Under the pieces are notes generated by a model that was given only the letters and a program-made list of their open reading frames with translations, was not told the origin of the DNA and ran no database searches. A stretch of DNA of 64,000 bases from an uncultured Methanosarcinales archaeon (GTDB lineage: Archaea; Nanobdellota; Nanobdellia; Woesearchaeales; CAZYIM01): the NCBI GenBank assembly GCA_964647565.1, contig CAZYIM010000005.1, positions 30,967 to 94,966 on the forward strand. The letters run 5' to 3'. This document shows positions 1 to 64,000 of this stretch, piece after piece. A program made the translations under genes and the position numbers. How positions within the stretch are numbered: the stretch's first letter is position 1; each line of letters begins with the position of its first letter.

Positions 1-383
1 TAGAGCAGTCCAAAGATGTTATGAGACGAGGCGATTTATCATCCACTATTAACATCAAGGATCTTGAAAAAAAAATCAATAATAGTTTTAATACGAGATG
101 TAGACTCTTTTTATTTGGAAAACAAAAAATTAAACGGATTGCCATCTGCACAGGTGCTGGCGGCTCAGGTTATTTTCTCGAAGCAATTAAAAAAAAGATT
201 GATGTATATATTTCAGGAGAAGAACATCATAATATTTATCTCCTGGCTAAAGAGGCTAATATAAATCTTATCTTCGCAGGACATTACGCCACTGAAACTC
301 TGGGGGTAAAGAATGTTGGCAAACTTCTTGAGAAAAAATTTAAATTGAAAATTATTTTTCTGGATAATCCCACACAATTATAA
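1..383 (+). CDS. Nif3/DUF34 dinuclear metal-centre protein (5' partial)
   Basis: Frame open from window start; IAICTGAG, DVYISGE and AGHYATE motifs typical of the NIF3/YbgI C-terminus. Confidence 0.85.
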   Translation, partial: EQSKDVMRRGDLSSTINIKDLEKKINNSFNTRCRLFLFGKQKIKRIAICTGAGGSGYFLEAIKKKIDVYISGEEHHNIYLLAKEANINLIFAGHYATETLGVKNVGKLLEKKFKLKIIFLDNPTQL

Positions 384-539
384 TTTAAAAAAAAGAAAAC
401 TCTGGCGCATATACTTCTTGAGTTGTATTTTTCGATTAGCTCAAAAAGAAAACTTTATTAAGGACCTAATCAAAAAAGCAGATTAGAGTATATTTTTGTA
501 TGCTCAATAATAAAATAAAAAGGTGAGGTGTAACCCAAA

Positions 540-788
540 GTGGCTGCAAAAAAGAAGAAAGCTGTCAAGAAAAAAACAGTGAAAAAGAAGACAGCAAAGA
601 AAAAGAAACCAGTAAAAAAGAAAGCAGTAAAGAAAAAGGCTACTAAGAAAAAAGTAGTCAAAAAGAAAGCTGTCAAGAAAAAGAAACCCGTCAAGAAAAA
701 AGCTGTGAAAAAGAAAGCCGTTAAGAAAAAGAAAGCAGTAAAGAAAAAGAAACCAGTAAAAAAGAAAGCCAAAAAGAAAAAAAGATAA
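540..788 (+). CDS. Lysine-rich histone H1/Hc2-like basic protein
   Basis: GTG start after AAGGTGAGGTG SD; 51 of 82 residues are Lys in K3-4 units with two-residue spacers; synonymous codon variation between units. Confidence 0.7.
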   Translation: MAAKKKKAVKKKTVKKKTAKKKKPVKKKAVKKKATKKKVVKKKAVKKKKPVKKKAVKKKAVKKKKAVKKKKPVKKKAKKKKR

Positions 789-789
789 G

Positions 790-2088
790 ATGGTGGGTTC
801 TGGTAAAGTTAAAATTTTTTTAAAGGGCGAGGTGATCGAAGGACACATAATGCCTCGCTCTGATTCAAATTTTCTCGTTCTAAAGCTTGATAATGGATAT
901 AATATAGGTATTGACAAATCTACAATCAAGAAAATGGAAGAGATTAAGGGAAATAAAGCTGTTAAAGACGAAAAGATCAAGAAAATCGTCCCAAAAAAAG
1001 GCCTGCCTAATGTTTCTATACTACACACAGGAGGCACAATCGCCTCAAAAGTTGATTATAAGACTGGTGCGGTCATCTCAAGATTCACTCCAGAAGAAAT
1101 TGTTTCCATGTTTCCTGAACTTAAAGAGATTGCAAATATCAAATCTAGACTTATTGGCAACATGTGGAGTCAGGATATGAGATTTTCTCATTATAATGTT
1201 ATTGCTAAGGAAATAGAAAAAGAAATAAAAGCTGGAGCTGATGGAGTGATTGTCACACATGGCACCGATACTCTCCATTATAGTTCTACAGCTCTCGCAT
1301 TTATCCTAGAAGACCTAACTATCCCTGTATTGTTAGTTGGATCCCAAAGAAGTTCTGACAGGGGCAGCAGTGATGCAGGTATGAATATCATAGATGCAGC
1401 ATATTTCATTACCAAATCTGATTTTTCAGAAGTTGGTGTTTGTATGCACAATTCTTCCAGCGATGATTTCGCAGCCATCCTACCTGCCACCAAAACAAGA
1501 AAATTACATACCAGCCGACGTGACGCATTCAAGGCAATCAATTCCAAGCCATGGGCTTTGGTCGATTATAAATCCAAGAAAATTAAATATCTGGATAAGG
1601 GATTTTATAAAAAATCGAAATCTAAAAAATTAAAGCTTAGATTATTTAATGAAAAGATTAAGGTAGGCATCTTAAAGCAATATACCAATATGACCGCAAA
1701 TGAATATCTTTTCTTTAAGAACTATGATGGTCTAGTCATTGAGTCGACAGGCTTAGGCAACCTTCCTGTCACAAAAAAAGATGATCTAACCAAAGAGAGC
1801 GACAAGATCTTCAAAGCTCTAGAAGAGATGATCAAAAAAGGATTGATTGTTGTTTTAAGTCCTCAAACCATATTCGGAAGACTGAATATCAATGTCTATG
1901 AAAACGGAAGGAGGCAGCAAGAGATCGGCATCCTGGGTAATTACAATGATATGACTACAGAAACCACCTTCATCAAACTGGCTTGGCTGTTGAGCAACTA
2001 CAGCAAGGCTGAGACCAAGAAACTCATTCTAAAAAACCTAAGAGGAGAAATTAACGAAAGGATTGAGTTTGAAAAAGAATTCATCTAA
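790..2088 (+). CDS. gatD: Glu-tRNA(Gln) amidotransferase subunit D
   Basis: LKLDNGYNIG N-domain, TGGTIASKVDYKTGAV, HGTDT, GSQRSSDRGSSD, HTSRRDAF. Confidence 0.96.
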   Translation: MVGSGKVKIFLKGEVIEGHIMPRSDSNFLVLKLDNGYNIGIDKSTIKKMEEIKGNKAVKDEKIKKIVPKKGLPNVSILHTGGTIASKVDYKTGAVISRFTPEEIVSMFPELKEIANIKSRLIGNMWSQDMRFSHYNVIAKEIEKEIKAGADGVIVTHGTDTLHYSSTALAFILEDLTIPVLLVGSQRSSDRGSSDAGMNIIDAAYFITKSDFSEVGVCMHNSSSDDFAAILPATKTRKLHTSRRDAFKAINSKPWALVDYKSKKIKYLDKGFYKKSKSKKLKLRLFNEKIKVGILKQYTNMTANEYLFFKNYDGLVIESTGLGNLPVTKKDDLTKESDKIFKALEEMIKKGLIVVLSPQTIFGRLNINVYENGRRQQEIGILGNYNDMTTETTFIKLAWLLSNYSKAETKKLILKNLRGEINERIEFEKEFI

Positions 2089-2105
2089 TTCCTAGTGCAA
2101 TATTG

Positions 2106-2170
2106 GAAAGATTTATAAATACAAACTTCTTAACTTTCTGAAATCACAGAAAATTCAGAAATTTCAGTAA
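2106..2170 (+). promoter_or_regulatory. BRE/TATA promoter with palindromic operator for the adjacent regulator
   Basis: GAAAGATTTATAAA at 2106-2119; TTTCTG-N6-CAGAAA at 2135-2152, with further CAGAAA/CAGTAA copies at 9-nt period. Confidence 0.6.
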
Positions 2171-2173
2171 AGA

Positions 2174-2665
2174 ATGAACACAGACAACCTCGATAAGGAA
2201 TTCCAGGAATTTTTCTTTCAGATTAGTACAGGCATGGGCCATGAGGGGGTCATCTCAAAGATTATAGGCATTATGTTCCTAGAACCCAAAGAAATCTCTC
2301 TTGAGGAACTTGCTAAAAAGACAGGCTATAGCCTTTCTGCAGTCAGCACAGCCATGAAACTCTTTGAAAACTGGAACACCGTCAAGAGAATCAAGAAACC
2401 AGGCTCAAGAAAGAAGTATTTCTATATGGAAAAAGACCTAAAAAAATTGGTCAAGGGTAAATTCAAGAAGATGAGAGAAGTTTACTTTAGTCCTGCGAAG
2501 ACCAAACTCCCTGTTCTGATTGAGAAATATAGAACAAAACTTAAAAACTCAAAAGATGACTATAGTAATAAGAAGCTAAATATATTGAAGAACTATCATG
2601 CCCAGATTATTGTAATGGATAAACTTATGGAAGACTTTATGAAAAAGGTGGAAAGAATTGACTAA
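2174..2665 (+). CDS. GbsR/MarR-family transcriptional regulator
   Basis: wHTH ISLEELAKKTGYSLSAVSTAM followed by KPGSRKKYF wing. Confidence 0.85.
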   Translation: MNTDNLDKEFQEFFFQISTGMGHEGVISKIIGIMFLEPKEISLEELAKKTGYSLSAVSTAMKLFENWNTVKRIKKPGSRKKYFYMEKDLKKLVKGKFKKMREVYFSPAKTKLPVLIEKYRTKLKNSKDDYSNKKLNILKNYHAQIIVMDKLMEDFMKKVERID

Positions 2666-3368
2666 ACTAGACTGTGGAGAAACCATCATCGAACTAAAGA
2701 ATGTTTGGAAGATATACCAGATGGGTAATGTGGAGGTACATGCCCTTCGAGGTCTGGATCTTAGTGTGAAAAAAGGAGAGTTTCTGGCAATAATGGGACC
2801 TTCTGGAAGCGGCAAATCAACGGCTATGAACATGGTGGGCTGCCTGGATATCCCGAGCAAAGGCCAGATATTGCTATGCAACCAAGACATCTCCCAGCTT
2901 GGAGAATCTGAGCTCGCCCAGATTCGTGGAAAGAGAATAGGATTTATTTTCCAGACCTTCAACCTTATTAATACTCTTACTGCTAAGGAAAACATAATGT
3001 TGCCAATGGTTTTTCAGAACAAATCCGCAAGTGAAAGAGCGAAACGTGCAGAAAAGCTCTTGAAAATGGTTGAGCTTGATGAAAGGATGGATCACAAGCC
3101 AACAGAACTTTCAGGGGGACAGAGGCAGAGGGTAGCTATTGCACGATCTTTGGCTAATGAACCAGAAGTCATCTTGGCAGATGAACCGACAGGCAACCTG
3201 GACAGCAAGACAGGTCATAATGTGCTCGATTTCCTAAAAAAACTCCACAAGGAAAAAGGTACAACAATCGTAATGGTCACACACGATTCAGATGTGGCAA
3301 AAGGAGCCCAGAGAATTGAATTTCTCAGGGACGGTAAGATTATTAAGGATCAAATTAAGAAGAATTGA
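2658..3368 (+). CDS. ABC transporter ATP-binding protein (LolD/MacB type)
   Basis: [36 protein letters not shown]. Confidence 0.95.
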
Positions 3369-3378
3369 GGTGAATAAT

Positions 3379-4632
3379 ATGAAAAAATTAATGTTTGTTT
3401 GGATGTTGGCAATAATATTAGCATTACCATTGGTCTTTGCATCGACCAATCCTATATTGAAGGCAAGCCTGGTAAAATACGAACCATACCCTGCAGAGCC
3501 AGGGGATTATGTTGATGTATGGATCAAGCTGGAAAATGATGCTGACTATGATGCAGAAGACACTGTTGTTGAATTTCTCAAGTCATTCCCATTTAGTTTG
3601 GACCCTGGCGTGGATCCTGTGACCAATATGGGCATTATTGGCAGCCGAGATGACTATGTGATAAAATACACTCTTAAGGTAAGCGAAGAAGCTGTCGAAG
3701 GCACCAACAAGCTCAAGATAAGATTCAATCCTGAACCAGCATTATACAGCTGGAAAGAAAAAGAGCTCGAGATCGAAGTGCAGACAAATCTGCCTATCAT
3801 AGCTGTCACGTCTACCAAAGTAGATCCTGCTGAACTTATACCGGGAGAACCTGCAAACCTCATGCTGGATATTGAAAACATGGGACAGTCATTCCTTAAG
3901 GATATCTCAGTAAAGCTCGATATCTATAGTGCTGTTACCCAGACAGCTACTGCATTCGGTACAAGCACATCTGTAGCAACAGACCTCCCATTTGCACCTC
4001 ATGAATCAAGCATCGAGAAGAGGGTGCCTATGCTTTCAGCTGGAAAGACCAAGGAACTTGTTTTCAAGATCAAACCTTACCCTGATGCAGAATCTAAAAT
4101 CTACAAGATCCCAATTGTACTTACATATACAGATAATGTTGGAACAGTCCATACAAGGACAGAAGTTGTCAGTTTGATTGTGAACAGCGAACCGGATCTT
4201 TCTATGAAGATAGAATCTACAACTCTATCTACTAAGCAAAAAACAGGAGACATCTCTTTTGAAATTGTAAATAAGGGTCTTAGCGACGTTAAATTTGCGA
4301 ATGTAGTTCTAGCAGATACAGACGACTATGATTTGCTCTCACCATCAGCAGAAGTCTACATTGGCAACATCGACTCAGATGATTATGAGACTGCAGAATT
4401 CAGAGTTGCTCTGAAAAAAGAGGGCGGAGATGTTGTATTCCCACTCACTATGGAATACAAAGATGCCAATAACAACAAGAAGACATTATCAGAAGATATC
4501 GTATTGAAACTGCCCGATTCAAAATACAATGGCAAGAAGAGTAACACAGGAGTAATCATAGTAGTTGTTGTGGTTATCTTGGGAGTTGCAGGCATTATTA
4601 TTTATCGGAGAAGGAAGAAGAAAAAGAGTTAA
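3379..4632 (+). CDS. S-layer-domain (COG1361-like) exported membrane-anchored protein
   Basis: ATG 3379 after GAGGTGA; signal peptide, YEPYPAEPG, Ig-like beta segments, C-terminal TM plus basic tail; usual position in this ABC operon type. Confidence 0.8.
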   Translation: MKKLMFVWMLAIILALPLVFASTNPILKASLVKYEPYPAEPGDYVDVWIKLENDADYDAEDTVVEFLKSFPFSLDPGVDPVTNMGIIGSRDDYVIKYTLKVSEEAVEGTNKLKIRFNPEPALYSWKEKELEIEVQTNLPIIAVTSTKVDPAELIPGEPANLMLDIENMGQSFLKDISVKLDIYSAVTQTATAFGTSTSVATDLPFAPHESSIEKRVPMLSAGKTKELVFKIKPYPDAESKIYKIPIVLTYTDNVGTVHTRTEVVSLIVNSEPDLSMKIESTTLSTKQKTGDISFEIVNKGLSDVKFANVVLADTDDYDLLSPSAEVYIGNIDSDDYETAEFRVALKKEGGDVVFPLTMEYKDANNNKKTLSEDIVLKLPDSKYNGKKSNTGVIIVVVVVILGVAGIIIYRRRKKKKS

Positions 4633-4657
4633 CTCTTTTTTCTTTTTTTAATTTAAA

Positions 4658-5878
4658 ATGTTCTTGGATTACCTAAAAATAGCATTATCGAACCTTCGCA
4701 AGAGAGGGTTACGATCCTGGTTGACCATGATAGGTATATTCATAGGCATTGCAGCAATTGTTTCTCTTTTAAGTCTTGGCGAAGGTCTTAGAGTCGCCAT
4801 CACATCCCAGTTCGGTTTTCTAAGTGCTGATGTTTTGTCAGTCCAGGCAGGAGGTATGCAGATGGGTCCGCCAGGAACAGGGGTAATTACCCCGTTCACT
4901 ATTGATGATGCAAAAACACTGTCAAAAGTTCAAGGTGTTGAAGCTGCTATCCCCCGACTTGTCAGATCTGGAACTTTAGAATATAATGATAAATTGGCCA
5001 GAGGATATTCCATAAGCGTACCTAGTGGTAAGAACAGAAAGATAATTGAAAGGGTGGCAAATTTAGAAGTTGACGAAGGAAGACTTCTGAGGGATGAAGA
5101 TTCGTACGGTCTCGTCCTCGGTGCGACTTTTAAAGAAGAAGATATCTTTGGAAAACCAATATCAGTAGGTCAACAAGTATTGTTGAACGGTAAAAAGTTC
5201 AAGGTTCTGGGCATTTTGGAAAAAAAAGGAAGTTTTATGGTCGATGGTGCTGTTATTATGAATGAGGACATCTTTAGAGAGCTTGAAGATGATAATAAAA
5301 AAGCAGATATTATCGTAGTGGTTGTGAAGAATCAAAAAGAGATGGATCTTGTTCAGGAACGTGTTGAGAAACTACTCAGAAAAGAGCGAAATGTTGATGA
5401 AGGAGAAGAAGACTTTGATGTCACTTCACCTCAAGCTGCAGTCGAGTCCTTGAATGACACCTTATTTGCAGTGCAATTGTTTGTATATATTATTGCAGGC
5501 ATCTCTCTGTTGGTAGGCGGCATAGGCATTATGAATACCATGAACACTGCAGTGATAGAGCGAACCAAGGAAATTGGAATCATGAAATCCATTGGCGCCA
5601 AAAACAAAGATATTTTCATGCTTTTCTTCATTGAATCAGGATTCCTTGGCAGCGCAGGAGGTATTATAGGGACCATCCTCGGCTCCTTAATTGCTATTAG
5701 TCTAAGCGCATTAGCCAACATGGGTACAAGCGCAGGACTCATACAGACCTATTTCCCGTGGTGGCTTATACCCGGCGCCATATTATTCTCATTTTTAGTT
5801 GGCAGCATCGCAGGCATAACACCTGCACTCAGCGCTGCTAGATTAAAGCCTGTCGATGCATTAAGAGCAATAAAATGA
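4658..5878 (+). CDS. ABC transporter permease (MacB/FtsX type)
   Basis: RSWLTMIGIFIG, GIMNTM...ERTKEIGIMKSIGA, AARLKPVDALR. Confidence 0.93.
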   Translation: MFLDYLKIALSNLRKRGLRSWLTMIGIFIGIAAIVSLLSLGEGLRVAITSQFGFLSADVLSVQAGGMQMGPPGTGVITPFTIDDAKTLSKVQGVEAAIPRLVRSGTLEYNDKLARGYSISVPSGKNRKIIERVANLEVDEGRLLRDEDSYGLVLGATFKEEDIFGKPISVGQQVLLNGKKFKVLGILEKKGSFMVDGAVIMNEDIFRELEDDNKKADIIVVVVKNQKEMDLVQERVEKLLRKERNVDEGEEDFDVTSPQAAVESLNDTLFAVQLFVYIIAGISLLVGGIGIMNTMNTAVIERTKEIGIMKSIGAKNKDIFMLFFIESGFLGSAGGIIGTILGSLIAISLSALANMGTSAGLIQTYFPWWLIPGAILFSFLVGSIAGITPALSAARLKPVDALRAIK

Positions 5879-7092
5879 AACTAGACTACATCAAATACGC
5901 CTTCAACAACCTGCTAAGCAGGAAGATGAGGAGCTGGCTGAATGTCCTCTCAATACTTATAGGCATAGCAGCCATATTTGCATTGGTCAGTTTTGGAGAG
6001 GGTTTAAAAGCCTACACAGTCGAGATTGGCGAAAAAATGGGTACTGACAAGATCATGGCACAGGTGGGTAGTGGCTTTGCAGGTTCGCCGTTGGATGATA
6101 ATTATTATTTCACAGACGAAGAGATCAAATTCCTTGAAAAAGTCAAAGGCGTAGATGAATTGGTTCCAATGACTATGGGCAGTATTAAGGTAAGTAACGA
6201 AAAGAAGACATTCTATACTCTCTTCATGGCATGGGAACCTGGACTTTACGAAGGACTGGTCGAAGAGGTGTTTACAGTCGACTTGCTTGAAGGAAGAACT
6301 GTAAGAAAAACAGATAAAAATAAGGTAACTGTAGGATATAATTACCTGGTGCCTGGAAGAATATTTAAGAAACCGATGAAAAGGGGAGATATTATCTTGG
6401 TAAATGATGTAGAGCTTGAAATTGTCGGATTCTATGATGCAATTGGTAATCCCCAGGATGACTCCCAGATCTATACAAACATCGAAACATATCTTTCACT
6501 CTTTCCACAACATGAAGATCAGTATAAGTTCTTTTTTGCAAGATCAAACCCAAATGCCAATCCCGCAGAAGTTGCAGATAAAATGGAAAAAAAATTAATG
6601 AAAAAAAGAGATCTGGAAGAAGGTGAAGAAGACTTTTCCATCCAGACCTTTGAACAGGCTATTAAGACTTTTGGTGCAGTGCTCAACATCATCAATTCTG
6701 TTTTGGTCTTGATTGCATTAATCTCAGTCATAGTCGCAGCAGTCAACATCATGAACACCATGTACACTGCAGTGCTGGAAAGAACCAAAGAGATTGGCAT
6801 CATGAAGGCCGTTGGCGCAACAAGAGGTATTATAATGACTATCTTTGTTATTGAATCTGGAACACTAGGTCTTGTTGGCAGTGGTTTGGGCGCACTGATT
6901 GGTTTTCTGATCGCTTCTGCAGGTGGCGCCATTGCTGCAGGCGCAGGATATCCCATTCTCAAGCCGGTTTTCCCTGCCTGGCTAATCATTGGTTGCCTAT
7001 TGTTTGGCTTTCTTTTGGGAGCTATCTCAGGTCTTATGCCTGCCAGGCAAGCAGCTAAACTGAAGCCCGTAGACTCATTACACTACGAGTGA
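5875..7092 (+). CDS. ABC transporter permease (MacB/FtsX type), paralog 2
   Basis: Same motifs; ATGA overlap with the previous gene. Confidence 0.93.
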   Translation: MKLDYIKYAFNNLLSRKMRSWLNVLSILIGIAAIFALVSFGEGLKAYTVEIGEKMGTDKIMAQVGSGFAGSPLDDNYYFTDEEIKFLEKVKGVDELVPMTMGSIKVSNEKKTFYTLFMAWEPGLYEGLVEEVFTVDLLEGRTVRKTDKNKVTVGYNYLVPGRIFKKPMKRGDIILVNDVELEIVGFYDAIGNPQDDSQIYTNIETYLSLFPQHEDQYKFFFARSNPNANPAEVADKMEKKLMKKRDLEEGEEDFSIQTFEQAIKTFGAVLNIINSVLVLIALISVIVAAVNIMNTMYTAVLERTKEIGIMKAVGATRGIIMTIFVIESGTLGLVGSGLGALIGFLIASAGGAIAAGAGYPILKPVFPAWLIIGCLLFGFLLGAISGLMPARQAAKLKPVDSLHYE

Positions 7093-7210
7093 AACTAGTA
7101 GTGCTAATGTCAAGGAAGATTACGTTACGCAGTAGCGCTAACCTGGCAGAAAAACCAAAATGGTTTTTCAACACACAAGTGACAGACTTTGCATTACGAG
7201 TAAACTAATA
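7081..7210. repeat. Direct-repeat-flanked hairpin-rich insert (MITE/REP-like)
   Basis: CACTACGAGTGAAACTAGTA (7081-7100) resembles CATTACGAGT-AAACTAATA (7192-7210); internal CGTTAC-GCA-GTAGCG and GAAAAACCA-AAA-TGGTTTTTC hairpins. Confidence 0.55.
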
Positions 7211-7247
7211 AAAAATTTTATAAACCATTTCTTGCACACTTACAAAT

Positions 7248-8264
7248 ATGGGGGATAAAAAAGAGGTGAGTAGGTATTTTATTATAGTTGGACTTTTAGT
7301 TCTTCTCTATATTACCTTCCTGCTTGTCAAACCATATCTTACCTATGTGCTGCTGGCGTTTTTACTTGCTTATGCGTGTTATCCGATATATAACAAGCTT
7401 CAGAAGAAGATCAAGAACAAGACTTTTGCTTCTGCCATTATGATAATAGCCATCTTAATCATCATATTCATACCATTGTTCTTCATTGTCTCGTCTCTGG
7501 TCGATCAGTCAAGGGATGTCTATGGTATGGCGACCAGACAGAATATTGATGCGACCCTAAATAATATTGAAAATGCTTTGCATCTTAAAGAAGATCTGAA
7601 TATTTATGTGGATGCAGTCATTCTAAGAATTAAGGAATCCACATTAAAGATGATCCCTAATGTAATAACTGGTATAACAGAGGCAACAGTCGGCCTTTTT
7701 ATTATGTTTTTCATCATGTTCTATCTCTTCAAAGAGGGGGATGTGCTTATCAATAGTATAAGGAATTATCTGCCAATGAGCCGAAAACATAAAAAGTTGC
7801 TTTTCCAGAATACAGAGAGGGTGACAAAAGGAGTGATTTATGGCCAGATCTTAACCGCAATCATCCAAGGAGGCATTGCAGGCATCGGCTTTATCATCTT
7901 TGGTGTTTCTAACCCGATATTTTGGGGTTTCATAATGATGATACTCGCATTTATACCTGTTGTTGGAGCCTGGTTGATCTGGTGGCCTGCAGTCGCCATC
8001 TCAATAGCCCAAGGCAACTATGTGACAGGCATAGGACTTGCTGTCTATGGTCTAATCATCGTCTCTAATGTTGATAACCTCGTAAGACCTAAGTTGGTTG
8101 GTGACAGGGCTAAGCTACATCCTGCTCTGGTATTAATCGGTGTGCTTGGTGGCCTTAAGCTATTCGGCTTTATAGGTATGCTAATAGGGCCTGTGTTCTT
8201 CTCTATCTTATTTGTCTTCTTTAAGGTCTATATGGAGATCAGTGACAAAAAAAGCAAAGCCTAG
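7248..8264 (+). CDS. AI-2E family (PerM/TqsA) transporter
   Basis: Multi-TM; FIPVVG, DNLVRPKLVG, HPALVLIGVLGG. Confidence 0.92.
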   Translation: MGDKKEVSRYFIIVGLLVLLYITFLLVKPYLTYVLLAFLLAYACYPIYNKLQKKIKNKTFASAIMIIAILIIIFIPLFFIVSSLVDQSRDVYGMATRQNIDATLNNIENALHLKEDLNIYVDAVILRIKESTLKMIPNVITGITEATVGLFIMFFIMFYLFKEGDVLINSIRNYLPMSRKHKKLLFQNTERVTKGVIYGQILTAIIQGGIAGIGFIIFGVSNPIFWGFIMMILAFIPVVGAWLIWWPAVAISIAQGNYVTGIGLAVYGLIIVSNVDNLVRPKLVGDRAKLHPALVLIGVLGGLKLFGFIGMLIGPVFFSILFVFFKVYMEISDKKSKA

Positions 8265-9259
8265 ACCATTTTTTTCAAATATAGAAGCAGTTTTTGTAAC
8301 ACTTTCTTTTTCAGCTCTTTCGAAAGTTTAAGAGCTTCGATCTCTTGTTCCCAGTCAAGATTAGGCATTGTTGTTAGACTGCCTTTGAATATGCGCTGAG
8401 CCAGCACCACTTGTATTTCCAGTTCTTTTGCTGCATCTCTGTTAAAGCATTTCAAAGCAGGAAACTTACTTATTGAGTTGGCACCTGCCTTTAAGAGCAG
8501 AGAGACATAATCAATCCTATCCTGCCAGATACCTGCCTGGATGTCAAGCTTAGGGAATTCAATCCTGGTCTTGGCTATCCACCATGCTTGATATTCCATT
8601 GAAGGAGGTTTGCTCTTTTCAAAAGGAGTTCCTTTCTGAGGATTAAGACCATAGAAATGTATCTTCGATATCTTGTATTTTTTTATGAAATCAGCAAGAT
8701 TTAGAAAGTCTTTCTTGGTCTCGCCAAGGCCCAATATTATTGTCATCGCAGTCTTCATCTTAAGCTTCAATGCAGACTCAAACATCTCTTCATAAGGCTC
8801 TATTGGCTTAGATGGACAAACCTTTTTATGCACACGTGGATTGATTGTCTCAATTGAACCTACAACTCCCTTTGTATAAGGCTTGTATTTCTTCAATTGT
8901 TTTTCTGGCAAGGGGCCAATATTCAACCAAATCTTCCTCTTGTTAACAGCATAAACCAGTTTTAGGAGCTTGAAGAAGTCTGCTTGAGTAAATGCATCTA
9001 TACCTCCAGAGAAAAAACCAAACTGCCATCCAAGCTTTTTTGAAAGTAGCACTTCGGCTAGTAGAGATTCTTTTGATCGAACAGCGGGTTTTTTAGCCAG
9101 TTTAATATCAGGCTGGGTACTCATGTAACAATATTTACAATCCCTTATCTTACAGTACCAGCTAAAGAACACAGCCCTCTCAAAACAGGTCTCTGCAGGA
9201 AAATTCTGAAGGAATATATTATTTGCTTTTTTAATAAGAGTATTGGTCTTTAAATCCAT
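8261..9259 (-). CDS. Radical SAM protein, archaeal BioB-like group
   Basis: WYCKIRDCKYC (CX4CX2C) cluster motif, FFSGG, SIET, IILGLGE. Confidence 0.85.
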   Translation of the reverse strand: MDLKTNTLIKKANNIFLQNFPAETCFERAVFFSWYCKIRDCKYCYMSTQPDIKLAKKPAVRSKESLLAEVLLSKKLGWQFGFFSGGIDAFTQADFFKLLKLVYAVNKRKIWLNIGPLPEKQLKKYKPYTKGVVGSIETINPRVHKKVCPSKPIEPYEEMFESALKLKMKTAMTIILGLGETKKDFLNLADFIKKYKISKIHFYGLNPQKGTPFEKSKPPSMEYQAWWIAKTRIEFPKLDIQAGIWQDRIDYVSLLLKAGANSISKFPALKCFNRDAAKELEIQVVLAQRIFKGSLTTMPNLDWEQEIEALKLSKELKKKVLQKLLLYLKKMV

Positions 9260-9298
9260 AAAAAAAAGAAGAACTGTTTTGTTTAAAAAAGTTAGGAA

Positions 9299-10033
9299 TT
9301 AGTATCTCCTAGCAGGTATGTTTTGATATTCAAAAGGATTTCCTACACCCAAATCTTCAAAAGCATAGTAAATTATTCTACAGGGATCACATTTCCCACA
9401 CAATTTATCTGCCCCTCTATAGCAAGATCGGGTATGTTCAATAGGTGCACCGAGTTCCAAACCTTTTTGTAAAACTCTTTTTTTGTCAAATTTAATTAAG
9501 GGGGTTTCGACTTGAAGAGAAGCTTCATATTTTTTACCGACCTCTGTTGATATTTCAAACAAGCTATTAAGAGTTTTGTAAACTTCCAAACTACAGTCTG
9601 GATAAACGAGACTATCCTGCTTATTTGTTCCAATTATTACCTTACCTACCACAGATTCTCCTGTTCTTAGATAGTCAAGCATAATACTTTCCAGCCAAGA
9701 AGAAGCAATCATAATAAATGTTGGATCACGCCCAGGAGGATATGTCACAGGTATTTCTGAAATGTTTTTTTCTAATGTTCTATTTTTTGGAATCTCTTGA
9801 TGTGCTGTTAGTGCTGATTTCGAGAGCGGGTTATAAGATCTCAAATCAAGAAATTTATGTTCAACAGGTTGAAATATGTCGGATAATATTTTTGCATTTT
9901 CAAGTTCCCTTACAAGGGTCTGACCCCAGTCTATAGACAGTAAATAGAGATCATTATTGTCTTCTTTTGTTATTGCTGTTGCGACACAGGAATCAAGTCC
10001 GCCACTTAATAAACAAACAGATATAGTTTTCAT
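9299..10033 (-). CDS. queC: Divergent QueC-family PP-loop ATPase (7-cyano-7-deazaguanine synthase-like)
   Basis: SGGLDS PP-loop, SALT, YPDC, TPL, SCY...CGKCDPC Zn site. Confidence 0.8.
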   Translation of the reverse strand: MKTISVCLLSGGLDSCVATAITKEDNNDLYLLSIDWGQTLVRELENAKILSDIFQPVEHKFLDLRSYNPLSKSALTAHQEIPKNRTLEKNISEIPVTYPPGRDPTFIMIASSWLESIMLDYLRTGESVVGKVIIGTNKQDSLVYPDCSLEVYKTLNSLFEISTEVGKKYEASLQVETPLIKFDKKRVLQKGLELGAPIEHTRSCYRGADKLCGKCDPCRIIYYAFEDLGVGNPFEYQNIPARRY

Positions 10034-10416
10034 TTTTTGATTACCTCTTCTGATTTAAAATCAGACTCATGACAGTATAAGAAAGCTATATTCCTTGAGC
10101 AGAATTTTCTTTTCAAATAGGCCAGAACAGAATGATAATCAAAATCATTACACGAATGGACATCTGCAACAAATCTTGGATTGATTGTATAAGTGCTGAT
10201 AGTGATTTTTGAGGCATCTATAGCAACATATCCTTCAAGACCTGGATTAGCATATGCTTCAGTAATAATAGGCTCGATCAGAGCATGCATATTAACAGCA
10301 GTAGGCAGGGTTTTCAATACATTCGAAAGAAGAGTTGTATCAATTAACAAATCAAGATTGGGGGAATCACCAGTTACAAGCAAAAAAGCATCTCCATCAT
10401 CAGGTTTATGTTTCAT
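10030..10416 (-). CDS. S-adenosylmethionine decarboxylase (SpeD/SpeH)-fold protein with degenerate active site
   Basis: GLEGYVAIDASKITISTY...ADVHSCNDFD aligns by eye to the G.SG...IAESHISIHT...DVFSC..FD pattern; ATGA overlap with queC. Confidence 0.65.
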   Translation of the reverse strand: MKHKPDDGDAFLLVTGDSPNLDLLIDTTLLSNVLKTLPTAVNMHALIEPIITEAYANPGLEGYVAIDASKITISTYTINPRFVADVHSCNDFDYHSVLAYLKRKFCSRNIAFLYCHESDFKSEEVIKK

Positions 10417-10516
10417 TATACACAGGTAGGATTTTCTAATATAATATATATTTTTGTTGTCTATACTACCAACAACAATGGAAAAATTTAAGAATCAGTT
10501 TAAAAACAAAGAATCT

Positions 10517-11260
10517 ATGAACTATGAAATACTGGAAAAAGCAGGCTTAAACAAGAGTGAAACTAGAATATACTTAAAACTATTAGCAATCGGAAGTTGC
10601 AAAGCAGGAAAGTTGGCTAAAGAGACGAAATACAACAGAACAACCATCTATAAAGCACTGGAAACTCTAATCAGAAAAGGATTAGTTAGCTACATATTAA
10701 AGGAAAATAGAAAATATTTTGAGTCTAATGATCCTAAAAACATTATCGAAGTACTTGAAAAAAAAGAAAAAGAAATAAGGGATCAAAAAAAAGAAATTGA
10801 GTCTATAATACCAAATCTTGCCAGAATTTACGAAAGCCAAAAAGAAGAGCTTGAAACAAAAATATTCAAAGGAATTAAAGGATTAAAGGTTGTCTTCAAT
10901 GATATCATAAAAGATCTAACAAAGGGGGATGAATATCTTGCCTTCGGAATCCCAAAACATGCAGAGATATTCTGGGGATTTTTTGAAGAGTTTAATAAAA
11001 CACTTCTTAAGAAAAAAATCAAATGTAAAATTATTTTTGACGAGAGGGCAAAAGAAAATATCGAATCCTGTAAAAAATACGGATATAATGTCAAAACACT
11101 TAGAAAAGAATTCATGAGCCCCGCAGAAATAAATATTTATAATAATAAAACAGCAATAGTACTTTGGCACAAAACACCTTTGGCCATACTGATCAACAGT
11201 AAGGATATAACCAATAGTTTCAGGCAATATTTTAATTTACTTTGGAAAATTGCAAGATAG
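10517..11260 (+). CDS. TrmB-family transcriptional regulator
   Basis: GLNKSETRIYLKLL...RTTIYKALETLIRKGLV wHTH plus effector domain; ATG 10517 follows a TATA-like box near 10481-10494. Confidence 0.9.
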   Translation: MNYEILEKAGLNKSETRIYLKLLAIGSCKAGKLAKETKYNRTTIYKALETLIRKGLVSYILKENRKYFESNDPKNIIEVLEKKEKEIRDQKKEIESIIPNLARIYESQKEELETKIFKGIKGLKVVFNDIIKDLTKGDEYLAFGIPKHAEIFWGFFEEFNKTLLKKKIKCKIIFDERAKENIESCKKYGYNVKTLRKEFMSPAEINIYNNKTAIVLWHKTPLAILINSKDITNSFRQYFNLLWKIAR

Positions 11261-11273
11261 CTACCTAAAAAAA

Positions 11274-12743
11274 TCAAAGCACTGGAAGAAACTCCTCGAG
11301 CTCGTACCTCGTTACTACAATTGGATTTTCTGTTTGGTCTTCGTGTTTGGTTTTATTAATATAATCATCCCACTCTCTCTTTTTATTTTCAATAAAGCTT
11401 CGATACAAATGGTTTCTGAAAGCTTCTCTGACAAGAGTTCCTTGTTCTGTTGTTTGTATTGCTTCTTTAAGGTTACCCGGAAGACTCTTTATTCCCTTTT
11501 TTTCCCGTTCAGTCTCATCCATTTCATAGACATTCTCGTGCACGGGCTCGGGTATTTTATATTTTTCAGAGACGCCTTTTAATCCTGCATGCAACATGAC
11601 TGCAAATGCCAGGTAGGGATTACAGGCAGGATCCGGGCTTCTAAGTTCTAATCGAACTGCATTCTCTTTGCCAGGTTCATATATGGGTACTCTGACAAGG
11701 TTGGACCTGTTTTCAGGATCCCAACAGATATAGACTGGCGCTTCATATCCAGGAACTAGACGCTTATAAGAGTTCACCCACTGGTTCAACACAGACGTTA
11801 CCTCAGGAGCATGTTTCATTATACCTGCCATAAACTGTTTAGAAGCAATAGACATTCCAAATGGATCTTTAGAGTCAAAGAAAAGATTCTTATTTCCCTT
11901 GAAGAGAGACATATGTATATGCATACCGCTGCCATTCACACCCCTTAGAGGTTTAGGCATAAATGTTGCAAACAGCCCATGTAATCTGGCAACTCGCCTC
12001 AAGACATACTTATATAGAATAATAAAATCAGCCATCTCAAGAGCATCTGTATATCTAAAATCAGTTTCATGTTGTGACGGCGCCACTTCGTGATGATCAT
12101 ACTCAAACTTGTAGCCCATTGCCTGCAATAACAACTGGCTCTCTTTTCTAACCACACCATACCTGCCACCCTTAAAATAATCACCATGATCTGTGATTAG
12201 AGGTACACCATTCTCAAGCAAAGGTCTGCCCATACCATTGGCCTGGAAAAGAAAGAACTCCAGCTCCGGACCTACATAGACATGGTCTGCACCCATTAAT
12301 TTTTTTGCATTTGCCAATCCCCTTTCAAGCACATAACGAACATCACCTTCGTATCTTTGCCCATCAGGATTGTACAGTTTGGCAAACATGATCAACTCTC
12401 TCCAGGTCTGGTCTTCAATACCTGCTGTTTTTGGCGTGTATATCCAGGGTGTGACTCTTGCACTCTCGACAATAGGCACCGCTAGCTTGTCACTCTCCTG
12501 TATTCTGGACTGGCCGAGTACAGAACTGCCGTCGTATCCAAAGCCCCTCTTAAGGCTTTCTTCTGTAACCTCATAGCTGGGCACTGTAAAATCACATTCC
12601 ATATTTCCCAACAAGTCTGTAAAAAAAATTCTCACAAACCTTATGTCCGGATTTGTCTTGAGCAGATCTAAAACATCTTGGATAGTCTTGCAGGGTTTGT
12701 ATTTCATCGGATCAAAGTCAACTTTATATTTTTCTTCACTCAT
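11274..12743 (-). CDS. glnA: Glutamine synthetase type I
   Basis: YDGSS, GPELEFFL, HHEVAPSQHE, ATFMPKP, NGSGMHIHMS, NSYKRLVPGYEAP, RLELRSPDPACNPY. Confidence 0.97.
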   Translation of the reverse strand: MSEEKYKVDFDPMKYKPCKTIQDVLDLLKTNPDIRFVRIFFTDLLGNMECDFTVPSYEVTEESLKRGFGYDGSSVLGQSRIQESDKLAVPIVESARVTPWIYTPKTAGIEDQTWRELIMFAKLYNPDGQRYEGDVRYVLERGLANAKKLMGADHVYVGPELEFFLFQANGMGRPLLENGVPLITDHGDYFKGGRYGVVRKESQLLLQAMGYKFEYDHHEVAPSQHETDFRYTDALEMADFIILYKYVLRRVARLHGLFATFMPKPLRGVNGSGMHIHMSLFKGNKNLFFDSKDPFGMSIASKQFMAGIMKHAPEVTSVLNQWVNSYKRLVPGYEAPVYICWDPENRSNLVRVPIYEPGKENAVRLELRSPDPACNPYLAFAVMLHAGLKGVSEKYKIPEPVHENVYEMDETEREKKGIKSLPGNLKEAIQTTEQGTLVREAFRNHLYRSFIENKKREWDDYINKTKHEDQTENPIVVTRYELEEFLPVL

Positions 12744-12868
12744 ATAATCACCTTAATTAGATTAGAATATGTTGACAAATATATACGTATGGGGGATTTT
12801 ATTAATAAAAAGTAAAAAAAAACAGAAATAATTAAATATATGTTCAGTTTATTAGATAAATACTACTC

Positions 12869-13357
12869 ATGACTAAACAAACATTTAGCAATAATGCGCG
12901 AATTGAAATAGACAATACAGATAAAAAAATCCTGAATGTCCTTATAGACAACTCGCGGCTGTCCTATAGGCAGATTGCTAAAAAAGTCAAGGTTTCAGTT
13001 GCCACTGTCATGCACAGGGTTAAGAGGCTGGAAAAAGATGGTATAATCACTAAATATACCATCGGCATCAAGTATTCAAAAATTGGCTATGATATGCAAG
13101 TCATTATCGATGTCAGAATCTCTAAGGGAAAACTAAAGGAAGTCGAGGCCAAGATCGCTACACACCCCAATGTCTTCGCCGTCTATGATAACACAGGCCC
13201 TTTTGACGCCACCATCATTGCTAAATTTAAGGACAGGAAAAGCCTCGATACATTTATCAAGAAACTACAGAGTTTTGATTTTGTCGAGAGAACAGAGACC
13301 AAACTCCTATTATGGACTGTAAGAGAACACCCTATTAAACTCCCAGTTCGTACATGA
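12869..13357 (+). CDS. Lrp/AsnC-family regulator
   Basis: IDNTDKKILNVL..NSRLSYRQIAKK HTH plus AsnC ligand domain; divergent from glnA. Confidence 0.93.
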   Translation: MTKQTFSNNARIEIDNTDKKILNVLIDNSRLSYRQIAKKVKVSVATVMHRVKRLEKDGIITKYTIGIKYSKIGYDMQVIIDVRISKGKLKEVEAKIATHPNVFAVYDNTGPFDATIIAKFKDRKSLDTFIKKLQSFDFVERTETKLLLWTVREHPIKLPVRT

Positions 13358-15176
13358 GCTCTATGAACGTAGCTGCACTCCATGCCTGATTAAAACAACC
13401 CTTTGATCTGAGTTTTGAAGCCGAGCTAAGTTCTGATAAACACGCAATTTCTCCTGAGAACATCATCTCATGAATGGTTGCATCGCGGATCTTCTCAGCA
13501 TACTTCCCATATCTGTCCCTATCAAGCATCAACATAGAAATTGCTGCGAGATGATTTACCCAAAACCATGAGTCACCCCTATGATAACTCTGGTCATTGT
13601 TACTGATGTAATCAGAACAGAAAAGATGATGACTTTTATCAATAGTACTAAGTCCACCCCAATCCAACCAAAGAGCTTTTATGCCCTTATCAAATGACAA
13701 CTTCCATTCTTTCTTGGAAAGAAGCTCAGGATAGATATAATATGCAAGAAACATATTAGATCTGATTTTAATATCTAATTCCTGTTTATGACAGTCCTCG
13801 AGCACATCATTCTTAAAAAATGTGGCTTTTACGGTTTTCCTAAGATTTTTTTCCATTTCAGCATATCTCTCTGCAGCATCATGTTTGGTCATATTGCATA
13901 ATTTTTTCATGAAACGATAGAAAACCAACTGAAGAGCTTGTATCTCAATACTAAAACCTTGGCGCGTGTCTCCCCCAAAAGGAGTATCCATCCAGGTTTC
14001 CTGAGCCTTGTTAAAGACCATGTTTTCCTTCGCATAGTTTTCATGCAACCGATTAAGGCTTAAGGAAAGTTTCTCCTGCACAAAAAGAAGATCTTCTTTT
14101 GAAAAATAGTTATCTAGCACTTTTTTCTGCTCGAGCAGTTTAATCAAATCATCCAATCTCTTAACAAGCCAGCCAATACCGTCAGCGCTGCCTAATTGAG
14201 AAGAAGGGTACCTATTAGGTATCCGGCCATCAGGCAGGATTGAGTTTAGATATCTAAAAAGTATTTTCTTGACCAAATCAAATTTTTCTTCAAGAATAAT
14301 AGCTCGCAAAGATATCAGTTCATCTCTCGACCAAAACTGAAAGAACCACGGCAAACCAGCAAAAATACCGACATATTTAGATCCTTTCTCAAAAAAGGAG
14401 ACTATTAATGAATCAAGTGCATTGACAGCGGAATTAAACATCAAAGTTTCCTTATTTAATAGTGTGCTATGATAATTTATCAGAGCCCTTTTTAGGTAAT
14501 AAGCATTCTCAAATGACATCTTGGCTTTTTCAATGGCACCCTTTTTGTCTTCAGAAAATGAAAAAACCAGGCTTAGCGCACCTTTGATTGGGATGCGCAA
14601 AGCATTATAAACATAAAACTCAGAGCGTGTACCTCTTGCAAGATCGAACGTATATTGTTTCTGCACCCATCGAGCCACCTTTTCAAATTTATCAACCCCT
14701 TTTATAGCTAAAAACACCTTATAGGCTTGTCCTGATAGAGTATCATCCTCGAACTTGGTGTATTCCACAATTATACAGCCGTCCTCTTCATATATGTCAT
14801 ATATTCTGCCGTGATCATCGAAATCATAGATAAATCTACAATCCAGATCTATGTTAACATAACCTTCATAACTATCCACTTCATATATCATGCTGCTGCC
14901 AGTCATCCAAAAACTCTCTGTCTGGGCATTTTTCTTTCTTTGTACATTAGAGAAATTGTTTATTAGTTGATCAAAATCTTCATCAAGATAGATATTTTCA
15001 ACTGTCTTAAACATAGTCCAGTCCTTAAAGAAGAACAGACCTTGAAAATAAGATTTATTATGTCTTGAATCAGAACCAAGCGACAAATAATCTCCTTTTT
15101 TGTTGGAAAGTAGAAAAGCTGCATCGCCATCTGTTCCACTAACTTGTTTCTTACCTATCTTATGTAGTATTTTCAT
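13335..15176 (-). CDS. Glycogen debranching enzyme (amylo-alpha-1,6-glucosidase)
   Basis: AGLPWFFQFWSRD, TWMDT, EIQAL, SYHRGDSW, QAWS. Confidence 0.88.
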   Translation of the reverse strand: MKILHKIGKKQVSGTDGDAAFLLSNKKGDYLSLGSDSRHNKSYFQGLFFFKDWTMFKTVENIYLDEDFDQLINNFSNVQRKKNAQTESFWMTGSSMIYEVDSYEGYVNIDLDCRFIYDFDDHGRIYDIYEEDGCIIVEYTKFEDDTLSGQAYKVFLAIKGVDKFEKVARWVQKQYTFDLARGTRSEFYVYNALRIPIKGALSLVFSFSEDKKGAIEKAKMSFENAYYLKRALINYHSTLLNKETLMFNSAVNALDSLIVSFFEKGSKYVGIFAGLPWFFQFWSRDELISLRAIILEEKFDLVKKILFRYLNSILPDGRIPNRYPSSQLGSADGIGWLVKRLDDLIKLLEQKKVLDNYFSKEDLLFVQEKLSLSLNRLHENYAKENMVFNKAQETWMDTPFGGDTRQGFSIEIQALQLVFYRFMKKLCNMTKHDAAERYAEMEKNLRKTVKATFFKNDVLEDCHKQELDIKIRSNMFLAYYIYPELLSKKEWKLSFDKGIKALWLDWGGLSTIDKSHHLFCSDYISNNDQSYHRGDSWFWVNHLAAISMLMLDRDRYGKYAEKIRDATIHEMMFSGEIACLSELSSASKLRSKGCFNQAWSAATFIELMYELGV

Positions 15177-16165
15177 TCAGAATCACCGAAAGATATCTCA
15201 GAGTGGTCACCTATATTTATTGACTTTGTATCACCTTTCACCAGCGCATTCTTACCGATCAAAGAACCTTTTAACCTGGCACTCTCAACAGTCGCATCCT
15301 CATTGACGATACTATCCCTTAAAATAGATCCTCTAACTTTGGCACCCTTAGCAATAGAAACAAAAGGACCTATGATACAATTCTCCACAACAGCACCTTT
15401 TTCAATGTGAACAGGATCTATGATGATGGAAAATTTAGCTTGATGCACGCCACTTGATTTCTTCAGGATCTTCTTTTGAGACTCTAAGAGTATAGCATTA
15501 GTGCCAAAATCAATCCATTCATCCACTTCATGATTCTTGAAGTGCCTATCCATCTTTTGTACCAGATGGTTGATGGCAGAGACCATTCTCATCTCGCCTT
15601 TTTCGCGTATATTATTCTCAACAACATGGTCCAGAGCATCTATCAAGTCCTTGCCTTTTTTAAAATAGTAAAGTCCTATGTTGACCAGGTTCGAGGTTGG
15701 GTTTTCAGGTTTCTCAACCAACTTATGAACCTTCCCATCTTTTAAGAAAACTATACCGAAACGTCTTGGATCATCAACAGGCTTAGTGAAGACAATACCA
15801 TCACAATCACAGTTTTTCACCACAGAGAGATCAGCTTCAAAAAGGGTATCTGCAAAGTCTGTGATGACTTCATCATCATCCTTGATGAACTTCTTAGCAT
15901 GCCAGATAGCATGACCGTCACCATCTTGTTGAATCTGCTTGATCATGTGTACCTTATAAGGGTAGTTGCTCTCAACGTATTCTTTGACCTGCTCCTCGAA
16001 ATGGCTGTATACAAAGATAACATCTGTAATATCAAGCTGTTTAAATCTGTCCAGAATGTGACCTATTATAGGTTTACCCGCGACGTGAAGAAGTGGTTTT
16101 AGTCTGGTGTGTGTATGCGGCCTCAAACGAGTGCCTTTTCCAGCAATAGGAATGACTAATTTCAT
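15173..16165 (-). CDS. Sugar-1-phosphate nucleotidyltransferase with hexapeptide C-terminus
   Basis: AGKGTRLRPHT...KPLL, EKP, left-handed beta-helix tail; start placed at MKLVIP. Confidence 0.92.
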   Translation of the reverse strand: MKLVIPIAGKGTRLRPHTHTRLKPLLHVAGKPIIGHILDRFKQLDITDVIFVYSHFEEQVKEYVESNYPYKVHMIKQIQQDGDGHAIWHAKKFIKDDDEVITDFADTLFEADLSVVKNCDCDGIVFTKPVDDPRRFGIVFLKDGKVHKLVEKPENPTSNLVNIGLYYFKKGKDLIDALDHVVENNIREKGEMRMVSAINHLVQKMDRHFKNHEVDEWIDFGTNAILLESQKKILKKSSGVHQAKFSIIIDPVHIEKGAVVENCIIGPFVSIAKGAKVRGSILRDSIVNEDATVESARLKGSLIGKNALVKGDTKSINIGDHSEISFGDSE

Positions 16166-16260
16166 TGACTGTCCTCTCGATAACAAGAAAAGAGCTTGGT
16201 TTAAAAATATTGTGATGCTAGATAAAAAAGTATATATACAAGTAAGCCACAGGACATATT

Positions 16261-17328
16261 GTGAAATCTATTATTGGCTTAAAAAAAGAGGTTAGTAAAC
16301 TAAACCCTACTAATAAAAAGCTTTTTAACAGATTCTTCTCAGTTACAGAGACTGTTGGAAGACTAAAAGCTCCTAAATCCATGTTTGGATATATTGAAAA
16401 GAACTTTGGCAGCATCAAGAAAGTAGAAAAGCAGAAAATAGTAAAAACATTCAACAAACTCAGCTTCGAGGGCGCCCTATTCAATGAGCTTAGAGCAAAC
16501 AGGCCTATTGAAGCCAAAACTACAGTCGATATTCACAAGCTTATTGATAAAAACTTAGGAGATCCTTTCTGCAAGCCCCTAAAGATGACTCCTGCTGATG
16601 TCTTTGGCAGGATCAAAGGCAAGAAATGCATAACTGCCAGTAATTTTGCAAAATATGACGGATGGCATGGCCTGGTTGTCTTTGACAAGCACAATCCTTT
16701 AAAAGTTAATAAAGCAGAAATTCTAGATTATTTGAATACAGCAGAACTCTGGATCAAAAAGGTGCACTGCAGGGATAAACAAGCTAATTATCCTTTTATC
16801 CTCTGGAATTGCCTATGGAAGGCGGCAGGTTCAATCATCCACGGCCATCTTCAGTTGATTGTGACCAAACAGCAACATTATTCCAAAATCGAGAGTCTAA
16901 GAAAGGTCTGGACAGACTATTCAAAAGAATACAACTCAGATTATTTTGAAGATCTATTCAAGGCGCATAAAAGTCTGGGATTAGGTGTTAAAAAAGGTAA
17001 ACTAATGATATTTTCCAGCATTACGCCTGTAAAAGAAAAAGAAAGCTGGATTGTCTCAGAAAAATTTAATAGTGCACATAAAGAAACCATAGCAGGCACA
17101 ATTCTTTCTTTCCTGAAAATGGGTGTTTCGAGCTTCAATCTGGGCAGTGTTTTCCCACCCTTAGATAAACAAGAGAAATGGACCAAATTTCCAGTTGTAA
17201 CCCGGATTTTAGATAGGGGACAACTTAGTAACAAGACATCGGATATTGGAGGTATGGAACTCTATGGCGCAAATGTAGTTGCATCTGATCCATACAAGGT
17301 TTTTAAGAAGATAAAATCATCTCTTTAA
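16261..17328 (+). CDS. GalT-like HIT-superfamily nucleotidyltransferase
   Basis: AGSIIHGHLQ (HxHxQ) motif, DPFC, ASNFAKYD. Confidence 0.7.
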   Translation: MKSIIGLKKEVSKLNPTNKKLFNRFFSVTETVGRLKAPKSMFGYIEKNFGSIKKVEKQKIVKTFNKLSFEGALFNELRANRPIEAKTTVDIHKLIDKNLGDPFCKPLKMTPADVFGRIKGKKCITASNFAKYDGWHGLVVFDKHNPLKVNKAEILDYLNTAELWIKKVHCRDKQANYPFILWNCLWKAAGSIIHGHLQLIVTKQQHYSKIESLRKVWTDYSKEYNSDYFEDLFKAHKSLGLGVKKGKLMIFSSITPVKEKESWIVSEKFNSAHKETIAGTILSFLKMGVSSFNLGSVFPPLDKQEKWTKFPVVTRILDRGQLSNKTSDIGGMELYGANVVASDPYKVFKKIKSSL

Positions 17329-19092
17329 GGCTAAGTTATGCGCCAAAACATAATTCTTTATAAGTCCCTGCCAATCTGCCAGATTCGATAGATTCTTGGC
17401 CATGATCTTGTTCCTAACCCTATCATTATGCGACAGCATGGCAAATTTGTACATTATATCTGCCAAATCTGCAACTATTAAATCCTCTTTTTGTTGATAT
17501 CTTTTGAGAACAAATATACCGCCTTCTACATTACCCCTTTCTTTTTCTATGAATCTGCCAAATCCTGCCAGATCAGTTGTGATAGCAGGCACACCAATTG
17601 CAGAGGTCTCAAGAGGAGTATATCCCCACGGCTCATAATAACTGGGGAAAATACCTAAATGGCCTCCCGCCATGGCATCATAGTATGAAAGGTTGATAAG
17701 ACTGTCATTTCCTGTCAAATAAACAGGGTAAAGTATGGCTTTGACCTTATCTTCCTCTTTATTATCTAATCCTTCTGCTTTCAAAGCTGTAATGATGGGA
17801 TCATTGTTCTCATTATTTATCTCGTGGGTAAGTATCAGAGGATTACCCTGTCTCTTGAACTTAAGGATGTCTTTTTTCAGCTCTATTAAAAACTCTTTAG
17901 AAAACAGCGTTTCGGAGGATAAGTCTCTTTGTGATACAAAATCCTCTACAATGCGTTTCAATATGTGTGGAGAGTTCCATTCAACAAAATTCTTTATGTG
18001 CCTATAGTAGTTCTTGTTCTCAAGCAGCTCTATCTTAACGCTGTGTGTCTGTTGAGGTATCCAGAAGAAAACCGCAATAGTCCGGTTCCTCTTCTCAGTC
18101 TTAAGCCTGGTATTTAGTATGGCAAGTGCCTTAATCAGAATATCTAAACCCTTATTTTTAAATTCATATCTGCCAAATACAAAAAAAATCAGGTTATGAG
18201 TAAGATCGAAAGTATAGTGCGGAAAAAAATGATAAGTCAGGTGTTCTCTAATCTTCTCCCTACAGGTAACATGCTTTATTGAAGTCTCTTCTGTAGTTGG
18301 AAACTTTTCAACATCCAGACCATTCAACACTAGAACATCTGCCTTTCGACCCAGTATCTTCTCAGCTTCGATAGCTGTAATCTCAGAGACTGTAGTGAAA
18401 ACCTGTGCGTTTTGAGCACATGCACGTTCAACATGAAACTTGTCCTGGACATTCAATTCATAGGCTTCTTTTTCAGGATCAAGCACAGGAAGCAAATCAT
18501 ATAGATTTTTGCCATTACAGCACATCGACCTGCCTAACATCGTTGCATGGGTAGTAAATACAGTCTTGACATTAGACTTGTTGGATTTAAGGAAAAGAAG
18601 GCTAGCTCCTGCCATCCATTCATGAAAATGAGCCACTATTTTCTTATTTTTATGAACCTCACCCACCTTATCAAGAAGCATGCCAATTGCCCAGGACCAT
18701 AATACTGGTTCCTCAAATTCATGCCCTGATTTCAATGAATCAATCTTATAGTCTTCCCAGAGTTTGGCCTTAATAGTGTCTTTAATAACCCAAAGTTTCT
18801 CAAAATCAATAAGAATCACATTTGGCTCACTCTTGATCTGCCATTTACCATAGTGACAAACAATGCCCTCTTCTTCTAGTGCATCGAAAATGACTTGTAA
18901 TTCTTTGGGCACTTTAGTCTTTTTAAGTTCTATTTCTGCATTCTGTTCAAAATAAGGACCTATGAGAAAATAATTCTTGTAATACTCCTTCATTAGAGCA
19001 GCTTTGCTGACTACAACAGTATATATGCCGCCTACCTTGTTACAGACTTCCCATGAAGCCTCAAAAAGCATGTCTGCATTTGCATTCACCAT
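17317..19092 (-). CDS. Glycogen synthase, GT3 family
   Basis: FEASWEVCNKVGGIYTV, HFHEW, FTTHATMLGR, GRYEFKNKG, FPSYYEPWGYTPLE. Confidence 0.95.
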   Translation of the reverse strand: MVNANADMLFEASWEVCNKVGGIYTVVVSKAALMKEYYKNYFLIGPYFEQNAEIELKKTKVPKELQVIFDALEEEGIVCHYGKWQIKSEPNVILIDFEKLWVIKDTIKAKLWEDYKIDSLKSGHEFEEPVLWSWAIGMLLDKVGEVHKNKKIVAHFHEWMAGASLLFLKSNKSNVKTVFTTHATMLGRSMCCNGKNLYDLLPVLDPEKEAYELNVQDKFHVERACAQNAQVFTTVSEITAIEAEKILGRKADVLVLNGLDVEKFPTTEETSIKHVTCREKIREHLTYHFFPHYTFDLTHNLIFFVFGRYEFKNKGLDILIKALAILNTRLKTEKRNRTIAVFFWIPQQTHSVKIELLENKNYYRHIKNFVEWNSPHILKRIVEDFVSQRDLSSETLFSKEFLIELKKDILKFKRQGNPLILTHEINNENNDPIITALKAEGLDNKEEDKVKAILYPVYLTGNDSLINLSYYDAMAGGHLGIFPSYYEPWGYTPLETSAIGVPAITTDLAGFGRFIEKERGNVEGGIFVLKRYQQKEDLIVADLADIMYKFAMLSHNDRVRNKIMAKNLSNLADWQGLIKNYVLAHNLALKR

Positions 19093-19102
19093 GATTTACC
19101 CC

Positions 19103-19801
19103 CTATAAAATATATGCTATCGCTAATCCAATTATCAAACCAAAAAAGAAGCCATACAGAAAATCCTTAATAATGTAACGCCTGAATTCGTGATAATCCA
19201 GAAAACGAACATCTTTTTTTTTAATCTTCTCCTGTATTCTTTCAAGACCCCTCTTGGCCTGTTCTGATACTTGTTTATGAATATGTTTAACCTTAATTGT
19301 ATCTTGCTTTTCCTCTTTTTGTTTTTCTGATGTATCTTGCGCCGTTTCTTGCTCTTGCTCAGATTCTTGCTTAGGCTCTTGCTCAGGCTCTTGCTCAGGC
19401 ACCTTATAGACCTGCGCTTCGGTACCAGATTCCTGCTTATCGGAACTATCCTGATTAAAAGACTCTTGAGTCTTAGAAGTTTCCACAGACTCAGAAGCAG
19501 TATCAGTTATCTGTAATTCTGGCTCAGAGTTCTCAAAACTCTCTGGAGTCTTAGAATATTGATGCATCTCGAGTATTCTTATTGTCCCTGCAAGAGTAGT
19601 CTCATTTCTTAGTTCTTGGCCAAGCGCTTTATCTAAAAATACTCCCTCTATCCACTGAGCTATATCATTCTTCTGCTCATTAACATGTTTCTTGAAGTCT
19701 GATTCAGGCATCACACCGAGAATATCCGCTAACTCAGCAAGGGATTTAACTACAACACCATCCTCAAATGTAAAGTACTTACCCTCTGGAGCTTCTATCA
19801 C
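19103..19801 (-). CDS. DUF5752-like domain protein with acidic linker and C-terminal TM anchor
   Basis: FTFEDG...SLAELAD...HVNEQKNDIAQWI..VF; E/Q-rich linker; terminal hydrophobic helix. Confidence 0.65.
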   Translation of the reverse strand: MIEAPEGKYFTFEDGVVVKSLAELADILGVMPESDFKKHVNEQKNDIAQWIEGVFLDKALGQELRNETTLAGTIRILEMHQYSKTPESFENSEPELQITDTASESVETSKTQESFNQDSSDKQESGTEAQVYKVPEQEPEQEPKQESEQEQETAQDTSEKQKEEKQDTIKVKHIHKQVSEQAKRGLERIQEKIKKKDVRFLDYHEFRRYIIKDFLYGFFFGLIIGLAIAYIL

Positions 19802-19828
19802 TCAATTTCACCTCTTTTTTATAACGTT

Positions 19829-20161
19829 TTAGTTTAATGCCTTGTTTAACATATGTTTGTATAGAACAATCCTAAGATGATCCTTTTGCTTTATACCTGC
19901 AATCTTCTTAGCTAATGTAATATCTTTAAAAACATCGCGAACCCAGGGTGCAAAATCATTCTTATTATTGCTGACATGATGATTGAAAACTTGATCCTCA
20001 AGATGCTCCATGATGTCTGCCAACTCTTTAACATGCTTCACAGGCTTGCCGTTACATAGAATGAAATAATGCTCGGGTTTAGTGCTCCTGCTAAGCTTGT
20101 TCAGGGACGCTGTCTTTTTCTTGATAGCTCCCTTTTTTCTGCTTTTTTTTGTCTCTGACAT
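19829..20161 (-). CDS. DUF5752-like small protein
   Basis: YFILCNG...VKELAD...FNHHVSNNKNDFAPWVRDVF; GAGGTGA SD. Confidence 0.7.
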   Translation of the reverse strand: MSETKKSRKKGAIKKKTASLNKLSRSTKPEHYFILCNGKPVKHVKELADIMEHLEDQVFNHHVSNNKNDFAPWVRDVFKDITLAKKIAGIKQKDHLRIVLYKHMLNKALN

Positions 20162-20184
20162 ATTTCACCTCTTTATTTTAATGA

Positions 20185-21432
20185 TTAACTAAGAGTGGAT
20201 AGATTATCGCTGATTTTAAGGTTCGGTTGCCCTGTGAGCTGTGCGTAATAGTCCTTATTCTGCAGTTTAATCCTAAGCAGCATATCGTTCAGGATGTTCA
20301 TAAATGCAATAAATGCATCATAGGGGGAATCATAAGGGTTAAAGTATTTGTGGACATCACCATCGTTGAACCATTTCGTACACATATAGTAGAAATGGTC
20401 GCTCGTGGTAAGCTTTCTCCAATCAGCCAGTAAATTTTTATCACCAATGCTCTTTATGAATTTTTCAAGGTTGAAAAGCTGTTTTAAGGCTGAATTCTGG
20501 ATCTCATTGCCCATCCAAGCACTTAGATCCCTTTCAACATCTGCCCAAGAAACAAAGTTATGGATATCCAGTTCTGCCTTGGACTGAAGCTTGATCAGTT
20601 CAGATGGCGTCGCAAATCCTATGTTATTTTTCTTGAATGCCTCTTCTGGAAGATGTTCAAGAAAGTTGAAGATGCCACTGTCTTCCCATTGATGCTCACC
20701 AAAGGTCTCATAATCCATAAAAAGATTGACTACCTCGCCAGGCACCTCTGTCACCCAATTTGCAAATTTAACAGCAGTCAATGGATGTTCCTTCCAGCTC
20801 CTATCACCGAACCTAAAGGCAATATCATCACTCAGTTTATAGTTCTTCAATAACAGCTTCAGTTTTTCAGCTGTCTTAGGTGTGTAAACAAAATTAGGCG
20901 ATCTCCAGCCTAGCACATGATCTGCGCCTTCTGCTAAAATAGCCTTATATCCCAGTCCCTGGACAAAATTTGCTAACTCATTGTTATATATCAACTCTGT
21001 GTTCCGGAAGACAGAGGGTTCTACATTAAATAAGCGTTTCATTAGTTGTTTATGCATCAGAATCTGTTCCTTGAACTCGTCCTTTGAAAAAAGGAATGAA
21101 AGTGAGTGATAATAGGTCTCTGAAAGAAATTCCACACAACCTGTATCAGCCAACTGCTTGAAGCTCTCAAGTGTTTCAGGACTATATTTTTCAATCTGTT
21201 CAGCTACAACTCCTGTGATTGAGAAGGCTATCTTAAACTTACCCTTGTATTTCTGTATCAGATGAAGCAAAAGCCTATTGGCAGGCAAATAGCATTTGTT
21301 TGCCACTTTTTGCAATATTTCCTTATTTTTATTGTCATCAAAATAGTCTGAATTGTTACCAATGTCAAACACATTGTAGTTTCTTAGCCTATATGGCTGA
21401 TGTACCTGAAAATATATACATATGTTTACCAA
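20185..21432 (-). CDS. GH57 alpha-amylase
   Basis: YFQVHQP, ETYYHSL, RNTELIY, FMDYETFGEH, TSDHFYYM. Confidence 0.95.
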   Translation of the reverse strand: MVNICIYFQVHQPYRLRNYNVFDIGNNSDYFDDNKNKEILQKVANKCYLPANRLLLHLIQKYKGKFKIAFSITGVVAEQIEKYSPETLESFKQLADTGCVEFLSETYYHSLSFLFSKDEFKEQILMHKQLMKRLFNVEPSVFRNTELIYNNELANFVQGLGYKAILAEGADHVLGWRSPNFVYTPKTAEKLKLLLKNYKLSDDIAFRFGDRSWKEHPLTAVKFANWVTEVPGEVVNLFMDYETFGEHQWEDSGIFNFLEHLPEEAFKKNNIGFATPSELIKLQSKAELDIHNFVSWADVERDLSAWMGNEIQNSALKQLFNLEKFIKSIGDKNLLADWRKLTTSDHFYYMCTKWFNDGDVHKYFNPYDSPYDAFIAFMNILNDMLLRIKLQNKDYYAQLTGQPNLKISDNLSTLS

Positions 21433-21434
21433 AC

Positions 21435-22661
21435 CTAACCACCCATCAATTTGTTATATAATCTCGAGCATTTTTCAGCAGGAACATTCCAATTGAACTT
21501 TTTGATCTCATATTCGCCATGTGATTTAAGGGTGCTATGCAGGGATTGATAGCTCAATACTGCCACTATCTTATTAGCCAGTTCATCTATATCCCAAAAA
21601 TCCACCTTTAAACAGTGGTGCAGCACCTCGCTAACACCTGACTGCTTTGATATGATAACCGGCGTACCATTTCGTATAGCTTCAAGCGGAGTCAAACCAA
21701 ATGGCTCTGAAACAGATGGCATGACATATACATCAGCCATCTGGTATATTTTGTTGATCTCGTCACCCCTTAAAAAGCCAGTGAAAAGCACCTTATCTGA
21801 AATACCCAGTTCAGCTACTCTGTTTATAATCTGGCCTTCCATATCACCTGAACCCACAAATACAAACTTGATAGTAGGATCCAAATCCAGCACTTTTTTT
21901 GCAGCCTCAATAAAATAATCCGGCCCTTTTTGTAAGGTAATTCTACCTAAAAAAAGCACGATTTTGTCGCTTTTATTGATTTTAAATTGCTTTTTTTCAC
22001 CAAGCTCAATTGCGTTATGGATAACCTCGATTTTGTGTTCAGGTATTCCATATTTTTCCATAATAATGCTCTTCATAAAATGGCTGACTGGCACCACTTT
22101 ATCTGCCATTTCCATGCCTTTTTTTTCCTGCTCATATACCCACTGATTTATGTTGCTGCCACCGCTTCGGTTGAACTCTGTTGCATGTACATGAACCACA
22201 AGCGGTTTACCAGTTGCAAGCTTAGCATTTATGCCTGCTTGAAAGGTCATCCAGTCATGACAATGTATAATATCGAATTCCTCGTTTTCTGCAATGAATT
22301 TGGCCTTTATTCCAAACCTAAAAACCTCATCGTGTAGGTTGTGGCCATAAAGCACAGTCCCTTTGCTTTTACCACCAATTGCAAAGCTAATAAATGCCAG
22401 TTTTTCATCGTATTCATGGCTTGTCATATATGGCGTAATGATAGTCTTGATCTTCTTAATTTTGATATTCACGTTTTTGTAGACATTCTCGGCAACTAAC
22501 AGTTTTGCATAATCTGAGCTTGCATTTTCAGGACCTTTGGGCATCACAAAAGTTACTTGAATATTATGATGGCTTAGTCCTTTTACTAGGCCTAGACAAG
22601 CAGTGCCTAACCCCCCGGAATAGATCGGCGGAAATTCCCAGCCGAACATCAAGACTCGCAT
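21435..22661 (-). CDS. GT4 glycosyltransferase (glycogen synthase-like)
   Basis: GWEFPP..GGLG, HCHDW, HVHATE, QKGPDYF, MPSVSEPFG. Confidence 0.93.
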   Translation of the reverse strand: MRVLMFGWEFPPIYSGGLGTACLGLVKGLSHHNIQVTFVMPKGPENASSDYAKLLVAENVYKNVNIKIKKIKTIITPYMTSHEYDEKLAFISFAIGGKSKGTVLYGHNLHDEVFRFGIKAKFIAENEEFDIIHCHDWMTFQAGINAKLATGKPLVVHVHATEFNRSGGSNINQWVYEQEKKGMEMADKVVPVSHFMKSIIMEKYGIPEHKIEVIHNAIELGEKKQFKINKSDKIVLFLGRITLQKGPDYFIEAAKKVLDLDPTIKFVFVGSGDMEGQIINRVAELGISDKVLFTGFLRGDEINKIYQMADVYVMPSVSEPFGLTPLEAIRNGTPVIISKQSGVSEVLHHCLKVDFWDIDELANKIVAVLSYQSLHSTLKSHGEYEIKKFNWNVPAEKCSRLYNKLMGG

Positions 22662-22684
22662 TATTCACCTCTTTTATTTGCAAT

Positions 22685-22750
22685 TCTCACTAACAATATG
22701 ATTCCTAACTCTCACTAACAAAAAGTAATATCTTAATTCTGTTTATAAAT
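22685..22750 (-). promoter_or_regulatory. Glycogen-operon promoter with 12-bp direct repeats
   Basis: TCTCACTAACAA at 22685-22696 and 22710-22721; TTTATAAA at 22742-22749. Confidence 0.45.
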
Positions 22751-22884
22751 TTTGTGCAAGTCAGTACTCATAAATCATATAGTAACATATTTTTAAACTA
22801 TTAAATTTAATAATTTACTTATAAACTAAATTTAATTAACAACAAATAGAAAAATTTATATATGGGCTAGCCCTTAAAAGTATT

Positions 22885-23583
22885 ATGCGGGTTGAAAGTA
22901 TCCTGACTCCTTCAAGATGGAGCATTCTAAAAGAGGTTGCAAAACGCAACAATTCTGCTACAGAAATTGCTAAAAAACTCGGCACAAGCATAGCTAACAT
23001 TTCCCAACAAATAAAGCTTTTGGAAGCTTACAATTTTCTTAAAGAACGCCGAAAAGAAAAGCAAAATAAAAGCCCTGGTAAACCCAAAACAGAATATGAA
23101 ATTGGCAGCGAACTAATACAAATAACATATCTCCGAAAAGATATGGCTGGCAGAAAAACAGTGATGCTCAAAGAAAAAGATGCTTATTTTAAAACTATTG
23201 TCAACATCCTATTTCTACCCAAACCTGAAGATCCACCATTCATCATAAGGTTCCTATGCAAGTTTGAAAAACTTAGAGAAGTTGCTGAATCAGTGGCATT
23301 CATCTACTCTGACAATGAGAAAATTGAACTGCAGGTAGTAGCTCCAAAAATCGATGAAGCATTTGCAAAGCAGATTGATGGCGTAATCATAAAAAACATT
23401 GATGGAAGCTCCAAGAAAATCAAATGCTGGGTAAATACGTTTGAAGAGATAGTCGATGGTATAAAACAAGGCGATCTCCATTATATCGGACTAGTAAATA
23501 ACGCTCTACCCATTTTTGAACAAAAGGAAAACTTAATATATAACTTAAAGGAGAGGATTAATCAGAATGAACAAACTGGCTAA
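22885..23583 (+). CDS. ArsR-like winged-helix regulator with extra C-terminal domain
   Basis: RWSILKEV...SATEIAKKLGTSIANISQQIKLLE...PGKP. Confidence 0.8.
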   Translation: MRVESILTPSRWSILKEVAKRNNSATEIAKKLGTSIANISQQIKLLEAYNFLKERRKEKQNKSPGKPKTEYEIGSELIQITYLRKDMAGRKTVMLKEKDAYFKTIVNILFLPKPEDPPFIIRFLCKFEKLREVAESVAFIYSDNEKIELQVVAPKIDEAFAKQIDGVIIKNIDGSSKKIKCWVNTFEEIVDGIKQGDLHYIGLVNNALPIFEQKENLIYNLKERINQNEQTG

Positions 23584-23848
23584 GCTCATTGACAATCTGG
23601 ATGTTGAGGATTTAAAACTAATCAGGAGCGATCTTGAAAACGGCCATATTGAACGGTTAATAAACAAAAAGATTGAATTATCCTCTAGCAGATCTAAATT
23701 CTGCCCTGTTTGCCACAGTAATGTTGGAGGAGAAGGACTAACGCTCATATTCGGTCCCAAGGAATTCAAACAAAAGGCCTCATTCTGTGCTTTTGACTGC
23801 CTTGAATACTTCCTCAGTAAGCTTAAACAAAAAAAAGAGAGTGACTAG
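23567..23848 (+). CDS. Small Cys4 metal-finger (TRASH/MYM-like) protein
   Basis: CPVC...FCAFDCL; GAGGA SD. Confidence 0.65.
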   Translation: MNKLAKLIDNLDVEDLKLIRSDLENGHIERLINKKIELSSSRSKFCPVCHSNVGGEGLTLIFGPKEFKQKASFCAFDCLEYFLSKLKQKKESD

Positions 23849-23849
23849 A

Positions 23850-24104
23850 ATGACCCTGGCTGAAGTGAAAAAAATCATAGAAAAGAGAAAATACGACATA
23901 ATACACATCCTTAAATGCGACAATGAAGAGATGGAACTTTCCAAACAACACCAGCTTTATGGTGCAATACGGGAGCTAGAAACCACGCTTCGGATCATCA
24001 CATTCTACCATGACCAGGAGATTAAGCAAAAAACAGAATATAAGTTCCAAAAGGAACCCCGCGAGGATCTCAGAACCAAGATCTCTTTAAGATTGAAAAG
24101 ATAG
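23850..24104 (+). CDS. Small hypothetical protein
   Basis: ATG one base after the previous stop codon; predicted helical. Confidence 0.55.
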   Translation: MTLAEVKKIIEKRKYDIIHILKCDNEEMELSKQHQLYGAIRELETTLRIITFYHDQEIKQKTEYKFQKEPREDLRTKISLRLKR

Positions 24105-24106
24105 TC

Positions 24107-25546
24107 TTAAAACTTTTTCTTATTAGCTAAAAGCACTAGCACGAAATACAAGGGGGCTATTAAAAGTACAGTAATACCAACTAGCACTCTGAAAAAGACT
24201 GGAAGACCGAAAGTATGAGCAACGTATGATCCTAAAGGAATCAAAATGAGATAGGGAATCAGAACCAATATACCCATTGAAGAATAATACATCTTTCGTT
24301 GATACTCAAACATGATTTTTCTGGCCAATAAACCTTGTGCTATGCCTACAAGTGCAGATCCAAAAACAGAGAAAATTGCAGCTATACCCACTGTAAGAAT
24401 ATGTGGATTGAAAGCCATAGAAAGCGGCATCAAGGCAGACAACATGGTACCAAATACCAACATCGGAGCCATTCCGATCTCTTTGTCAACAATTTTTGTT
24501 AAGTTTGGACTAACAAAAGATGCCAGAATAGCCATAAAAAAGACTACTGCTACATTAAGGAAACCTCCAAAACCAAGATATTGAAATTCTTTATAGATGA
24601 AAATGCCATAATATGTGCTTCCGAGAAGCTGAACTGCTCCAAAAAGCAGAGAGGTTATTAGCAAAAGAAGGACTAGCTTATTCTTGAAAAAAACATGGAT
24701 ATGATAACTGAGCTTGTGCATATGATTTATAATAAATGCCTTAATAGGTACATCTTCCTCTTGGGTTTTGTCCTTAAGGGAAGAAAGCATATAACCTGAG
24801 AGAATAAACATGAGCGCTGTTATCTCAAATGAGAGCAGATAGCCAAATATTTTCATCGAGAAAGTCTTACCAAATAGGGTTAATGAAAAAATAGCTCCTG
24901 TTTCGGGTATTAGGTCCATAATGAAACCTGATAAAAGCATGGTAATACCTGTAATGAGTACACCATAAGTTGCAATCTTAAGCAAGAAATGGCTAAGGTT
25001 TTCTTTCTTGATACGAGACCAAATAAGATTGTTGAAAAGATCACCATAGCTAACAACACCCAATGAACCAATCAGAAATGCAAATGTAAATAGCGGAACT
25101 GAGCGTATCGACCTAGCTAAAGCTATAAAAAGGAAGCTAAAACCAAAGAGAATGCCTGAAAAACTGATAAGATTCTTGCCAATAGTTCTCAACTTGGAAT
25201 ATTCCTGGAGAAAAGAAGTCAAAATAATTGAGATGATAGCTTTCAGGCCATTGAAAAGACCAATAAGAAAAATCGATGCTCCTGTATGTAAGAACAGGAT
25301 ATTAATGAACTGTTGCGAACCCATACCATAACCTATCCTGTCAAATATTTCCTTGATAGTAAAAATACGAGTCAGTTTGTTTTTTTCTGAACTATGCAGA
25401 TCTCTAACTTTCTCTGTCACATGCCCTATCGCATCATCTATATCCTCTGCAGAGTAGCCTTTTTCTAATAGGTTGTCTCGAACTTCAGAAATAGGCACAT
25501 GATCTACTAACTCCTCTTTTATTAACTCTACTAACTCATCCTCCAT
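24107..25546 (-). CDS. MFS transporter with N-terminal soluble helical domain
   Basis: About 12 TM segments in two halves after a ~55-aa acidic helical extension. Confidence 0.85.
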   Translation of the reverse strand: MEDELVELIKEELVDHVPISEVRDNLLEKGYSAEDIDDAIGHVTEKVRDLHSSEKNKLTRIFTIKEIFDRIGYGMGSQQFINILFLHTGASIFLIGLFNGLKAIISIILTSFLQEYSKLRTIGKNLISFSGILFGFSFLFIALARSIRSVPLFTFAFLIGSLGVVSYGDLFNNLIWSRIKKENLSHFLLKIATYGVLITGITMLLSGFIMDLIPETGAIFSLTLFGKTFSMKIFGYLLSFEITALMFILSGYMLSSLKDKTQEEDVPIKAFIINHMHKLSYHIHVFFKNKLVLLLLITSLLFGAVQLLGSTYYGIFIYKEFQYLGFGGFLNVAVVFFMAILASFVSPNLTKIVDKEIGMAPMLVFGTMLSALMPLSMAFNPHILTVGIAAIFSVFGSALVGIAQGLLARKIMFEYQRKMYYSSMGILVLIPYLILIPLGSYVAHTFGLPVFFRVLVGITVLLIAPLYFVLVLLANKKKF

Positions 25547-25659
25547 AGGACAGGACTAATCAACTGCATATATAAAATTTTTGAATTTCGTCTAAGACTA
25601 ATGACAAAAAAAACAAGATTTATAAAGTTCGTCGCCATCTCAAATTATTAGTCTATAAA

Positions 25660-26910
25660 ATGTTCTTTTCATTAAAAGACCTTTTTAAAAAAAAGAGGGG
25701 AAGGATTGTAAAAAGGTGGGAGTTCGACTGCAAGAGTCACCTCTTGACCAAATCTGTTGTTGAAGATATTGATAATGATGGGAAGAAAGAGATCATCTTC
25801 GGCACCAAAAGCGGTGAACTCTTTGTTCTTCAGGATGACTGCAAACTTAAATGGGTATTTGACGTAAAAGAAGACATTGGCGATGTTGAAATGCTTTTTC
25901 TTGATAGTACTAAAATCAGTAGCATTGCCGCACCTCCAATTGTAGTGGATATAAACGAGGATAAGAAGAAAGAAATAATCTTTGGAACTGAGCTGGGCAT
26001 TGTATATGCACTTAATAACAAAGGTAAACTACTCTGGAAGTTCAAAGCAGGCGGCTCAATAAAGGGAGGTATTCTTTCTGTTGACGTAAATAATGATTAC
26101 ATCCCAGAATTAGTTTTTGGTTGTGGGGATAGGTATCTCTATGCCATAACCAATAAGGGTGAGTTAATGTGGAAATATGATGCTAAAGCCCGAATTGAAT
26201 CAAGACCAGAATTATTTGGAAATGACCAGATAATCTTTGGCTGTAATGACGGCAATATCCATTCTATCAACAAGAATGCCGAACTGAACTGGAAGTTCAA
26301 GACAATGGACAGGGTAATTGCACAACCAGCTGTCGCTGACCTCTTCAAAGACGGCCAGAAATATATAGTGATAGGCTCGACTGACAACACACTCTATGTG
26401 TTGGATAAAGACGGAGACCTGATCTGGAAATATACCACAGAAGGTGCCATCTGTTCAAAAGCATGCATCATAGATATTAACGAGGATAATCGACCTGAAA
26501 TCATCTTCGGAGCATGTGACAACAATGTCTATGCGTTATATAACAACGGAGATAAGTTCTGGTCTTATGAAACTGGGTTCTGGATTGTAGACCAACCTCT
26601 TATTTATGATATCAATAATGACGGTAAACCTGAAGTTGTTGTTGGTTCTTATGATAGTAACATTTATATACTTAGAGGCGAAGGTAACTTTATACTTGAC
26701 TATGTTCCAGGACTATCAGGTATGATACAACAGACAGGAATATACAGCAATATCATCACCAAGGATCCTGGAGAGATTCATGGCAAAAAACTCTGGCAAT
26801 TCAAAACTGAAAGCGTAGTGGTGGGTTGTTCAAACATTCCAAAAACAAGTAATATCATAGTCAATACACAAAAAGGAAAGATAAATAACCTAGCACATTC
26901 GAAAGATTAA
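25660..26910 (+). CDS. FG-GAP/PQQ-like beta-propeller repeat protein
   Basis: Repeated DINxDxKxEIIFG...G.L.WK(F/Y) units; no signal peptide. Confidence 0.85.
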   Translation: MFFSLKDLFKKKRGRIVKRWEFDCKSHLLTKSVVEDIDNDGKKEIIFGTKSGELFVLQDDCKLKWVFDVKEDIGDVEMLFLDSTKISSIAAPPIVVDINEDKKKEIIFGTELGIVYALNNKGKLLWKFKAGGSIKGGILSVDVNNDYIPELVFGCGDRYLYAITNKGELMWKYDAKARIESRPELFGNDQIIFGCNDGNIHSINKNAELNWKFKTMDRVIAQPAVADLFKDGQKYIVIGSTDNTLYVLDKDGDLIWKYTTEGAICSKACIIDINEDNRPEIIFGACDNNVYALYNNGDKFWSYETGFWIVDQPLIYDINNDGKPEVVVGSYDSNIYILRGEGNFILDYVPGLSGMIQQTGIYSNIITKDPGEIHGKKLWQFKTESVVVGCSNIPKTSNIIVNTQKGKINNLAHSKD

Positions 26911-26953
26911 AATAGGGGTAGTACATTTATAATTTAAAAAGAGGGTGAGGCAT

Positions 26954-27763
26954 ATGGATGTTGTTAATAAAAAAGAGGATATAAAGAGGATAAGAACCTA
27001 TATTCACGGTCTTGACGAACATATGGAGTATGGCGTCCCAGAAGAACACGTCGTTCTTGTAAGCGGTGGACCCGGAACAATGAAATCTTCTCTTTGCTTT
27101 AATGTACTCTACAATGAAGCTCTAAGAGGCAACAATAGCATCTATATCTCGCTGGAACAGTCTCACCAGTCACTAATCAATCATATGATCAATATGGGTC
27201 TGGACATGACTAAGATCAATCTGTTGGTCATAAAAGACCTTTCAACATTGAGAGTTGAATTGAATAAGATCAGCAACGCTAAGACCGGCACCATCATATT
27301 GGTGGATGTTGGCTGTATAAGAAAGGAGATTAAAGACCTAAATGTAAGCGATAACAAGAGCTGGATGAATGTCATCAAGAACATAGCCAAGAAGATACGG
27401 GCTGAAACCCAATGCAAGGTCTTTGTAATGGACTCGCTTGCAGCTCTCTATGTACTTTCAAGGTTTGAAAATCCAAGAATTGAAGTATTCTATTTCTTTG
27501 AGTTCTTAAGAGATCTAAAAATGACATCTTTGCTTGTGTCAGAAGGGCCTCCTGACCACAGCAGGTACGGTCAGTTCGAGACAGAAGATTTCCTTGCAGA
27601 TGGAATCATACAACTAAAATTGACTCCATTTAGAAGAAATATAGTCAGGGAGATCAACATTGTCAAGATGAGGGCGACTAAGTGTAACAACGATGTCTTC
27701 TCACTGGAAGTTAAGAACGGCCAGTTCCACGCATTGTATGGTGGGCAGAATCCTTTGTTGTAA
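26954..27763 (+). CDS. KaiC/RAD55-like RecA-superfamily ATPase (single domain)
   Basis: GGPGTMKS Walker A variant, YISLEQ, VMDSL, FLADGII, IVKMR; GGTGA SD. Confidence 0.88.
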   Translation: MDVVNKKEDIKRIRTYIHGLDEHMEYGVPEEHVVLVSGGPGTMKSSLCFNVLYNEALRGNNSIYISLEQSHQSLINHMINMGLDMTKINLLVIKDLSTLRVELNKISNAKTGTIILVDVGCIRKEIKDLNVSDNKSWMNVIKNIAKKIRAETQCKVFVMDSLAALYVLSRFENPRIEVFYFFEFLRDLKMTSLLVSEGPPDHSRYGQFETEDFLADGIIQLKLTPFRRNIVREINIVKMRATKCNNDVFSLEVKNGQFHALYGGQNPLL

Positions 27764-27841
27764 AGGGAAAAAAATAAAAAGCATCTATCGTTATCTTGTT
27801 TTTTATTGGGTAGTTCGTCTGAAATCTATAAGTTTTCAAAG

Positions 27842-27997
27842 ATGACTAGATTCGAATGTGCTGTATGAGGATATGTGTATGATGAAGAAAAAGAGATCAA
27901 TAAATGGACTGATCTTCCAGATTATTAGTGCTGTCCTGTATGTGGAGGTTTAAGAAATATTTTCAAGGAAATTGAGGTGAATACTAAAAATGACTAA
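27842..27997 (+). pseudogene. Rubredoxin pseudogene (two in-frame stops)
   Basis: Translates MTRFECAV*GYVYDEEK...WTDLPDY*CCPVCGG; TGA 27866-27868 at a Cys position, TAG 27926-27928 at a Trp position. Confidence 0.85.
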
Positions 27998-28541
27998 AAC
28001 TGAAGAAAATTTAAAAGCTGCCTTTGCTGGTGAGAGCCAGGCAAGGAACAAATATACCTACTTTGCAAAAGTAGCCAGGAAACAAGGCTTCCATTATATT
28101 GCAAAGATATTTGAGGAGACTGCAATAAATGAGATGCAACACGCCAAAGATGAGTTCAAGCTACTCAAAGGCATAGGTGACACTGCCGCTAATCTGCAGG
28201 CAGCCGCAGATGGCGAACACTATGAAACCAACGAGATGTATCCTGAGTTTGCCAAGGATGCCGAAGAAGAAGGCAACGAAGAGGCAGCCATACTTTTCAA
28301 ACAGATCGCCAAAGTTGAGGCTGCGCATGAGGCCAGGTATAAAAAATTGCTCGAGCTAGTCAATAATGACTCTGTCTTCAAGAGAGGCAAACCCATAAGA
28401 TGGAAATGCTCTAAATGTGGTTATATCCATACAGGCGAAGAACCTCCTAATAAATGCCCTGCATGCAAGCATGCCCAGGAGTATTATGAGCCTGAGTGCA
28501 TGTGCTTTGCAGATGACTGTGGATGTTGTAATCCAGGATAG
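27990..28541 (+). CDS. rbr: Rubrerythrin
   Basis: AFAGESQARNKY, EMQHA, EAAHE, WKCSKCGY...CPAC. Confidence 0.95.
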   Translation: MTKTEENLKAAFAGESQARNKYTYFAKVARKQGFHYIAKIFEETAINEMQHAKDEFKLLKGIGDTAANLQAAADGEHYETNEMYPEFAKDAEEEGNEEAAILFKQIAKVEAAHEARYKKLLELVNNDSVFKRGKPIRWKCSKCGYIHTGEEPPNKCPACKHAQEYYEPECMCFADDCGCCNPG

Positions 28542-28578
28542 AAAATTCATTTTTTTATTTTTATAATTCAGAATCAGA

Positions 28579-30342
28579 TTAATTCTTTGAAATAAAATCA
28601 AATAGGGCTTTTGCAGCACTCTCAGGCCCTTTGGTCTCGTAGCCAGGAATTCCAAGCATAGTCTTAATTTCGCCAACGATCATATCTTTTTCAAAAAAGA
28701 AATTGAAGAATCGCGTAGCTATTTCTTCGTGTAGATTCTCGTATTGAGGCGGTCCAAAGGGATTGGCAAAATAGCTTTGGGTTATACCTGATTCAGATGT
28801 TGTGCCCTTGGCCATCCTCTTACCTTCTTTGAACACATCGAAGGCATCCTGCCAACTCGTAAATTGATTTATGCAATCACCTTGTTGAACAGTAGAATAA
28901 TTATTTGCATATAGGATGAGATCAACATTATGACCTTGAATAATCTCTTTTAAGGTTGTGATTGGCAGTACTGCACGGGCATTGATCTTCTCAGGGCTCA
29001 TAATAATAGACCTATCAAGATTTCCATAGACAAATCCGGGCTGAAGGTCATCGAGTCTCACAAAAGCACCCGTCTCAGTACCATATGCTTTAAGTTTCCC
29101 ATCTTTAATCTCGAGTGAGCCCATATCATCAAAAATTATCACCATTTCTCTTAGATATTCCTGACTCAGTATCCTTAATGCTTCTAGCAATTCAGATTTA
29201 CCAGCTCCAGAATCACCCACGAGAATTATATTTTTAGATATGCCGTTTTTCAGACAGATTCTGACCATCGCGCCATGCAAGGGAAGACGGCCTTTTTTTA
29301 CACAGATGATATTATGCAATGTCAGCACCATCTTTTTTAGATAGCCAAAATAACCATACTCATCTTTTCTGGATACAAAACCCACAAGCAAATTATTTTC
29401 AGTATCATCATAAAATATGGTTTGTGGCTCCCCATGTTGGACTATTACTTTTTCATCCACCCCGAAAAGGTATATCGCATCAGGAGTTCTAGTCAAATCC
29501 TCATCTTCAGCTAAGTCAAACAGATTCGCCACAGCAGAGCCTAAGCCGATGAATTTCATATGAAAGAAGATGTGTATAACTAAATCACCGACTTTCGCAG
29601 GATAACATAGCCAGTCCGCGGGATCAAAGTCCAGATTCTTAATAGGATTGGAATCCACTCGCCTAAACAATCCTGTTCTTTTATTCATAAGAGGATTGAT
29701 TATTAGGGGCGGTTCAATCAGAATTTGACGGATTATTGGCGCCTGCTTTAAAAAAGAGTACGTTTCTGGCATATTCTGCTTTTGAGCGCTTGCAATGATT
29801 CCTACCTGAAATCCTGCAGGCATCTGCCTGTATACTCTCGGATGTTCAGATGTTATGTTTTCACATATGTCTCTATAGCAACTTCGGACCAAGTGATTCA
29901 ACTGTTCAATTGTATTGTTAAAAGATCGGTATGGTTTCTTATGGTAATGCTGGTCTTTTTTTTCAGTTGACAGGAGTATGAAAAAGCGTTCATAGTTACG
30001 CCAAAAATTGTAGAGCTCCTCTATAAATTGATTGAACATGTATGTATCAATAAAAAATTCATTAAATTCAGGATGGGATTTGATTATATCCTGCCTCGTA
30101 TGTTCACCTAGCAGCTGTAAGAGTTCAACTATCTTTTGGTTTTGCACAGCCTCATCCTCTGCAAAAGATGCCGGAATTATACTGAGAAGAGGAGAGTCTT
30201 TTTCTCTTAGAGAGTCAAGATATTTATACAGAACTTCTTTAAAAATAGCTGTTTGAAGCAACCCGTTATTAGTAGTACAAATATTCCCATCCGAAGCTAC
30301 TATCACCTGTAAATCTTGGAATTGATAATTTTTCTTCTTCAA
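28579..30342 (-). CDS. Divergent ATP-dependent PEP carboxykinase-like protein
   Basis: YFGYLKK, PLHGA, GDSGAGKSE P-loop, IFDD, GTETGAF, NARA. Confidence 0.75.
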   Translation of the reverse strand: MKKKNYQFQDLQVIVASDGNICTTNNGLLQTAIFKEVLYKYLDSLREKDSPLLSIIPASFAEDEAVQNQKIVELLQLLGEHTRQDIIKSHPEFNEFFIDTYMFNQFIEELYNFWRNYERFFILLSTEKKDQHYHKKPYRSFNNTIEQLNHLVRSCYRDICENITSEHPRVYRQMPAGFQVGIIASAQKQNMPETYSFLKQAPIIRQILIEPPLIINPLMNKRTGLFRRVDSNPIKNLDFDPADWLCYPAKVGDLVIHIFFHMKFIGLGSAVANLFDLAEDEDLTRTPDAIYLFGVDEKVIVQHGEPQTIFYDDTENNLLVGFVSRKDEYGYFGYLKKMVLTLHNIICVKKGRLPLHGAMVRICLKNGISKNIILVGDSGAGKSELLEALRILSQEYLREMVIIFDDMGSLEIKDGKLKAYGTETGAFVRLDDLQPGFVYGNLDRSIIMSPEKINARAVLPITTLKEIIQGHNVDLILYANNYSTVQQGDCINQFTSWQDAFDVFKEGKRMAKGTTSESGITQSYFANPFGPPQYENLHEEIATRFFNFFFEKDMIVGEIKTMLGIPGYETKGPESAAKALFDFISKN

Positions 30343-30475
30343 AATATCTACCTATTTATTTATCTATTAACTGCTCTTTGATTTGGGTTTGAATATCGGT
30401 TTATAAAAGTATTGAGGATATTACGTGTTTAGGCATTCATAAAGTTTATAAAACATCACCCTCCTCTTATGCTTT

Positions 30476-31999
30476 ATGAAAAAGGGGCAGATTATCTCTG
30501 GCAGCTTTGGTCAGCTTCTAGTCAGGAAGAAATCAGATGTAGATGTTGAGATTGGAGAGCTTCTGGTTGCTGAAAACAATGATATCAAGATGCTTTTCCA
30601 GGTCTTTGACCTTCAATTCGCAAGCCAGATATCACAACAGAACCTTGAGCTTATCTCAGGCATGAAGCTAGAAGAGGATGTTGATCTTGAATTCATGGAG
30701 CCACATCTTAGAAATTACTCACTGGTTTTCTTAAAAAATCTCATTACTTTAAAAGAGAAGAATGCCAAGTCTTCCAAGTCAATGCCTGAATTCTTCTCAG
30801 AAGTAAGAGAAGTGGAAAAAGAGGATCTTGATTTTCTAACCAAACCTACAGATCCTATGTTTATCGGACATCTCAGGAGTGGGGCAAAGACTATTGATTT
30901 CCCACTCTTCCTTCCAGGAAGGGATGTCTTCAGCCACCACATATTGATAAGTGGCACAACTGGAAAGGGCAAGAGCGTACTTATGAGCAACCTGCTTTGG
31001 GATGTTACTGATAAGGACTACTGTTCTATGCTAGTACTTGATCCTCATGATGAGTATTTCGGCAGGAACAAGTTGGGTTTAAAGGACCATCCTGACAAGG
31101 AAAAACTAATCTATTATTCAGCACATAATCCGCCTCCAGGTCAAAGAACCCTTAAGATCAATCTCAAGATATTAAAACCAGATCATTTTAACTTCATGGA
31201 TTTTTCACCTCCTCAAAGACAGGCAATGAATGCATATTTCCGAGAATATGGAGCTGGCTGGATTGAGGCTATTATACTGGAAAGAGAGATAAAACTTGAG
31301 TTCCAGGATACAACTTGCGCTGTGCTTAAGAGACGGTTCTGCTCCTTGCTGGATCTTGATTTTTCTGAAATGCAATTATTCTGTAATGGAGTATTTGATA
31401 TGCAAGCAGGGGAAACCCTTGTGAAGGATATTGCACAGGCTCTTGAAGAGACCAAAACAGTAATCATCGACACCAGCAATTTCTCAGGAACCCTGGAGTT
31501 ACTTATTGGCAGCATCTTGACAACAGAGATTTTCAGGAGATATAAGAATTACAAGATGAATGGTTCTTTAAAGGACAAACCTGTTATATCTATTGTACTT
31601 GAAGAAGCGCCAAGGGTTTTAGGTAAAGAGGTACTTGAAAAGGGTTCTAACATTTTCAGCACGATAGCAAGAGAGGGGAGGAAGTTCAATGTAGGCCTTA
31701 CTGCGATTACCCAACTTCCTTCATTGATTCCGCGTCAGATACTCGCAAATATCAATACCAAGATCATCCTTGGCACTGAGATGAACAGCGAAAGACAGGC
31801 TATTATTGAATCAGCTTCTCAAGATCTTTCTGAAGATAATAGAAATATTGCTTCCCTTGACAAGGGAGAGGCAATTGTGACCAGCAACTTTGCAAGGTTT
31901 GCACTGCCGATCAAGGTTCCATTCTTTGATGATGTTGCCAGAGCAAAAATAGAAGGACGTGATCAGTTTTCTCAGGATTTTTCTGGATTAAAGAAATAG
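30476..31999 (+). CDS. herA: HerA bipolar helicase/translocase
   Basis: N-terminal HAS-barrel-like region, [35 protein letters not shown]. Confidence 0.9.
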
Positions 32000-32032
32000 A
32001 AAAAGGAAAAAAAAGAAAAAAATTTAGTGGGT

Positions 32033-32776
32033 TTATTCGACTTCGATTGTCTTTTCTTCTAGACTTGCACCGCTATCTTCTGGTTTTTTCTGCTCTTTTG
32101 GCGGAGGAGTAATTATAACATTATCCTCTCCTGCTTGTGCCATTTCTTCTGCTTTCTGTGCCACTGTATCCTTAGCTGTCAAGACATGACTCTTGATATA
32201 AGGTCCAAGTCTTGTCCAAGCTGGCAAGCCTCCCAGAACAACTCCAAGCACTCCGCCACTCAAGAATAAAGGCACTGCAGTTACATAGGCTGCACCTTTT
32301 CCAAGAACTTTACCCTCTGCATAAGCAGGTTCTGCTGACCTTTCGCATGGCTGCTTGATAAATACATTCAGATAGCCATCCCAGAATCCTGCCTTCTTGG
32401 GTTTTGCTACTACATCCTTTTCGATTGCCGTATTTATCTTTTCGTCGTAGAGTTCTTTCAGCTTCTTCTTGATCTCTTTTGGGCCGCCTGAGGTTGTATC
32501 ATAGATAGTCTGTAGGATCTGCTTGTAGTCACCCTCAGACATGGTCTTGATCAGGTCTTTAGCACCTTGTTGACCTAGTCCAACATATTTTTTCACTGCA
32601 GGAGCTCCTGTCTCCTTGTAAAATTTCGTTACATCTCCTTCGAGGCCTTCAAGAGTCTGTTCAACAACATCGCCGAATTTCTCGAATTTGTTCCCAATGT
32701 TTCGTACTTTCTTATTGAAATACGATCCAAATTTTCCTTTTAACGTTTTTTCTTCTGGTTTATAGTTTGGTTCCAT
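32033..32776 (-). CDS. Hypothetical protein: amphipathic helical N-region plus Gly-rich hydrophobic hairpin
   Basis: AGGAGGTGG SD; hydrophobic GAAYVTAVPLFLSGGVLGVVLGG segment. Confidence 0.75.
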   Translation of the reverse strand: MEPNYKPEEKTLKGKFGSYFNKKVRNIGNKFEKFGDVVEQTLEGLEGDVTKFYKETGAPAVKKYVGLGQQGAKDLIKTMSEGDYKQILQTIYDTTSGGPKEIKKKLKELYDEKINTAIEKDVVAKPKKAGFWDGYLNVFIKQPCERSAEPAYAEGKVLGKGAAYVTAVPLFLSGGVLGVVLGGLPAWTRLGPYIKSHVLTAKDTVAQKAEEMAQAGEDNVIITPPPKEQKKPEDSGASLEEKTIEVE

Positions 32777-32829
32777 TTATTACCACCTCCTGATGGGGAA
32801 TAAAAAAATAAATAAAAAGGTTTCGGTTT

Positions 32830-33822
32830 CTACCTGTTCTTAGAGACCGCATAATTGGCTTTTTTATCCCCTGTCAACCCTTTGTTTATTTCTATGTTTT
32901 CTATGTTCTGAGGACCAAGATCCTCAATCATGCTGGAAAACTCCTGGTTCTTCAAGAACAGCGCTGTAGTTGGGTTATTACCAATAGCCTTGGCAAACCT
33001 ATCTATAGACTTGAGTTGTGTACGTCTCCGCTCGCATTCATCCTTCACAGCACCAAGCTCTCTTTGGGCGTCCTTAATAATTCTCTCGCCCTCAGGTCCA
33101 GCACTCACAACATAAGATGGTCTCTTAACTCTTAGGGGTTTAACACCAGTCACATTTATACCCCATACATCTTCAAAGCTCTTCTGTTCAGTAAAGCCAG
33201 AAACAACACCGTCTTTATATACAGGAATTCCTCCTAATTTGAAGTCCTTTATATAATTTAAACAACTCTCTGAAAGTTCCTGCTGCCGGGCTTCTATGTA
33301 ATCAATGGTCTTGGTCTGAAGATATGATCTAACCAGTCCGTCCAAGTTATGTTCCATAAACTTCATATCTTCGGGTCTATGTTCCACAAATCTCGCCCTA
33401 ACTGCATCCCAGGTTTTTCCTTGCTCATAGGTTATGAGCATATTCTGGATTACAATCTGGTTCACACCATTTTTATTCTCAGCTGTCATGATGCTCTGCT
33501 GGGTTTCTGCTTCAAGTGTCAACCTGTCCTGACTCTTTTGTTTGCCATCAACAGTATACATATCTTCTTCAGCCAGGTTTACATCTTTGGGGAAATGCAC
33601 CTGCTTTTGCATATGGGATACCTTATCCTGATCTTTCTCTCCAAATACATTGAACCATCTCGTACCAGGACCCATCCCTTCCCACTCAACCGAATTGTTC
33701 CAGTTAGTGGATATAGTGGACTCATATTTAGTGGGTCTGCTGCATTTAGAGATAGAACAGACGAAGTATAGTGCTGTAAAAGCCAATGGCGTCAAAACCG
33801 CAACTTTTGTTTTTGTTTTCAT
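32830..33822 (-). CDS. SPFH/band-7 (stomatin/HflKC-like) membrane protein
   Basis: N-terminal TM; DGLVRSYL...WGINVTGV....KRP; coiled coil; GNNPTTALFL; GGAGGT SD before ATG 33822. Confidence 0.7.
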   Translation of the reverse strand: MKTKTKVAVLTPLAFTALYFVCSISKCSRPTKYESTISTNWNNSVEWEGMGPGTRWFNVFGEKDQDKVSHMQKQVHFPKDVNLAEEDMYTVDGKQKSQDRLTLEAETQQSIMTAENKNGVNQIVIQNMLITYEQGKTWDAVRARFVEHRPEDMKFMEHNLDGLVRSYLQTKTIDYIEARQQELSESCLNYIKDFKLGGIPVYKDGVVSGFTEQKSFEDVWGINVTGVKPLRVKRPSYVVSAGPEGERIIKDAQRELGAVKDECERRRTQLKSIDRFAKAIGNNPTTALFLKNQEFSSMIEDLGPQNIENIEINKGLTGDKKANYAVSKNR

Positions 33823-33835
33823 TCTGTTTACCTCC

Positions 33836-34660
33836 TCACTCCACATAGACCTTAAGGCTCAGATGCTGTTCATCAGCCTTTTTGGTCACAGCTCTTGCAG
33901 CTGTCAGTACGCCCTTGGTTGCAAGATAGTCTACCACAACAGGATGAAGTTTTCCTATAACTTGGTTGTACTCTGCATCAACAAGAGCTCTTTCCTTATT
34001 TGCTTCATCTATGTCGTTCTGGGCCTGGTTTCTTGCTTCTCTCAAGATAAGATTTCTCTGTCTCTCAAGATCTGCAAACACCGCATCTCTTTGGGGAGAG
34101 ATGTTACCGGGGCACACATACCAAATGTTGTTGTTGACACCAAAGTCCCGAGCAAGATCGCTCTCATAAAGCTCTACATGCACCTGCTGATAGATCGGCA
34201 GCTTCCCATTTGCCTTAGCAAGGTTCTCATTGGCAATCTCATTTCTTTCATACTGCAAAACAGTTGATCTTGCAATACCATCAACCTGCTTTGCCAGTTC
34301 ATCAAGTGCCTTATCACCCCATTTGTAGAACCAGTTGGTCAACGATGCTGTATCCTGTGCCAACTTGGTATAAACCACCATATCAAGGGTTATGTTCTTG
34401 TTGTCTTTGGTTACGTAGTGTTGGTCCTCCTCTGTCCCATGCTCGAGCGGCAGATCTATTGCAGTAAGGCCTGCCCAATGTGATTTTACACCAGGCTTTG
34501 CAAGCTTGAATTGTGGCGCCTTATATATTTCCAGCTCTCCGCTCAATCTCTTCCTTATACCTATGTTCCCCAACTGAATATCTGCACACGAGGTCAATCC
34601 CATAGCCAGTGCAGATGTTAATAATAGAGCACCAGCTCTGCTTATTTTCTTCTTACTCAA
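33836..34660 (-). CDS. SPFH/band-7 lipoprotein-like protein
   Basis: TTG start after GGAGGT; LTSC lipobox-like motif; VTKDNKNITLDMVVY; DGIARSTV; FGV; Ala/Glu-rich coiled coil. Confidence 0.75.
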   Translation of the reverse strand: MSKKKISRAGALLLTSALAMGLTSCADIQLGNIGIRKRLSGELEIYKAPQFKLAKPGVKSHWAGLTAIDLPLEHGTEEDQHYVTKDNKNITLDMVVYTKLAQDTASLTNWFYKWGDKALDELAKQVDGIARSTVLQYERNEIANENLAKANGKLPIYQQVHVELYESDLARDFGVNNNIWYVCPGNISPQRDAVFADLERQRNLILREARNQAQNDIDEANKERALVDAEYNQVIGKLHPVVVDYLATKGVLTAARAVTKKADEQHLSLKVYVE

Positions 34661-34727
34661 TTTTTTTACCTCCTAGGTTATATACTTCTATCTAGGTGCA
34701 AGCAGTTTCATACCTGCTACCGCGTTG

Positions 34728-35579
34728 TCAGTTTCTCCTTTTGGCCAACTCTTTCATCACATATCCCCCTCGGTCTTTGGCCAGAAAATATTGGTTTGCC
34801 TTGATGAAAAGAGAGTTGAATCTACCCTCTCTTTTACCAGGACCATATTGGTCTATCAGATGCAGCTCCAAGAAAGTCTCAAACTTAGGAGCATTTGTCA
34901 GCTTAAAGGCCTCTTGGTTGATCGGATCCACAGATCTGACTTTCTTGTAGTCAGCCCAGAAATCATCTGGACGTTCGTATTGTGAGAGAAGCTTGTAAGC
35001 TTCTGCCTCTAACAGTTCGCCATCCATTATTTCCTGAAGAGCCCTGTGCCGATCCTCTGTCTGAATTTTCTTGGCAAGATTCTTGGCAGTAGTAAAATAC
35101 TTGGAAGCAGCATTGCCAATCTTCTTGTTATCCATGCTAGGCCAGGCATAAGTATAGAGCAGCCAACCAACGTATATTTCAAAGACAGCACCAACTCCTA
35201 AAAATAAAAGGTGCCGGTGCAGCATGCCCCTGAAAACAGCCAATTCCAAAATATTCAGACCTATTACAGTACCTGCGATGATAGGCATGGCTTTTCTGCT
35301 TTGGCTTTTACGTTCTACCTCCTGCTTCTTGGCATCATAGACATCATAAGCAGGTAAAAGATAACTCTTGACAGCAGATTCTAACAAAGAGATATGGTCG
35401 TTGCTTATCACCTCGGCACCGATCTCTGCCTTCATCATCTCCTGTCTAAAATACTCATTTACCCGCTCTGGCCTATTAGTGACCTCCTCTGTCTCAAATA
35501 TCTTAAATAAATCCACTGCCACATGCTCAAGGCTTTTCTCATTTATTGAGGAAGGGATATGATTCTTTTTTCTCTTCAT
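34728..35579 (-). CDS. Hypothetical two-TM membrane protein
   Basis: GAGGTGA SD; two central hydrophobic helices flanked by charged helical regions. Confidence 0.75.
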   Translation of the reverse strand: MKRKKNHIPSSINEKSLEHVAVDLFKIFETEEVTNRPERVNEYFRQEMMKAEIGAEVISNDHISLLESAVKSYLLPAYDVYDAKKQEVERKSQSRKAMPIIAGTVIGLNILELAVFRGMLHRHLLFLGVGAVFEIYVGWLLYTYAWPSMDNKKIGNAASKYFTTAKNLAKKIQTEDRHRALQEIMDGELLEAEAYKLLSQYERPDDFWADYKKVRSVDPINQEAFKLTNAPKFETFLELHLIDQYGPGKREGRFNSLFIKANQYFLAKDRGGYVMKELAKRRN

Positions 35580-35583
35580 AGTA

Positions 35584-36795
35584 TCACCTCTCGTGATACT
35601 GCTCTTTCAATAGTCCTGCAGGCTTTTCCACTTCTCCAAGGCCAAGTTTTTGTATCATATCTTGGACATTCTCATGAAAGATTCGCTCGTTGTGTGCATA
35701 TAATGTCACAGCTTCTGTCAGTTCATCTTTTGCTTTTTCCAATGTTTCAGGCTCAAAGAATGGATTCACCAAAACAAAGCCTACTCTGTCCAACATCACC
35801 CTTGTGCCAAGAGAATTGAAGATTTGGACATCATTCATCACATCTTTGTATGTGAAGTATGCATCCATAGCCCTGTCAGATATACCCTGTGCCTGTAACA
35901 GATGAAAGGTGTTGTATGCCAGATGTTTGGTGTAGTGAATATCCACATCAAGTTCCATGTGCTGGGCAGACATACCTTTAATGGTTTCCTCAAACTGCTG
36001 TATCTGAAGGTCCATTCCCTGCATCATGGTGTTAGCACCTTTAACTCTCAATCCTGATTCAAGATACGTGTCCTTGAAGTCGGCCATCGTCCTCTGCAGA
36101 TCTGTCTTGACAACATACAGGTCTGGTTTTACATCGTCACCACCATCAATTCTCTGTATCAACTCAAGACACGCGAAAAGACCTGCATCATGGCACAATG
36201 CGAGTTGGTTCCTGAAATCTTTCTTGGAATAATCCTCGTCTCGCAGGATCTTATCCATAATAGTGTAAAGCCAGTCCAACTTGTTCAATTTGGCTTGCAC
36301 TATTTTATAGCTCAGGCTATTGTCCTTGATGTCCTCTGCAGCCTCTTTGGCAATGTCAAACATCAGCCCTCTCTTATTCCTTAGAATCCCTAAGCTGCCG
36401 TGTACAGCACCTTTATGTTTGGTCTGTGCATTGTACAGATCAAGAATAATGTTCCCAAGCTTTTCAGGCGTCAACTGAGGTCCTTTGTACAGACCTCGCG
36501 TCATAGTTGTCAGTACCCTTTGGAAACCAGTGCTTGAGGGGTGCTTTATAGCAGCTTTGAACTTTTCCAGTGTGGTTGTCGAATCCGAGAGGTATCTTTC
36601 TGCCTGGTTGGCAATTGTGGACTGCAGAATCATATACTGCTTACACTTTTCATTATCTGCGGCACCTCTATCCAGTTCTGCCTGGGTTAAAGCCTCGTTC
36701 GTCTTTATGACCTCTACAAGGTCCTTGTCCTGCTTGTTATCAGATTTAGCAAGACCTCGCATGGTCTCTATAAATGTAGAGTCTTCTTTCTCCAT
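35584..36795 (-). CDS. All-helical coiled-coil protein, tentatively TelA/KlaA (toxic anion resistance)-like
   Basis: 403-aa ORF with AGGAG SD; C-terminal FEPETLEKAKDELTEAV resembles the TelA C-terminal pattern by eye only. Confidence 0.5.
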   Translation of the reverse strand: MEKEDSTFIETMRGLAKSDNKQDKDLVEVIKTNEALTQAELDRGAADNEKCKQYMILQSTIANQAERYLSDSTTTLEKFKAAIKHPSSTGFQRVLTTMTRGLYKGPQLTPEKLGNIILDLYNAQTKHKGAVHGSLGILRNKRGLMFDIAKEAAEDIKDNSLSYKIVQAKLNKLDWLYTIMDKILRDEDYSKKDFRNQLALCHDAGLFACLELIQRIDGGDDVKPDLYVVKTDLQRTMADFKDTYLESGLRVKGANTMMQGMDLQIQQFEETIKGMSAQHMELDVDIHYTKHLAYNTFHLLQAQGISDRAMDAYFTYKDVMNDVQIFNSLGTRVMLDRVGFVLVNPFFEPETLEKAKDELTEAVTLYAHNERIFHENVQDMIQKLGLGEVEKPAGLLKEQYHER

Positions 36796-36843
36796 GTTAT
36801 CAACTCCTTTGTTTTTTTATTTTCAAAAACTAAATCCTTCTTT

Positions 36844-37005
36844 TCAGTAGATGCCCCACATCCAATCTTGTAGTGTTGCTTTTTCTTCTTCGGTATCACC
36901 TCCGTTGAAAATCCAGCTCTTTCTATCTGGACATAGTTTATCATTTCCGCTTCTACGGTTGGATATGCCAATTCTAATCAGCAATCTATTACAGCCTCTA
37001 TTCAT
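36844..37005 (-). CDS. 53-aa small ORF (MNRGCNRLLIRIGISN...LQDWMWGIY)
   Basis: GGTGAG SD upstream; lies in the leader of the SPFH operon. Confidence 0.35.
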   Translation of the reverse strand: MNRGCNRLLIRIGISNRRSGNDKLCPDRKSWIFNGGDTEEEKATLQDWMWGIY

Positions 37006-37037
37006 TTCATCTCACCATTTTTTTATCTAGTAAAACT

Positions 37038-37300
37038 TCAGTAGGATGTTGTTGTTTGCACCTCCATCTAGTTTAATCCTCTCTGAGCCACAGTGTAGCC
37101 TCCCCGCTAGTTAGGGAGGCAACTTGGGCTTCAGCTTAGGTCTTGGCCCCTGTCGGGGTATGCCATCAGCTAAACAGTTTCACCTCATTTTTACCAACTT
37201 CTTAGGGGTTTTGGGGTAGAGCATATTTTTGCAATCACCTCCGACCAATTTACACCCGTGGCCGAGTTTATAGATATAGATAGGTTAAAGAAATATAAGA
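37038..37300 (-). promoter_or_regulatory. Structured leader with three SD-led micro-ORFs
   Basis: ORFs 37224-37180, 37166-37131 and 37067-37038; hairpins GCCTCCC/GGGAGGC and CCCC-TGTC-GGGG; TATA-like box near 37292-37300. Confidence 0.45.
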
Positions 37301-37436
37301 AAGTTTTTAGGAAAAATTTAGGCTTTGACTATAAAAATTTTAATAATATTAGATTAAAAATGAAAATAAATCTGATTGTTAAATTAAGCTAATCCCAGTA
37401 ACAAACCTTAAAAACTCCATTTTCTTCCCATTTTGT

Positions 37437-38645
37437 ATGAAGTTTGCTCATATGGCAGATGTGCATATCGGAGCCTGGAGGGATCCTAAGCTCAAGGAAT
37501 TAAGTGTTAAAGCGTTTACCAGTGCTATTGACCTGTGTATTGAGAAGAAGATTGATTTTGTGCTCATATCCGGCGATCTTTTCCACACATCCATCCCGTC
37601 TATTGATGGATTGAAAGCTGTTGTCAAAAAGCTGAAACAGTTGAAGAATAAAAACATCCCAGCCTATATCGTTGCAGGCAGCCACGATTTCTCTCCAAGC
37701 GGAAAGACCATGTTGGATGTTCTTGAAGAAGCAGAGTTGGTCAAGGATGTATTCAGAGGAGATATCAAGGACAATCAAATCTTGTTGAAGTTCACCAAGG
37801 ATGAGAAGACAGAAACTTTGCTTACAGGCATGCTAGGTAAGAAAGGAATGCTTGAAAAAGAGTATTATGAAAGCATAGGCAACAGGGAAGAACTGGAAAA
37901 ACAAGAGGGCTTTAAGATATTCCTTTTCCATACTGCCATCACTGAACTAAAGCCCAAAGAATTAGAAAAAATGGACTCCAACCCCATCTCATTTTTACCC
38001 AAGGGCTTCAACTATTATGCTGGCGGCCATGTTCATATCGTTGAACAGAAATCTCTGGAAGGCTACAAGAACGTTGTCTACCCAGGTCCAGTCTTCCCAG
38101 CCAACTTCGCAGAGCTCGAGAAGCTGGAAACTGGCGGCATTTACATCTTTGAGGATAACAAAACCAGTTATGAGCCAATTAAGATAATCAACACGTGTTC
38201 AATAAAAGTAGATGCAGAACACAGGACACCAGAACAGGTTGAAGCAGATATTCTACAAAAGATAGAACAACAGGAATTCATAAATACTATTCTACTTCTG
38301 AGGGTTGAGGGTAAACTCAAGTCTGGAAGACCCTCTGACATTGATTTCAAAAAGATATTTGCAGAAGTCTATGAGAAGGGTGCTTTTTTTGTTATGAAAA
38401 ATACTATAAAACTAACCTCAGAAGAGTTTGAGGAGATCAAAATTACTTCTTCATCTGTCGATGAGCTCGAGGATACTCTTATCAAGGAGCACATTGGTCA
38501 GATCAATACCAGTTTCTCTGACAGAGAAGGGGATATAATCAAGAGTCTGATGAAAATTCTTGGTGAAGACAAGAATGAGGGTGAAAGAGTTCATCAATAT
38601 CAAGCAAGATTGAAATCAGAAGTTCAGAAGCTACTAGATCTTTAA
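37437..38645 (+). CDS. mre11: Mre11 DNA repair nuclease
   Basis: ADVHIG, SGDLFH, AGSHD, LFHT, AGGHVH, VYPG phosphoesterase motifs. Confidence 0.9.
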   Translation: MKFAHMADVHIGAWRDPKLKELSVKAFTSAIDLCIEKKIDFVLISGDLFHTSIPSIDGLKAVVKKLKQLKNKNIPAYIVAGSHDFSPSGKTMLDVLEEAELVKDVFRGDIKDNQILLKFTKDEKTETLLTGMLGKKGMLEKEYYESIGNREELEKQEGFKIFLFHTAITELKPKELEKMDSNPISFLPKGFNYYAGGHVHIVEQKSLEGYKNVVYPGPVFPANFAELEKLETGGIYIFEDNKTSYEPIKIINTCSIKVDAEHRTPEQVEADILQKIEQQEFINTILLLRVEGKLKSGRPSDIDFKKIFAEVYEKGAFFVMKNTIKLTSEEFEEIKITSSSVDELEDTLIKEHIGQINTSFSDREGDIIKSLMKILGEDKNEGERVHQYQARLKSEVQKLLDL

Positions 38646-39698
38646 CTACATCTTTTCAAGAACACTTAAGACCTTCAACTCTAATGGCTTCTTTCTATTA
38701 TAGTTCATGAACAAACTCTTAAAGCCATTCTTGACTAGCATCTTCAAATCAGCTCTTGTAAGTCCCAGATTGGTTGAAGCCAACCACATTTCTTTGGTTA
38801 TGTTTGTATTAGATATCAGTCTATTATCTGTATTTATTGTAACCCTTAAATTTTCTTGCAAGAATGTCCTTAATGGGTGGGATTGGTAACTTGCAGAAGA
38901 ACAGGTATGGATGTTACTTGATGGACATACTTCAATACCTATCCTGTTATCTCTAATATAGTTCAATAGTTTTTCGTTCTGAAGAACCTTGGTCCCATGT
39001 CCGATCCTTCTTGCATTCAGATAGTTGATTGCATCTGCGATTGCAGTAGCATCACATTCCTCTCCTGCATGTATGGTAACATAGACAAAATTATCATGAA
39101 TTATTCTAAAGATATCTGCAAAGCTCCTTGGCTCATTACCTAATTCAGGACCTGCCAGATCAAAACCTACGACACCTTTATATTGATAGTTCACAGCCAT
39201 CTCAGCTGCAATCTCAGTCATGTGCTTATCAGAACGCATACCACTTAGGATCAGTCCTGTATGGATTCCGAATTTCTTCTGAGCTCTTTTCAGACCTCTC
39301 AACACCGCTTCGATGATAAAGGGTAGTTTCATACCATATTTCATGTAGTTGGTCGGTCCAAATCTTACTTCAATGCACCAAACATTCTCTCTTGCAGCGT
39401 CTTCTGCAAGTTCATATGCAGCCCGCTCAAGTGCTTCTTCTGTGCATAGAACACTTTCTGTTATATCAAATGATTTTAGATATTGAGCTAATGAGTGACA
39501 TCCATTGTCCTGCATCACCACTAACTTTCTCAATTCTTTGGGATTGTAGGTAGGAAGTTTGACCTTGTTTTTCTTGGCCAACTCAATAAGGGTTTTTATT
39601 CTCAATGATCCGCCTATATGGACGTGAAGATCTGTTTTAGGAAGTTTCTTAATCCATTCAAGAGTTGGCGGTCTGTTATCTGATGGCTTTATGAACAT
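38646..39698 (-). CDS. add: Adenosine deaminase
   Basis: PKTDLHVHIGGS, GFDLAG, TIHAGE, RIGHG, EVCPSSN, NTDN; start placed at MFIKP. Confidence 0.93.
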   Translation of the reverse strand: MFIKPSDNRPPTLEWIKKLPKTDLHVHIGGSLRIKTLIELAKKNKVKLPTYNPKELRKLVVMQDNGCHSLAQYLKSFDITESVLCTEEALERAAYELAEDAARENVWCIEVRFGPTNYMKYGMKLPFIIEAVLRGLKRAQKKFGIHTGLILSGMRSDKHMTEIAAEMAVNYQYKGVVGFDLAGPELGNEPRSFADIFRIIHDNFVYVTIHAGEECDATAIADAINYLNARRIGHGTKVLQNEKLLNYIRDNRIGIEVCPSSNIHTCSSASYQSHPLRTFLQENLRVTINTDNRLISNTNITKEMWLASTNLGLTRADLKMLVKNGFKSLFMNYNRKKPLELKVLSVLEKM

Positions 39699-39759
39699 AT
39701 TACTAGAAACTAATAGAAAACTGTTTATAAATCTTTTGTTTTTTGCCACTTAAAAGTAG

Positions 39760-39954
39760 TTAATTTAAGTCTAGTCTCGAGGCTTGGTCGCCATGTAGCC
39801 CCCAGTTATCCTTGGGAGCTTCATTTAGGACTATATGCACATATTCAATAGGAATCCCCAGGGATTCTGAAACAGCCTTTGAGACCGACTGAATAAGTTC
39901 TCTCTTGACATCTCTTTCTTGTCCCGCCCACAAATCTATTTTTACTAATGGCAT
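39760..39954 (-). CDS. 4-oxalocrotonate tautomerase family protein
   Basis: N-terminal Pro, 64 aa, E.PKDNWG..G. Confidence 0.9.
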   Translation of the reverse strand: MPLVKIDLWAGQERDVKRELIQSVSKAVSESLGIPIEYVHIVLNEAPKDNWGLHGDQASRLDLN

Positions 39955-39971
39955 CGTATCACCTTCATAGT

Positions 39972-40679
39972 TTACTTGAAATAATTTTTCAAAACACCAA
40001 CATCTTTTTTCTTTGAATCTTGATTGATACTGACAGTCGCTACCTTCTGCAGCTTCCCAGAGGCATTGAATGCGATTGAAAATCCTACTGCTTTGGCAAA
40101 AGGAACGTCGTTCGCCCCATCACCCACAAAAGCACATTCTTCTTTAGTCAACCCATGTTCTTTAATCACTAATTTCATAAAATCAAGCTTACCCTCGAAG
40201 TCGCTAGGCAACAAATTACAATGTATGAGCTTGCCTTTCGAATCCCAATAGAAATCACATGCTGCAAAGGTATGATCAACTCTAAAGTCAAGTGCGGCAC
40301 GATCAGCTAGAGCCTTAAAGCCCCCAGATACTATCGCAGTCTTGTATCCTTTTTTTCGGAGATGATTAAATAATCCCTTCACACCTTTATGATAGTTTAT
40401 AGAATTAATTATGTTCTCAAACGATTTTTTAGTTAGTTTGTATTTCTTATAAATCTTAAAATTATCTTCCATCCATCCAAGATACCCTGAATACGCTCCT
40501 TTCTTCCACTTCGCACTTATTATTTGTTTTTCCTTAAGGGCCGAAACACCTAATTTCTTTGCAACTAGAGTCCAGGGACTCGAAACATCATGTTCTTCTG
40601 ATGTTTGCCGATATATCGTACCATCCATATCAAAGAAAACCAATTTTATTTTCCGCCTGGTTGTCATCATTACACGCAT
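39972..40679 (-). CDS. HAD-IB phosphatase (phosphoserine phosphatase-like)
   Basis: FFDMDGT, VSGGF, VGDGAND. Confidence 0.88.
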   Translation of the reverse strand: MRVMMTTRRKIKLVFFDMDGTIYRQTSEEHDVSSPWTLVAKKLGVSALKEKQIISAKWKKGAYSGYLGWMEDNFKIYKKYKLTKKSFENIINSINYHKGVKGLFNHLRKKGYKTAIVSGGFKALADRAALDFRVDHTFAACDFYWDSKGKLIHCNLLPSDFEGKLDFMKLVIKEHGLTKEECAFVGDGANDVPFAKAVGFSIAFNASGKLQKVATVSINQDSKKKDVGVLKNYFK

Positions 40680-40757
40680 GACAAAGAGGATTTATAAATT
40701 TTATTACAACAAAGTATTCTCCATAACATTTAAATCTAACATCCAGTTACAGACATC

Positions 40758-41198
40758 ATGGCCTATATCAACCAACTGCACCCAATCAAATATGGAGTGG
40801 AAAAGAATAAGCAATTCCTTGAACAGATCTATACAAATGAAGAGTTAGTTGAATTCACAAGAAATTTTGATTTTCTTGATTGTTCTGTTTCCTTTTCAAG
40901 ACAACAAGATAAGGATATGACCTTAGAAAAGTTCCTGACTCTGATTGATGAGGAATCCTTCATACTACTACAACTAGCATCACCAAATCCATACGAGATT
41001 AGATATGGCATAAGGCTAGCAGATAAGGGGGTAGATAGATTTATCTTTATAGACGGCCCGTATACTGACCCCAACTTCGAGGTGGTCTCAAGATTATATA
41101 AGCAATCCTTTGGAAAAGAGTTAGAAGATGAACCAGTCGCTCCAGGATTGCACGAGTATTATCAGGCTAGGATCGAGAATTACCCTGATTTACGATAA
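40758..41198 (+). CDS. Hypothetical protein
   Basis: 146-aa ORF after a TATA-like box; no family recognised. Confidence 0.65.
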   Translation: MAYINQLHPIKYGVEKNKQFLEQIYTNEELVEFTRNFDFLDCSVSFSRQQDKDMTLEKFLTLIDEESFILLQLASPNPYEIRYGIRLADKGVDRFIFIDGPYTDPNFEVVSRLYKQSFGKELEDEPVAPGLHEYYQARIENYPDLR

Positions 41199-41229
41199 AT
41201 TTATTTAATTCTATATATTCCCCTATAAT

Positions 41230-41619
41230 ATGGGCGGGAAAGGTATGTCTTTGGAAACATGTGTAAGCAAGGCAAAAGAATTCATCTCTGAGAACAAAGT
41301 CTGCCTGCTGCTTTTTGATATGGTAGGATCCTCGAAGATTAAGGACAAGAAAGGTCTGGTTAACAGATTGTCTTCTATGATGAAAGATCTGAATGAAACG
41401 TTCAAGGATTACTTTCCAGAGCACGAATTAGCTGTCTATACCCGAAAAGAGAGAGGCTTTCCTTTCCTTTTAGGAGATGGTTCCTGGACAGGAATCAACT
41501 CTGCAGAAATAATACCCAAGATAATTGAATACCAGAAGAAGAACTATCCAGATATTCCATTATACTGGGCAGTGGCCAGGGATGGATATGATAAGGAAAA
41601 CGTTAAAATTGTAAGATAA
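41230..41619 (+). CDS. Minimal SatD/class III nucleotidyl-cyclase-fold protein
   Basis: LLFDMVGSSK...FLLGDG two-Asp pattern. Confidence 0.5.
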   Translation: MGGKGMSLETCVSKAKEFISENKVCLLLFDMVGSSKIKDKKGLVNRLSSMMKDLNETFKDYFPEHELAVYTRKERGFPFLLGDGSWTGINSAEIIPKIIEYQKKNYPDIPLYWAVARDGYDKENVKIVR

Positions 41620-41623
41620 TCAT

Positions 41624-42115
41624 ATGAAAAAGAAAAAATACCCTGTCGAGGAAGCAACAAGCATTATTCAATCTGATAAGAAAGTAATGCTCGCCCTCCA
41701 TAGGATCTCAAGCAAGATTGTCCCTGATCATAGAGAAGTATTCCTATCTGGTGAAGGGTATGGCTATGTATGGTGCTTTAAGGATGATAACTCTTTTGAC
41801 GATTCTGGTCTCTGCAGAATATGCAACGGAGAGTGGGAAGGCTTTAATCATCTTGCAGAAAAAACAGAAGCTCCAAAAATAATTTCAGATCTGAGGGAAG
41901 CATATAACAATAATGAAGTTACTTTTCGAAAGATAAAATTTGAGAATCCACACTATATTAGTTCAGATTTGTCTACACTCTTCCTAGGAGAGAATCATAA
42001 ATTCAAGATTGATCTATATATAGCTTACAAAGGTGGTGACAAGATGGCACAGGCCTTTGAGCAAGTATTGATGAAATATGATGTTGATTTCAAGACTGGA
42101 AAACAGAAAAAATAA
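41624..42115 (+). CDS. Hypothetical protein
   Basis: 163-aa ORF 4 nt after the previous stop; no family recognised. Confidence 0.65.
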   Translation: MKKKKYPVEEATSIIQSDKKVMLALHRISSKIVPDHREVFLSGEGYGYVWCFKDDNSFDDSGLCRICNGEWEGFNHLAEKTEAPKIISDLREAYNNNEVTFRKIKFENPHYISSDLSTLFLGENHKFKIDLYIAYKGGDKMAQAFEQVLMKYDVDFKTGKQKK

Positions 42116-42117
42116 AT

Positions 42118-43011
42118 TTATTTCAGCAAATTCTTCACTTCTGCCAATATCTCCTCAGGTTTAGCATCTGCGGCACCCATAGCAAAGTCGTCCTTGCCTC
42201 CACCCTTACCATCGAATTTTTCCAGAATTGGTTTCAACACTTCAATGCATTTCATTTCGGTTGATGAATGCAGAATGATCTGTACGCCTTTCTCCGTCTT
42301 GTTCAGGAAACAGACAAAGCCTTCTAACTCTCCGGACTGCTGTATCAATTGTTTCTTCTCAATGTTGTCAAATGTGCCGTAATGAAAGTCAACAGAACTA
42401 ATCTTTTCTGTCTTGTAATTTGTAGCGCTCTCCTTGCTCAACTCTCTGGTCCGTTCCTTAAGAGCTTCTGCATTTTCCTTAAGCTGTTTCAATGTATCAT
42501 GCAATTGATTGATTTCTGTGTTTAAAAATGACGCAGACTTCCTTATAGAATTCGCATATTCATACAATGCCTTGGCAGGATCGACTGTAAAGCGTATCTC
42601 ATACCGGCCACCTTTGACCGCATTGAACTTAGTCACCAATATATCTCCCACCTGACCCGCAGACTCGCAATGGTTTCCCTTGCAGGCGCTTAGATCGTGT
42701 CCTTCAATTTCCACAACCCTGACTTTTTCATCCTTGATCCGATCAAGCCGTATCCTCAGCTCTTTTTTCTCAGCAGCCTTCTCCTTGGTAAGGTGAGATA
42801 TAGTTACCTTCTTATCTTCATCAATAATTTTTCTTGCAATCTCCTCTGCCTTGATTATATCATCCCAGGTCAGCTCTTTGGCAAATACAAAAAAAGAAGA
42901 TTCATCCTCTTTGAGATCTATCTTCTCCAGCTTAATATCTGGTTTAAGACTTTGCATTGCCCTGAAAAGTATGTGTTCACCTGTGTGCATTCTTGCCAGA
43001 ATATCAGTCAT
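42118..43011 (-). CDS. alaX: AlaX alanyl-tRNA editing protein with DHHA1 (C-Ala) domain
   Basis: RMHTGEH (HxxxH), CKGNH (CxxxH), GKGGGK..FAMG. Confidence 0.9.
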   Translation of the reverse strand: MTDILARMHTGEHILFRAMQSLKPDIKLEKIDLKEDESSFFVFAKELTWDDIIKAEEIARKIIDEDKKVTISHLTKEKAAEKKELRIRLDRIKDEKVRVVEIEGHDLSACKGNHCESAGQVGDILVTKFNAVKGGRYEIRFTVDPAKALYEYANSIRKSASFLNTEINQLHDTLKQLKENAEALKERTRELSKESATNYKTEKISSVDFHYGTFDNIEKKQLIQQSGELEGFVCFLNKTEKGVQIILHSSTEMKCIEVLKPILEKFDGKGGGKDDFAMGAADAKPEEILAEVKNLLK

Positions 43012-43021
43012 TTGAATCCTC

Positions 43022-43960
43022 CTAGACCCAATCTATCTTCTCGAATACGACATAAAGTATGATTGTAAGAACTATCATGATGCCGCACAGATACCAAAAA
43101 GCATACGGGTCCTTATCAAAGGGAAGCGCAACATTCATCCCATATAAGCTTGTAATAAAGGTAGGCACCATGATGATAAGTGCTAATGCAGTTAGCTTCT
43201 TCATGAACGCGTTCAATCTATTTGAACTCATAACTGTCTGGAAATTGAAGAGATTAGTAATAACATCCCTCTGCACCTTTTCTGTGTCACGTATCTGTAA
43301 CGCATCATAGTAGAGATCTGCATAATCCTCTAGATTATCTTTAGTGAATTTCTTGTAATAACTCTTTCTCAGACCATTTAAAACATCCACATTCGCTATA
43401 ATCGATTGGTTGAATATAGAAAGTGTGATTGTAGACTGGTACAACTTGGAAAGATTATCTTTAGAAATAGTCATCTCCTTATGAGATAGTATTTCTGTCA
43501 GGTTAGCTATCTTCTCTATATTGTAAAGGAACTCATCATTTATCTTGTCAATCAAATAATGCAGGAAGTCACCGACATTCTTCCTGAGCAAGAATCTCAA
43601 TTTACCTTTTTTCAATAATTCCGACATCTTGCGTGTTACACTGCAGGTCTTCCTCTCCAAAGTAATCAGCATATTACCTGAAATGAAGATGTTTAAGGGT
43701 TCAGTCTCAATATCTCCATTATCTTTCATAGGCACATGAAATACAATTTCAAGAAACCTTCCATGCTCAAGCCTCGAATGTTCTTCGTCCTCAAGGAATT
43801 CCTTGAATTCTTCCTGAGGTATCTTAGCCAATTCTGAAACAGCTTTTATCTGATCCTCTCTAGGATCAACAAGCCTAATCCAGGTCACCCTATCTGGCTG
43901 TATATGATGTAGATTCAAGCTTGCAATAATATTCTTCACGTCAAAACTAAACACTTCCAT
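43022..43960 (-). CDS. corA: CorA Mg2+/Co2+ transporter
   Basis: LNAFMKKLT, YGMN signature, two C-terminal TMs; likely start 43960, 23 nt from the TATA box. Confidence 0.92.
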   Translation of the reverse strand: MEVFSFDVKNIIASLNLHHIQPDRVTWIRLVDPREDQIKAVSELAKIPQEEFKEFLEDEEHSRLEHGRFLEIVFHVPMKDNGDIETEPLNIFISGNMLITLERKTCSVTRKMSELLKKGKLRFLLRKNVGDFLHYLIDKINDEFLYNIEKIANLTEILSHKEMTISKDNLSKLYQSTITLSIFNQSIIANVDVLNGLRKSYYKKFTKDNLEDYADLYYDALQIRDTEKVQRDVITNLFNFQTVMSSNRLNAFMKKLTALALIIMVPTFITSLYGMNVALPFDKDPYAFWYLCGIMIVLTIILYVVFEKIDWV

Positions 43961-43996
43961 AGAATGAGTGGAGCTCATTTCTTTTATAAATTTTAT

Positions 43997-44155
43997 TGTA
44001 AGTTGGCTTTGTCCAAAAAGGAGGATTTATCCCGCCTAACGTAGCCAAGTCTTCAGGATCTGATTAAAATAGAATCGGTTTACAGTCGATAACATAATGG
44101 GTGCGAAGCGCGGGAAAATTCTCTGCGTAAGCATTCTTAACAGAGCCTGTAAGTT
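43997..44155. repeat. Direct-repeat-flanked hairpin-rich insert
   Basis: TGTAAGTT at 43997-44004 and 44148-44155; stems TTGGCT/AGCCAA, TTACAG/CTGTAA, GGGTGC/GCATTC; GCGAAGC at 44103-44109. Confidence 0.55.
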
Positions 44156-44159
44156 AGAA

Positions 44160-45455
44160 CTAAGGCAACCATCGAAGCATAGTCCGAGGGAAAGGTATAG
44201 CATCCTTGATGTTGTCGAGCTTACATATCCACTGGAGTACTCTTTCAAGCCCAACACCATAACCCGAATGTGGAACAGATCCATATTTCCTTAGGTCAAA
44301 ATAGAATCCATATTCTGAAGGGTCTTCCCCATCTCGTCTCAGGTTCTCAGACATCTCCTCGATGTCAAGGCTTCTTTGGCTTCCACCCACAATCTCTAAA
44401 CCCATTTCAGGACAAAGCATATCAAAGCACAGCGCTTCATCAGGCTGATCAGGGTCTTTGGGCTTATAGAAGGCCATTACTTGTTGAGGATAGTGAGTAA
44501 CTACAACAGGTGTGTCGAACTGTTTCATCAGGGTTAGTTCTTCCACAGTTCTAAGATCCTTTCCAAACTGGACTTTCATACCTGCTTTTTCTTCTATAAT
44601 CTTCAATGCTTCACGATATTTAATCGTAGGCCACTCTTTTTTGGCCATTGCAATCAATTCCTCAGGGTCTCTCCCAAGCAGTTTAAATTCCTCAGGACAC
44701 TCCTCTGTCACCTTTCTTATGCAATGCTTGATTTCTTTCTTGGCAAACTCAGTAATCTGCTTAAGGTCCCACCATGCTACCTCTGTCTCTACCATCCAAA
44801 ACTCACTTAGATGACGCGAGGTCTTGCTTTTTTCTGCTCTGAAAGTTGGCCCTGTATTGTACACCTTTTCCAATGCAAAAACTGCCGCTTCGCCGTATAG
44901 CTGCCAGGTCTGGGCCAGAAAAGTCTTGTGATTATAGTACTTCACCTCAAATACTGTTGAGCCGCCTTCAGATTGTGTAGGTTGAAGTACAGGAGCATCA
45001 AATCTATAGAATCCCTCTTGTTTAAAGAATTCTTCTCTCGCATGCCCATATGCACTCCTGATTTTCAGGATTGCGACCATTTTTCTGCTTCGAATCCAAA
45101 GATGTCTTTGGTCAAGCAGAAATTCCGGGCTTTGATCCTTGCTGATTGGAAAGTCATTGCACAATCCAACAATATTAAGCTCTTTGACAGCTATCTCATA
45201 GCCAGTTGGTGCTCGGTCGTCCTTTTTTATTGTGCCTGACATCTCAACAGATGTTTCGATGTGTAATTTCTGGGCATCTTCCCATATTTTTTCAGAAACA
45301 TTCTCTTTTTCTATTATGCACTGGATAATATTTGAACTGTCTCTAATTACAATGAAACAATATTTGTTTGAGCCTCTCTCCCTATAGACCCATCCACGTA
45401 TATTGACATCTCCTGAACCTTTTTTCATGGCTTGGGATATCGAAATGAATTCCAT
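44160..45455 (-). CDS. asnS: Asparaginyl-tRNA synthetase
   Basis: RGWVYRER, RHLWIRS, FRAEKSKTSRHLSEFWMVE, DLRKYGSVPHSGYGVGLER. Confidence 0.95.
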   Translation of the reverse strand: MEFISISQAMKKGSGDVNIRGWVYRERGSNKYCFIVIRDSSNIIQCIIEKENVSEKIWEDAQKLHIETSVEMSGTIKKDDRAPTGYEIAVKELNIVGLCNDFPISKDQSPEFLLDQRHLWIRSRKMVAILKIRSAYGHAREEFFKQEGFYRFDAPVLQPTQSEGGSTVFEVKYYNHKTFLAQTWQLYGEAAVFALEKVYNTGPTFRAEKSKTSRHLSEFWMVETEVAWWDLKQITEFAKKEIKHCIRKVTEECPEEFKLLGRDPEELIAMAKKEWPTIKYREALKIIEEKAGMKVQFGKDLRTVEELTLMKQFDTPVVVTHYPQQVMAFYKPKDPDQPDEALCFDMLCPEMGLEIVGGSQRSLDIEEMSENLRRDGEDPSEYGFYFDLRKYGSVPHSGYGVGLERVLQWICKLDNIKDAIPFPRTMLRWLP

Positions 45456-45541
45456 GACAAGGTGTAGACTGTGTTTGTTTAAAAAAGTTATGGCCAAGAC
45501 ATAAGAAAAACTATTTAAAAGTTCGCGGGCTGTCTTGTTAG

Positions 45542-47356
<1,815 letters not shown>

Positions 47357-47557
47357 TATTGAATTTAAATTACCTTAAGAAATTTGAAAAAACATTATTA
47401 TTTTGTTTTAATATGGTACTTACTTCTCTATAAAATACAATCATAAAAACTAGTTTTTTATTATTGTAGAGTGGTAAAAAAACGAAACTTTTATAAATGA
47501 AAAACATGAACATAAGCCTAAAAACAAGCAAACAACCCCATATTAAAAACAATTAAG

Positions 47558-50488
47558 ATGCCAAAACTAAAAACATGGATAAAAACTGCACTACTCACTC
47601 TAGGTGTGGGAATAGGAATTGCCTTTGGACAAGAAGCCTATAAACCACTTGTAAACTTATCTCAGCCTCAGTATGACAAGGCAGTCGGACATATCTCTCT
47701 TAAAAAGATCGACTCAGAGAAGTATAGGACTGCAAAGTGGGCAAAAGATATTCCCCGGATAAAAGACATCCTGAAAAAGGATTTTAAATACCCTGGAAAA
47801 ATCAGCAACTACTGGCTGGCTAAGTTTGCAGAAAACAAAGGGCTTGAGTTCTTTGAAGAGCTAGGTGCAAGACAAAGAGCATACGACAAAATAGGACAGG
47901 TAAAACCTAACCACTTGCCAGCATTATACACAGCCCTCGAGCATGAAGGAGTCTTTGTGCTTGAAAAATTAAACACCCTGTTTCAAGAAACAAGTATATA
48001 CCCTCGCCATGATTATTGGAATTATGATGAAAACCCAAGAGGTATTGAAAATATAGAGAACTTTGCATATTTATGTAAGAATGGCGGAGCAGAACTCATC
48101 AGAGATCTTGAATTTCATATGAGAGCTGATGCTGAATGCTTTGATGCAACAATGAGTTTATTAAACTCTTCAAAAAAAGACAGTGTTAAAACAATCGGAA
48201 GAAAGATCTCAGATTATTTCTTCGAAAAATTCACATTCACACCACAAAACACAAGTCAGGCAATAACAATGATAGATCTGGGAATAGATGATAAGCTTGA
48301 TTTATTTGATTATCTGTACAGTCTTGGACTTCGTAGCTTTGCCATGTATCCTGACATAAGAGATTGTTTAATCCAAAATCTGGCAGAATTATCAAGAACA
48401 GATTTTCCTAAAAAATTCAAATACTTTATTGAAAAGTTTAATCCAAACACTTTATGCTTTGGAAAGAAAACAAAAGAAGGTTCAGTAACATTCGCATTGT
48501 TAAAAGACAGATGTACCCTTTCACAATTAAACCATTTTGAAAAGCACGATGCTTTCTATACTAAGCTCTTGAATATTTGCCCAATTAGGACTAGTCTAGA
48601 ACCCTCTTTTCTTATAAGTATCGCAAAGTCAGGCGAGGTACGTGCAAAGATGCTGAAACATGCAAAAGGAATGTATGAAGCAACTCGAGCATTAGGAGGC
48701 TCAAAAAGAATATCAGGACATGATCTGTTCTGGGGCATTGCTGCAGACAATGCAAAGCTCCCCACAAAAAACCAACTAGATTTCCTCAAAACAAAAGGCG
48801 CTGCTTTCTGGGAAAAACTCAAAACACAAGTCCCCTACATAAGAGGAATTAACATAAGGAGCCTTATCAGCCATCATAAGTTTCTTAACAACCCAATAAT
48901 AGAGGATATAGAAAACGAACTTCCGAAAATGAAGGCAATCATGGACTTCATTACAAACAATTGGAAGTTTGAAAAAGTATATTCATCAAATGGGAAAGGA
49001 GGTATAGTGGACCTATATAATCTTTCAAAAAAACATGGCCTAGAAAAGATACACAAATTAAAGGAAACAGGATGGAAACAAAGAAACTTTTATTGGAGAC
49101 CCGAAGTTCAAAATTCCTCTGTTCATGATTTACTGGAGTTCTTTGATTCTGATGGACTGACGTACCTGACTTTTCTTCGTGATGACCTCGGGATTGATAT
49201 TTCAGAAAGTAAACTCGGATCAATGACTTTAGATAAGAAAAGAAGAGATATAGTCATGTCAAAAGGGAAAGAATTAATCAATTTTGCAAAAAAGTATAAT
49301 CCTAATATTCCGATACACCCTTCGGATATAAACCGAAAAAAGGATGACTATAAAATAACACCCTTTATGTCTTTAATTTGCTCACCAGACAAAATTCAGG
49401 ATTTAAAGACCGAAGGAAAAATAATACTTGAATATGCAATGGACAATATTGGTTTGGAAGATATATCCTTTCAAGAACTTTTCGGATTTAAATATGAACT
49501 TGGACCTGATTATAATGAAATTATTCGCCACTCCTTAACAAAAGTCTGCAATAACAAAAAATTTGAACAGTTCTTAAAAAATAACATGAAGCAAATACGC
49601 GAAATTTCAAAAACAAATTTCGGAATTGAAAAATGGGAGTTTGAAGTGATCAGCAAGTTATATGCAAACTACATTACATCATGGTCTGATTCAAAAAAGA
49701 AAGGAACTGAAATAAGTCTTGATCAATATCACGGAAACATCATAACTGAATTAAAAAAACTAAAAGATGCAAAACTCAAAAAAGTGAACGACTCAGAATC
49801 AATGTACCAGTTAATTTGGATGAGTAAAGAAATAGGTGCAGAAAACACAGCACTATTATACAACAAGTTCAACATCACCCATCCAAAAAGATTCACAAAA
49901 AGAGGACTTGAAGATCAGATCAAGCTCGCCAAAGGAGAAATCAAACTAAAAAAACCTCCTGGCATATTTGTTGTTACCCAACATGAAGATGGTGTTTTCA
50001 GACCAATGTTATCAAACCTCAAAAGAATTTTTCCTGAAAATAGCTGGATATTATATGAAGCAGGAAAAGAGACTGAATTTACTTACAGCATTAAAGACGC
50101 TTATCAAACATATAACGAAATACATAAACTAGCTATTGGAGGACACGGATATCCCGCAGGTACAATGCTTGATAAAAAGTATCAAGATGAATACATTTTG
50201 GATATCCATGATGAGGAAGAACTACAAAAAGAAAAGCTCTATAACTGCATGGCAAAAAACGGGCTTGCCTTACTTATAAGCTGTTTTACTGGCTGGAACG
50301 GAATTCTTGAGAACAATATGGGCAACATGACTGCCAGAGTATTTAGAACCATGACCTCTGCACCAGACCAAGCAGCTTCTTTAGCTACAGTAATCAGAGA
50401 TAGAGACAACAGCATCACATATATAACTCATGGAAATTCAGTAATTGGTTACTTCTTTACGCCACCCACAGAAACACTTGGTGATTAA
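47558..50488 (+). CDS. Large exported protein with C-terminal caspase-like (clan CD/DUF4347-like) His-Cys domain
   Basis: N-terminal signal/TM; LAIGGHG...LLISCFTG near the C-terminus. Confidence 0.6.
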   Translation: MPKLKTWIKTALLTLGVGIGIAFGQEAYKPLVNLSQPQYDKAVGHISLKKIDSEKYRTAKWAKDIPRIKDILKKDFKYPGKISNYWLAKFAENKGLEFFEELGARQRAYDKIGQVKPNHLPALYTALEHEGVFVLEKLNTLFQETSIYPRHDYWNYDENPRGIENIENFAYLCKNGGAELIRDLEFHMRADAECFDATMSLLNSSKKDSVKTIGRKISDYFFEKFTFTPQNTSQAITMIDLGIDDKLDLFDYLYSLGLRSFAMYPDIRDCLIQNLAELSRTDFPKKFKYFIEKFNPNTLCFGKKTKEGSVTFALLKDRCTLSQLNHFEKHDAFYTKLLNICPIRTSLEPSFLISIAKSGEVRAKMLKHAKGMYEATRALGGSKRISGHDLFWGIAADNAKLPTKNQLDFLKTKGAAFWEKLKTQVPYIRGINIRSLISHHKFLNNPIIEDIENELPKMKAIMDFITNNWKFEKVYSSNGKGGIVDLYNLSKKHGLEKIHKLKETGWKQRNFYWRPEVQNSSVHDLLEFFDSDGLTYLTFLRDDLGIDISESKLGSMTLDKKRRDIVMSKGKELINFAKKYNPNIPIHPSDINRKKDDYKITPFMSLICSPDKIQDLKTEGKIILEYAMDNIGLEDISFQELFGFKYELGPDYNEIIRHSLTKVCNNKKFEQFLKNNMKQIREISKTNFGIEKWEFEVISKLYANYITSWSDSKKKGTEISLDQYHGNIITELKKLKDAKLKKVNDSESMYQLIWMSKEIGAENTALLYNKFNITHPKRFTKRGLEDQIKLAKGEIKLKKPPGIFVVTQHEDGVFRPMLSNLKRIFPENSWILYEAGKETEFTYSIKDAYQTYNEIHKLAIGGHGYPAGTMLDKKYQDEYILDIHDEEELQKEKLYNCMAKNGLALLISCFTGWNGILENNMGNMTARVFRTMTSAPDQAASLATVIRDRDNSITYITHGNSVIGYFFTPPTETLGD

Positions 50489-50495
50489 TATCTGA

Positions 50496-50972
50496 CTACT
50501 CTGTTTTCAAAACATCAACAACTTCAGGTTTAACAACCAATACATAATCTTTTGGCTTGATTTTTATTGAATGGTTATGTGTGCCTGCGCTAAATACCAA
50601 CATATCAAGTTCAAGAATTGATCTGTCCAGATAAACAGGAATATTAAAAAGGATTCCAAAGGGAGGGACGCTTCCGACAGTACAATCTGTCTTCTTCAAA
50701 ACATCATCAGGGCTTGCAAGCGCTATGTTCTTAACCTCAAGCAGTTTTTTAACCTTCTTTAGATGCAAACGTCTTGCTGCAGGAATAACAAACTGCACAA
50801 AGGCCCCCTCTTTTGATTGAAGAACCAAGGCTTTTGCAGCCTCTTCAAGCTTAGTACCTCTAATCTTGGCTGCATCTGCAGAAGTAACTACGTGCTCATG
50901 CTCCAGGACCTGATAGTTTACATGATGCTCATCCAACAGCTTCTTGATCTTTTCAAAGACTTCAATACCCAT
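50496..50972 (-). CDS. YbaK/ProX aminoacyl-tRNA trans-editing protein
   Basis: AKALV, GSVPPFG, FSAG. Confidence 0.9.
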   Translation of the reverse strand: MGIEVFEKIKKLLDEHHVNYQVLEHEHVVTSADAAKIRGTKLEEAAKALVLQSKEGAFVQFVIPAARRLHLKKVKKLLEVKNIALASPDDVLKKTDCTVGSVPPFGILFNIPVYLDRSILELDMLVFSAGTHNHSIKIKPKDYVLVVKPEVVDVLKTE

Positions 50973-50973
50973 C

Positions 50974-52749
50974 TTATTTTTTCTTCTTCAGATCAAGCTT
51001 TATTTGTAATTCCTTTATCTGCTCAGGATAGAGCAGACCTGGACTGCCGTCCATTGGGCACTCAGCATTCTTGTTTTTAGGAAAGGCTATGACTTCACGG
51101 ATATCGTAGTAACCGCACATCAGACCGACAATCCTATCAAAGCCAAGACCCACTCCTCCATGAGGTGGTGCGCCGTACTTGAAGGCTTCTAATAGAAACC
51201 CAAATTTCTCGTATGCTTTTTCCTTAGGAAGACCTATTACATTAAAAACCCTCTCCTGGATCTCAGGCCTATTGATTCTGATGCTTCCCGAACACAGTTC
51301 AGAACCGTTTAAGGCCAGATCATAAAGGTCTCCTAAAATCTTACCAGGATCTGTCTCAAGATACTTCAGATGCTCTTTCTTAGGATGGCTGAATACATGA
51401 TGCTCTGGCTCCCATCTGTCTTCGGCCTCGTTCCAGCTGAAAAGAGGGAAATCTGTCACCCAGCTAAACCTGAACTGCTTTTTATCATATAATTCGAGAT
51501 CTTCTCCTAGCTTCAACCGAAGATTTGCGAGAATCGCATTGGTCTTTTTCTGCTTACCTGCAATAAAGAATAAAAACGATCCTGGTTTAGCACCAGTCTT
51601 CTTAATAAGATCCTGCTGCAGTTTCTTGGAAAATAATTTTGCAACATTGCTCTCAAGACCTTCTTCGGTCACTTTCATCCAGACCATTCCTTTAGCACCG
51701 TCCTTTGTAACAAAGTCTTCATATTTGTCAACATCATTCCTACTGAACTCCTTCTTCGGATTTATGCATTTGACTATTCCGCCATTCTCAATGATGTTTT
51801 TGAAGACACCAAAATCACTCTTGGCAGAAATGTCTGTCACATCATATAAGAACAGGTCGAACCTTGTGTCTGGTTTATCAGTGCCGTACTTAGCCATAGA
51901 TTCTTTGTAGGTGAATATTGGAAATGGTGTCTTGACATCATAACCAATGGCTTCTTTGAAAATTGCCTTGAAGAGACCTTCAACAATCTCAAATATATCC
52001 TCTTTTTCAACAAAGCTCATCTCCAGGTCAATCTGAGTATGTTCTGGCTGTCTGTCTGCCCTCAAATCCTCATCTCTAAGACATCTTGCGAACTGGAAGT
52101 ACCTGTCACAACCACTGACCATCAATATCTGTTTGTAGAGCTGTGGACTCTGTGGAAGTGCATAGAACCTCCCCGGATTTACCCTCGAAGGTACAACATA
52201 ATCTCGTGCACCTTCAGGAGTGGCCCTGACCAGCATGGGGGTCTCAAGATGACGAAAACCGTTGCGATCAAAGTACTTCATGGCTGCCAACATAGCCTTA
52301 TGCCTTATTGTAAGGTGTTTTTGCATCAAAGGTCTTCTGAGATCAACGTATCTGTATTTCAATCTGACATCATCAGTCGCTATCTTGTTATCATCAACCT
52401 CTATTGGAGGAGTTTCTGATGAGTTCAGGATTTCAACTGTGTCAACCAGCACTTCAATCTTTCCAGTTGCGAGTTTCAGATTCTCCAATCCTTCACCTCT
52501 CGTCCTAACATGACCTTCCACTTGCAGCACATCCTCTCTTCTTAGGCTCTCTGCAACTGCATGTGCCTTTTTATTATGTGAAGGGTCAAAAACAATCTGG
52601 GTCAGGCCATATCGATCCCTAAGATCAATGAATATGATTCCGCCATGATCACGGCCAGAATGATTCCATCCCGAAAGCTTTACCTTCTTTTTAATGTCCG
52701 CTTTCTTCAACTCTCCGCATGTATGCGTTCTTAACCTTGTTGTATACAT
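50974..52749 (-). CDS. aspS: Bacterial-type aspartyl-tRNA synthetase, probably non-discriminating
   Basis: RTHTCGEL, RDHGG, TPEGARDY, LPQSPQ, RDEDLRADRQPE, GAD insertion, GAPPHGG. Confidence 0.96.
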   Translation of the reverse strand: MYTTRLRTHTCGELKKADIKKKVKLSGWNHSGRDHGGIIFIDLRDRYGLTQIVFDPSHNKKAHAVAESLRREDVLQVEGHVRTRGEGLENLKLATGKIEVLVDTVEILNSSETPPIEVDDNKIATDDVRLKYRYVDLRRPLMQKHLTIRHKAMLAAMKYFDRNGFRHLETPMLVRATPEGARDYVVPSRVNPGRFYALPQSPQLYKQILMVSGCDRYFQFARCLRDEDLRADRQPEHTQIDLEMSFVEKEDIFEIVEGLFKAIFKEAIGYDVKTPFPIFTYKESMAKYGTDKPDTRFDLFLYDVTDISAKSDFGVFKNIIENGGIVKCINPKKEFSRNDVDKYEDFVTKDGAKGMVWMKVTEEGLESNVAKLFSKKLQQDLIKKTGAKPGSFLFFIAGKQKKTNAILANLRLKLGEDLELYDKKQFRFSWVTDFPLFSWNEAEDRWEPEHHVFSHPKKEHLKYLETDPGKILGDLYDLALNGSELCSGSIRINRPEIQERVFNVIGLPKEKAYEKFGFLLEAFKYGAPPHGGVGLGFDRIVGLMCGYYDIREVIAFPKNKNAECPMDGSPGLLYPEQIKELQIKLDLKKKK

Positions 52750-52794
52750 ATTTTCACCTTTCCTTAGTTTTTTCTTATACGTTTTTATGTTTTG

Positions 52795-53035
52795 TTATTT
52801 TACTGGATCATTGAAAAAATTACAACATAGCCGGGCGAGGCGTAGCCGAGTAGCCCTCTCCAAAGAGAGCGTCCAAGCCAATGTTGTTGTGATTTTTTCT
52901 TTAAATGTTACTTATTTTACTCTGTCTTTATAGTCCTCTCTCATGTCAAGTTTTGCTTGTGCAGAAACTTGACGACCTGCTGTTTAGCAGCAATCGTCAT
53001 TACCATTATTATTTGTATTGCCAACTAGAGAGAAC
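52795..53035. repeat. Two tandem multi-hairpin elements upstream of aspS, the first flanked by 10-bp direct repeats
   Basis: TTATTTTACT at 52795-52804 and 52912-52921; 15-bp arms 52813-52827/52885-52899; GTCAAGTTTTGC-TTGT-GCAGAAACTTGAC at 52945-52973. Confidence 0.55.
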
Positions 53036-53092
53036 TTCGCTGTATCATAACGATTTTTTATTGACATAAGAAAGGGTAATGGTTTATGTTAT

Positions 53093-53323
53093 TTAAATAT
53101 TGTCCTTAGGAACCTGGATAAGCTTATTTATCTGCTTAACCAAAGCAGATCCTATGTTTAAATAAGTAAGATGTATACCTGACTGTCCAAAAGTATGTTC
53201 CATATACTGCACTAATTCCTTTTCATCACCCAGGACTCTGGTACTGTCCAAGCGCCCCGGAATCACTGTATTTAAAATATATTGATCGGCACTATTTGTT
53301 TCTATTCTATACAATTTTGTCAT
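53093..53323 (-). CDS. Small hypothetical protein
   Basis: 76-aa ORF co-oriented between gatA and aspS. Confidence 0.45.
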   Translation of the reverse strand: MTKLYRIETNSADQYILNTVIPGRLDSTRVLGDEKELVQYMEHTFGQSGIHLTYLNIGSALVKQINKLIQVPKDNI

Positions 53324-53353
53324 TTTATAGTCTAGGAAAAATAATCTGTTTAT

Positions 53354-54712
53354 TTATTTTCCTACTTGTTCCAGAACATTAAACAATAGAATTTCATTGA
53401 AAGCTGGTGCCATGATCTGGATGCCAATGGGTATATCATCAATCTTTCCACAGGGCGCAACTCCTGCGCATATTCCAGCAAGATTCGCAGGCGTTGTATA
53501 TGCATCATATGCATAAGCTGCTTCAACAGATATCTTCTGACCTAGCTTATGTGGTAGAGTGGGGGTTACTGGGCAAATGATGATGTCCACTTTCTTAAAT
53601 GCATTTTCAAAATCTTTTTGTATCAATTTTTTTGCAGCTAAGGCTTTTCTATAATATCGACCTCCATGCTCTGCTTTGGAAATCTCTTTGCCGCCAAGGA
53701 TTCTCCTGAGGACTTCCTCACCACAAGACTCTTCAATCAACTTACCGTATCTTCTAGCATCAAACTTTCTAGTTCCAGAAAAGAACTCCACATAAACGAG
53801 AGGGTAGTAGGTCTGGACAGCAAGAGGAATGTTTTTAAGTTCAATATCAACAATCTCAGAGTTGGTTTTTTTTGCAAGCTCGTCCACTTTTTGTTTTACC
53901 AAACTATATATGCGTTTATCATTGCACATCATTTCAAAATCTTTACTAAGGCCAATCCTTACGCGCTCTATCTCTTTAAAATCTGAATAGGGTCTGGCTG
54001 GCTTGTTATATGTGGTGGCATCATGATTTGATATCCCTGCAATAACCTCCAGCATGAGAGCCGCACCATACACATCTTTGCATAAAGGACCGATTTGGTC
54101 AAGGCTCATACTAAGATCTACAAGACCATATCTTGACACCCTACCATAGGACGGTTTGATACCAAAGATTCCACAATGGCTGGCAGGATTTCTTATGCTA
54201 CCACCTGTGTCTGAACCAAGTGCTATATCGCAGAAATCAGCAGCCACAGCTACTGCACTGCCAGAGCTGCTTCCACCTGGCACCCTTCCAGGTACTGCAG
54301 GATTTATAGTCGGACCAAATGCGCTTGTTTCTCCGCTGATTCCACTTGCAAATTCATCCATGTTGGTCATGCCGATTATAATACCATCCTCAGCTCTAAT
54401 CCTCTTGATTACATCTGCATCAAAAGTTCCCTTATAGTTTTCCAATGTCTTAGAAGCGCAGGTTACTGGCAAACCCTTAACAGAAATACATGACTTGACT
54501 GCAATGGCAAGACCTGCGAGCACCCCTACCTTTTCGCCAGTTTTGATTCTCTTGTCAAGTAATGCTGCCGCTTCAATTGCTCCCGCTTCATCAACAAAGA
54601 TAAACGCATTAATCTTCTTGTCTTCTTTTTTTATCTTCCCAAGAAAACTTTTGACATTATCAACTACTGAAAGTTCACCATTCCGGATTTTTTCAAGTTT
54701 TTCCTGTATCAT
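53354..54712 (-). CDS. gatA: Asp/Glu-tRNA amidotransferase subunit A
   Basis: TNMDEFA, PGGSSSGSA, GSDTGGSIRNPA, EEVLRRILGG. Confidence 0.96.
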   Translation of the reverse strand: MIQEKLEKIRNGELSVVDNVKSFLGKIKKEDKKINAFIFVDEAGAIEAAALLDKRIKTGEKVGVLAGLAIAVKSCISVKGLPVTCASKTLENYKGTFDADVIKRIRAEDGIIIGMTNMDEFASGISGETSAFGPTINPAVPGRVPGGSSSGSAVAVAADFCDIALGSDTGGSIRNPASHCGIFGIKPSYGRVSRYGLVDLSMSLDQIGPLCKDVYGAALMLEVIAGISNHDATTYNKPARPYSDFKEIERVRIGLSKDFEMMCNDKRIYSLVKQKVDELAKKTNSEIVDIELKNIPLAVQTYYPLVYVEFFSGTRKFDARRYGKLIEESCGEEVLRRILGGKEISKAEHGGRYYRKALAAKKLIQKDFENAFKKVDIIICPVTPTLPHKLGQKISVEAAYAYDAYTTPANLAGICAGVAPCGKIDDIPIGIQIMAPAFNEILLFNVLEQVGK

Positions 54713-55398
54713 TTCTCTTCTGCAACCTGAAACAGGTCTCTATTTGCATTAACCTGTTTTAGACATTGATTACATGCGACCTCGTAAATTTCTTTATCTC
54801 CAATCTCGATTTTTGGAGCACTTGCATCAAGATCTTTCCTGTAACCAAAATATGCCGGCTCCTTACCACATTTCTCACAAATGGCCGAATAATGATGAGA
54901 TTGTATCATAGGATCGTACCTTTCCATATGTAAAAGTTCTATCATACTTCCAAAGGGCCTTTGAAGGTGATCATAATCCAGACCTGTGACATGCACATGA
55001 AGATTCATTTCAAACCTCATATGTTGGATGGTGGGTATGAGCTTTCTATTGAAAAACTGTGCTTCATCAATACCAACAACACCTATTCCATCAGTAATCA
55101 ATCCAAGCATCTCTTCGGGTTTATCTACAGGCACACGTATTCTTGGTAATTTATATTTGATAACAGATCCTTTATGATTTTCCAGAAAAGTTGGATCATC
55201 ACCCCTATCATCAATTGTTGGACCAAATAATAAAAAATCAATTCCCTTATAATATTGTATTTTACCTAAACTTACGACCATGCCAAGGGTCTTGCCTGAG
55301 TACATGGTACCAAAATGTATCTCAAGCTTTCCAGGTTCAAAAACCTTGTCATCAAGATCCATTCCGATCATACTAACCATCTTCTCCTCCCTCACCAC
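54709..55398 (-). CDS. tdk: Thymidine kinase
   Basis: GTMYSGKT, IDEAQFF, GLD.D...PFG, CxxC...CxxC. Confidence 0.9.
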   Translation of the reverse strand: MVREEKMVSMIGMDLDDKVFEPGKLEIHFGTMYSGKTLGMVVSLGKIQYYKGIDFLLFGPTIDDRGDDPTFLENHKGSVIKYKLPRIRVPVDKPEEMLGLITDGIGVVGIDEAQFFNRKLIPTIQHMRFEMNLHVHVTGLDYDHLQRPFGSMIELLHMERYDPMIQSHHYSAICEKCGKEPAYFGYRKDLDASAPKIEIGDKEIYEVACNQCLKQVNANRDLFQVAEEK

Positions 55399-55613
55399 TT
55401 CTTTTTTTCAGCCTGAATATAATCATCCTTGGTCTTTGGGGCATTCTTGAACATCAATTTTTTGAACTCTTCAGATGATTCTGGTTCTGCAGGAATTCTT
55501 GTCTCTTCTTCCCTCTCAATGCCAAAATTCTCATCCAAGTTCACCTTATCAAGAGCTTGAATGAAATCATCCATGATCTTCTTGGCCTGCTTTTGGACCT
55601 GCTCCTTGTTCAT
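55392..55613 (-). CDS. gatC: Amidotransferase subunit C
   Basis: Short acidic ORF overlapping the gatB stop; FKNAP..KDDYI. Confidence 0.8.
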   Translation of the reverse strand: MNKEQVQKQAKKIMDDFIQALDKVNLDENFGIEREEETRIPAEPESSEEFKKLMFKNAPKTKDDYIQAEKKKW

Positions 55614-56974
55614 TTTAAAATACCTCTAATAATATCATTGACTTTTTTTGGATCTGCCTTACCCTGTGTTTTTTGCATGACATATCCGACAACAGCATTC
55701 AATGCTTTATCATTGCCTTTCCCAAAATCCTCAACAGCCTCGGGTTTGTGTTTTATTGCTTCCTCGCAAAGCTTGTTCAGTTCTGCATCATCTGAGACAG
55801 ATGTCAAGTTCTGTTTTCCAACATATTCCTTCACATCAAAGTTCTCTTTTACAAACTTCTCAAGGATATCCTTGGCAACAACAGGACTTATCTCATTGGA
55901 CTGCAAAAGCTTGAACCAATCAACAAGATAGTCTGGATTGATATCGAGTTCATCATATTCTAGTTCATGGGTATTTATCGCCGCAATGATATCCCTCCGG
56001 AACCATTTGCTTGCAAAGACAGGATCTATCTGCTTGATGATATTATCAAAGAGCTCTGCTAAAACAATCTCAGAACTTATAGTCTCAGCGTCCACCTTGT
56101 CAATACCCAACTTCAGATATCTCTTTAGCTTAAGAGACGGATGCTCGGGCAGTTCTGATTTAAGATGCTTGACCGTTTTTGGATCGACATGGATGATAGG
56201 CAGATCCGGCTCAGGTATGAACATGTAATCCTGGGCAGTCTCCTTGGTCCGCATAAAGACAGTCTCGAAATTAGAGTCATCCCAGGCCCTGGTCTGTAGT
56301 ATGTTTTTCTTTTCTTTAGATTGGCGCTCAATCTCAAACTTGATGGCTGCAATTATAGAACTAAACGAGTTAACGTTCTTGACCTCTGTCCTTATGAACT
56401 TAGGAGCAATAGAAACATTGACATCACTCTTGATACCCGCCTTTCGATCAACAGCTCTTATATAAGAAAGTGTGGTCATAAGTTTCTTCAGCCACTCCTC
56501 AACTTCATCCGTTGACTTGAAATCTGGCTTAGTGACAATCTCCACCAAGGGAAAGCCGCAACGATTGTAATCAATTGTTCCAGTCCCCGGATCCCATCTC
56601 GCAGGATCTTCTTCCAAGTGAATCTCCTCAATTCCAATGCCCAGAAACTCTCCATTAAGACCAACGGGCATAGCGTAGCTGCCAGACATGGTCTTCTGGA
56701 AACCATTAGGCAAGTCCGGCCAGGAGTAATGTTTTCTCTGAAAGAGCAGCTTATCGTTTATCTTGCAGTTCAGCATCAATGCAATAGAAATAATCTTATC
56801 AACAGCCTCCATATTGGCAAGCATAGGCTTAGAACCAGGCTGGCCAGTACAGACAGGACATATCTTGGTATTAGGTTCTGCATCATGATCTATCCTACAA
56901 TTACAGAAAAGCTTGCTCTTATTTTCCATATTGAGATAACCGTGTATCTCAAGACCAATTTTCACTTCCCCCAT
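55610..56974 (-). CDS. gatB: Amidotransferase subunit B
   Basis: IGLEIH, KLFC, RKHYSWPDLP, HLEED, DYNRCG.PLVEIVT, EVKN, YqeY-like tail. Confidence 0.96.
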   Translation of the reverse strand: MGEVKIGLEIHGYLNMENKSKLFCNCRIDHDAEPNTKICPVCTGQPGSKPMLANMEAVDKIISIALMLNCKINDKLLFQRKHYSWPDLPNGFQKTMSGSYAMPVGLNGEFLGIGIEEIHLEEDPARWDPGTGTIDYNRCGFPLVEIVTKPDFKSTDEVEEWLKKLMTTLSYIRAVDRKAGIKSDVNVSIAPKFIRTEVKNVNSFSSIIAAIKFEIERQSKEKKNILQTRAWDDSNFETVFMRTKETAQDYMFIPEPDLPIIHVDPKTVKHLKSELPEHPSLKLKRYLKLGIDKVDAETISSEIVLAELFDNIIKQIDPVFASKWFRRDIIAAINTHELEYDELDINPDYLVDWFKLLQSNEISPVVAKDILEKFVKENFDVKEYVGKQNLTSVSDDAELNKLCEEAIKHKPEAVEDFGKGNDKALNAVVGYVMQKTQGKADPKKVNDIIRGILK

Positions 56975-57014
56975 GAAAGGGATATAGAATTAGCTCTTAT
57001 TTAAACTTTTCTTC

Positions 57015-58190
57015 TCATCTCCAGCTCTTGATCAGTTCTTTAAAAACATCCTTTGTCTTTTCAAGGCTTTTAACAGAAACCCATTCATCATCAGCATGCT
57101 CATTAGCGCCGACAGGACTATGGCCTATTGCAGGGATGCCTTTCTGAGAAAGAATATTCATGTCTGTGCCGCCACATATCATTATACCTTTGCCTTTGAC
57201 ACCATGCACTTTTTTTATTGCAGATGCCATCCTGGTCTGAATCAGACTTTTTGATTTCTTAACAGGCTTGGTAAAACCCATTATTTCAACTTCAATCTTC
57301 AGTTGCTTATCTTTAGCTCTAGCTTTCTTGATGATATCCAACAGCTCTTTCTTTATATGTCGGGAATCCTCTTCAGGCAAGTATCTTCTATCTATTGTGA
57401 ATGTGAAGATATCTGGAACAGTATTCACTTTATTCCCACCTCTAACTTCACCACCAATCATCATGGTCGCAAATTCATCCCCTTTAGTCATAACAGGATA
57501 AGTGGATTTTCTTTTCACGATCTTTTGTTTCAGCTTTTGAAACTCAGTAATCATTGGCATAGCCCTTTCAAAAGCATTGATATTATCCTCAGTATGTATA
57601 TGAGCAGCATGCGCAGACTTGCCTTTGACACTAACTCTCATATGAAGAGTCCCCTTGCCTGTTGCCTGAAAAACTGTGCCGGGATAACCTTCACCAACTG
57701 CATAGTCTGCTTTCACTAATTTTTGATTTACAAGATAGAGAAATCCTGCCTTTCCTCCAGTCTCCTCATCTGGAACAAAAGAAATCTGAATATTGACCTT
57801 TGGCTTGATGCCTTCTGCTTTTAATTCCTTTATGGCCTGTAGATAGACAGCAAATTGGGCTTTGTCATCCCAAGCACCCCTGCCATAAAGTTTATCACCT
57901 TTGAGAACAGGCTTAAAAGGTTCTGTCTTCCAATTATTTGTGACAGGTACAACATCATAGTGGCCGTTAAGGTGCAGCCATTGTTTAGCACCCACATCCC
58001 ACTCTGCAAGAAGGTTTATTCGTTCATCACCATTGGGATCAGCCCATAACTCCTGGGGCGCCTTGACTCGTTTAGTCTTCAATCCTCGCTTTCTGCATTC
58101 TTTCTCCAAGACATCAACTATCTTCCCATAGTTCCTGCCAGGAGGATTGGTTGTGTCAATCTTAACTAGTTTTTTTAGTAGAGGTATCAT
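57015..58190 (-). CDS. M20 peptidase (ArgE/DapE family)
   Basis: NGHYDVVP, GRGAWDDK, PDEETGG, GGTD, H..DE. Confidence 0.92.
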   Translation of the reverse strand: MIPLLKKLVKIDTTNPPGRNYGKIVDVLEKECRKRGLKTKRVKAPQELWADPNGDERINLLAEWDVGAKQWLHLNGHYDVVPVTNNWKTEPFKPVLKGDKLYGRGAWDDKAQFAVYLQAIKELKAEGIKPKVNIQISFVPDEETGGKAGFLYLVNQKLVKADYAVGEGYPGTVFQATGKGTLHMRVSVKGKSAHAAHIHTEDNINAFERAMPMITEFQKLKQKIVKRKSTYPVMTKGDEFATMMIGGEVRGGNKVNTVPDIFTFTIDRRYLPEEDSRHIKKELLDIIKKARAKDKQLKIEVEIMGFTKPVKKSKSLIQTRMASAIKKVHGVKGKGIMICGGTDMNILSQKGIPAIGHSPVGANEHADDEWVSVKSLEKTKDVFKELIKSWR

Positions 58191-58196
58191 TTTAGT

Positions 58197-58823
58197 TCAC
58201 TTCAATATCTCGACATCGCAACCAGCAACCTCTTCAAAAAGATCTGCATCTGTTGGTGAACCGACTATGGCACCATAGTGCATAGGTATGGCCAGTTTTG
58301 GCTTGATCATTTCCACTGCTTCGGCAGCTTCTTCTGCAGTCATCACATAGGTTCCTGAGACAGGAAGAATTGCTATATCAATGTTCTTCAGATCCGCCAT
58401 CTCTGTTATGACATCTGTGTCACCTGCATGGTATATGCGAGTATTGTTCATAGTTACTACAAAACCAACCCAGCCATTTTCTTGGGGATGGAATTCTTTA
58501 TTAGTGTTATAAGCAGGTACAGCTTCTACAACTATACCATCAATCTCAAACCTGTCTCCAGGTTCTACCATCTTGATCTCTTTAGCTTTTAGATGATTCA
58601 ACTTGCTAAGGCAATCAGCCACTGTTATGATAATTGTACTTTCGTCACTGATCTTTTTCACATCATCAGGACTGCAATGATCATAATGTGCGTGTGTAAT
58701 CAGGATTAGATCTGCATGTTCTGTTTCTTTTATTTGAAAAGGATCTATATAAATTGTTTTTTCACCCTTGATTTTAAAGCTTGCATGACCCAATAATTCC
58801 AAGTTCACTCCATTATATTCCAT
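58197..58823 (-). CDS. Metallo-beta-lactamase-fold hydrolase
   Basis: THAHYDH, YHAGDT, IPMHYG. Confidence 0.92.
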   Translation of the reverse strand: MEYNGVNLELLGHASFKIKGEKTIYIDPFQIKETEHADLILITHAHYDHCSPDDVKKISDESTIIITVADCLSKLNHLKAKEIKMVEPGDRFEIDGIVVEAVPAYNTNKEFHPQENGWVGFVVTMNNTRIYHAGDTDVITEMADLKNIDIAILPVSGTYVMTAEEAAEAVEMIKPKLAIPMHYGAIVGSPTDADLFEEVAGCDVEILK

Positions 58824-58937
58824 ACTATCACCTGGTTATGGCGAAAATCTCCTTGTTTTTAATATTTTTCGTCATTAAGACGTCGAGGAGTAAAATCAAA
58901 ACATTTATATATAGATATTTGCAAGAAATCAATGTAG

Positions 58938-59513
58938 ATGGAACAATCAGCATTTAGAGGAACTCTCGAGTTTTTAGCAAGGGTTGGCGTGTATGATGTT
59001 GTTCTGCCGTTCATACTAGTCTTCACCATTGTTTTTGCTATTTTGGAGAAGACCAAAATATATGGTGTAGATAATCATCCTGAACATGGCAAGACATCAA
59101 GAAAAAACCTGAATGCGATGACTGCATTTGTAATGGCTTTTTTTGTGGTGGCGTCTTCACAATTGGTTGAGATCATCCTGCATGTCTCATCCCAGATTAT
59201 AGTACTTTTGCTATTAGGCGTATTTTTCCTGATTCTCGTGGGCGTCTTTCATACAGGTCCTGATGAATTGCAGCTCAGCGACGGCTGGAAAACGGCATTT
59301 ATGATCATCATGTTTGTTGGTATCGTATTAATTTTCCTAAACGCAGTTGGCTGGCTTGGTTCTGCATATGATTATGTCGTGCATCATTTCAATAGCACAG
59401 CAGTATCTGCGATTATACTTATAGTTGTCATACTAGGTTTCATGATTTATATTATTAAAGAACCAGGTGGTTCAAAAAAGAAAAATAAAAAAGACAAAAA
59501 GGAAGGTGACTAA
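58938..59513 (+). CDS. Multi-TM membrane protein, paralog 1
   Basis: GVYDVVLPFILVFTIVFAILEKTKIYG...KNLNAMTAFVMA. Confidence 0.8.
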   Translation: MEQSAFRGTLEFLARVGVYDVVLPFILVFTIVFAILEKTKIYGVDNHPEHGKTSRKNLNAMTAFVMAFFVVASSQLVEIILHVSSQIIVLLLLGVFFLILVGVFHTGPDELQLSDGWKTAFMIIMFVGIVLIFLNAVGWLGSAYDYVVHHFNSTAVSAIILIVVILGFMIYIIKEPGGSKKKNKKDKKEGD

Positions 59514-59516
59514 AAA

Positions 59517-60134
59517 ATGGCGTATGGAGGAGGTCTTACCTATGCTTTACAAACACTTGAACATTGGGGAATCACAGATGTTTTAATTCCGTTCATTTTG
59601 GTTTTTACCCTAGTTTTTGCAGTTATGCAAAAAACCAAGATTCTTGGTAAAGGAAAGAAAAACTATAATGTTATGGTTGCTCTGGTGATGGCTCTTGCGG
59701 TAGTAATTCCGCATGTCATGGGAACATATCCACCGAACGGCGATGTTGTTGAGATCATCAACAAGGCGCTGCCCAATATATCTCTTGTTGGCGTAGCGAT
59801 TCTTATGCTGTTATTGATAATCGGCACTTTTGGCGGTGAAGTCAAGCTAGCAGGGACTGGCCTGGCTGGATGGGCAGTAATTTTTTCAATCATCGCTGTT
59901 GCAGCTATTTTCCTGGGTGCATCTGGTGTTTTCGGACACAGGTGGTCCTGGTTTCGCAACATATTAAACCCCGAGACTGAGGCACTTATCATTATCATAC
60001 TGGTCTTTGGCATCATCATGTGGTTTGTTACCAAAGAAGATGGTGAAGATAAAAAGAAGACCAAAGAAGGCGAAAAGTTCCTCGATAGCTGGGGTAAGGT
60101 ACTCGGAGGTAAATCTGGAGACAAGATCGATTAA
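59517..60134 (+). CDS. Multi-TM membrane protein, paralog 2
   Basis: GITDVLIPFILVFTLVFAVMQKTKILG...KNYNVMVALVMA; GGTGA SD. Confidence 0.8.
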   Translation: MAYGGGLTYALQTLEHWGITDVLIPFILVFTLVFAVMQKTKILGKGKKNYNVMVALVMALAVVIPHVMGTYPPNGDVVEIINKALPNISLVGVAILMLLLIIGTFGGEVKLAGTGLAGWAVIFSIIAVAAIFLGASGVFGHRWSWFRNILNPETEALIIIILVFGIIMWFVTKEDGEDKKKTKEGEKFLDSWGKVLGGKSGDKID

Positions 60135-60139
60135 TTAAA

Positions 60140-60751
60140 ATGGCAACTTTAATGGATCTTAGCCTATTAGGCCATGTTAGGATAGTTTTTATTTTTATTC
60201 TTGTTTTTGCAATAGTCTACGCCATCCTTTCACGGGTAAAGATGTTTGGATCAGGCAATAACCAGGGAATCAATGCAATAATTGCCCTCGCAGTAGCCTT
60301 CTTGGTGGTGATATCTTCGAGTGTTGTAAAACTAGTAAGTTTTATGACCCCCTGGTTCATCATCATTGTTCTAATAGCCTTTTTCATTATTTTCGGCTAC
60401 AGAATGTTCAATGTTGGAGAAGACGTCATTGCAGGAGCTCTTAGAAAGCACTATATCTGGATCATTATTCCCTGTATTCTACTCGTTGTCTTTGGTTTTG
60501 CCAATGTATATGGTCAAAGCCTGCTCGAAGAAGGCGGTGGCTCTGCAAACGATGCAACAGGAGATGGTAATGGAGAAACAGTAGATACTGGCAATGGAGG
60601 TAGTGGCGAATCTTCAAGTACAGGAAGCACTGCTTCTGGAAATTATCAAAGCAATTTTGTCACAACTTTTTTTCACCCCAAGATTCTGGCATTTTTCTTT
60701 TTATTCCTAATAGGACTATTCACAATACTTTTCCTTACTGGCAGGGGTTAG
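60140..60751 (+). CDS. Multi-TM membrane protein, paralog 3, with Gly/Ser-rich loop
   Basis: FIFILVFAIVYAILSRVKMFG...GINAIIALAVA. Confidence 0.8.
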   Translation: MATLMDLSLLGHVRIVFIFILVFAIVYAILSRVKMFGSGNNQGINAIIALAVAFLVVISSSVVKLVSFMTPWFIIIVLIAFFIIFGYRMFNVGEDVIAGALRKHYIWIIIPCILLVVFGFANVYGQSLLEEGGGSANDATGDGNGETVDTGNGGSGESSSTGSTASGNYQSNFVTTFFHPKILAFFFLFLIGLFTILFLTGRG

Positions 60752-60753
60752 AA

Positions 60754-61488
60754 TTATTTCTTTTTTAGAGTATCTGTCACTTTAGATAGCTCATTAACAT
60801 TCTCTGTAAAGACTGGTAGCACCTTTGAGAATACTTTTTCCATAGCCTTTACCTCTGCACCTACATCAAGGATGTGTTTGTCATAATCAGCAATCTTGCC
60901 TATAACTGCCTGATGTAGTTTATCAAATGTTTCTTTTAGGTCAGTAAACTGCTGTTCCATTGTTATAAACTTTTCTTCTGTCCTTTTCTTCCATTCAATG
61001 ATCTTGTTTATATCTTTAACTAATTGCTCCCATTTTTCATTGATAATGGTCTCTACAAGCTCTTCTGTTGTTGAAGAGCTGCCAATTGGTGGTGCAGCCT
61101 CAGTCTGAATTGGTTGCGCAGCCATCATGGGTTGTGGTTGAACTGGAGAACTATTGAAAGGTGATTCTTGAGCAGGAGGTGATGCTTGCGGCAACGGATC
61201 AGAGGTTATCTCTGGTTGAGGATTTGCTGGTTGCTCTGACGGAGGACTCTGTTGCTGGAAGCCTTCAGGAGCAGGCTCTTGTACACCCTGAGTAGGTGCT
61301 CCATTCCCCATTGGGGCTCCTGATTTAATCTCTGCCTGAGTCATAGCATCAAATATCTGTGAAGAATTAAAACCATCTCTCTGCAGAGTCTCAATTACCT
61401 GATTATTGTCCATTCCTTGTTGTTTCAGGTTCATGACTTGATCTACAGGTATGCCATTAGGCCTGTCCTTTTTACTAAAAAGAGCCAT
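60754..61488 (-). CDS. Hypothetical protein: helical N-domain, Pro/Gln linker, coiled-coil C-domain
   Basis: GAGGTGA SD before ATG 61488; EELVETIINEKW coiled coil. Confidence 0.75.
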   Translation of the reverse strand: MALFSKKDRPNGIPVDQVMNLKQQGMDNNQVIETLQRDGFNSSQIFDAMTQAEIKSGAPMGNGAPTQGVQEPAPEGFQQQSPPSEQPANPQPEITSDPLPQASPPAQESPFNSSPVQPQPMMAAQPIQTEAAPPIGSSSTTEELVETIINEKWEQLVKDINKIIEWKKRTEEKFITMEQQFTDLKETFDKLHQAVIGKIADYDKHILDVGAEVKAMEKVFSKVLPVFTENVNELSKVTDTLKKK

Positions 61489-61526
61489 ATTCACCTCTCC
61501 GTAAAAAATTCTTTTGCTCTGAATAT

Positions 61527-61946
61527 TTATAAACTTTTCGTCATTAAAAGCTTCTTCAATTCTTCTCTGGTCACAAAGTTCATAGGTTCCCACAATGCAA
61601 GATATTTATCAAGCACCTTGAAATCTTGAAGACTTACCATATTTGACTGGTCAGCTTTCATAATTTCCAATTTCTCAACCAAATCATGTATATTCCTCTT
61701 CAGCTCCATAAGATCTTCATTGATAAGCTTGATCTCTGAATTGAGGTTCTTTTCAAAATCCAGAAGGTTTTGATCTGTTAACTGGGCTTTTTTCCTAAGG
61801 TTTGCGTATCTTTCCTCAAGTATTTTGACTCTAGAACTCATTGCAGCACTTTGTTTTGAAAGTTTTAAATGCTCCTGACTACCTGTTTCTGGTTTTTTTG
61901 GCATATTTGTTTGTTGATTGGTTGGAGAAAAAGGTTGACCTTCCAT
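61527..61946 (-). CDS. Hypothetical coiled-coil protein
   Basis: Heptad pattern; LDKYLALWEPMNFVT tail. Confidence 0.75.
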   Translation of the reverse strand: MEGQPFSPTNQQTNMPKKPETGSQEHLKLSKQSAAMSSRVKILEERYANLRKKAQLTDQNLLDFEKNLNSEIKLINEDLMELKRNIHDLVEKLEIMKADQSNMVSLQDFKVLDKYLALWEPMNFVTREELKKLLMTKSL

Positions 61947-62041
61947 TTTAATAATAAAGTTTATATATCTATTATATTAAATCTTGTATTAACTAGATAA
62001 TAAAGTTTTCGCATAGTAGGAGGGTGTTAAAAAGAGGTAAA

Positions 62042-64000
62042 ATGACAGATAAATCTAAAAAGGATGTATTCTCCTATGAGTTTATCAGGCAAGGTGAAGA
62101 TAATGTTATCAGAATTGACTGCGAAAATTGGGCAAGGGTACCTTCTATCGAAGATGAAGAACTCTGTATGAGCAAAGTCATTGACTATCTTATCAAGAAT
62201 CCTTCTTCAACAAAAATAGCTTTCAGCCAAAAAAGGGATTATGTCTATGATTACACCCAGGCCAGGATGTTAGCTGAGATGGCTAAGGTTTACAATCAAT
62301 TGGTTAAACAGAAAAAACTTTTCAGCTACCAGAGCTTAAAGACTGCAGGCCAAACCATTAATCTTGACGCTGCTTATAATGAACTCCATAACCTTATCTT
62401 CAATATTCTAAAAAAAGATCCTGTGGGCTGTTATGTCCGGCTAACCAGAACTATCAGGAGAGAAATCATCAGGATGGAAAAGACCGTCAATAATGATGAA
62501 TTAAAGGCAAGAAAAAGCTATATAGAGCTGCTCAAATATATTATCAATCTTCTAGAGAACACCAAGATGATAACCATCCTAAAACCATTTTTACCCGGTT
62601 ATAAGGTGGGAGATAGGGAGATATATAAGAGGGTGCTCAAACCGCTGATCAAACCAGATTTCATGTTTACCAAACTTATGGCCGAATATCCACGGAATGG
62701 CACAGAACTTGCCAGTTATAATGTTGGAGATTCAGAAGTCATAATATTTGAGTTACCAGACACCATCCAGTATTTGTACCATGTAACTCCCCCTGAATTC
62801 AAATTGACTGAAGAGAACTATGAGATTCTTGATATGGCCCGCAAAATCATGTCTGAACACAAGCCAGAGCGCCAGGAATTCGTAGATCCCCAAAGAATGC
62901 GAGAGGTTTTTTTCAATGTTGGCCATGACCTCATTGAAGAACTGGCAGGCTATAAAGAGATGGAACTAAAGCAAGAGGATATTGATGAACTAACCCAAAT
63001 TCTAATAAGATATACTGTTGGTTTCGGTCTTATAGAGGTATTGCTATCTGATCAGAAAATACAGGATATCACTATCAACAGTCCAATGGGTCTGCTTCCC
63101 ATGTTCTTGGTACATGCAGATTTTGGCGACTGTAAGACCAATATTCTACCAACAGTCACTGATGCTGAATCCTGGGCCTCAAAACTAAGGATGATATCAG
63201 GCAGACCTCTAGATGAAGCCAATCCTGTATTAGACACAGAAATCCAAATTCCCATGATAGCCAATGCGCGAGTCGGTGCTATTTCACAGCCACTCGCACC
63301 TCATGGTATTGCATATGCATTTAGAAGGCACAGGGATAAGCCGTGGACAATACCTCTTTTCATCCATAACAAAATGCTGACTCCTTTGGCAGCAGGCATT
63401 ATAAGCTTCATTGTCGATGGCAATAGAACATTGCTTATTGCAGGAACCCGAAGTGCAGGTAAAACTTCACTCTTAGGATCTATAATGGTTGAGATAATGA
63501 GAAAGTTCAGGGTTATAACTGTAGAGGATACTCTGGAATTGCCCACAGGCTCATTGAGAAAGCTAGGATATAACATACAACCTATGAAAGTAGCTAGTGC
63601 TATGTCTAAGGGATCATCTGAAGTTGGAGCTGATGAAGGTATAAGGACCACTCTTAGACTCGGAGACTCCTGCCTGATAATTGGAGAGGTACGAAGTACA
63701 GAAGCAGCCGCGCTTTATGAGGCGATGAGAGTAGGTGCAATGGCCAATGTTGTTGCAGGAACCATCCATGGTGACTCTCCTTATGGAGTATTTGATAGAG
63801 TGGTCAATGATCTTAAAGTACCCAGAACCAGCTTCAAGGCCACAGACATCATAATTGTTGCCAACCCTGTAAGAAGCGCTGATGGTCTACACAGATGGAG
63901 AAGGATAACCCAAATCAGCGAAGTTAGAAAGACATGGGAAAATGATCCCTTAACTGAAAAGGGATTTGTCGATCTAATGAAGTATAACGCAAAAACAGAC
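62042..64000 (+). CDS. Type II/IV secretion or type IV pilus ATPase (TadA/VirB11/FlaI-like), 3' partial
   Basis: ATG 62042 after GAGGT; open to window end; RPLDEANP, AFRRH, AGTRSAGKT, TVEDTLEL, LRLGDSCLIIGEVRS, GTIHG. Confidence 0.93.
   Translation, partial: MTDKSKKDVFSYEFIRQGEDNVIRIDCENWARVPSIEDEELCMSKVIDYLIKNPSSTKIAFSQKRDYVYDYTQARMLAEMAKVYNQLVKQKKLFSYQSLKTAGQTINLDAAYNELHNLIFNILKKDPVGCYVRLTRTIRREIIRMEKTVNNDELKARKSYIELLKYIINLLENTKMITILKPFLPGYKVGDREIYKRVLKPLIKPDFMFTKLMAEYPRNGTELASYNVGDSEVIIFELPDTIQYLYHVTPPEFKLTEENYEILDMARKIMSEHKPERQEFVDPQRMREVFFNVGHDLIEELAGYKEMELKQEDIDELTQILIRYTVGFGLIEVLLSDQKIQDITINSPMGLLPMFLVHADFGDCKTNILPTVTDAESWASKLRMISGRPLDEANPVLDTEIQIPMIANARVGAISQPLAPHGIAYAFRRHRDKPWTIPLFIHNKMLTPLAAGIISFIVDGNRTLLIAGTRSAGKTSLLGSIMVEIMRKFRVITVEDTLELPTGSLRKLGYNIQPMKVASAMSKGSSEVGADEGIRTTLRLGDSCLIIGEVRSTEAAALYEAMRVGAMANVVAGTIHGDSPYGVFDRVVNDLKVPRTSFKATDIIIVANPVRSADGLHRWRRITQISEVRKTWENDPLTEKGFVDLMKYNAKTD

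Follow-up and report, generated by a model that had tools for sequence, protein, structure and literature searches.

A divergent QueC encoded with an active-site-rearranged AdoMetDC-fold protein and a TrmB-family regulator in an uncultured archaeon

Introduction

QueC, the 7-cyano-7-deazaguanine (preQ0) synthase, provides the precursor from which the tRNA bases queuosine and archaeosine are made, and it has long been regarded as a single-function enzyme. In archaeosine synthesis, ArcS adds lysine to preQ0 and the radical SAM enzyme RaSEA then removes it. Protein deazaguanylation in defence has shown that the QueC scaffold takes other nucleophiles: Cap9 of type IV CBASS and QatC of Qat are described, in the available text of PMC13082051, as QueC-family members that work with amines instead of ammonia as the nucleophile.

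Here we analyse a locus in a 64,000-nt stretch of DNA (hereafter the window) from the genome of an uncultured archaeon (G000), in which a previously undescribed relative of AdoMet decarboxylase (AdoMetDC) with a rearranged active site is joined to a divergent QueC. No description of the pairing emerged from the literature that we searched on QueC with AdoMetDC, on TrpB-like enzymes with radical SAM enzymes and QueC, and on RaSEA with queuine lyase. In the available main text of the preprint on the QueC family, the words decarboxylase, RaSEA, TrpB, DPANN and TrmB are absent.

Results

The operon and its neighbourhood

The gene of the AdoMetDC/SpeD-fold protein (128 aa; 10030-10416, minus strand; assigned by ORF and Pfam PF02675) and that of the divergent QueC (244 aa; 9299-10033, minus strand; ORF and Pfam QueC) overlap by 4 nt, as read directly from the ATGA at their junction, and a gene for a TrmB-family winged-helix regulator (10478-11260, plus strand; PF01978) faces away from both. 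The first-pass annotation had reported this arrangement, with the TrmB-family ORF at 10454-11260 (+) called from TTG 10454, and we reproduced its ORF placement and the overlap. The AT-rich block in which it set the genes is also present, with a GC content of 0.31 at 10001-11500 versus 0.34-0.43 in the flanks.

Based on the ORFs and a family scan of the window neighbours, no queD, queE or folE lies near the operon, as had been claimed; the neighbouring genes are unrelated and encode an FtsX permease, an AI-2E transporter, a BioB-like radical SAM protein, GlnA, an Lrp protein and an amylo-glucosidase. The scanned genes on either side of the operon included none of defence type. We also asked whether the neighbouring radical SAM gene (8261-9259) belongs to the operon as a third member, and rejected this: it has no relationship to the radical SAM enzyme of the homologous locus described below (L017), and it is a housekeeping gene, present in 36 of 61 relatives, a set in which the module is mostly absent.

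The regulator and a probable operator

PF01978 matched residues 27-88 of the TrmB protein with 47.9 bits (cut-off 25.6), whereas the C-terminal ~150 aa matched no family. The regulator gene is divergent from the enzyme operon in the window, as first noted, and likewise in two further loci (L019 and L021). Because of the alignment of four intergenic regions, its true start is most likely ATG 10478 (MEKFKNQ...) and not TTG 10454.

A palindrome, TTGTTG-N13-CAACAA, occupies 10454-10478 (no strand assigned), abutting the trmB start codon; immediately upstream of the enzyme operon's TATA-like, AT-rich stretch (~10437-10453). This block is invariant in all four intergenic regions (window, L017, L019 and L021), and the palindrome occurs once in the whole window, where 0.01 sites would be expected by chance. 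The inverted repeat is a probable operator, to which the TrmB protein may bind.

A separate clade of QueC

The window QueC scored 150.4 bits on the Pfam QueC model and 129.1 bits on the TIGR00364 equivalog, below the cut-off of 150.3; the canonical QueC of a genome of the same class (L087) scored 211.6 bits on the latter. On the QatC model NF041925 it fell far short of the cut-off (23.3 bits versus 280), and a PADLOC scan of four window proteins returned the generic QueC model only (58.7 bits). In the phylogeny the protein falls in its own clade of 10 members, supported by 100% SH-aLRT on a stem of 0.62. It is neither a QatC nor a plain canonical QueC, as had been suspected. G000 encodes no other strong match to the QueC family: this protein reached 149.3 bits in the search of that genome, and four others had 39.5 bits or less.

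Much of the catalytic apparatus is retained. The ATP-binding loop SGGLDS (residues 10-15) is invariant in two alignments (A3 and A5), and the Zn cysteines C204, C212, C215 and C218 are invariant as well, so the PP-loop and zinc site noted at first inspection are indeed kept. The spacing of these cysteines, C-x7-C-x2-C-x2-C, is that of several canonical rows of A3. Y205, the essential Tyr that follows the first of them, is present, as are the YPDC motif (Y144, P145, D146, C147) and the Arg, Leu and Lys residues conserved in the family.

Other motifs, those of the pocket, have changed. YxQxHxxE reads WGQTLVRE, with Gln and Glu kept, Tyr replaced with Trp and His with Leu; in the clade as a whole, Trp, Gly or Tyr occupies the first of these two positions, and no member retains the His. 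VPxRN reads PPGRD in the window protein, with the essential Arg kept, Val replaced with Pro and Asn with Asp, and the clade shares this change. According to the available text of PMC13082051, the substitutions Y35A in YxQxHxxE, assayed in E. coli, and R99A in VPxRN are inactive. A ~12-aa insert following WLES is another trait of the clade. The three changes singled out by the first-pass annotation (YPPGRD, DSLVYPDC and TRSCY) are all present; the first two hold clade-wide, since YPPxRDP and DS..YPDC are common to all 10 members, but TRSCY is found in only part of the clade. At conserved positions the window QueC deviates 7 times, versus 1-12 times in other members.

A rearranged active site on the AdoMetDC fold

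The 128-aa protein matched Pfam AdoMet_dc (PF02675) with 36.8 bits (cut-off 25) and TIGR03330 with 24 bits (cut-off 75.65); it is the sole AdoMet_dc homologue in G000. Its AF2 model had a pLDDT of 95.5, and the best Foldseek matches of the model were the Thermotoga maritima AdoMetDC structures 1tmi, 1vr7 and 1tlu (TM 0.74-0.81), with E-values of 1.5e-7 to 1.4e-5 for these and 2iii. Single-sequence searches for relatives returned only the protein itself or nothing, and relatives were recovered by exhaustive HMMER. They constitute a subfamily of ~55 sequence clusters, archaeal and bacterial, that forms a separate clade (SH-aLRT 100% and 99%). The subfamily profile (A2) matched no PDB sequence at E <= 0.01, whereas the profile of the wider family (A4) did match PDB sequences; A2 found no relative in the viral_contigs scan, and ESM Atlas gave generic AdoMetDC clusters only (0.89).

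We counted residues in 52 aligned subfamily members and 50 canonical rows. The pyruvoyl-forming Ser (S69, corresponding to T. maritima S63) is present in 52/52 and 50/50, respectively, and the catalytic Cys (C89, T. maritima C83), Y63 and D67 are present in every subfamily member. The position of T. maritima H68 is Ser (S74) in 51/52 members versus His in 49/50 canonical rows, and a new His (His87), two residues before Cys89, occurs in 51/52; in the model, residue alternation in strand 81-88 places His87 and Cys89 on one strand face. At position 70, where canonical proteins have His after the Ser, 50/52 members have Asn, and the Lys of the window protein is private to it.

The PF02675 match, the model with its Foldseek matches and the residue counts therefore bear out the original proposal of an AdoMetDC fold whose active site is rearranged, and the motifs ASK, IST and HSC read from the window protein are real, with S69 and C89 kept. 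As to the substitutions, IST is a signature of the clade, but the Lys of ASK (K70) is a peculiarity of this one sequence. The conservation of the active-site His, Ser, Cys and Asp and two Tyr in 51-52 of the 52 members points to catalysis or ligand binding. Self-cleavage is nevertheless questionable in a protein without an equivalent of H68, because the available text of PMC10407285 states that T. maritima H68 is essential for both self-processing and catalysis. The window protein deviates at 2 conserved positions, versus 0-5 in other members, and its N-terminus does not have Met-Gly. A complex prediction for QueC and the small protein, run without controls (score 0.00, mark 0.32), speaks neither for nor against binding.

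Recurrence and separability of the two families

A neighbourhood search, suggested with the first description of the pair, located the module with the same regulator and palindrome in a Nanoarchaeia MAG (locus L017, genome G317). Here the order is the TrmB gene, the SpeD-like gene, a PALP/TrpB2-like gene, a radical SAM gene and queC, and all three junctions between enzyme genes overlap by 4 nt. The regulator, at the same place as in the window, is 66% identical to its window counterpart over 248 aa, the small protein 50% and QueC 58%. When 401 genomes sampled from the order were searched, a score of 171 bits was reached with the subfamily profile only in G000 and G317 (next score 80.7); the QueC query matched 4/401, with G317 closest; and either variant occurred in G000 and G317 only. 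The proposed two-gene module is thus real, recurring and linked to a regulator; the pair appears to be a short form of a four-gene cassette, which the first description had missed.

A third co-occurrence is probable: a small protein (P0208) and a QueC (P0081) were both found in JGI + Logan, each on 2 contigs, the longest of which is 3184 nt for both. Being too small for all four genes, the 3184-nt contig is probably a second short form. In two other loci (L020 and L023) the contig ends within the radical SAM gene, which is why QueC was seen in the long form only once. The two families also seem separable. In bacterial loci (L018, L022 and L024-26) the small protein occurs with no QueC, and QueC-clade members lie on contigs of 393, 54.5, 21.1 and 17.9 kb with no small-protein member on a contig of equal size; this comparison by size makes the evidence indirect on the QueC side.

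The partners of the small protein are a TrpB2-like enzyme with its Lys and Glu kept in archaeal loci and StrB1/SxtG/AGAT-type amidinotransferases in bacterial ones (1bwd, E 2e-107). A TrpB2-like enzyme is an amino-acid maker, and an amidinotransferase an amine-capturing enzyme. As far as such gene partnerships can tell, a decarboxylase that supplies an amine would fit both the TrpB2-like synthase and the amidinotransferases. The radical SAM enzyme of L017 scored 169.5 bits on the RaSEA model TIGR01210 (cut-off 212.15), and its only PDB sequence match is queuine lyase 6p78. No TrpB2-like or RaSEA-like gene was found in G000, a genome 87% complete, whose best TIGR01210 match (31.4 bits) is a generic radical SAM protein; the short form may consequently do something different or nothing.

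Deazaguanine genes and Tgt

The sole TGT-family match in G000 is a bacterial-type Tgt at 45542-46657 (plus strand), 35 kb away and outside the operon, which scored 431.6 bits on TIGR00430 (cut-off 306.75) and 156.5 on the archaeal TgtA model (cut-off 350). Tgt of the bacterial type is present in both G000 and G317 and is a possible consumer of the operon product. At two positions, aligned to the 'DEC' and 'LAVGE' motifs of the Zymomonas mobilis enzyme and presumably pocket sites, the window Tgt has Met and Ile. These residues do not point to a pocket that could take a large substituent and, to judge from the alignment, would count against a bulky modified base.

Neither G000 nor G317 was found to have QueE, QueF, QueA or QueH, and ArcS-like and archaeal TgtA genes were not found. 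In G000, a scan that covered PF01227, PF14489 and TIGR03365 gave no match to the first two and only generic radical SAM proteins for the third. With these models no de novo preQ0 pathway was found in G000, FolE, QueF and a convincing QueE being missing from the matches; a weak PTPS-like ORF of 117 aa on another contig had 35 bits and no NCBIfam match. An apparent QueE match in G317 proved to be NrdG. The FolE gene of G317 adjoins an ORF that is FolB-like, judged from its sequence. Tgt, QueA and QueH have been reported in DPANN (Castelle et al. 2021, PMC8204110), and the available text of that paper does not contain the terms 'QueC' and 'preQ'.

Discussion

Our leading, though tentative, reading of the window pair is a two-gene operon under TrmB control, with translational coupling of its genes, that tailors a 7-deazaguanine base. 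With the same reserve, its product may be such a base, the decarboxylase-like enzyme providing an amine and QueC the ATP-dependent carboxylate chemistry, and the pair could be an abbreviated version of a rare cassette in DPANN-type archaea whose four genes encode, in this order, SpeD-like, TrpB2-like PLP, RaSEA/queuine-lyase-like radical SAM and QueC enzymes. The 128-aa protein would be an active pyruvoyl enzyme that decarboxylates an amino acid other than AdoMet to a primary amine, its general-base His having perhaps moved to the position two before the catalytic Cys. The divergent QueC would adenylate a carboxylate of the 7-carboxy-7-deazaguanine type, as all characterised QueC-family enzymes do, and, with a pocket presumably remodelled and enlarged, would hand the acyl group to the amine or to ammonia, so that an amide, a nitrile or an amidine would result. 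The long form would add two steps: synthesis of the amino acid by the TrpB2-like enzyme, and trimming of the adduct by the radical SAM enzyme, comparable to the conversion of preQ0-Lys to archaeosine. The deazaguanine precursor would come from salvage, and the product would probably pass to the bacterial-type Tgt.

The operon might instead combine two ordinary functions, QueC serving as preQ0 synthase on a salvaged precursor for Tgt and the small protein as a polyamine decarboxylase of the Arg/Orn type. We consider this unlikely, though deserving of weight. QueC keeps its P-loop, YPDC, Zn cysteines and conserved Arg, Leu and Lys, G000 holds a single strong QueC match and a single AdoMet_dc homologue, and the QueC clade and the small-protein subfamily are each found apart. 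According to the available text of PMC10407285, decarboxylases of Arg or Orn have arisen repeatedly from AdoMetDC homologues, in DPANN as well; in L087, of the same class, the canonical QueC adjoins a PvlArgDC-family gene, which equally could be a polyamine gene. The neofunctionalised decarboxylases described in that text, however, keep S63, H68 and C83, whereas the small-protein subfamily has lost H68, and polyamine-type relatives in the order adjoin agmatinase-like and deoxyhypusine-synthase-like ORFs (judged from the ORF sequences), neighbours that the window gene does not have. On the QueC side, the Tyr and His of YxQxHxxE are lost, the Y35A enzyme being inactive, and QueE was found in neither G000 nor G317, nor FolE in G000. 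Two independent functions would also leave to chance the exact coincidence of both variants in 2/401 genomes, their 4-nt overlap with one regulator and one operator common to both genes, and their position in L017, where they bracket the RaSEA-like and TrpB2-like genes.

The same translational coupling would suit a small protein that is a non-enzymatic target or obligate structural partner deazaguanylated by QueC in the manner of Cap9 and QatC partners, and both canonical His residues are indeed lost from it. QueC-family enzymes, in the available text of PMC13082051, join carboxy-deazaguanine to the N-terminal glycine of a partner, but the window protein has no N-terminal Met-Gly, its QueC scores far below the QatC cut-off, no specific defence-system model matched, and no defence-type neighbours were seen among the scanned genes. 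A non-catalytic partner as QueC substrate, one of the two readings first offered for the pair, is disfavoured because six residues of the former active site (Ser, His, Cys, Asp and two Tyr) are invariant or nearly so (51-52/52), also in loci that have no QueC and place the subfamily beside small-molecule enzymes; we regard it as very unlikely. Tight gene coupling, together with an invariant His87 and Cys89 on one strand face of the model, could also be reconciled with a nitrogen-donor subunit whose new His-Cys pair acts as an amidohydrolase delivering ammonia to QueC, like the glutaminase domain of GAT-QueC. Such fusions reportedly occur in Crenarchaeota. We know of no amidohydrolase with the AdoMetDC fold, and a role of this kind, which would leave the invariant Ser at the pyruvoyl position without a function and the partnership with TrpB2-like enzymes and amidinotransferases unexplained, seems to us less likely again. 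Least likely, in our estimate, is that the pair is a decaying, functionless remnant of a four-gene cassette after loss of the TrpB2-like and radical SAM genes. Homologues of both middle genes are missing from G000 and K70 is a private change where 50/52 members have Asn, but the ORFs are intact, the ATGA overlap, regulator and operator are retained, the window proteins deviate no more than others (2 vs 0-5 for the small protein and 7 vs 1-12 for QueC), and a probable second short form exists on the 3184-nt contig.

If the tailoring reading is true, the locus represents a third adaptation of QueC, with decarboxylase-like, TrpB2-like and RaSEA-like partners, and a new branch of 7-deazapurine biochemistry. 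With both His residues gone and a new His beside the Cys, the small-protein subfamily lends itself directly to tests of whether catalytic residues can migrate within a self-processing pyruvoyl enzyme. The operon in the window appears to abbreviate a four-gene pathway, so far uncharacterised, to a modified 7-deazaguanine, and the cassette could account for the base inserted by the bacterial-type Tgt of many DPANN archaea. A more far-reaching proposal, which we think rather improbable, is that in DPANN archaea with a bacterial-type Tgt but no QueF, QueA, QueH or ArcS the cassette makes, by a new route, a 7-deazaguanine base not yet described: the TrpB2-like enzyme and the rewired pyruvoyl decarboxylase, itself a novel catalytic use of the AdoMetDC fold, would build an amine, an ATP-dependent amine ligase of the QueC clade would attach it to a deazaguanine carboxylate, the radical SAM enzyme would remodel the adduct, and the product would enter tRNA or possibly DNA, the window pair being the minimal decarboxylase-plus-ligase unit.

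Compared with canonical QueC (PF06508 cluster 1; Libby et al. 2026, preprint), the window protein is alike in fold family, length, SGGxDS, YPDC, Zn cysteines with the Tyr, and the Arg, Leu and Lys, but it falls below the equivalog cut-off, has altered YxQxHxxE and VPxRN motifs and the ~12-aa insert, forms a separate clade, and resides in a genome in which QueE, FolE and QueF were not found. It resembles Cap9 and QatC in being a QueC-family enzyme encoded beside its partner. QatC, however, has ~400 aa with extensions and Cap9 is truncated to ~185 aa, whereas the window QueC has 244 aa with no N- or C-terminal extension and no truncation of the Cap9 kind, and none of CD-NTase, QatA, QatB and QatD of those systems is encoded near it.

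With class 1b AdoMetDC/SpeD and the SpeDA and SpeDC offshoots, the 128-aa subfamily has in common the fold, the approximate size, the pyruvoyl Ser and the catalytic Cys. It differs from them in the Asn or Lys that replaces the His after the Ser, in the new His ahead of the Ser-Cys and in its genomic partners, which are TrpB2-like, radical SAM, QueC or amidinotransferase genes and not polyamine genes. The long cassette recalls ArcS-RaSEA in that it combines a radical SAM enzyme of RaSEA-like type with deazaguanine chemistry, and the proposed trimming of an amine adduct would copy that system. Unlike in the latter, the L017 radical SAM enzyme lies below the RaSEA cut-off, neither an ArcS-like protein nor TgtA was found, the window genome has no RaSEA-like gene, and the Tgt is of the bacterial type.

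Results

A small AdoMetDC-fold gene and a divergent QueC gene form an operon

In the window, a 128-aa ORF (10030-10416, minus strand) that matches the Pfam AdoMet_dc family (36.8 bits, cut-off 25) overlaps at an ATGA with the 244-aa ORF of QueC (9299-10033, minus strand; Pfam 150.4 bits), and a TrmB gene (10454-11260, plus strand; Pfam 47.9 bits) diverges from both. The operon block is AT-rich (GC 0.31 vs 0.34-0.43 in the surroundings). No queD, queE or folE was found among the neighbouring genes in the window, which encode an FtsX permease, an AI-2E transporter, a BioB/HmdB-like radical SAM enzyme, GlnA, an Lrp protein and an amylo-glucosidase. The first-pass annotation had described this arrangement, with the same gene coordinates and the lack of nearby queD, queE and folE, together with a series of motif changes in QueC and the small protein; we confirmed the arrangement and every one of the listed changes.

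A candidate operator, the inverted repeat TTGTTG-N13-CAACAA (10454-10478), abuts the ATG of the regulator gene and lies just upstream of the AT-rich stretch preceding the enzyme operon. The repeat is invariant in the four TrmB-side intergenic regions compared and occurs at a single site in the window (chance expectation 0.01).

The radical SAM gene 39 nt downstream of QueC (8261-9259, minus strand; 332 aa, BioB/HmdB/PylB-like) was considered as a module member and rejected. It is unrelated to the radical SAM enzyme of the L017 locus (see below), and since 36 of the 61 relatives carry it (38-64% identity), it is taken to be a housekeeping gene outside the module. On NCBIfam PRK06267 ('hypothetical protein') it scored 286 bits (cut-off 305).

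QueC of the operon belongs to a divergent clade

The window QueC scored below the cut-off of the curated QueC model (129.1 vs 150.3 bits) and far below that of the QatC model (23.3 vs 280 bits). Nine database clusters resemble it at 43-62% identity (204-349 bits); after a drop in score, ordinary QueCs begin at 157 bits. In a tree, these nine and the window QueC formed one clade of ten sequences (support 100%, stem 0.62). Compared to the mutagenesis-defined signature of canonical QueC, as set out in the preprint of Libby et al. 2026 (PMC13082051), the window protein keeps the P-loop and the YPDC motif, the Zn cysteines and the Tyr that accompanies them, as well as the Arg, Leu and Lys, but has lost the His of YxQxHxxE and carries Trp for its Tyr (Gly in three clade members), reads PPGRD instead of VPxRN, and has about 12 extra residues after WLES.

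Other QueC loci were seen in related genomes. In the order, locus L060 (G215:C2, 1456-2187) holds a third QueC-like gene, which is more divergent (34% identity); it shows F-E-D-I in place of YPDC in the QueC alignment (A3) and is flanked by a dephospho-CoA kinase gene, a 217-aa ORF and a cytidylyltransferase-like gene. Five same-class genomes (L084, L085, L088, L089, L091) have ordinary QueC genes in one conserved arrangement, divergent from a family-2 glycosyltransferase, beside a B12 radical SAM or GT4 gene, and not adjoining queD or queE. In another same-class genome (L087, G469:C133, 1004-2157), 18 nt separate a canonical QueC (TIGR00364, 211.6 bits) from the next gene, a divergent member of PvlArgDC, the non-homologous family of pyruvoyl arginine decarboxylases (72.2 bits, cut-off 106.95); the same-strand run also includes a dTMP-kinase-like gene and a methyltransferase gene. 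This second, independent adjacency of QueC and a pyruvoyl decarboxylase was seen once and may be coincidental.

The small protein represents an AdoMetDC-fold subfamily with a rearranged active site

Word-based searches returned no relatives of the small protein. Exhaustive HMMER searching found 70 at E <= 1e-3, headed by a group of about 11 at 39-53% identity, and a profile built from that group collected 55 clusters, annotated, where at all, as generic AdoMetDC-like proteins. In one tree, 14 members of this subfamily stood apart from 50 other family members (SH-aLRT 100%); in a second, 52 members were separated from six canonical rows by a long stem (support 99%). The AF2 model of the small protein is confident (pLDDT 95.5, pTM 0.87) and superposes best on the AdoMetDCs of T. 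maritima and A. aeolicus (TM 0.73-0.81), bearing out the fold originally assigned.

S69, C89, Y63 and D67 are each present in 52/52 subfamily members, H87 and S74 in 51/52, and N70 in 50/52 (Lys in the window protein). Among the 50 other-family rows, His occupies the equivalent of position 70 in 46 and of position 74 in 49, and the equivalent of position 87 is Phe or Tyr, never His. PMC10407285 states that S63, H68 and C83 of the T. maritima protein are essential for self-processing and catalysis and are conserved throughout SpeD and its Arg/Orn decarboxylase offshoots. The window protein keeps S63 (as S69) and C83 (as C89) but has S74 in place of H68; the retained Ser and Cys and altered His positions first noticed in the window copy are properties of the subfamily. 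Fold, clade and residue signature together mark the small protein as a member of the AdoMetDC fold whose active site has been rearranged coherently and under strong selection, and not as a degenerate copy. Because the Ser at the pyruvoyl position is invariant, pyruvoyl formation is probably retained.

The pair recurs in a longer cassette but is rare

On a contig of a Nanoarchaeia MAG (L017, genome G317), a TrmB gene, encoded on the other strand, is followed by the small gene and genes for a PLP enzyme (394 aa), a radical SAM enzyme (327 aa) and QueC, with a 4-nt overlap at every junction of the four enzyme genes. The regulator is 66% identical to its counterpart in the window, the small protein 50% and QueC 58%. 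With scores of 275.6 and 260 bits, both below cut-offs, the PLP enzyme is TrpB2-like; its best PDB relatives are S. solfataricus TrpB2 structures, and it retains both the catalytic Lys and the TETG-motif Glu. Against the RaSEA model (cut-off 212.15), the radical SAM enzyme reached 169.5 bits, and queuine lyase is its sole PDB sequence match. In metagenomic loci (L019/L020 and L021/L023), the small gene is again followed by the TrpB2-like and then the radical SAM gene, and L019 and L021 show the divergent TrmB gene too; QueC lies out of view because both contigs stop within the radical SAM gene. Clusters P0208 (small protein) and P0081 (QueC clade), each from JGI and Logan with two contigs each and the longest 3184 nt for both, are a probable third co-occurrence; a contig of that length has insufficient room for all four genes.

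In the 401 genomes sampled from the order, a score of 171 bits with the subfamily profile was reached in G000 (the genome holding the window) and G317 only, the next score being 80.7, and the QueC query matched in four genomes: G000, G317 (58%), G215 (34%) and G314 (28%). A phylum sample of 401 contained no further members of the subfamily or of the QueC clade (QueC scores 415 bits in G000, 178 in G215 and <= 133 in others). Both tallies take in the unpublished genomes G120, G207, G131 and G315, as non-members only. TrpB2-like and RaSEA-like homologues were not found in G000, which is 87% complete. Contigs of 17.9-393 kb carry four of the QueC-clade members, and no subfamily member is on a contig of equal size, indirect evidence that the clade occurs there without a subfamily partner.

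At two bacterial loci, L018 (Nannocystaceae) and L022, the small protein adjoins amidinotransferases of the StrB1/SxtG/AGAT type, with no QueC at either. In these regions (L018, 1288-2724; L022, 3571-7315), the amidinotransferases are of StrB1/SxtG type (1bwd, E 2e-107) and share 44% identity. A B12 radical SAM gene of ApyD-like type is also present in L022, and a gene for a P-type ATPase in L018; the arrangement looks like a small natural-product cluster. In one metagenomic population, a shortened copy of the small gene (L024, 26-313; L025, 5719-5805; L026, 1170-1256) lies upstream of an intact TrpB2-like gene alone; it is apparently N-terminally truncated or broken (products P0009 and P0012, 83-95 aa).

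Deazaguanine genes in G000 and its relatives

A bacterial-type Tgt gene in the window (45542-46657, plus strand; TIGR00430 431.6 bits, cut-off 306.75) is the sole TGT-family gene of G000, in which archaeal TgtA was not found. Its residues aligned to the Cys of 'DEC' and the Val of 'LAVGE' in Z. mobilis are Met and Ile, at positions that we take to be determinants of pocket size. QueA, QueH and QueF were found in neither G000 nor G317, and G000 showed no FolE and no convincing QueE match. With QueE and FolE not found, no de novo substrate supply for QueC is visible; with no QueA or QueH, the base inserted by Tgt would not be matured to queuosine. Bacterial-type Tgt scored above the cut-off in 40 of 61 relatives, in agreement with Castelle et al. 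2021, who reported Tgt, QueA and QueH in DPANN (PMC8204110); a term search of that article gave no match for 'QueC' or 'preQ'.

The match to QueE in G317 proved to be NrdG. The sole possible QueD-like gene of G000 is a 117-aa PTPS-like ORF (L016, G000:C19, 1456-1809; PF01242 35 bits, no NCBIfam equivalog). Contigs C12, C13, C17, C29 and C35 of G000 carry many radical SAM ORFs of 300-560 aa, found as weak matches to the RaSEA and QueE models and in several cases clustered on the same contigs. G000 spans 2.68 Mb, and the listed relatives 0.6-2.1 Mb.

Discussion

Through its RaSEA/queuine-lyase-like enzyme and QueC, the archaeal cassette is linked to 7-deazaguanine chemistry. The small protein may produce a primary amine by decarboxylation, which is the simplest link because its partners are a TrpB2-like amino-acid former and either amine-derivatising amidinotransferases or an ATP-dependent enzyme of the QueC family. 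Taken as a whole, an amine-making small protein combined with an amine-ligating QueC in 7-deazaguanine chemistry is the reading that we tentatively favour, at somewhat less than an even chance.

Four other explanations were weighed. The operon might join two unrelated functions, which we consider rather unlikely. The small protein could instead be a protein substrate or structural partner, an improbable role for a protein in which S69 and C89 are invariant, or a nitrogen-donor subunit, which seems slightly more improbable still. Least probable of all is that the window pair is a decaying remnant, since relaxed constraint was not seen in the window copies.

Literature searches gave no account of QueC paired with an AdoMetDC-like protein or of the cassette of four genes, and neither appears in the main text of the QueC-family survey (PMC13082051). 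We regard the finding as a gene cluster for 7-deazaguanine chemistry whose enzyme partners are new, combined with a new AdoMetDC-fold subfamily. Known systems offer two precedents: ArcS-RaSEA, in which an amine is joined to preQ0 and later cut off (PMC11298593), and Cap9 and QatC, in which a QueC scaffold acylates an amine (PMC13082051). Together, these precedents make an amine-ligating QueC plausible.

Follow-up and report, generated by a model that had tools for sequence, protein, structure and literature searches.

Five co-oriented genes on the minus strand of a marine Woesearchaeote genome (g1 to g5, 32033-36795 in the ORF list of the window, which is the whole stretch of 64,000 nucleotides analyzed; table 1) raise the question of whether they encode a single membrane system and, if so, of which kind. 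The genes are separated by gaps of 4 (g1-g2), 67 (g2-g3), 13 (g3-g4), and 53 nt (g4-g5). The longest frame of g4 starts at 33846, and the length given for it is counted from the ATG that is preceded by a Shine-Dalgarno (SD) motif. A GGAGG-type SD core of at least 5 nt was identified at positions -20 to -4 in all five cassette genes and in 11 out of 47 other window ORFs of at least 150 aa; this count uses mechanical ORF starts and excludes four shadow ORFs that overlap longer genes (504-1037, 6519-6989, 33650-34267, and 59663-60124) and the 3'-open ORF 62024-64000. The first-pass annotation, which had described five co-oriented genes with strong SD motifs in a DPANN lineage, is borne out in both respects, as a syntenic relative and one g1 homologue carry the label Candidatus Woesearchaeota. 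The source genome comprises 2.68 Mb and is 86.9% complete.

Table 1. Coordinates and products of the cassette genes and of the features that surround them in the window.
Feature	Position	Strand	Length	Description
herA	30476-31999	+		Left flank; Pfam DUF87/HerA (2.9e-17) and NCBIfam HerA models
Direct repeat, left copy	31988-32004	+	17 nt	Over the herA stop codon
g5	32033-32776	-	247 aa	Charged N-terminal part, hydrophobic segment, charged tail
g4	32830-33822	-	330 aa (from the SD-preceded ATG)	Second divergent SPFH protein, N-terminal signal/anchor, conserved Cys
g3	33836-34660	-	274 aa (TTG start)	Predicted lipoprotein, divergent SPFH/Band_7 domain, C-terminal helices
g2	34728-35579	-	283 aa	Membrane protein; two soluble domains flank a hydrophobic hairpin of two helices (about residues 96-145)
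g1	35584-36795	-	403 aa	All-helical coiled-coil protein, long and soluble; founding member of a family that is very rare
Spacer	36796-37436	.	641 nt	Between the divergent g1 and mre11
Direct repeat, right copy	37285-37301	+		15/17 identical; 136 nt upstream of mre11
mre11	37437-38645	+		Right flank; Pfam Metallophos, NCBIfam Mre11_Pyroc (8.9e-32)

Orthologues of g1-g4 are present in one other Woesearchaeote genome (G014), which belongs to a different family of the same order. Gene order and strand are kept while the flanking genes differ, and the amino acid identities are 47%, 35%, 32%, and 36% for g1, g2, g3, and g4, respectively. These collinear orthologues indicate that g1-g4 are real genes. 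Co-occurrence in other genomes had been named beforehand as a test of the system, and g1-g4 were found together in this one additional genome. The initial description of a five-gene system has to be narrowed accordingly: g5 is co-transcribed by position but is not conserved with the g1-g4 core, showing no similarity to any gene flanking the block in G014 and having no paralogue in the source genome. The shared order and strand, the gaps of 4-67 nt, and the SD motif on each gene suggest that g1-g4 are functionally linked, g1 and g2 being tied to the two SPFH genes described below by gene order. The core is rare. The g1 gene was found in 2 out of 61, 3 out of 401 (one of them weak), and 1 out of 401 genomes, source genome included, and a search of about 800 genomes from the class and order turned up the cassette in 2-3 of them.

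The location of the cassette points to an insertion. In 13 out of 29 loci of relatives herA is located directly upstream of mre11; in the source genome 5.4 kb separate the two genes, and the cassette occupies this interval on the opposite strand. The GC content of the cassette genes is 0.417-0.448 compared with 0.384 for the genome. Because the cassette splits the herA-mre11 pair and is richer in GC than the genome, it looks acquired. The promoter of the cassette presumably lies in the spacer upstream of g1. This spacer includes a patch of higher GC content at about 37036-37275, has no Rfam match, is unique in the genome, shows no similarity to the mre11 loci of relatives, and gives fold z-scores of -1.6 and -1.9. 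A direct repeat that brackets the cassette might represent a target-site duplication of the insertion: allowing up to two mismatches, three matches are present in the window compared with 0.17 expected, evidence that is weak because the repeat was found post hoc and is AT-rich. Contigs from four metagenome runs contained no empty-site variant, although such contigs drop rare variants.

Two adjacent divergent SPFH proteins had been proposed for g3 and g4, with Band_7 matches expected for both, and profile comparisons agree with this. The g3 protein matches Pfam Band_7 (PF01145) with 25.2 bits (cut-off 23.6, E = 1.9e-5). Against a combined Band_7 profile of 43 sequences from genomes of the same order, hhalign aligns g3 over residues 13-252 (probability 93.1, P = 3.1e-7, 221 columns) and g4 over residues 20-291 (probability 94.4, P = 8.7e-8, 208 columns), each query consisting of only two rows, the protein and its orthologue. 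Reversed alignments gave P values of 0.34 and 0.06, and g1 and g2 gave 0.35 and 0.54. The signal resides in the SPFH core, since the core alone retains P values of 7.3e-5 (g3) and 2.8e-5 (g4) compared with 0.028 and 0.016 for the helical tails. The sequences are nevertheless at the limit of detection: g4 has no Pfam match, at a threshold of E = 1e-3 the g3 orthologue from G014 shows no Pfam Band_7 match, and g3 and g4 show no detectable match to each other (hhalign, P = 0.021). In the ESM Atlas, g4 leads to Band_7 clusters (0.95). An AF2 model of g4 is of low confidence (pLDDT 35) with helices at 243-300, and the chains of g3 and g4 reach a pLDDT of 73-80 when modeled in complex by ESMFold2. 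Judged by sequence, both g3 and g4 belong to the SPFH proteins and have diverged very far from each other. The source genome also encodes a canonical stomatin (Band_7, 141 bits) and, on contig C46, a separate and more ordinary adjacent SPFH pair without such partners.

Both proteins display the order of anchor, SPFH domain, and helices, as seen from their hydrophobic N-termini and the span of the profile alignment. The LTSC lipobox-like motif noted earlier in g3 is present and follows a KKK..R n-region and a hydrophobic core; a total of 46 ORFs among the 2770 ORFs of at least 120 aa in the source genome carry a lipobox signal peptide. In g4 the hydrophobic N-terminus is followed by C27-SRPT, and this cysteine is conserved, the G014 orthologue reading LNGC; its context in the window is ISKC, which is not a classical lipobox. 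For both proteins we infer that the SPFH domain faces outward from the cytoplasmic membrane.

A heterodimer of g3 (residues 26-274) and g4 (residues 28-330) predicted with ESMFold2 has an ipSAE of 0.74 (0.73, 0.74, and 0.75 in separate runs), whereas the best of three controls is 0.00. This level is reached by 116 out of 157 solved complexes and by 2 out of 215 mismatched pairs. The runs share at least 84% of contacts, the partner pLDDT is at least 72, and in the predicted complex the two chains touch along their SPFH domains and the long helices that follow them. Since similar complexes have already been solved, the model indicates a likeness to HflK/C-type pairs and not binding. On this modeling, g3 and g4 probably pair with each other, and the hetero-oligomeric SPFH assembly put forward in the first-pass annotation is plausible, the model being restricted to a 1:1 heterodimer.

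The g1 protein matches no Pfam or NCBIfam model and contains no hydrophobic segments by hydropathy. Its AF2 model is helical throughout (pLDDT 58), fold comparison returned only generic coiled-coil matches, and its family has seven matches among 1.84e9 (1.84 billion) representatives. None of nine family members matches PspA_IM30 or Snf7 in Pfam. A distant relative of g1 is located on a 1974-nt metagenome contig, where the downstream partial ORF is not g2-like (P = 0.3).

The g2 protein carries two adjacent hydrophobic segments by hydropathy and has no family match above noise in Pfam, NCBIfam, PADLOC, and phrog searches. Four charged residues in or at its hairpin (E112, R117, R122, and E134) are conserved in the G014 orthologue. 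The hydrophobic segment of g5 is single, Gly-rich, and 28 residues long (161-188), and a T-rich tract follows the g5 stop codon. As had been noted for the block, no NfeD or FtsH family match was found in any of the five proteins; this extends to the whole genome at its 86.9% completeness, where neither PF01957 (NfeD) nor PF01434 (FtsH, Peptidase_M41) was found, the latter search being positive in 10 out of 14 reference genomes used as a control.

Among known systems the cassette can be set against bacterial HflK/HflC, which according to the accounts cited form a cage that surrounds FtsH (PMC12048511, PMC13220708). The likeness lies in two adjacent divergent SPFH paralogues, in an N-terminal anchor with an SPFH domain predicted to face outward from the cytoplasmic membrane, and in a predicted side-by-side assembly whose contacts follow the SPFH domains and the helices after them. 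The cassette differs in that its genome lacks a detectable FtsH, that g3 is predicted to be lipid-anchored instead of held by a transmembrane helix, and that g3 and g4 are accompanied by a hairpin protein and a coiled-coil protein, neither of which belongs to a known family. Eukaryotic prohibitin 1/2 and flotillin 1/2 are likewise described as hetero-oligomeric SPFH cages built from two paralogues (PMC12478178, PMC11260169), but membrane side, anchors, and partners differ in the cassette. Stomatins face the cytoplasm; the stomatin-NfeD pair of Pyrococcus (PH1511/PH1510) resembles the cassette in placing an SPFH gene and a membrane partner in one operon, but an NfeD domain was found neither in the block nor in the genome. 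PspA is about half the length of g1. The pspA-ydjGHI (samGHI) operon of Bacillus subtilis is the same kind of four-part operon as the cassette core, in which a helical soluble component, one or more membrane proteins, and an SPFH protein are described as acting together on the membrane (PMC8581546, PMC13713150). It differs in that YdjI/SamI is cytosolic and single while the cassette encodes two SPFH proteins predicted outside the membrane, that g1 lacks a Pfam match to its helical component, and that g2 shows no match to either partner family (YdjG/H) in the family searches.

The reading favored here, at slightly better than even, is that the cassette is an acquired four-gene core with a variable g5 and encodes an outward-facing HflK/C-like SPFH scaffold with new partners. 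A lipid or signal anchor would hold the g3 and g4 proteins on the outer side of the cytoplasmic membrane, where they would associate side by side, in the manner of HflK/HflC, prohibitin 1/2, and flotillin 1/2, and build a hetero-oligomeric ring or cage that covers a patch of membrane. The g2 protein would be the likely enclosed client or anchor, both of its soluble domains probably being cytoplasmic, and g1, which the 4-nt gap suggests is translationally coupled to g2, would act as its cytoplasmic coiled-coil partner or effector. Such a module may sense or control the state of the membrane patch, in integrity, stress, or a conflict function. A bolder version is tentative and rather doubtful: an outward lipid-anchored g3/g4 hetero-cage would enclose a g2 oligomer coupled on the inside to g1, forming a membrane-spanning SPFH machine not described before, seen so far in a few Woesearchaeota, that moves as a cassette from genome to genome and fills the role of FtsH (in HflK/C) or PspA (in SamGHI) without homologous parts. 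The g2 oligomer, with its conserved intramembrane Glu and Arg residues, could possibly be a gated ion or lipid conduit.

The patchy and very rare distribution, the interruption of a conserved gene pair by DNA that departs in GC content, the variable accessory gene beside a conserved core, and the conserved charges within the g2 hairpin would also fit an anti-virus or anti-competitor cassette, in which the SPFH pair and g2 restrain a membrane-active effector and g1 senses infection, activation collapsing the membrane in a manner resembling abortive infection. The N-terminal 124 residues of g3 match the phage lipoprotein family phrog_200 weakly (E = 1.3e-4). This explanation is nevertheless unlikely, as none of g1-g5 matches a PADLOC-DB 2.0 family with E values up to 1 allowed (the best result for seven proteins tested is a noise-level E of 0.033, for a G014 neighbor), the window neighbors are housekeeping genes with no recognizable defense genes flanking the cassette, no nuclease, protease, or NTPase domain was found inside it (Pfam, NCBIfam), and the metagenome runs provided no empty site. 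That the genes form no common machine and are functionally unrelated membrane genes co-oriented by chance is quite improbable; g1, g2, and g5 lack a known family from which a functional tie could be read and the distant g1 relative has another downstream neighbor, but order, strand, and tight spacing of g1-g4 are kept across families at 32-47% identity, the g1-g2 and g3-g4 gaps are short, and the g3-g4 model passes its controls.

Two further readings concern function. The tentative first-pass assignment of g1 to TelA would make it a toxic-anion or envelope-stress protein of the TelA/XpaC type that cooperates with flotillin-like proteins, on the pattern of the stress regulons of Bacillus. The similar length, the all-helical structure, and an ESM Atlas cluster at rank 11 (54% TelA, score 0.90, a lead only since recognition of the query was below usual) agree with it, but the assignment failed on direct comparison and is very improbable. 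Pfam TelA (PF05816) matches none of the nine g1-family members even at E up to 1-10 and nothing in the source genome, an eight-row g1 alignment compared with an eight-row TelA alignment, small enough to miss a very remote relation, gives P = 0.16 (hhalign, probability 0.4%), level with unrelated controls (P = 0.12-0.45), and ter/kla genes (TerD, TerC, KlaA/TelB) are absent from the five proteins and the flanks. Scarcely probable is a surface structure of an episymbiotic DPANN archaeon, in which outward SPFH lipoproteins organize a host-contact patch and g1 and g2 anchor it inside. The predicted outside position of the SPFH domains and the Woesearchaeota lineage would suit it, but a cassette present in so few of the genomes searched is no general DPANN feature, the source genome is large and metabolically rich for the group, and adhesin-like domains are absent (Pfam).

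SPFH cages occur across every domain of life, and to our knowledge their clients are known for a few only (FtsH, m-AAA proteases, some channels, and PspA via YdjI). According to the account cited, ESCRT-III homologues have not been found in the archaeal group of the cassette (PMC7619361). The HflK/C-like scaffold favored here is a compact and self-contained case in which a barely recognizable SPFH hetero-pair is fixed to two partners outside any known family. If the four proteins form no complex, the locus would hold an ordinary though very divergent SPFH pair beside neighbors of no known family. If they do form one complex, it would add a new type of client to SPFH biology, give a context to the orphan families of g1 and g2, and mean that DPANN archaea possess SPFH proteins anchored through a lipobox.

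The cassette comprises five co-oriented genes (g1 to g5, in transcription order), which lie on the strand opposite to the DNA repair genes herA and mre11. The intergenic gaps from g1 to g5 are 4, 67, 13, and 53 nt. Downstream of g5 there is a T-rich tract. A GGAGG-type core precedes all five starts (AGGAG, GAGGTGA, TAGGAGGT, GAGGAGGT, and AGGAGGTG). Based on a rule that accepts a core of at least 5 nt at positions -20 to -4 of mechanically assigned ORF starts, SD motifs are present in 5/5 cassette genes compared with 11 out of 47 other window ORFs of at least 150 aa (a count from which four shadow ORFs and an ORF left open at its 3' end were excluded), in agreement with the first-pass annotation of five co-oriented genes with SD motifs. 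No paralogues of the five genes were found in the source genome (tblastn, E 1).

Coordinates of the cassette genes and the two flanking repair genes
Feature	Position	Strand or orientation	Description
herA	30476-31999	co-oriented with mre11	left flank
g5	32033-32776	minus	ORF, 247 aa
g4	32830-33822	minus	ORF, 330 aa
g3	33836-34660	minus	ORF, 274 aa, TTG start
g2	34728-35579	minus	ORF, 283 aa
g1	35584-36795	minus	ORF, 403 aa
mre11	37437-38645	co-oriented with herA	right flank

The window belongs to contig C5 of the source genome, an assembly of 86 contigs. With 2.68 Mb at a completeness of 86.9%, the genome is large within its order, in which the 60 relatives listed span 0.6-2.1 Mb. Its placement within the DPANN is reasonable because both the syntenic relative described below (G014) and one g1 homologue in the NCBI protein collection are labelled Candidatus Woesearchaeota archaeon. 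Genes for glycogen synthesis and glutamine synthetase are also present in the window, as are genes of the GatD/GatB type, and four of its sizeable ORFs match no Pfam family at E 1e-5 (47558-50488, 976 aa; 3292-4632, 446 aa; 16261-17328, 355 aa; and 24107-25546, 479 aa).

Orthologues of g1, g2, g3, and g4 were identified in the same order and on the same strand on contig 13 of G014, a Woesearchaeote of the same order (47%, 35%, 32%, and 36% identity, respectively), within flanks that differ from those in the window. The proposed five-gene system was retained in part: the block from g1 to g4 is syntenic, but g5 has no counterpart beside it in G014 (an unrelated 533-aa protein follows g4 and a 246-aa protein precedes g1), and the conserved unit therefore consists of four genes accompanied by a variable one.

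Based on profile comparisons, we conclude that g3 and g4 are both real though extremely divergent SPFH proteins. The g3 protein narrowly exceeds the Pfam Band_7 cut-off (25.2 vs 23.6 bits, E 1.9e-5), g4 has no Pfam match, and the ESM Atlas clusters nearest to g4 (score 0.95) are named Band 7, a lead only, with the family in just 11-16% of their members. Two-row orthologue alignments were compared (hhalign) with Band_7 alignments made from genomes of the same order. Against the combined Band_7 profile (43 sequences) the g4 family aligned over residues 20-291 (probability 94.4, P 8.7e-8) and the g3 family over residues 13-252 (probability 93.1, P 3.1e-7), the latter alignment taking in the hallmark stretch VTKDNKNITLDMVVYTKL opposite iTkDn..v.V.avvyykV; controls gave P values of 0.34 (reversed g4), 0.06 (reversed g3), 0.54 (g2), and 0.35 (g1). 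The pair of adjacent SPFH proteins noticed at first pass is supported. Against the stomatin-only profile (32 sequences) the P values were 5.3e-5 for g4 and 3.7e-4 for g3; the SPFH core alone gave 2.8e-5 and 7.3e-5, and the helical tail alone 0.016 and 0.028, respectively. Counted against the SPFH assignment were the G014 orthologue of g3, which falls below the Band_7 threshold at E 1e-3, the direct comparison of g3 with g4 (hhalign P 0.021, not significant), and the AF2 model of g4 from its two-row alignment (pLDDT 35). A second, more ordinary pair of adjacent Band_7 genes is present in the source genome (locus L065, G000:C46:7000-13000; 1577-2581 and 2578-3825; 334 and 415 aa with a 4-nt overlap); its neighbours are not g1- or g2-like, and similar pairs occur in two relatives (G021 and G002).

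Structure prediction with ESMFold2, in which each chain was supplied with its two-row alignment, predicts a pairing of g3 (residues 26-274) with g4 (residues 28-330), with values of 0.73, 0.74, and 0.75 in three runs and 0.00 for the best of three controls. The pairing mark is reached by 116 out of 157 solved complexes and 2 out of 215 mismatched pairs, counts that are only approximate here because our own alignments were used. The runs share at least 84% of contacts, the partner's pLDDT is at least 72, and the modelled interface extends along the two SPFH domains and the long helices that follow. The hetero-assembly suggested at first pass is supported at the level of this model. Solved SPFH hetero-pairs, as described in the available text of the respective papers, include HflK/C (PMC12048511, PMC13220708) and the prohibitins and flotillins (PMC12478178, PMC11260169), and the result perhaps reflects model memory because such pairs have already been solved; it accordingly shows likeness to HflK/C-type pairs, not binding.

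The first gene had been proposed to encode a TelA-like protein. The sole sign in favour is an ESM Atlas cluster at rank 11 (54% TelA, score 0.90). The TelA family (PF05816) matches none of nine g1-family members and nothing in the source genome, and its cut-off is passed in a single one of 201 searched genomes of the phylum. An alignment of eight TelA sequences (that one hit and seven annotated plasmid genes) compared with the 8-row g1 alignment gave an hhalign P of 0.16, within the 0.12-0.45 obtained for the unrelated g2, g3, and g4 alignments. There were no g1 matches in Pfam, NCBIfam, or PDB sequences either, and the TelA identity was rejected as unsupported. The AF2 model of g1 is all helix (pLDDT 58, pTM 0.34) with very long helices at residues 21-84, 110-185, 223-343, and 349-384, and fold searches returned generic coiled coils only. 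A 440-aa protein (locus L013, G350:C42:54000-72000, 8349-9671; high-GC contig) resembles the g1 family over about 80 C-terminal residues (hhalign P 2.4e-4, probability 43%). Its gene adjoins an AAA ATPase gene. By eye only, two further proteins were recognized nearby, one carrying a JAB-like motif (H-x-H...S-x-x-D) and the other ThiF/E1-like.

The cassette is rare. A g1 profile search of 1.84 billion representatives returned seven proteins at E <=1e-3 (four full-length relatives, two fragments, and a probably spurious Ig/RTX protein of 1147 aa), and genome searches that included the source genome found g1 in 2 out of 61 genomes, in 3 out of 401 of the order (one weak, E 8e-5), and in 1 out of 401 of the class. 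Word-indexed searches yielded two homologues for g1 and nothing beyond G014 for g4. Homologues of g1 are present on a 16-kb record (protein MAF34862.1), a 6.8-kb JGI contig (P0007), and a 4.7-kb contig (P0004). No locus besides G014 was found in the genome-collection scan, none was added by a metagenome scan with the g1 alignment, and g4 was not found among viral contigs. A scan with one g1 homologue (P0007) identified a distant relative on a single 1974-nt metagenome contig, where the partial ORF that comes after it is not g2-like, which counts against generality. No paper found combines SPFH, TelA, and operon, and the cassette is not described in the accessible portions of two papers on SPFH proteins and DPANN archaea (PMC13607799, PMC7619361).

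The cassette is inserted between herA and mre11, which it separates by 5.4 kb. Of 29 mre11 loci from relatives, 13 carry herA directly upstream, 15 lack it in an upstream flank of about 1.5 kb, and one is cut by a contig end. The GC content of the cassette genes is 0.417-0.448 compared with 0.384 for the genome. A 17-nt direct repeat (15/17 identical), with one copy over the herA stop codon and the other 136 nt upstream of mre11, is suggestive of insertion, as a post hoc observation on AT-rich sequence. Eight DNA runs from two marine or seawater studies contain the window stretch or part of it, and in four marine metagenome runs the two cassette borders are spanned by contigs, with no joint skipping the cassette seen where covered; no RNA run containing the stretch was among the sequencing runs listed. 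The g1-mre11 spacer contains a GC-richer patch (37036-37275; 0.44-0.51 vs 0.17-0.39 around it) that occurs nowhere else in the genome and harbours a GCCTCCCC...GGGGAGGC hairpin; folding z-scores of the spacer were -1.6 and -1.9. Rfam and tRNA scans gave no match in the window or spacer, and a scan for bacterial-type promoters and terminators gave no more hits than expected from shuffled sequence. The gene after mre11 is a convergent one for adenosine deaminase (38646-39749), so that mre11 has no rad50 directly downstream. A 587-aa P-loop protein encoded divergently from herA (28579-30342) has weak matches only, to a PEPCK-like model of NCBIfam (E 5e-4) and to various P-loop families.

Hydropathy analysis found no hydrophobic segment in g1, two neighbouring segments in g2 (about residues 96-120 and 123-143) that form a hairpin, and a single 28-residue Gly-rich segment in g5. 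Four charged residues of the g2 hairpin (residues 96-145), namely E112, R117, R122, and E134, are retained in the orthologue, which is 35% identical; such a set of Glu and Arg would be unusual in a plain membrane anchor. The signal peptide of g3 terminates in LTSC, the lipobox-like motif already noticed at first pass, and after the hydrophobic N-terminus of g4 comes a Cys that the G014 orthologue shares (C-SRPT; ISKC in the window, LNGC in the orthologue). Classical lipobox signal peptides (LAGC, LISGC, LTSC, and similar) occur in 46 out of 2770 ORFs of at least 120 aa in the source genome, g3 included, as counted by a custom regular expression and not a trained predictor. This makes lipoprotein anchoring credible in the source organism and points to its being widespread there. 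The lipobox and N-terminal signals suggest that the SPFH domains of g3 and g4 face outward. Residues 1-124 of g3 also weakly match the phage family phrog_200, annotated as lipoprotein (E 1.3e-4).

We lean slightly towards a reading in which g3 and g4 form an outward-facing, lipid-anchored, HflK/C-like SPFH hetero-assembly. The assembly would lie on the outer side over a membrane patch, the hairpin protein g2 would sit in the patch beneath it, and g2 would couple to the cytoplasmic coiled-coil protein g1. We infer that the assembly may form a ring, that its partners may have client roles, and that it may act in membrane stress or conflict; none of the PADLOC models was matched by the cassette proteins. 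The operon logic resembles that of FtsH-HflK/C and of the Bacillus subtilis pspA-ydjGHI operon, in which, according to the available text of two studies, PspA is recruited by membrane proteins and an SPFH protein (PMC8581546, PMC13713150). Unlike FtsH-HflK/C, stomatin-NfeD, and PspA systems, the cassette contains no FtsH, NfeD, or PspA-like family; FtsH and NfeD were found neither among the five proteins, as the first-pass annotation had stated for the block, nor in the 86.9%-complete genome. The cassette thus represents an SPFH hetero-pair with partners from unknown families, one that is rare and apparently mobile.

Follow-up and report, generated by a model that had tools for sequence, protein, structure and literature searches.

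Long non-coding leaders exist in some archaea, for example as the long 5′ UTRs of methanogens such as Methanosarcina. In bacteria, two kinds of RNA are known for their Shine-Dalgarno (SD)-like signals: leader-peptide attenuators and other upstream-ORF (uORF) leaders, in which short ORFs and overlapping hairpins precede an operon, and the CsrB/RsmZ-type sponge RNAs, which carry repeated SD-like GGA motifs. To our knowledge, leader-peptide attenuators have not been established in archaea, and a 2026 paper on upstream ribosome-binding sites reportedly deals with bacterial ones. Archaea combine two initiation modes, some of their mRNAs having an SD-bearing leader and others no leader at all (reviewed in PMC7531240).

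Here we analyze a 64,000-nt stretch of archaeal DNA (the window; positions 30967-94966 of contig C5), in which an SD-rich region sits in a 641-nt gap (36796-37436) separating two divergent genes. We tentatively propose, with a probability of roughly 0.4, that this region is a lineage-specific, long (~510 nt) and structured 5′ leader of an SD-led four-gene SPFH cassette.

Results

Genomic setting

The window belongs to a 2.68-Mb metagenome-assembled genome of 86 contigs, 86.9% complete and with a GC content of 38.4%. The genome is archaeal; its 16S rRNA, SRP RNA (C4:72228-72550, 94.4 bits, RF01857) and RNase P RNA (C4:43480-43776, 89 bits, RF00373) all lie on contigs other than that of the window, and neither RF01857 nor RF00373 yields a match at the SD-rich locus, both mapping elsewhere. 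Among the genomes searched it is the sole representative of its family, and its order-level relatives have small genomes of 0.6-2.1 Mb. The DNA runs in which the stretch occurs come from two studies of marine or seawater metagenomes, and no RNA run was listed as containing it; contigs of four DNA runs covered it piecewise with zero differences.

On the minus strand the gap is followed by the four-gene cassette (Table 1), whose proteins gave no matches in PADLOC or NCBIfam; three of the four lack any Pfam, NCBIfam or PADLOC family, and the SPFH/Band 7 protein of 274 aa has a lipoprotein-like N-terminus. On the other side, the Mre11-like gene stands alone with no Rad50 after it, the usual archaeal arrangement being an mre11-rad50 pair, and is followed by a minus-strand gene (38646-39749) that appears adenosine deaminase-like from its sequence motifs. 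Directly before mre11, the AT-rich DNA contains a 44-aa GTG ORF on the plus strand (37258-37392), which has no promoter-like site positioned for it; its high hexamer coding score of 27.1 (0.60 per codon) probably stems from base composition, namely from A/T-rich Lys/Asn/Ile codons.

Table 1. Features of the gap and of the genes around it, in window coordinates
Feature	Position	Strand	Remarks
Four-gene cassette	32830-36795	minus	403 aa without family, 283 aa, 274-aa SPFH/Band 7 lipoprotein-like, 338 aa; downstream of gap
403-aa gene	35584-36795	minus	flanks gap; no Pfam family
67-aa TTG ORF	36768-36971	minus	other frame; overlaps ORF4 and start of 403-aa gene; without SD
SD and ATG of 403-aa gene	36793-36807	minus	GGAG at -12; from sequence and genome spacing rule
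T5 run	36825-36829	minus	30 nt before 403-aa gene; possible terminator/attenuation point or degenerate TATA
ORF4	GGTGAG 37016-37011; ATG 37005; end 36844	minus	53 aa
Second GGAGGTGAT	36895-36903	minus	inside ORF4; no start codon after it; 10-nt exact repeat D4
T4 run	37032-37035	minus	after core; possible weak archaeal termination signal, putative function
Third GGAGGTG motif	37059-37065	minus	overlaps ORF3 start; no start codon at working distance after it
ORF3	GAGGA 37081-37077; ATG 37067	minus	peptide MEVQTTTSY
GC-rich core (~52%)	37081-37266	minus	long-range closing stem, 37266-37251 with 37097-37081
Strong hairpin GCCUCCCU-loop-GGGGAGGC	37098-37120	minus	-16.7 kcal/mol, z -3.81, 0/200 shuffles
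Hairpin enclosing whole ORF2	37130-37174	minus	-16.0 kcal/mol, z -1.86, 7/200 shuffles
ORF2	GAGGTGA (SD2) 37186-37180; ATG 37166	minus	motif 13 nt before ATG; peptide MAYPDRGQDLS
ORF1	GGAGGTGA 37242-37235; ATG 37224	minus	peptide MLYPKTPKKLVKMR
SD1, GGAGGTGAT	37234-37242	minus	perfect 9-nt complement of 16S 3′ end
BRE/TATA-like element TATTAAAATTTTTATAGT	37328-37345	minus	matrix score 10.4; predicted start ~37307-37305
Mre11-like phosphoesterase gene	37437-38645	plus	flanks gap on other side

A cluster of anti-16S motifs

A sequence-only reading of the gap had described four SD/ATG pairs with their peptides and two stems, all of which are present in the sequence and the ORF list. The SD-like motifs complement the 3′ end of the 16S rRNA as read from this genome, and GGAGGTGAT does so exactly. 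Within 340 nt and on one strand, GAGGTG occurs four times (at 37241, 37186, 37064 and 36902), GAGGTGA three times and GGAGGTGA twice, as compared with 964, 289 and 65 copies, respectively, on both strands of the entire 2.68 Mb; two of the 26 genomic copies of GGAGGTGAT likewise fall in the gap. The GAGGTGA triple and the GGAGGTGA pair are the sole such clusters in the genome, and only one denser GAGGTG cluster exists, at C4:80991-81762 on the plus strand, inside a glycine-rich coding gene. The SD-like cluster is thus beyond chance and the only non-coding one of its kind in the genome. The C4 gene itself encodes a repetitive protein with long GGxGG runs.

Neither duplication nor mobility accounts for the region. 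Local alignment of its two halves scored 24 against 22.4 ± 3.0 for shuffles, 93 of 300 of which did as well; as the halves are not duplicated, the M-x-Y-P start that ORF1 and ORF2 had been noted to share, although present, traces to a common UACCCC hexamer and nothing further. Likewise, we found no second genomic copy and no tandem repeat that would point to a repeat or mobile element, and the short 10-mer repeats in the region are near chance level, except for the one that contains the SD motif.

Initiation signals and the case for a long leader

The way in which this archaeon starts its genes can be read from sequence, with a BRE/TATA signal (nCGAAAAATTTATAAA) at -30 and an SD of the GGAGGTGA family at -12. 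We surveyed 2033 non-overlapping ORFs of at least 150 aa, 2011 of them with usable upstream sequence. TTTAWA peaks at -30 from the ATG, where 139 genes have it and the background is 9.0 per position; the consensus of a promoter matrix refined on these sites is nCGAAAAATTTATAAA, corresponding to a BRE plus TATA. Given the peak, many first genes are leaderless. Upstream of the 2011 long ORFs, GAGGT peaks at -12 (48 genes) and is found in 6 to 39 genes across -16 to -9, as opposed to one gene at -17 and two at -20 (background 1.58 per position), so that its functional range in this genome is -16 to -9.

Divergently transcribed first genes, a crude set in which gaps may conceal small genes, give the same two classes. 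Among 618 such genes, 285 of the 463 without an SD have a site scoring at least 8 at the leaderless position, and for 129 of the 155 with an SD the nearest site of that score lies at a leadered position. Within these 155, the site is 6-20 nt further upstream in 48 genes, 21-60 nt in 34 and more than 300 nt in 15; it lies within 5 nt of the ATG position in seven, and 19 genes have no such site. The Mre11-like gene is a textbook leaderless case, with a site score of 12.0 and a predicted start at 37437, its own ATG. The SRP RNA gene has an upstream promoter site scoring 16.0, and non-coding RNA promoters in this genome therefore resemble gene promoters.

The 403-aa gene is of the SD type, and at -42 to -23 all matrix scores upstream of it are 0.2 or lower. 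The matrix was seeded on TTTA[AT]A and thus penalizes variant TATA boxes; TTTAGT is found at -39 of this gene and at -30 of its orthologue in a related genome (G014), and it shows no positional peak in the present genome. The best promoter score upstream of ORF4 is -5.6. In the whole of 36700-37520, the BRE/TATA-like element TATTAAAATTTTTATAGT is the only minus-strand site scoring above 5, the next best (3.3) having a predicted start at 37271. The element is near-palindromic, its plus-strand mirror scoring 10.7. The start it predicts, near 37307, falls at the beginning of the region marked in the sequence-only reading. Its position fits a leader of ~510 nt, which we take as weak evidence for one: 298 of 2000 dinucleotide shuffles of the AT-rich segment 37290-37436 (~15%) also reach 10.4, and 962 of the 1777 sites scoring at least 10 genome-wide have no ORF of at least 40 aa at leaderless distance.

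Attenuation-type control, which had been suggested for the locus, finds no counterpart in terminator-like sequence: 36600-37600 contains no hairpin followed by a U-run, and no T-run follows the strong hairpin at 37120-37098. The T4 and T5 runs that do lie inside the supposed leader could halt transcription before the cassette. We also considered an RNA of the opposite strand, carrying anti-SD motifs, and regard it as less likely; the plus strand has no promoter-like site upstream, and the G·U pairs of the closing stem described below turn into mismatches on that strand.

Coding potential of the gap

Measured against the spacing rule of the genome, ORF3 (GAGG at -14), ORF4 (GGTGA at -11) and the 403-aa gene have properly placed SDs. 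ORF1 (GAGGT at -17) and ORF2 (-20) fall outside the working range despite having the strongest SD-like motifs, and the GGAGGTG motifs at 37065 and 36903 are without a start codon at working distance, so the picture of four SD-led ORFs holds for ORF3 and ORF4 in spacing and fails for the first two. Hexamer coding scores of -4.0, -5.9 and -8.9 mark ORFs 1, 2 and 3, respectively, as non-coding; a shuffle null for such scores was uninformative, being dominated by in-frame stops. None of the three frames of the core (37280-37040) scores as coding; in the 3′ part (37010-36860), two frames do so mildly. The proposal of a long leader with uORFs is partly supported: the 403-aa gene has an SD and lacks a promoter-like site nearby, which speaks for the leader, whereas ORF1 and ORF2 are mis-spaced, ORFs 1-3 score as non-coding, and no conservation was found.

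We next weigh whether the gap instead holds one or more fast-evolving small protein genes, namely ORF4 or the 67-aa TTG ORF, with the SDs as their ribosome-binding sites or relics thereof, as in the high-turnover gaps between core genes of small-genome archaea. The SD of ORF4 is near the genome optimum, its hexamer score of 9.0 exceeds that of 99.3% of off-frame or antisense pieces, the surrounding 37010-36860 segment is the mildly coding-like one, the 67-aa ORF was recorded by a gene caller, and the 368-nt gap of a metagenomic relative (L012) likewise contains a 52-aa ORF. The same score of 9.0, however, places ORF4 at only the 5th percentile of real 54-codon coding pieces, and ORF4 has no homologue at E ≤0.001 among 1.84 billion representative proteins; it thus offers neither homologues nor a genome-typical coding signature. 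The 67-aa ORF matches only itself in the protein collection, the two candidates share sequence in different frames, no likeness between ORF4 and the L012 ORF is evident when the translations are judged by eye, and the GC-rich core, which has most of the SD motifs, does not code in any frame. Together these observations make a small-gene origin quite improbable. The L012 ORF (1637-1795, plus strand) has a hydrophobic N-terminal stretch.

A decayed gene was likewise considered and rejected. The stop-to-stop frames are all short, and a 246-aa protein encoded upstream of the G014 cassette has left no trace here (tblastn E 0.87), which also counts against the small-gene view.

Predicted RNA structure

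GC content rises to 52-53% at 37050-37199, against 19-27% in the adjacent promoter region, and the core is closed by a long-range stem that contains two G·U pairs existing on the minus strand only. The 191-nt core folds at -62.9 kcal/mol (z -1.92; equalled by 9/200 shuffles). For 261 nt, z is -0.76 on the minus strand (36/200) and -1.08 on the plus strand (33/200), and for 511 nt it is -1.51 (8/100). Overall folding is hence not clearly superior to that of shuffles, and its thermodynamic support is modest.

Of the two stems proposed earlier, GCCTCCC/GGGAGGC, or GCCUCCC/GGGGAGGC in the RNA, beats every shuffle (z -3.81, 0/200). In this strong hairpin an anti-SD-like CCUCC locks an SD-like GGAGG, the GGGGAGG/CCUCCC pairing having a predicted probability of 0.99. 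The 5′ stem CUCGGCCA/UGGUCGGAG does not stand out (-7.7 kcal/mol, z -0.35, 69 of 200 shuffles as good), and had been supposed to cover part of SD1. In the predicted ensemble of a 37307-36770 transcript, SD1 pairs with UACCCC (37218-37213) with a probability of ~0.94, so that its occluder, if any, would be codons 3-4 of ORF1 rather than the 5′ stem. The local SD1/UACCCC hairpin is predicted at -10 kcal/mol (z -1.47). A K-turn or C/D-box interpretation of UGAUGG/CUGA was considered by eye and found no support from tools.

The core could alternatively be a stand-alone small non-coding RNA of ~190-270 nt, beginning at ~37307 or 37270, ending in the T4 run (37035-37032) and acting in trans, in which case the cassette would use an unrecognized promoter of its own. 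Like many stable RNAs, the core has a closing stem (37266-37251/37097-37081), whose G·U pairs fit the minus strand only, and the start predicted from the second-best promoter site (3.3), 37271, lies right at its foot. Behind the core comes a T4 run, and the core's GC content of 0.513 ranks near the 90th percentile among 341 non-coding stretches, in a tail that includes the SRP RNA locus, and the SRP RNA itself, with its site score of 16.0, illustrates gene-like promoters for such RNAs. On the other hand, the core fold has a z of only -1.9, a T4 run is a weak stop signal, and the 403-aa gene would be left without a recognizable promoter. A search with Rfam release 15, which the sequence-only reading had suggested, returned no family at the gathering threshold in the 64-kb window and, at E ≤10, two chance-level matches (18.1 versus 55 bits and 15.7 versus 59 bits). 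ARAGORN gave no match. A covariance model built from the single core sequence, and thus of limited reach, matched only itself in its own genome, with no paralogue, and nothing in two sets of 150 genomes each, one from the order and one from the phylum. We therefore regard an independent small RNA as unlikely.

Distribution among relatives

In searches with blastn against 41 genomes, the region gave only matches of 25-78 nt in its AT-rich part, and the core matched no phage record. The 403-aa protein has just two database relatives, at 44% and 43% identity. Of 401 genomes of the order, its own among them, two others gave a match, namely G014 (E 4e-139) and, marginally, G163 (E 9.8e-4), with no relatives in genome contigs or viral contigs; metagenome contigs yielded none with the 403-aa alignment as query and one locus (L012, gene 1861-3048) with protein P0001.

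All four cassette proteins are conserved in G014, a genome from another family of the same order (L011; G014:C13 1780-5696, minus strand), at 33-47% identity. There the cassette is preceded by the 246-aa ORF, an 85-nt gap and a BRE/TATA-like CGAAAATTTAGT at about -30, and in L012 a TATA-like box lies near the start. The SD-rich element is absent from the DNA upstream of both cassettes, which differs from that of the window; with no homologue of the core in 300 genomes either, the SD/ATG pairs show no conservation in orthologous leaders.

Such a pattern could also arise if the gap were non-functional junction DNA left by insertion of a patchily distributed cassette, with the motif cluster and the hairpin as relics or chance products. 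Consistent with this, the cassette is clear in one and marginal in one more of 400 other genomes of the order, its context being different each time, and its GC content of ~0.41-0.49 lies above the genome mean of 0.384; the gap itself shows no conservation and no family membership, and the folding and promoter evidence is weak. Such DNA would nonetheless sit oddly in a compact genome, where ORFs of at least 150 aa alone cover ~83% and the median divergent gap (from the crude gene set) is 186 nt, and it would leave both a motif cluster that is a genome-wide outlier and a hairpin with a z of -3.8 to accident. We consider an origin as inert junction sequence doubtful.

Discussion

Our preferred reading remains that of a long leader. 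Transcription would start near 37307 from the BRE/TATA-like element (37345-37328), and the resulting ~510-nt leader would be an exception in a genome with mostly leaderless first genes. Its 5′ half would form a GC-rich folded domain, in which G-rich SD-like tracts (GGAGGUGA) alternate with C-rich ones (UACCCC, CCUCCC); because the two kinds of tract are predicted to pair, most SD-like motifs would be strands of helices rather than working ribosome-binding sites, and ORFs 1-3 would be by-products. The 3′ half may permit translation of ORF4 as an upstream ORF, and expression of the cassette would depend on read-through past the T4 and T5 runs (37035-37032 and 36829-36825) and on how accessible the SD before the 403-aa gene is. 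The motifs and their excess, the strong hairpin, the non-coding statistics of the core, the SD of the 403-aa gene and the absence of a canonical promoter beside it are observed; the transcription start, the read-through into the cassette and any regulation we infer. Against a long leader, the first cassette gene in both relatives has a TATA-like box ~30 nt upstream and no SD-rich element, and what precedes it is another gene or a short gap unlike that of the window.

A bolder possibility, which we rate as very remote, is that the non-coding leader or small RNA acts as an SD mimic, capturing the 30S subunit through four to five motifs that complement the 16S 3′ end almost perfectly. It would then serve either as a 30S standby or loading platform for an SD-led cassette in a mostly leaderless archaeon or, in trans, to titrate 30S subunits, and the C-rich tracts (UACCCC, CCUCCC) would be switchable lids.

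The locus is a single orphan, and its value is that of a flagged candidate rather than a discovery. Should the long leader be real, it would represent a rare case of 5′-leader-based control in a small-genome, mostly leaderless marine archaeon, placed before an operon that combines an SPFH/Band 7 protein with three proteins of no known family, and its dense anti-16S complements that are not used as starts would provide a handle on how such archaea use or avoid SD pairing.

Compared with the CsrB/RsmZ sponges, the locus likewise gathers several SD-like motifs within a few hundred nucleotides, but these are full anti-16S complements, number only four to five and are mostly predicted to be paired rather than displayed in loops. 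The 86.9%-complete genome contains no match to the CsrA family (PF02599), and a CsrB-like mechanism is unsupported since no CsrA was found. Like bacterial leader-peptide attenuators and uORF leaders, the locus places short ORFs and SD-like motifs ahead of an operon, with hairpins that overlap SD and start regions; it differs in that its two best SDs are mis-spaced and in having no stem-plus-U-run terminator, no evident run of regulatory codons and no conservation. As for the long 5′ UTRs of the Methanosarcina type, leaderless starts prevail in the present genome, which comes from an order of archaea with small genomes, and the resemblance implies no homology. A further comparison is with the dual-mode archaeal mRNAs (PMC7531240): both initiation modes are found in this genome, with the 403-aa gene of the SD type, whereas the predicted leader of ~510 nt far exceeds the 6-60 nt typical for SD-bearing first genes here and contains several extra full-length SD-like motifs that do not stand before start codons.
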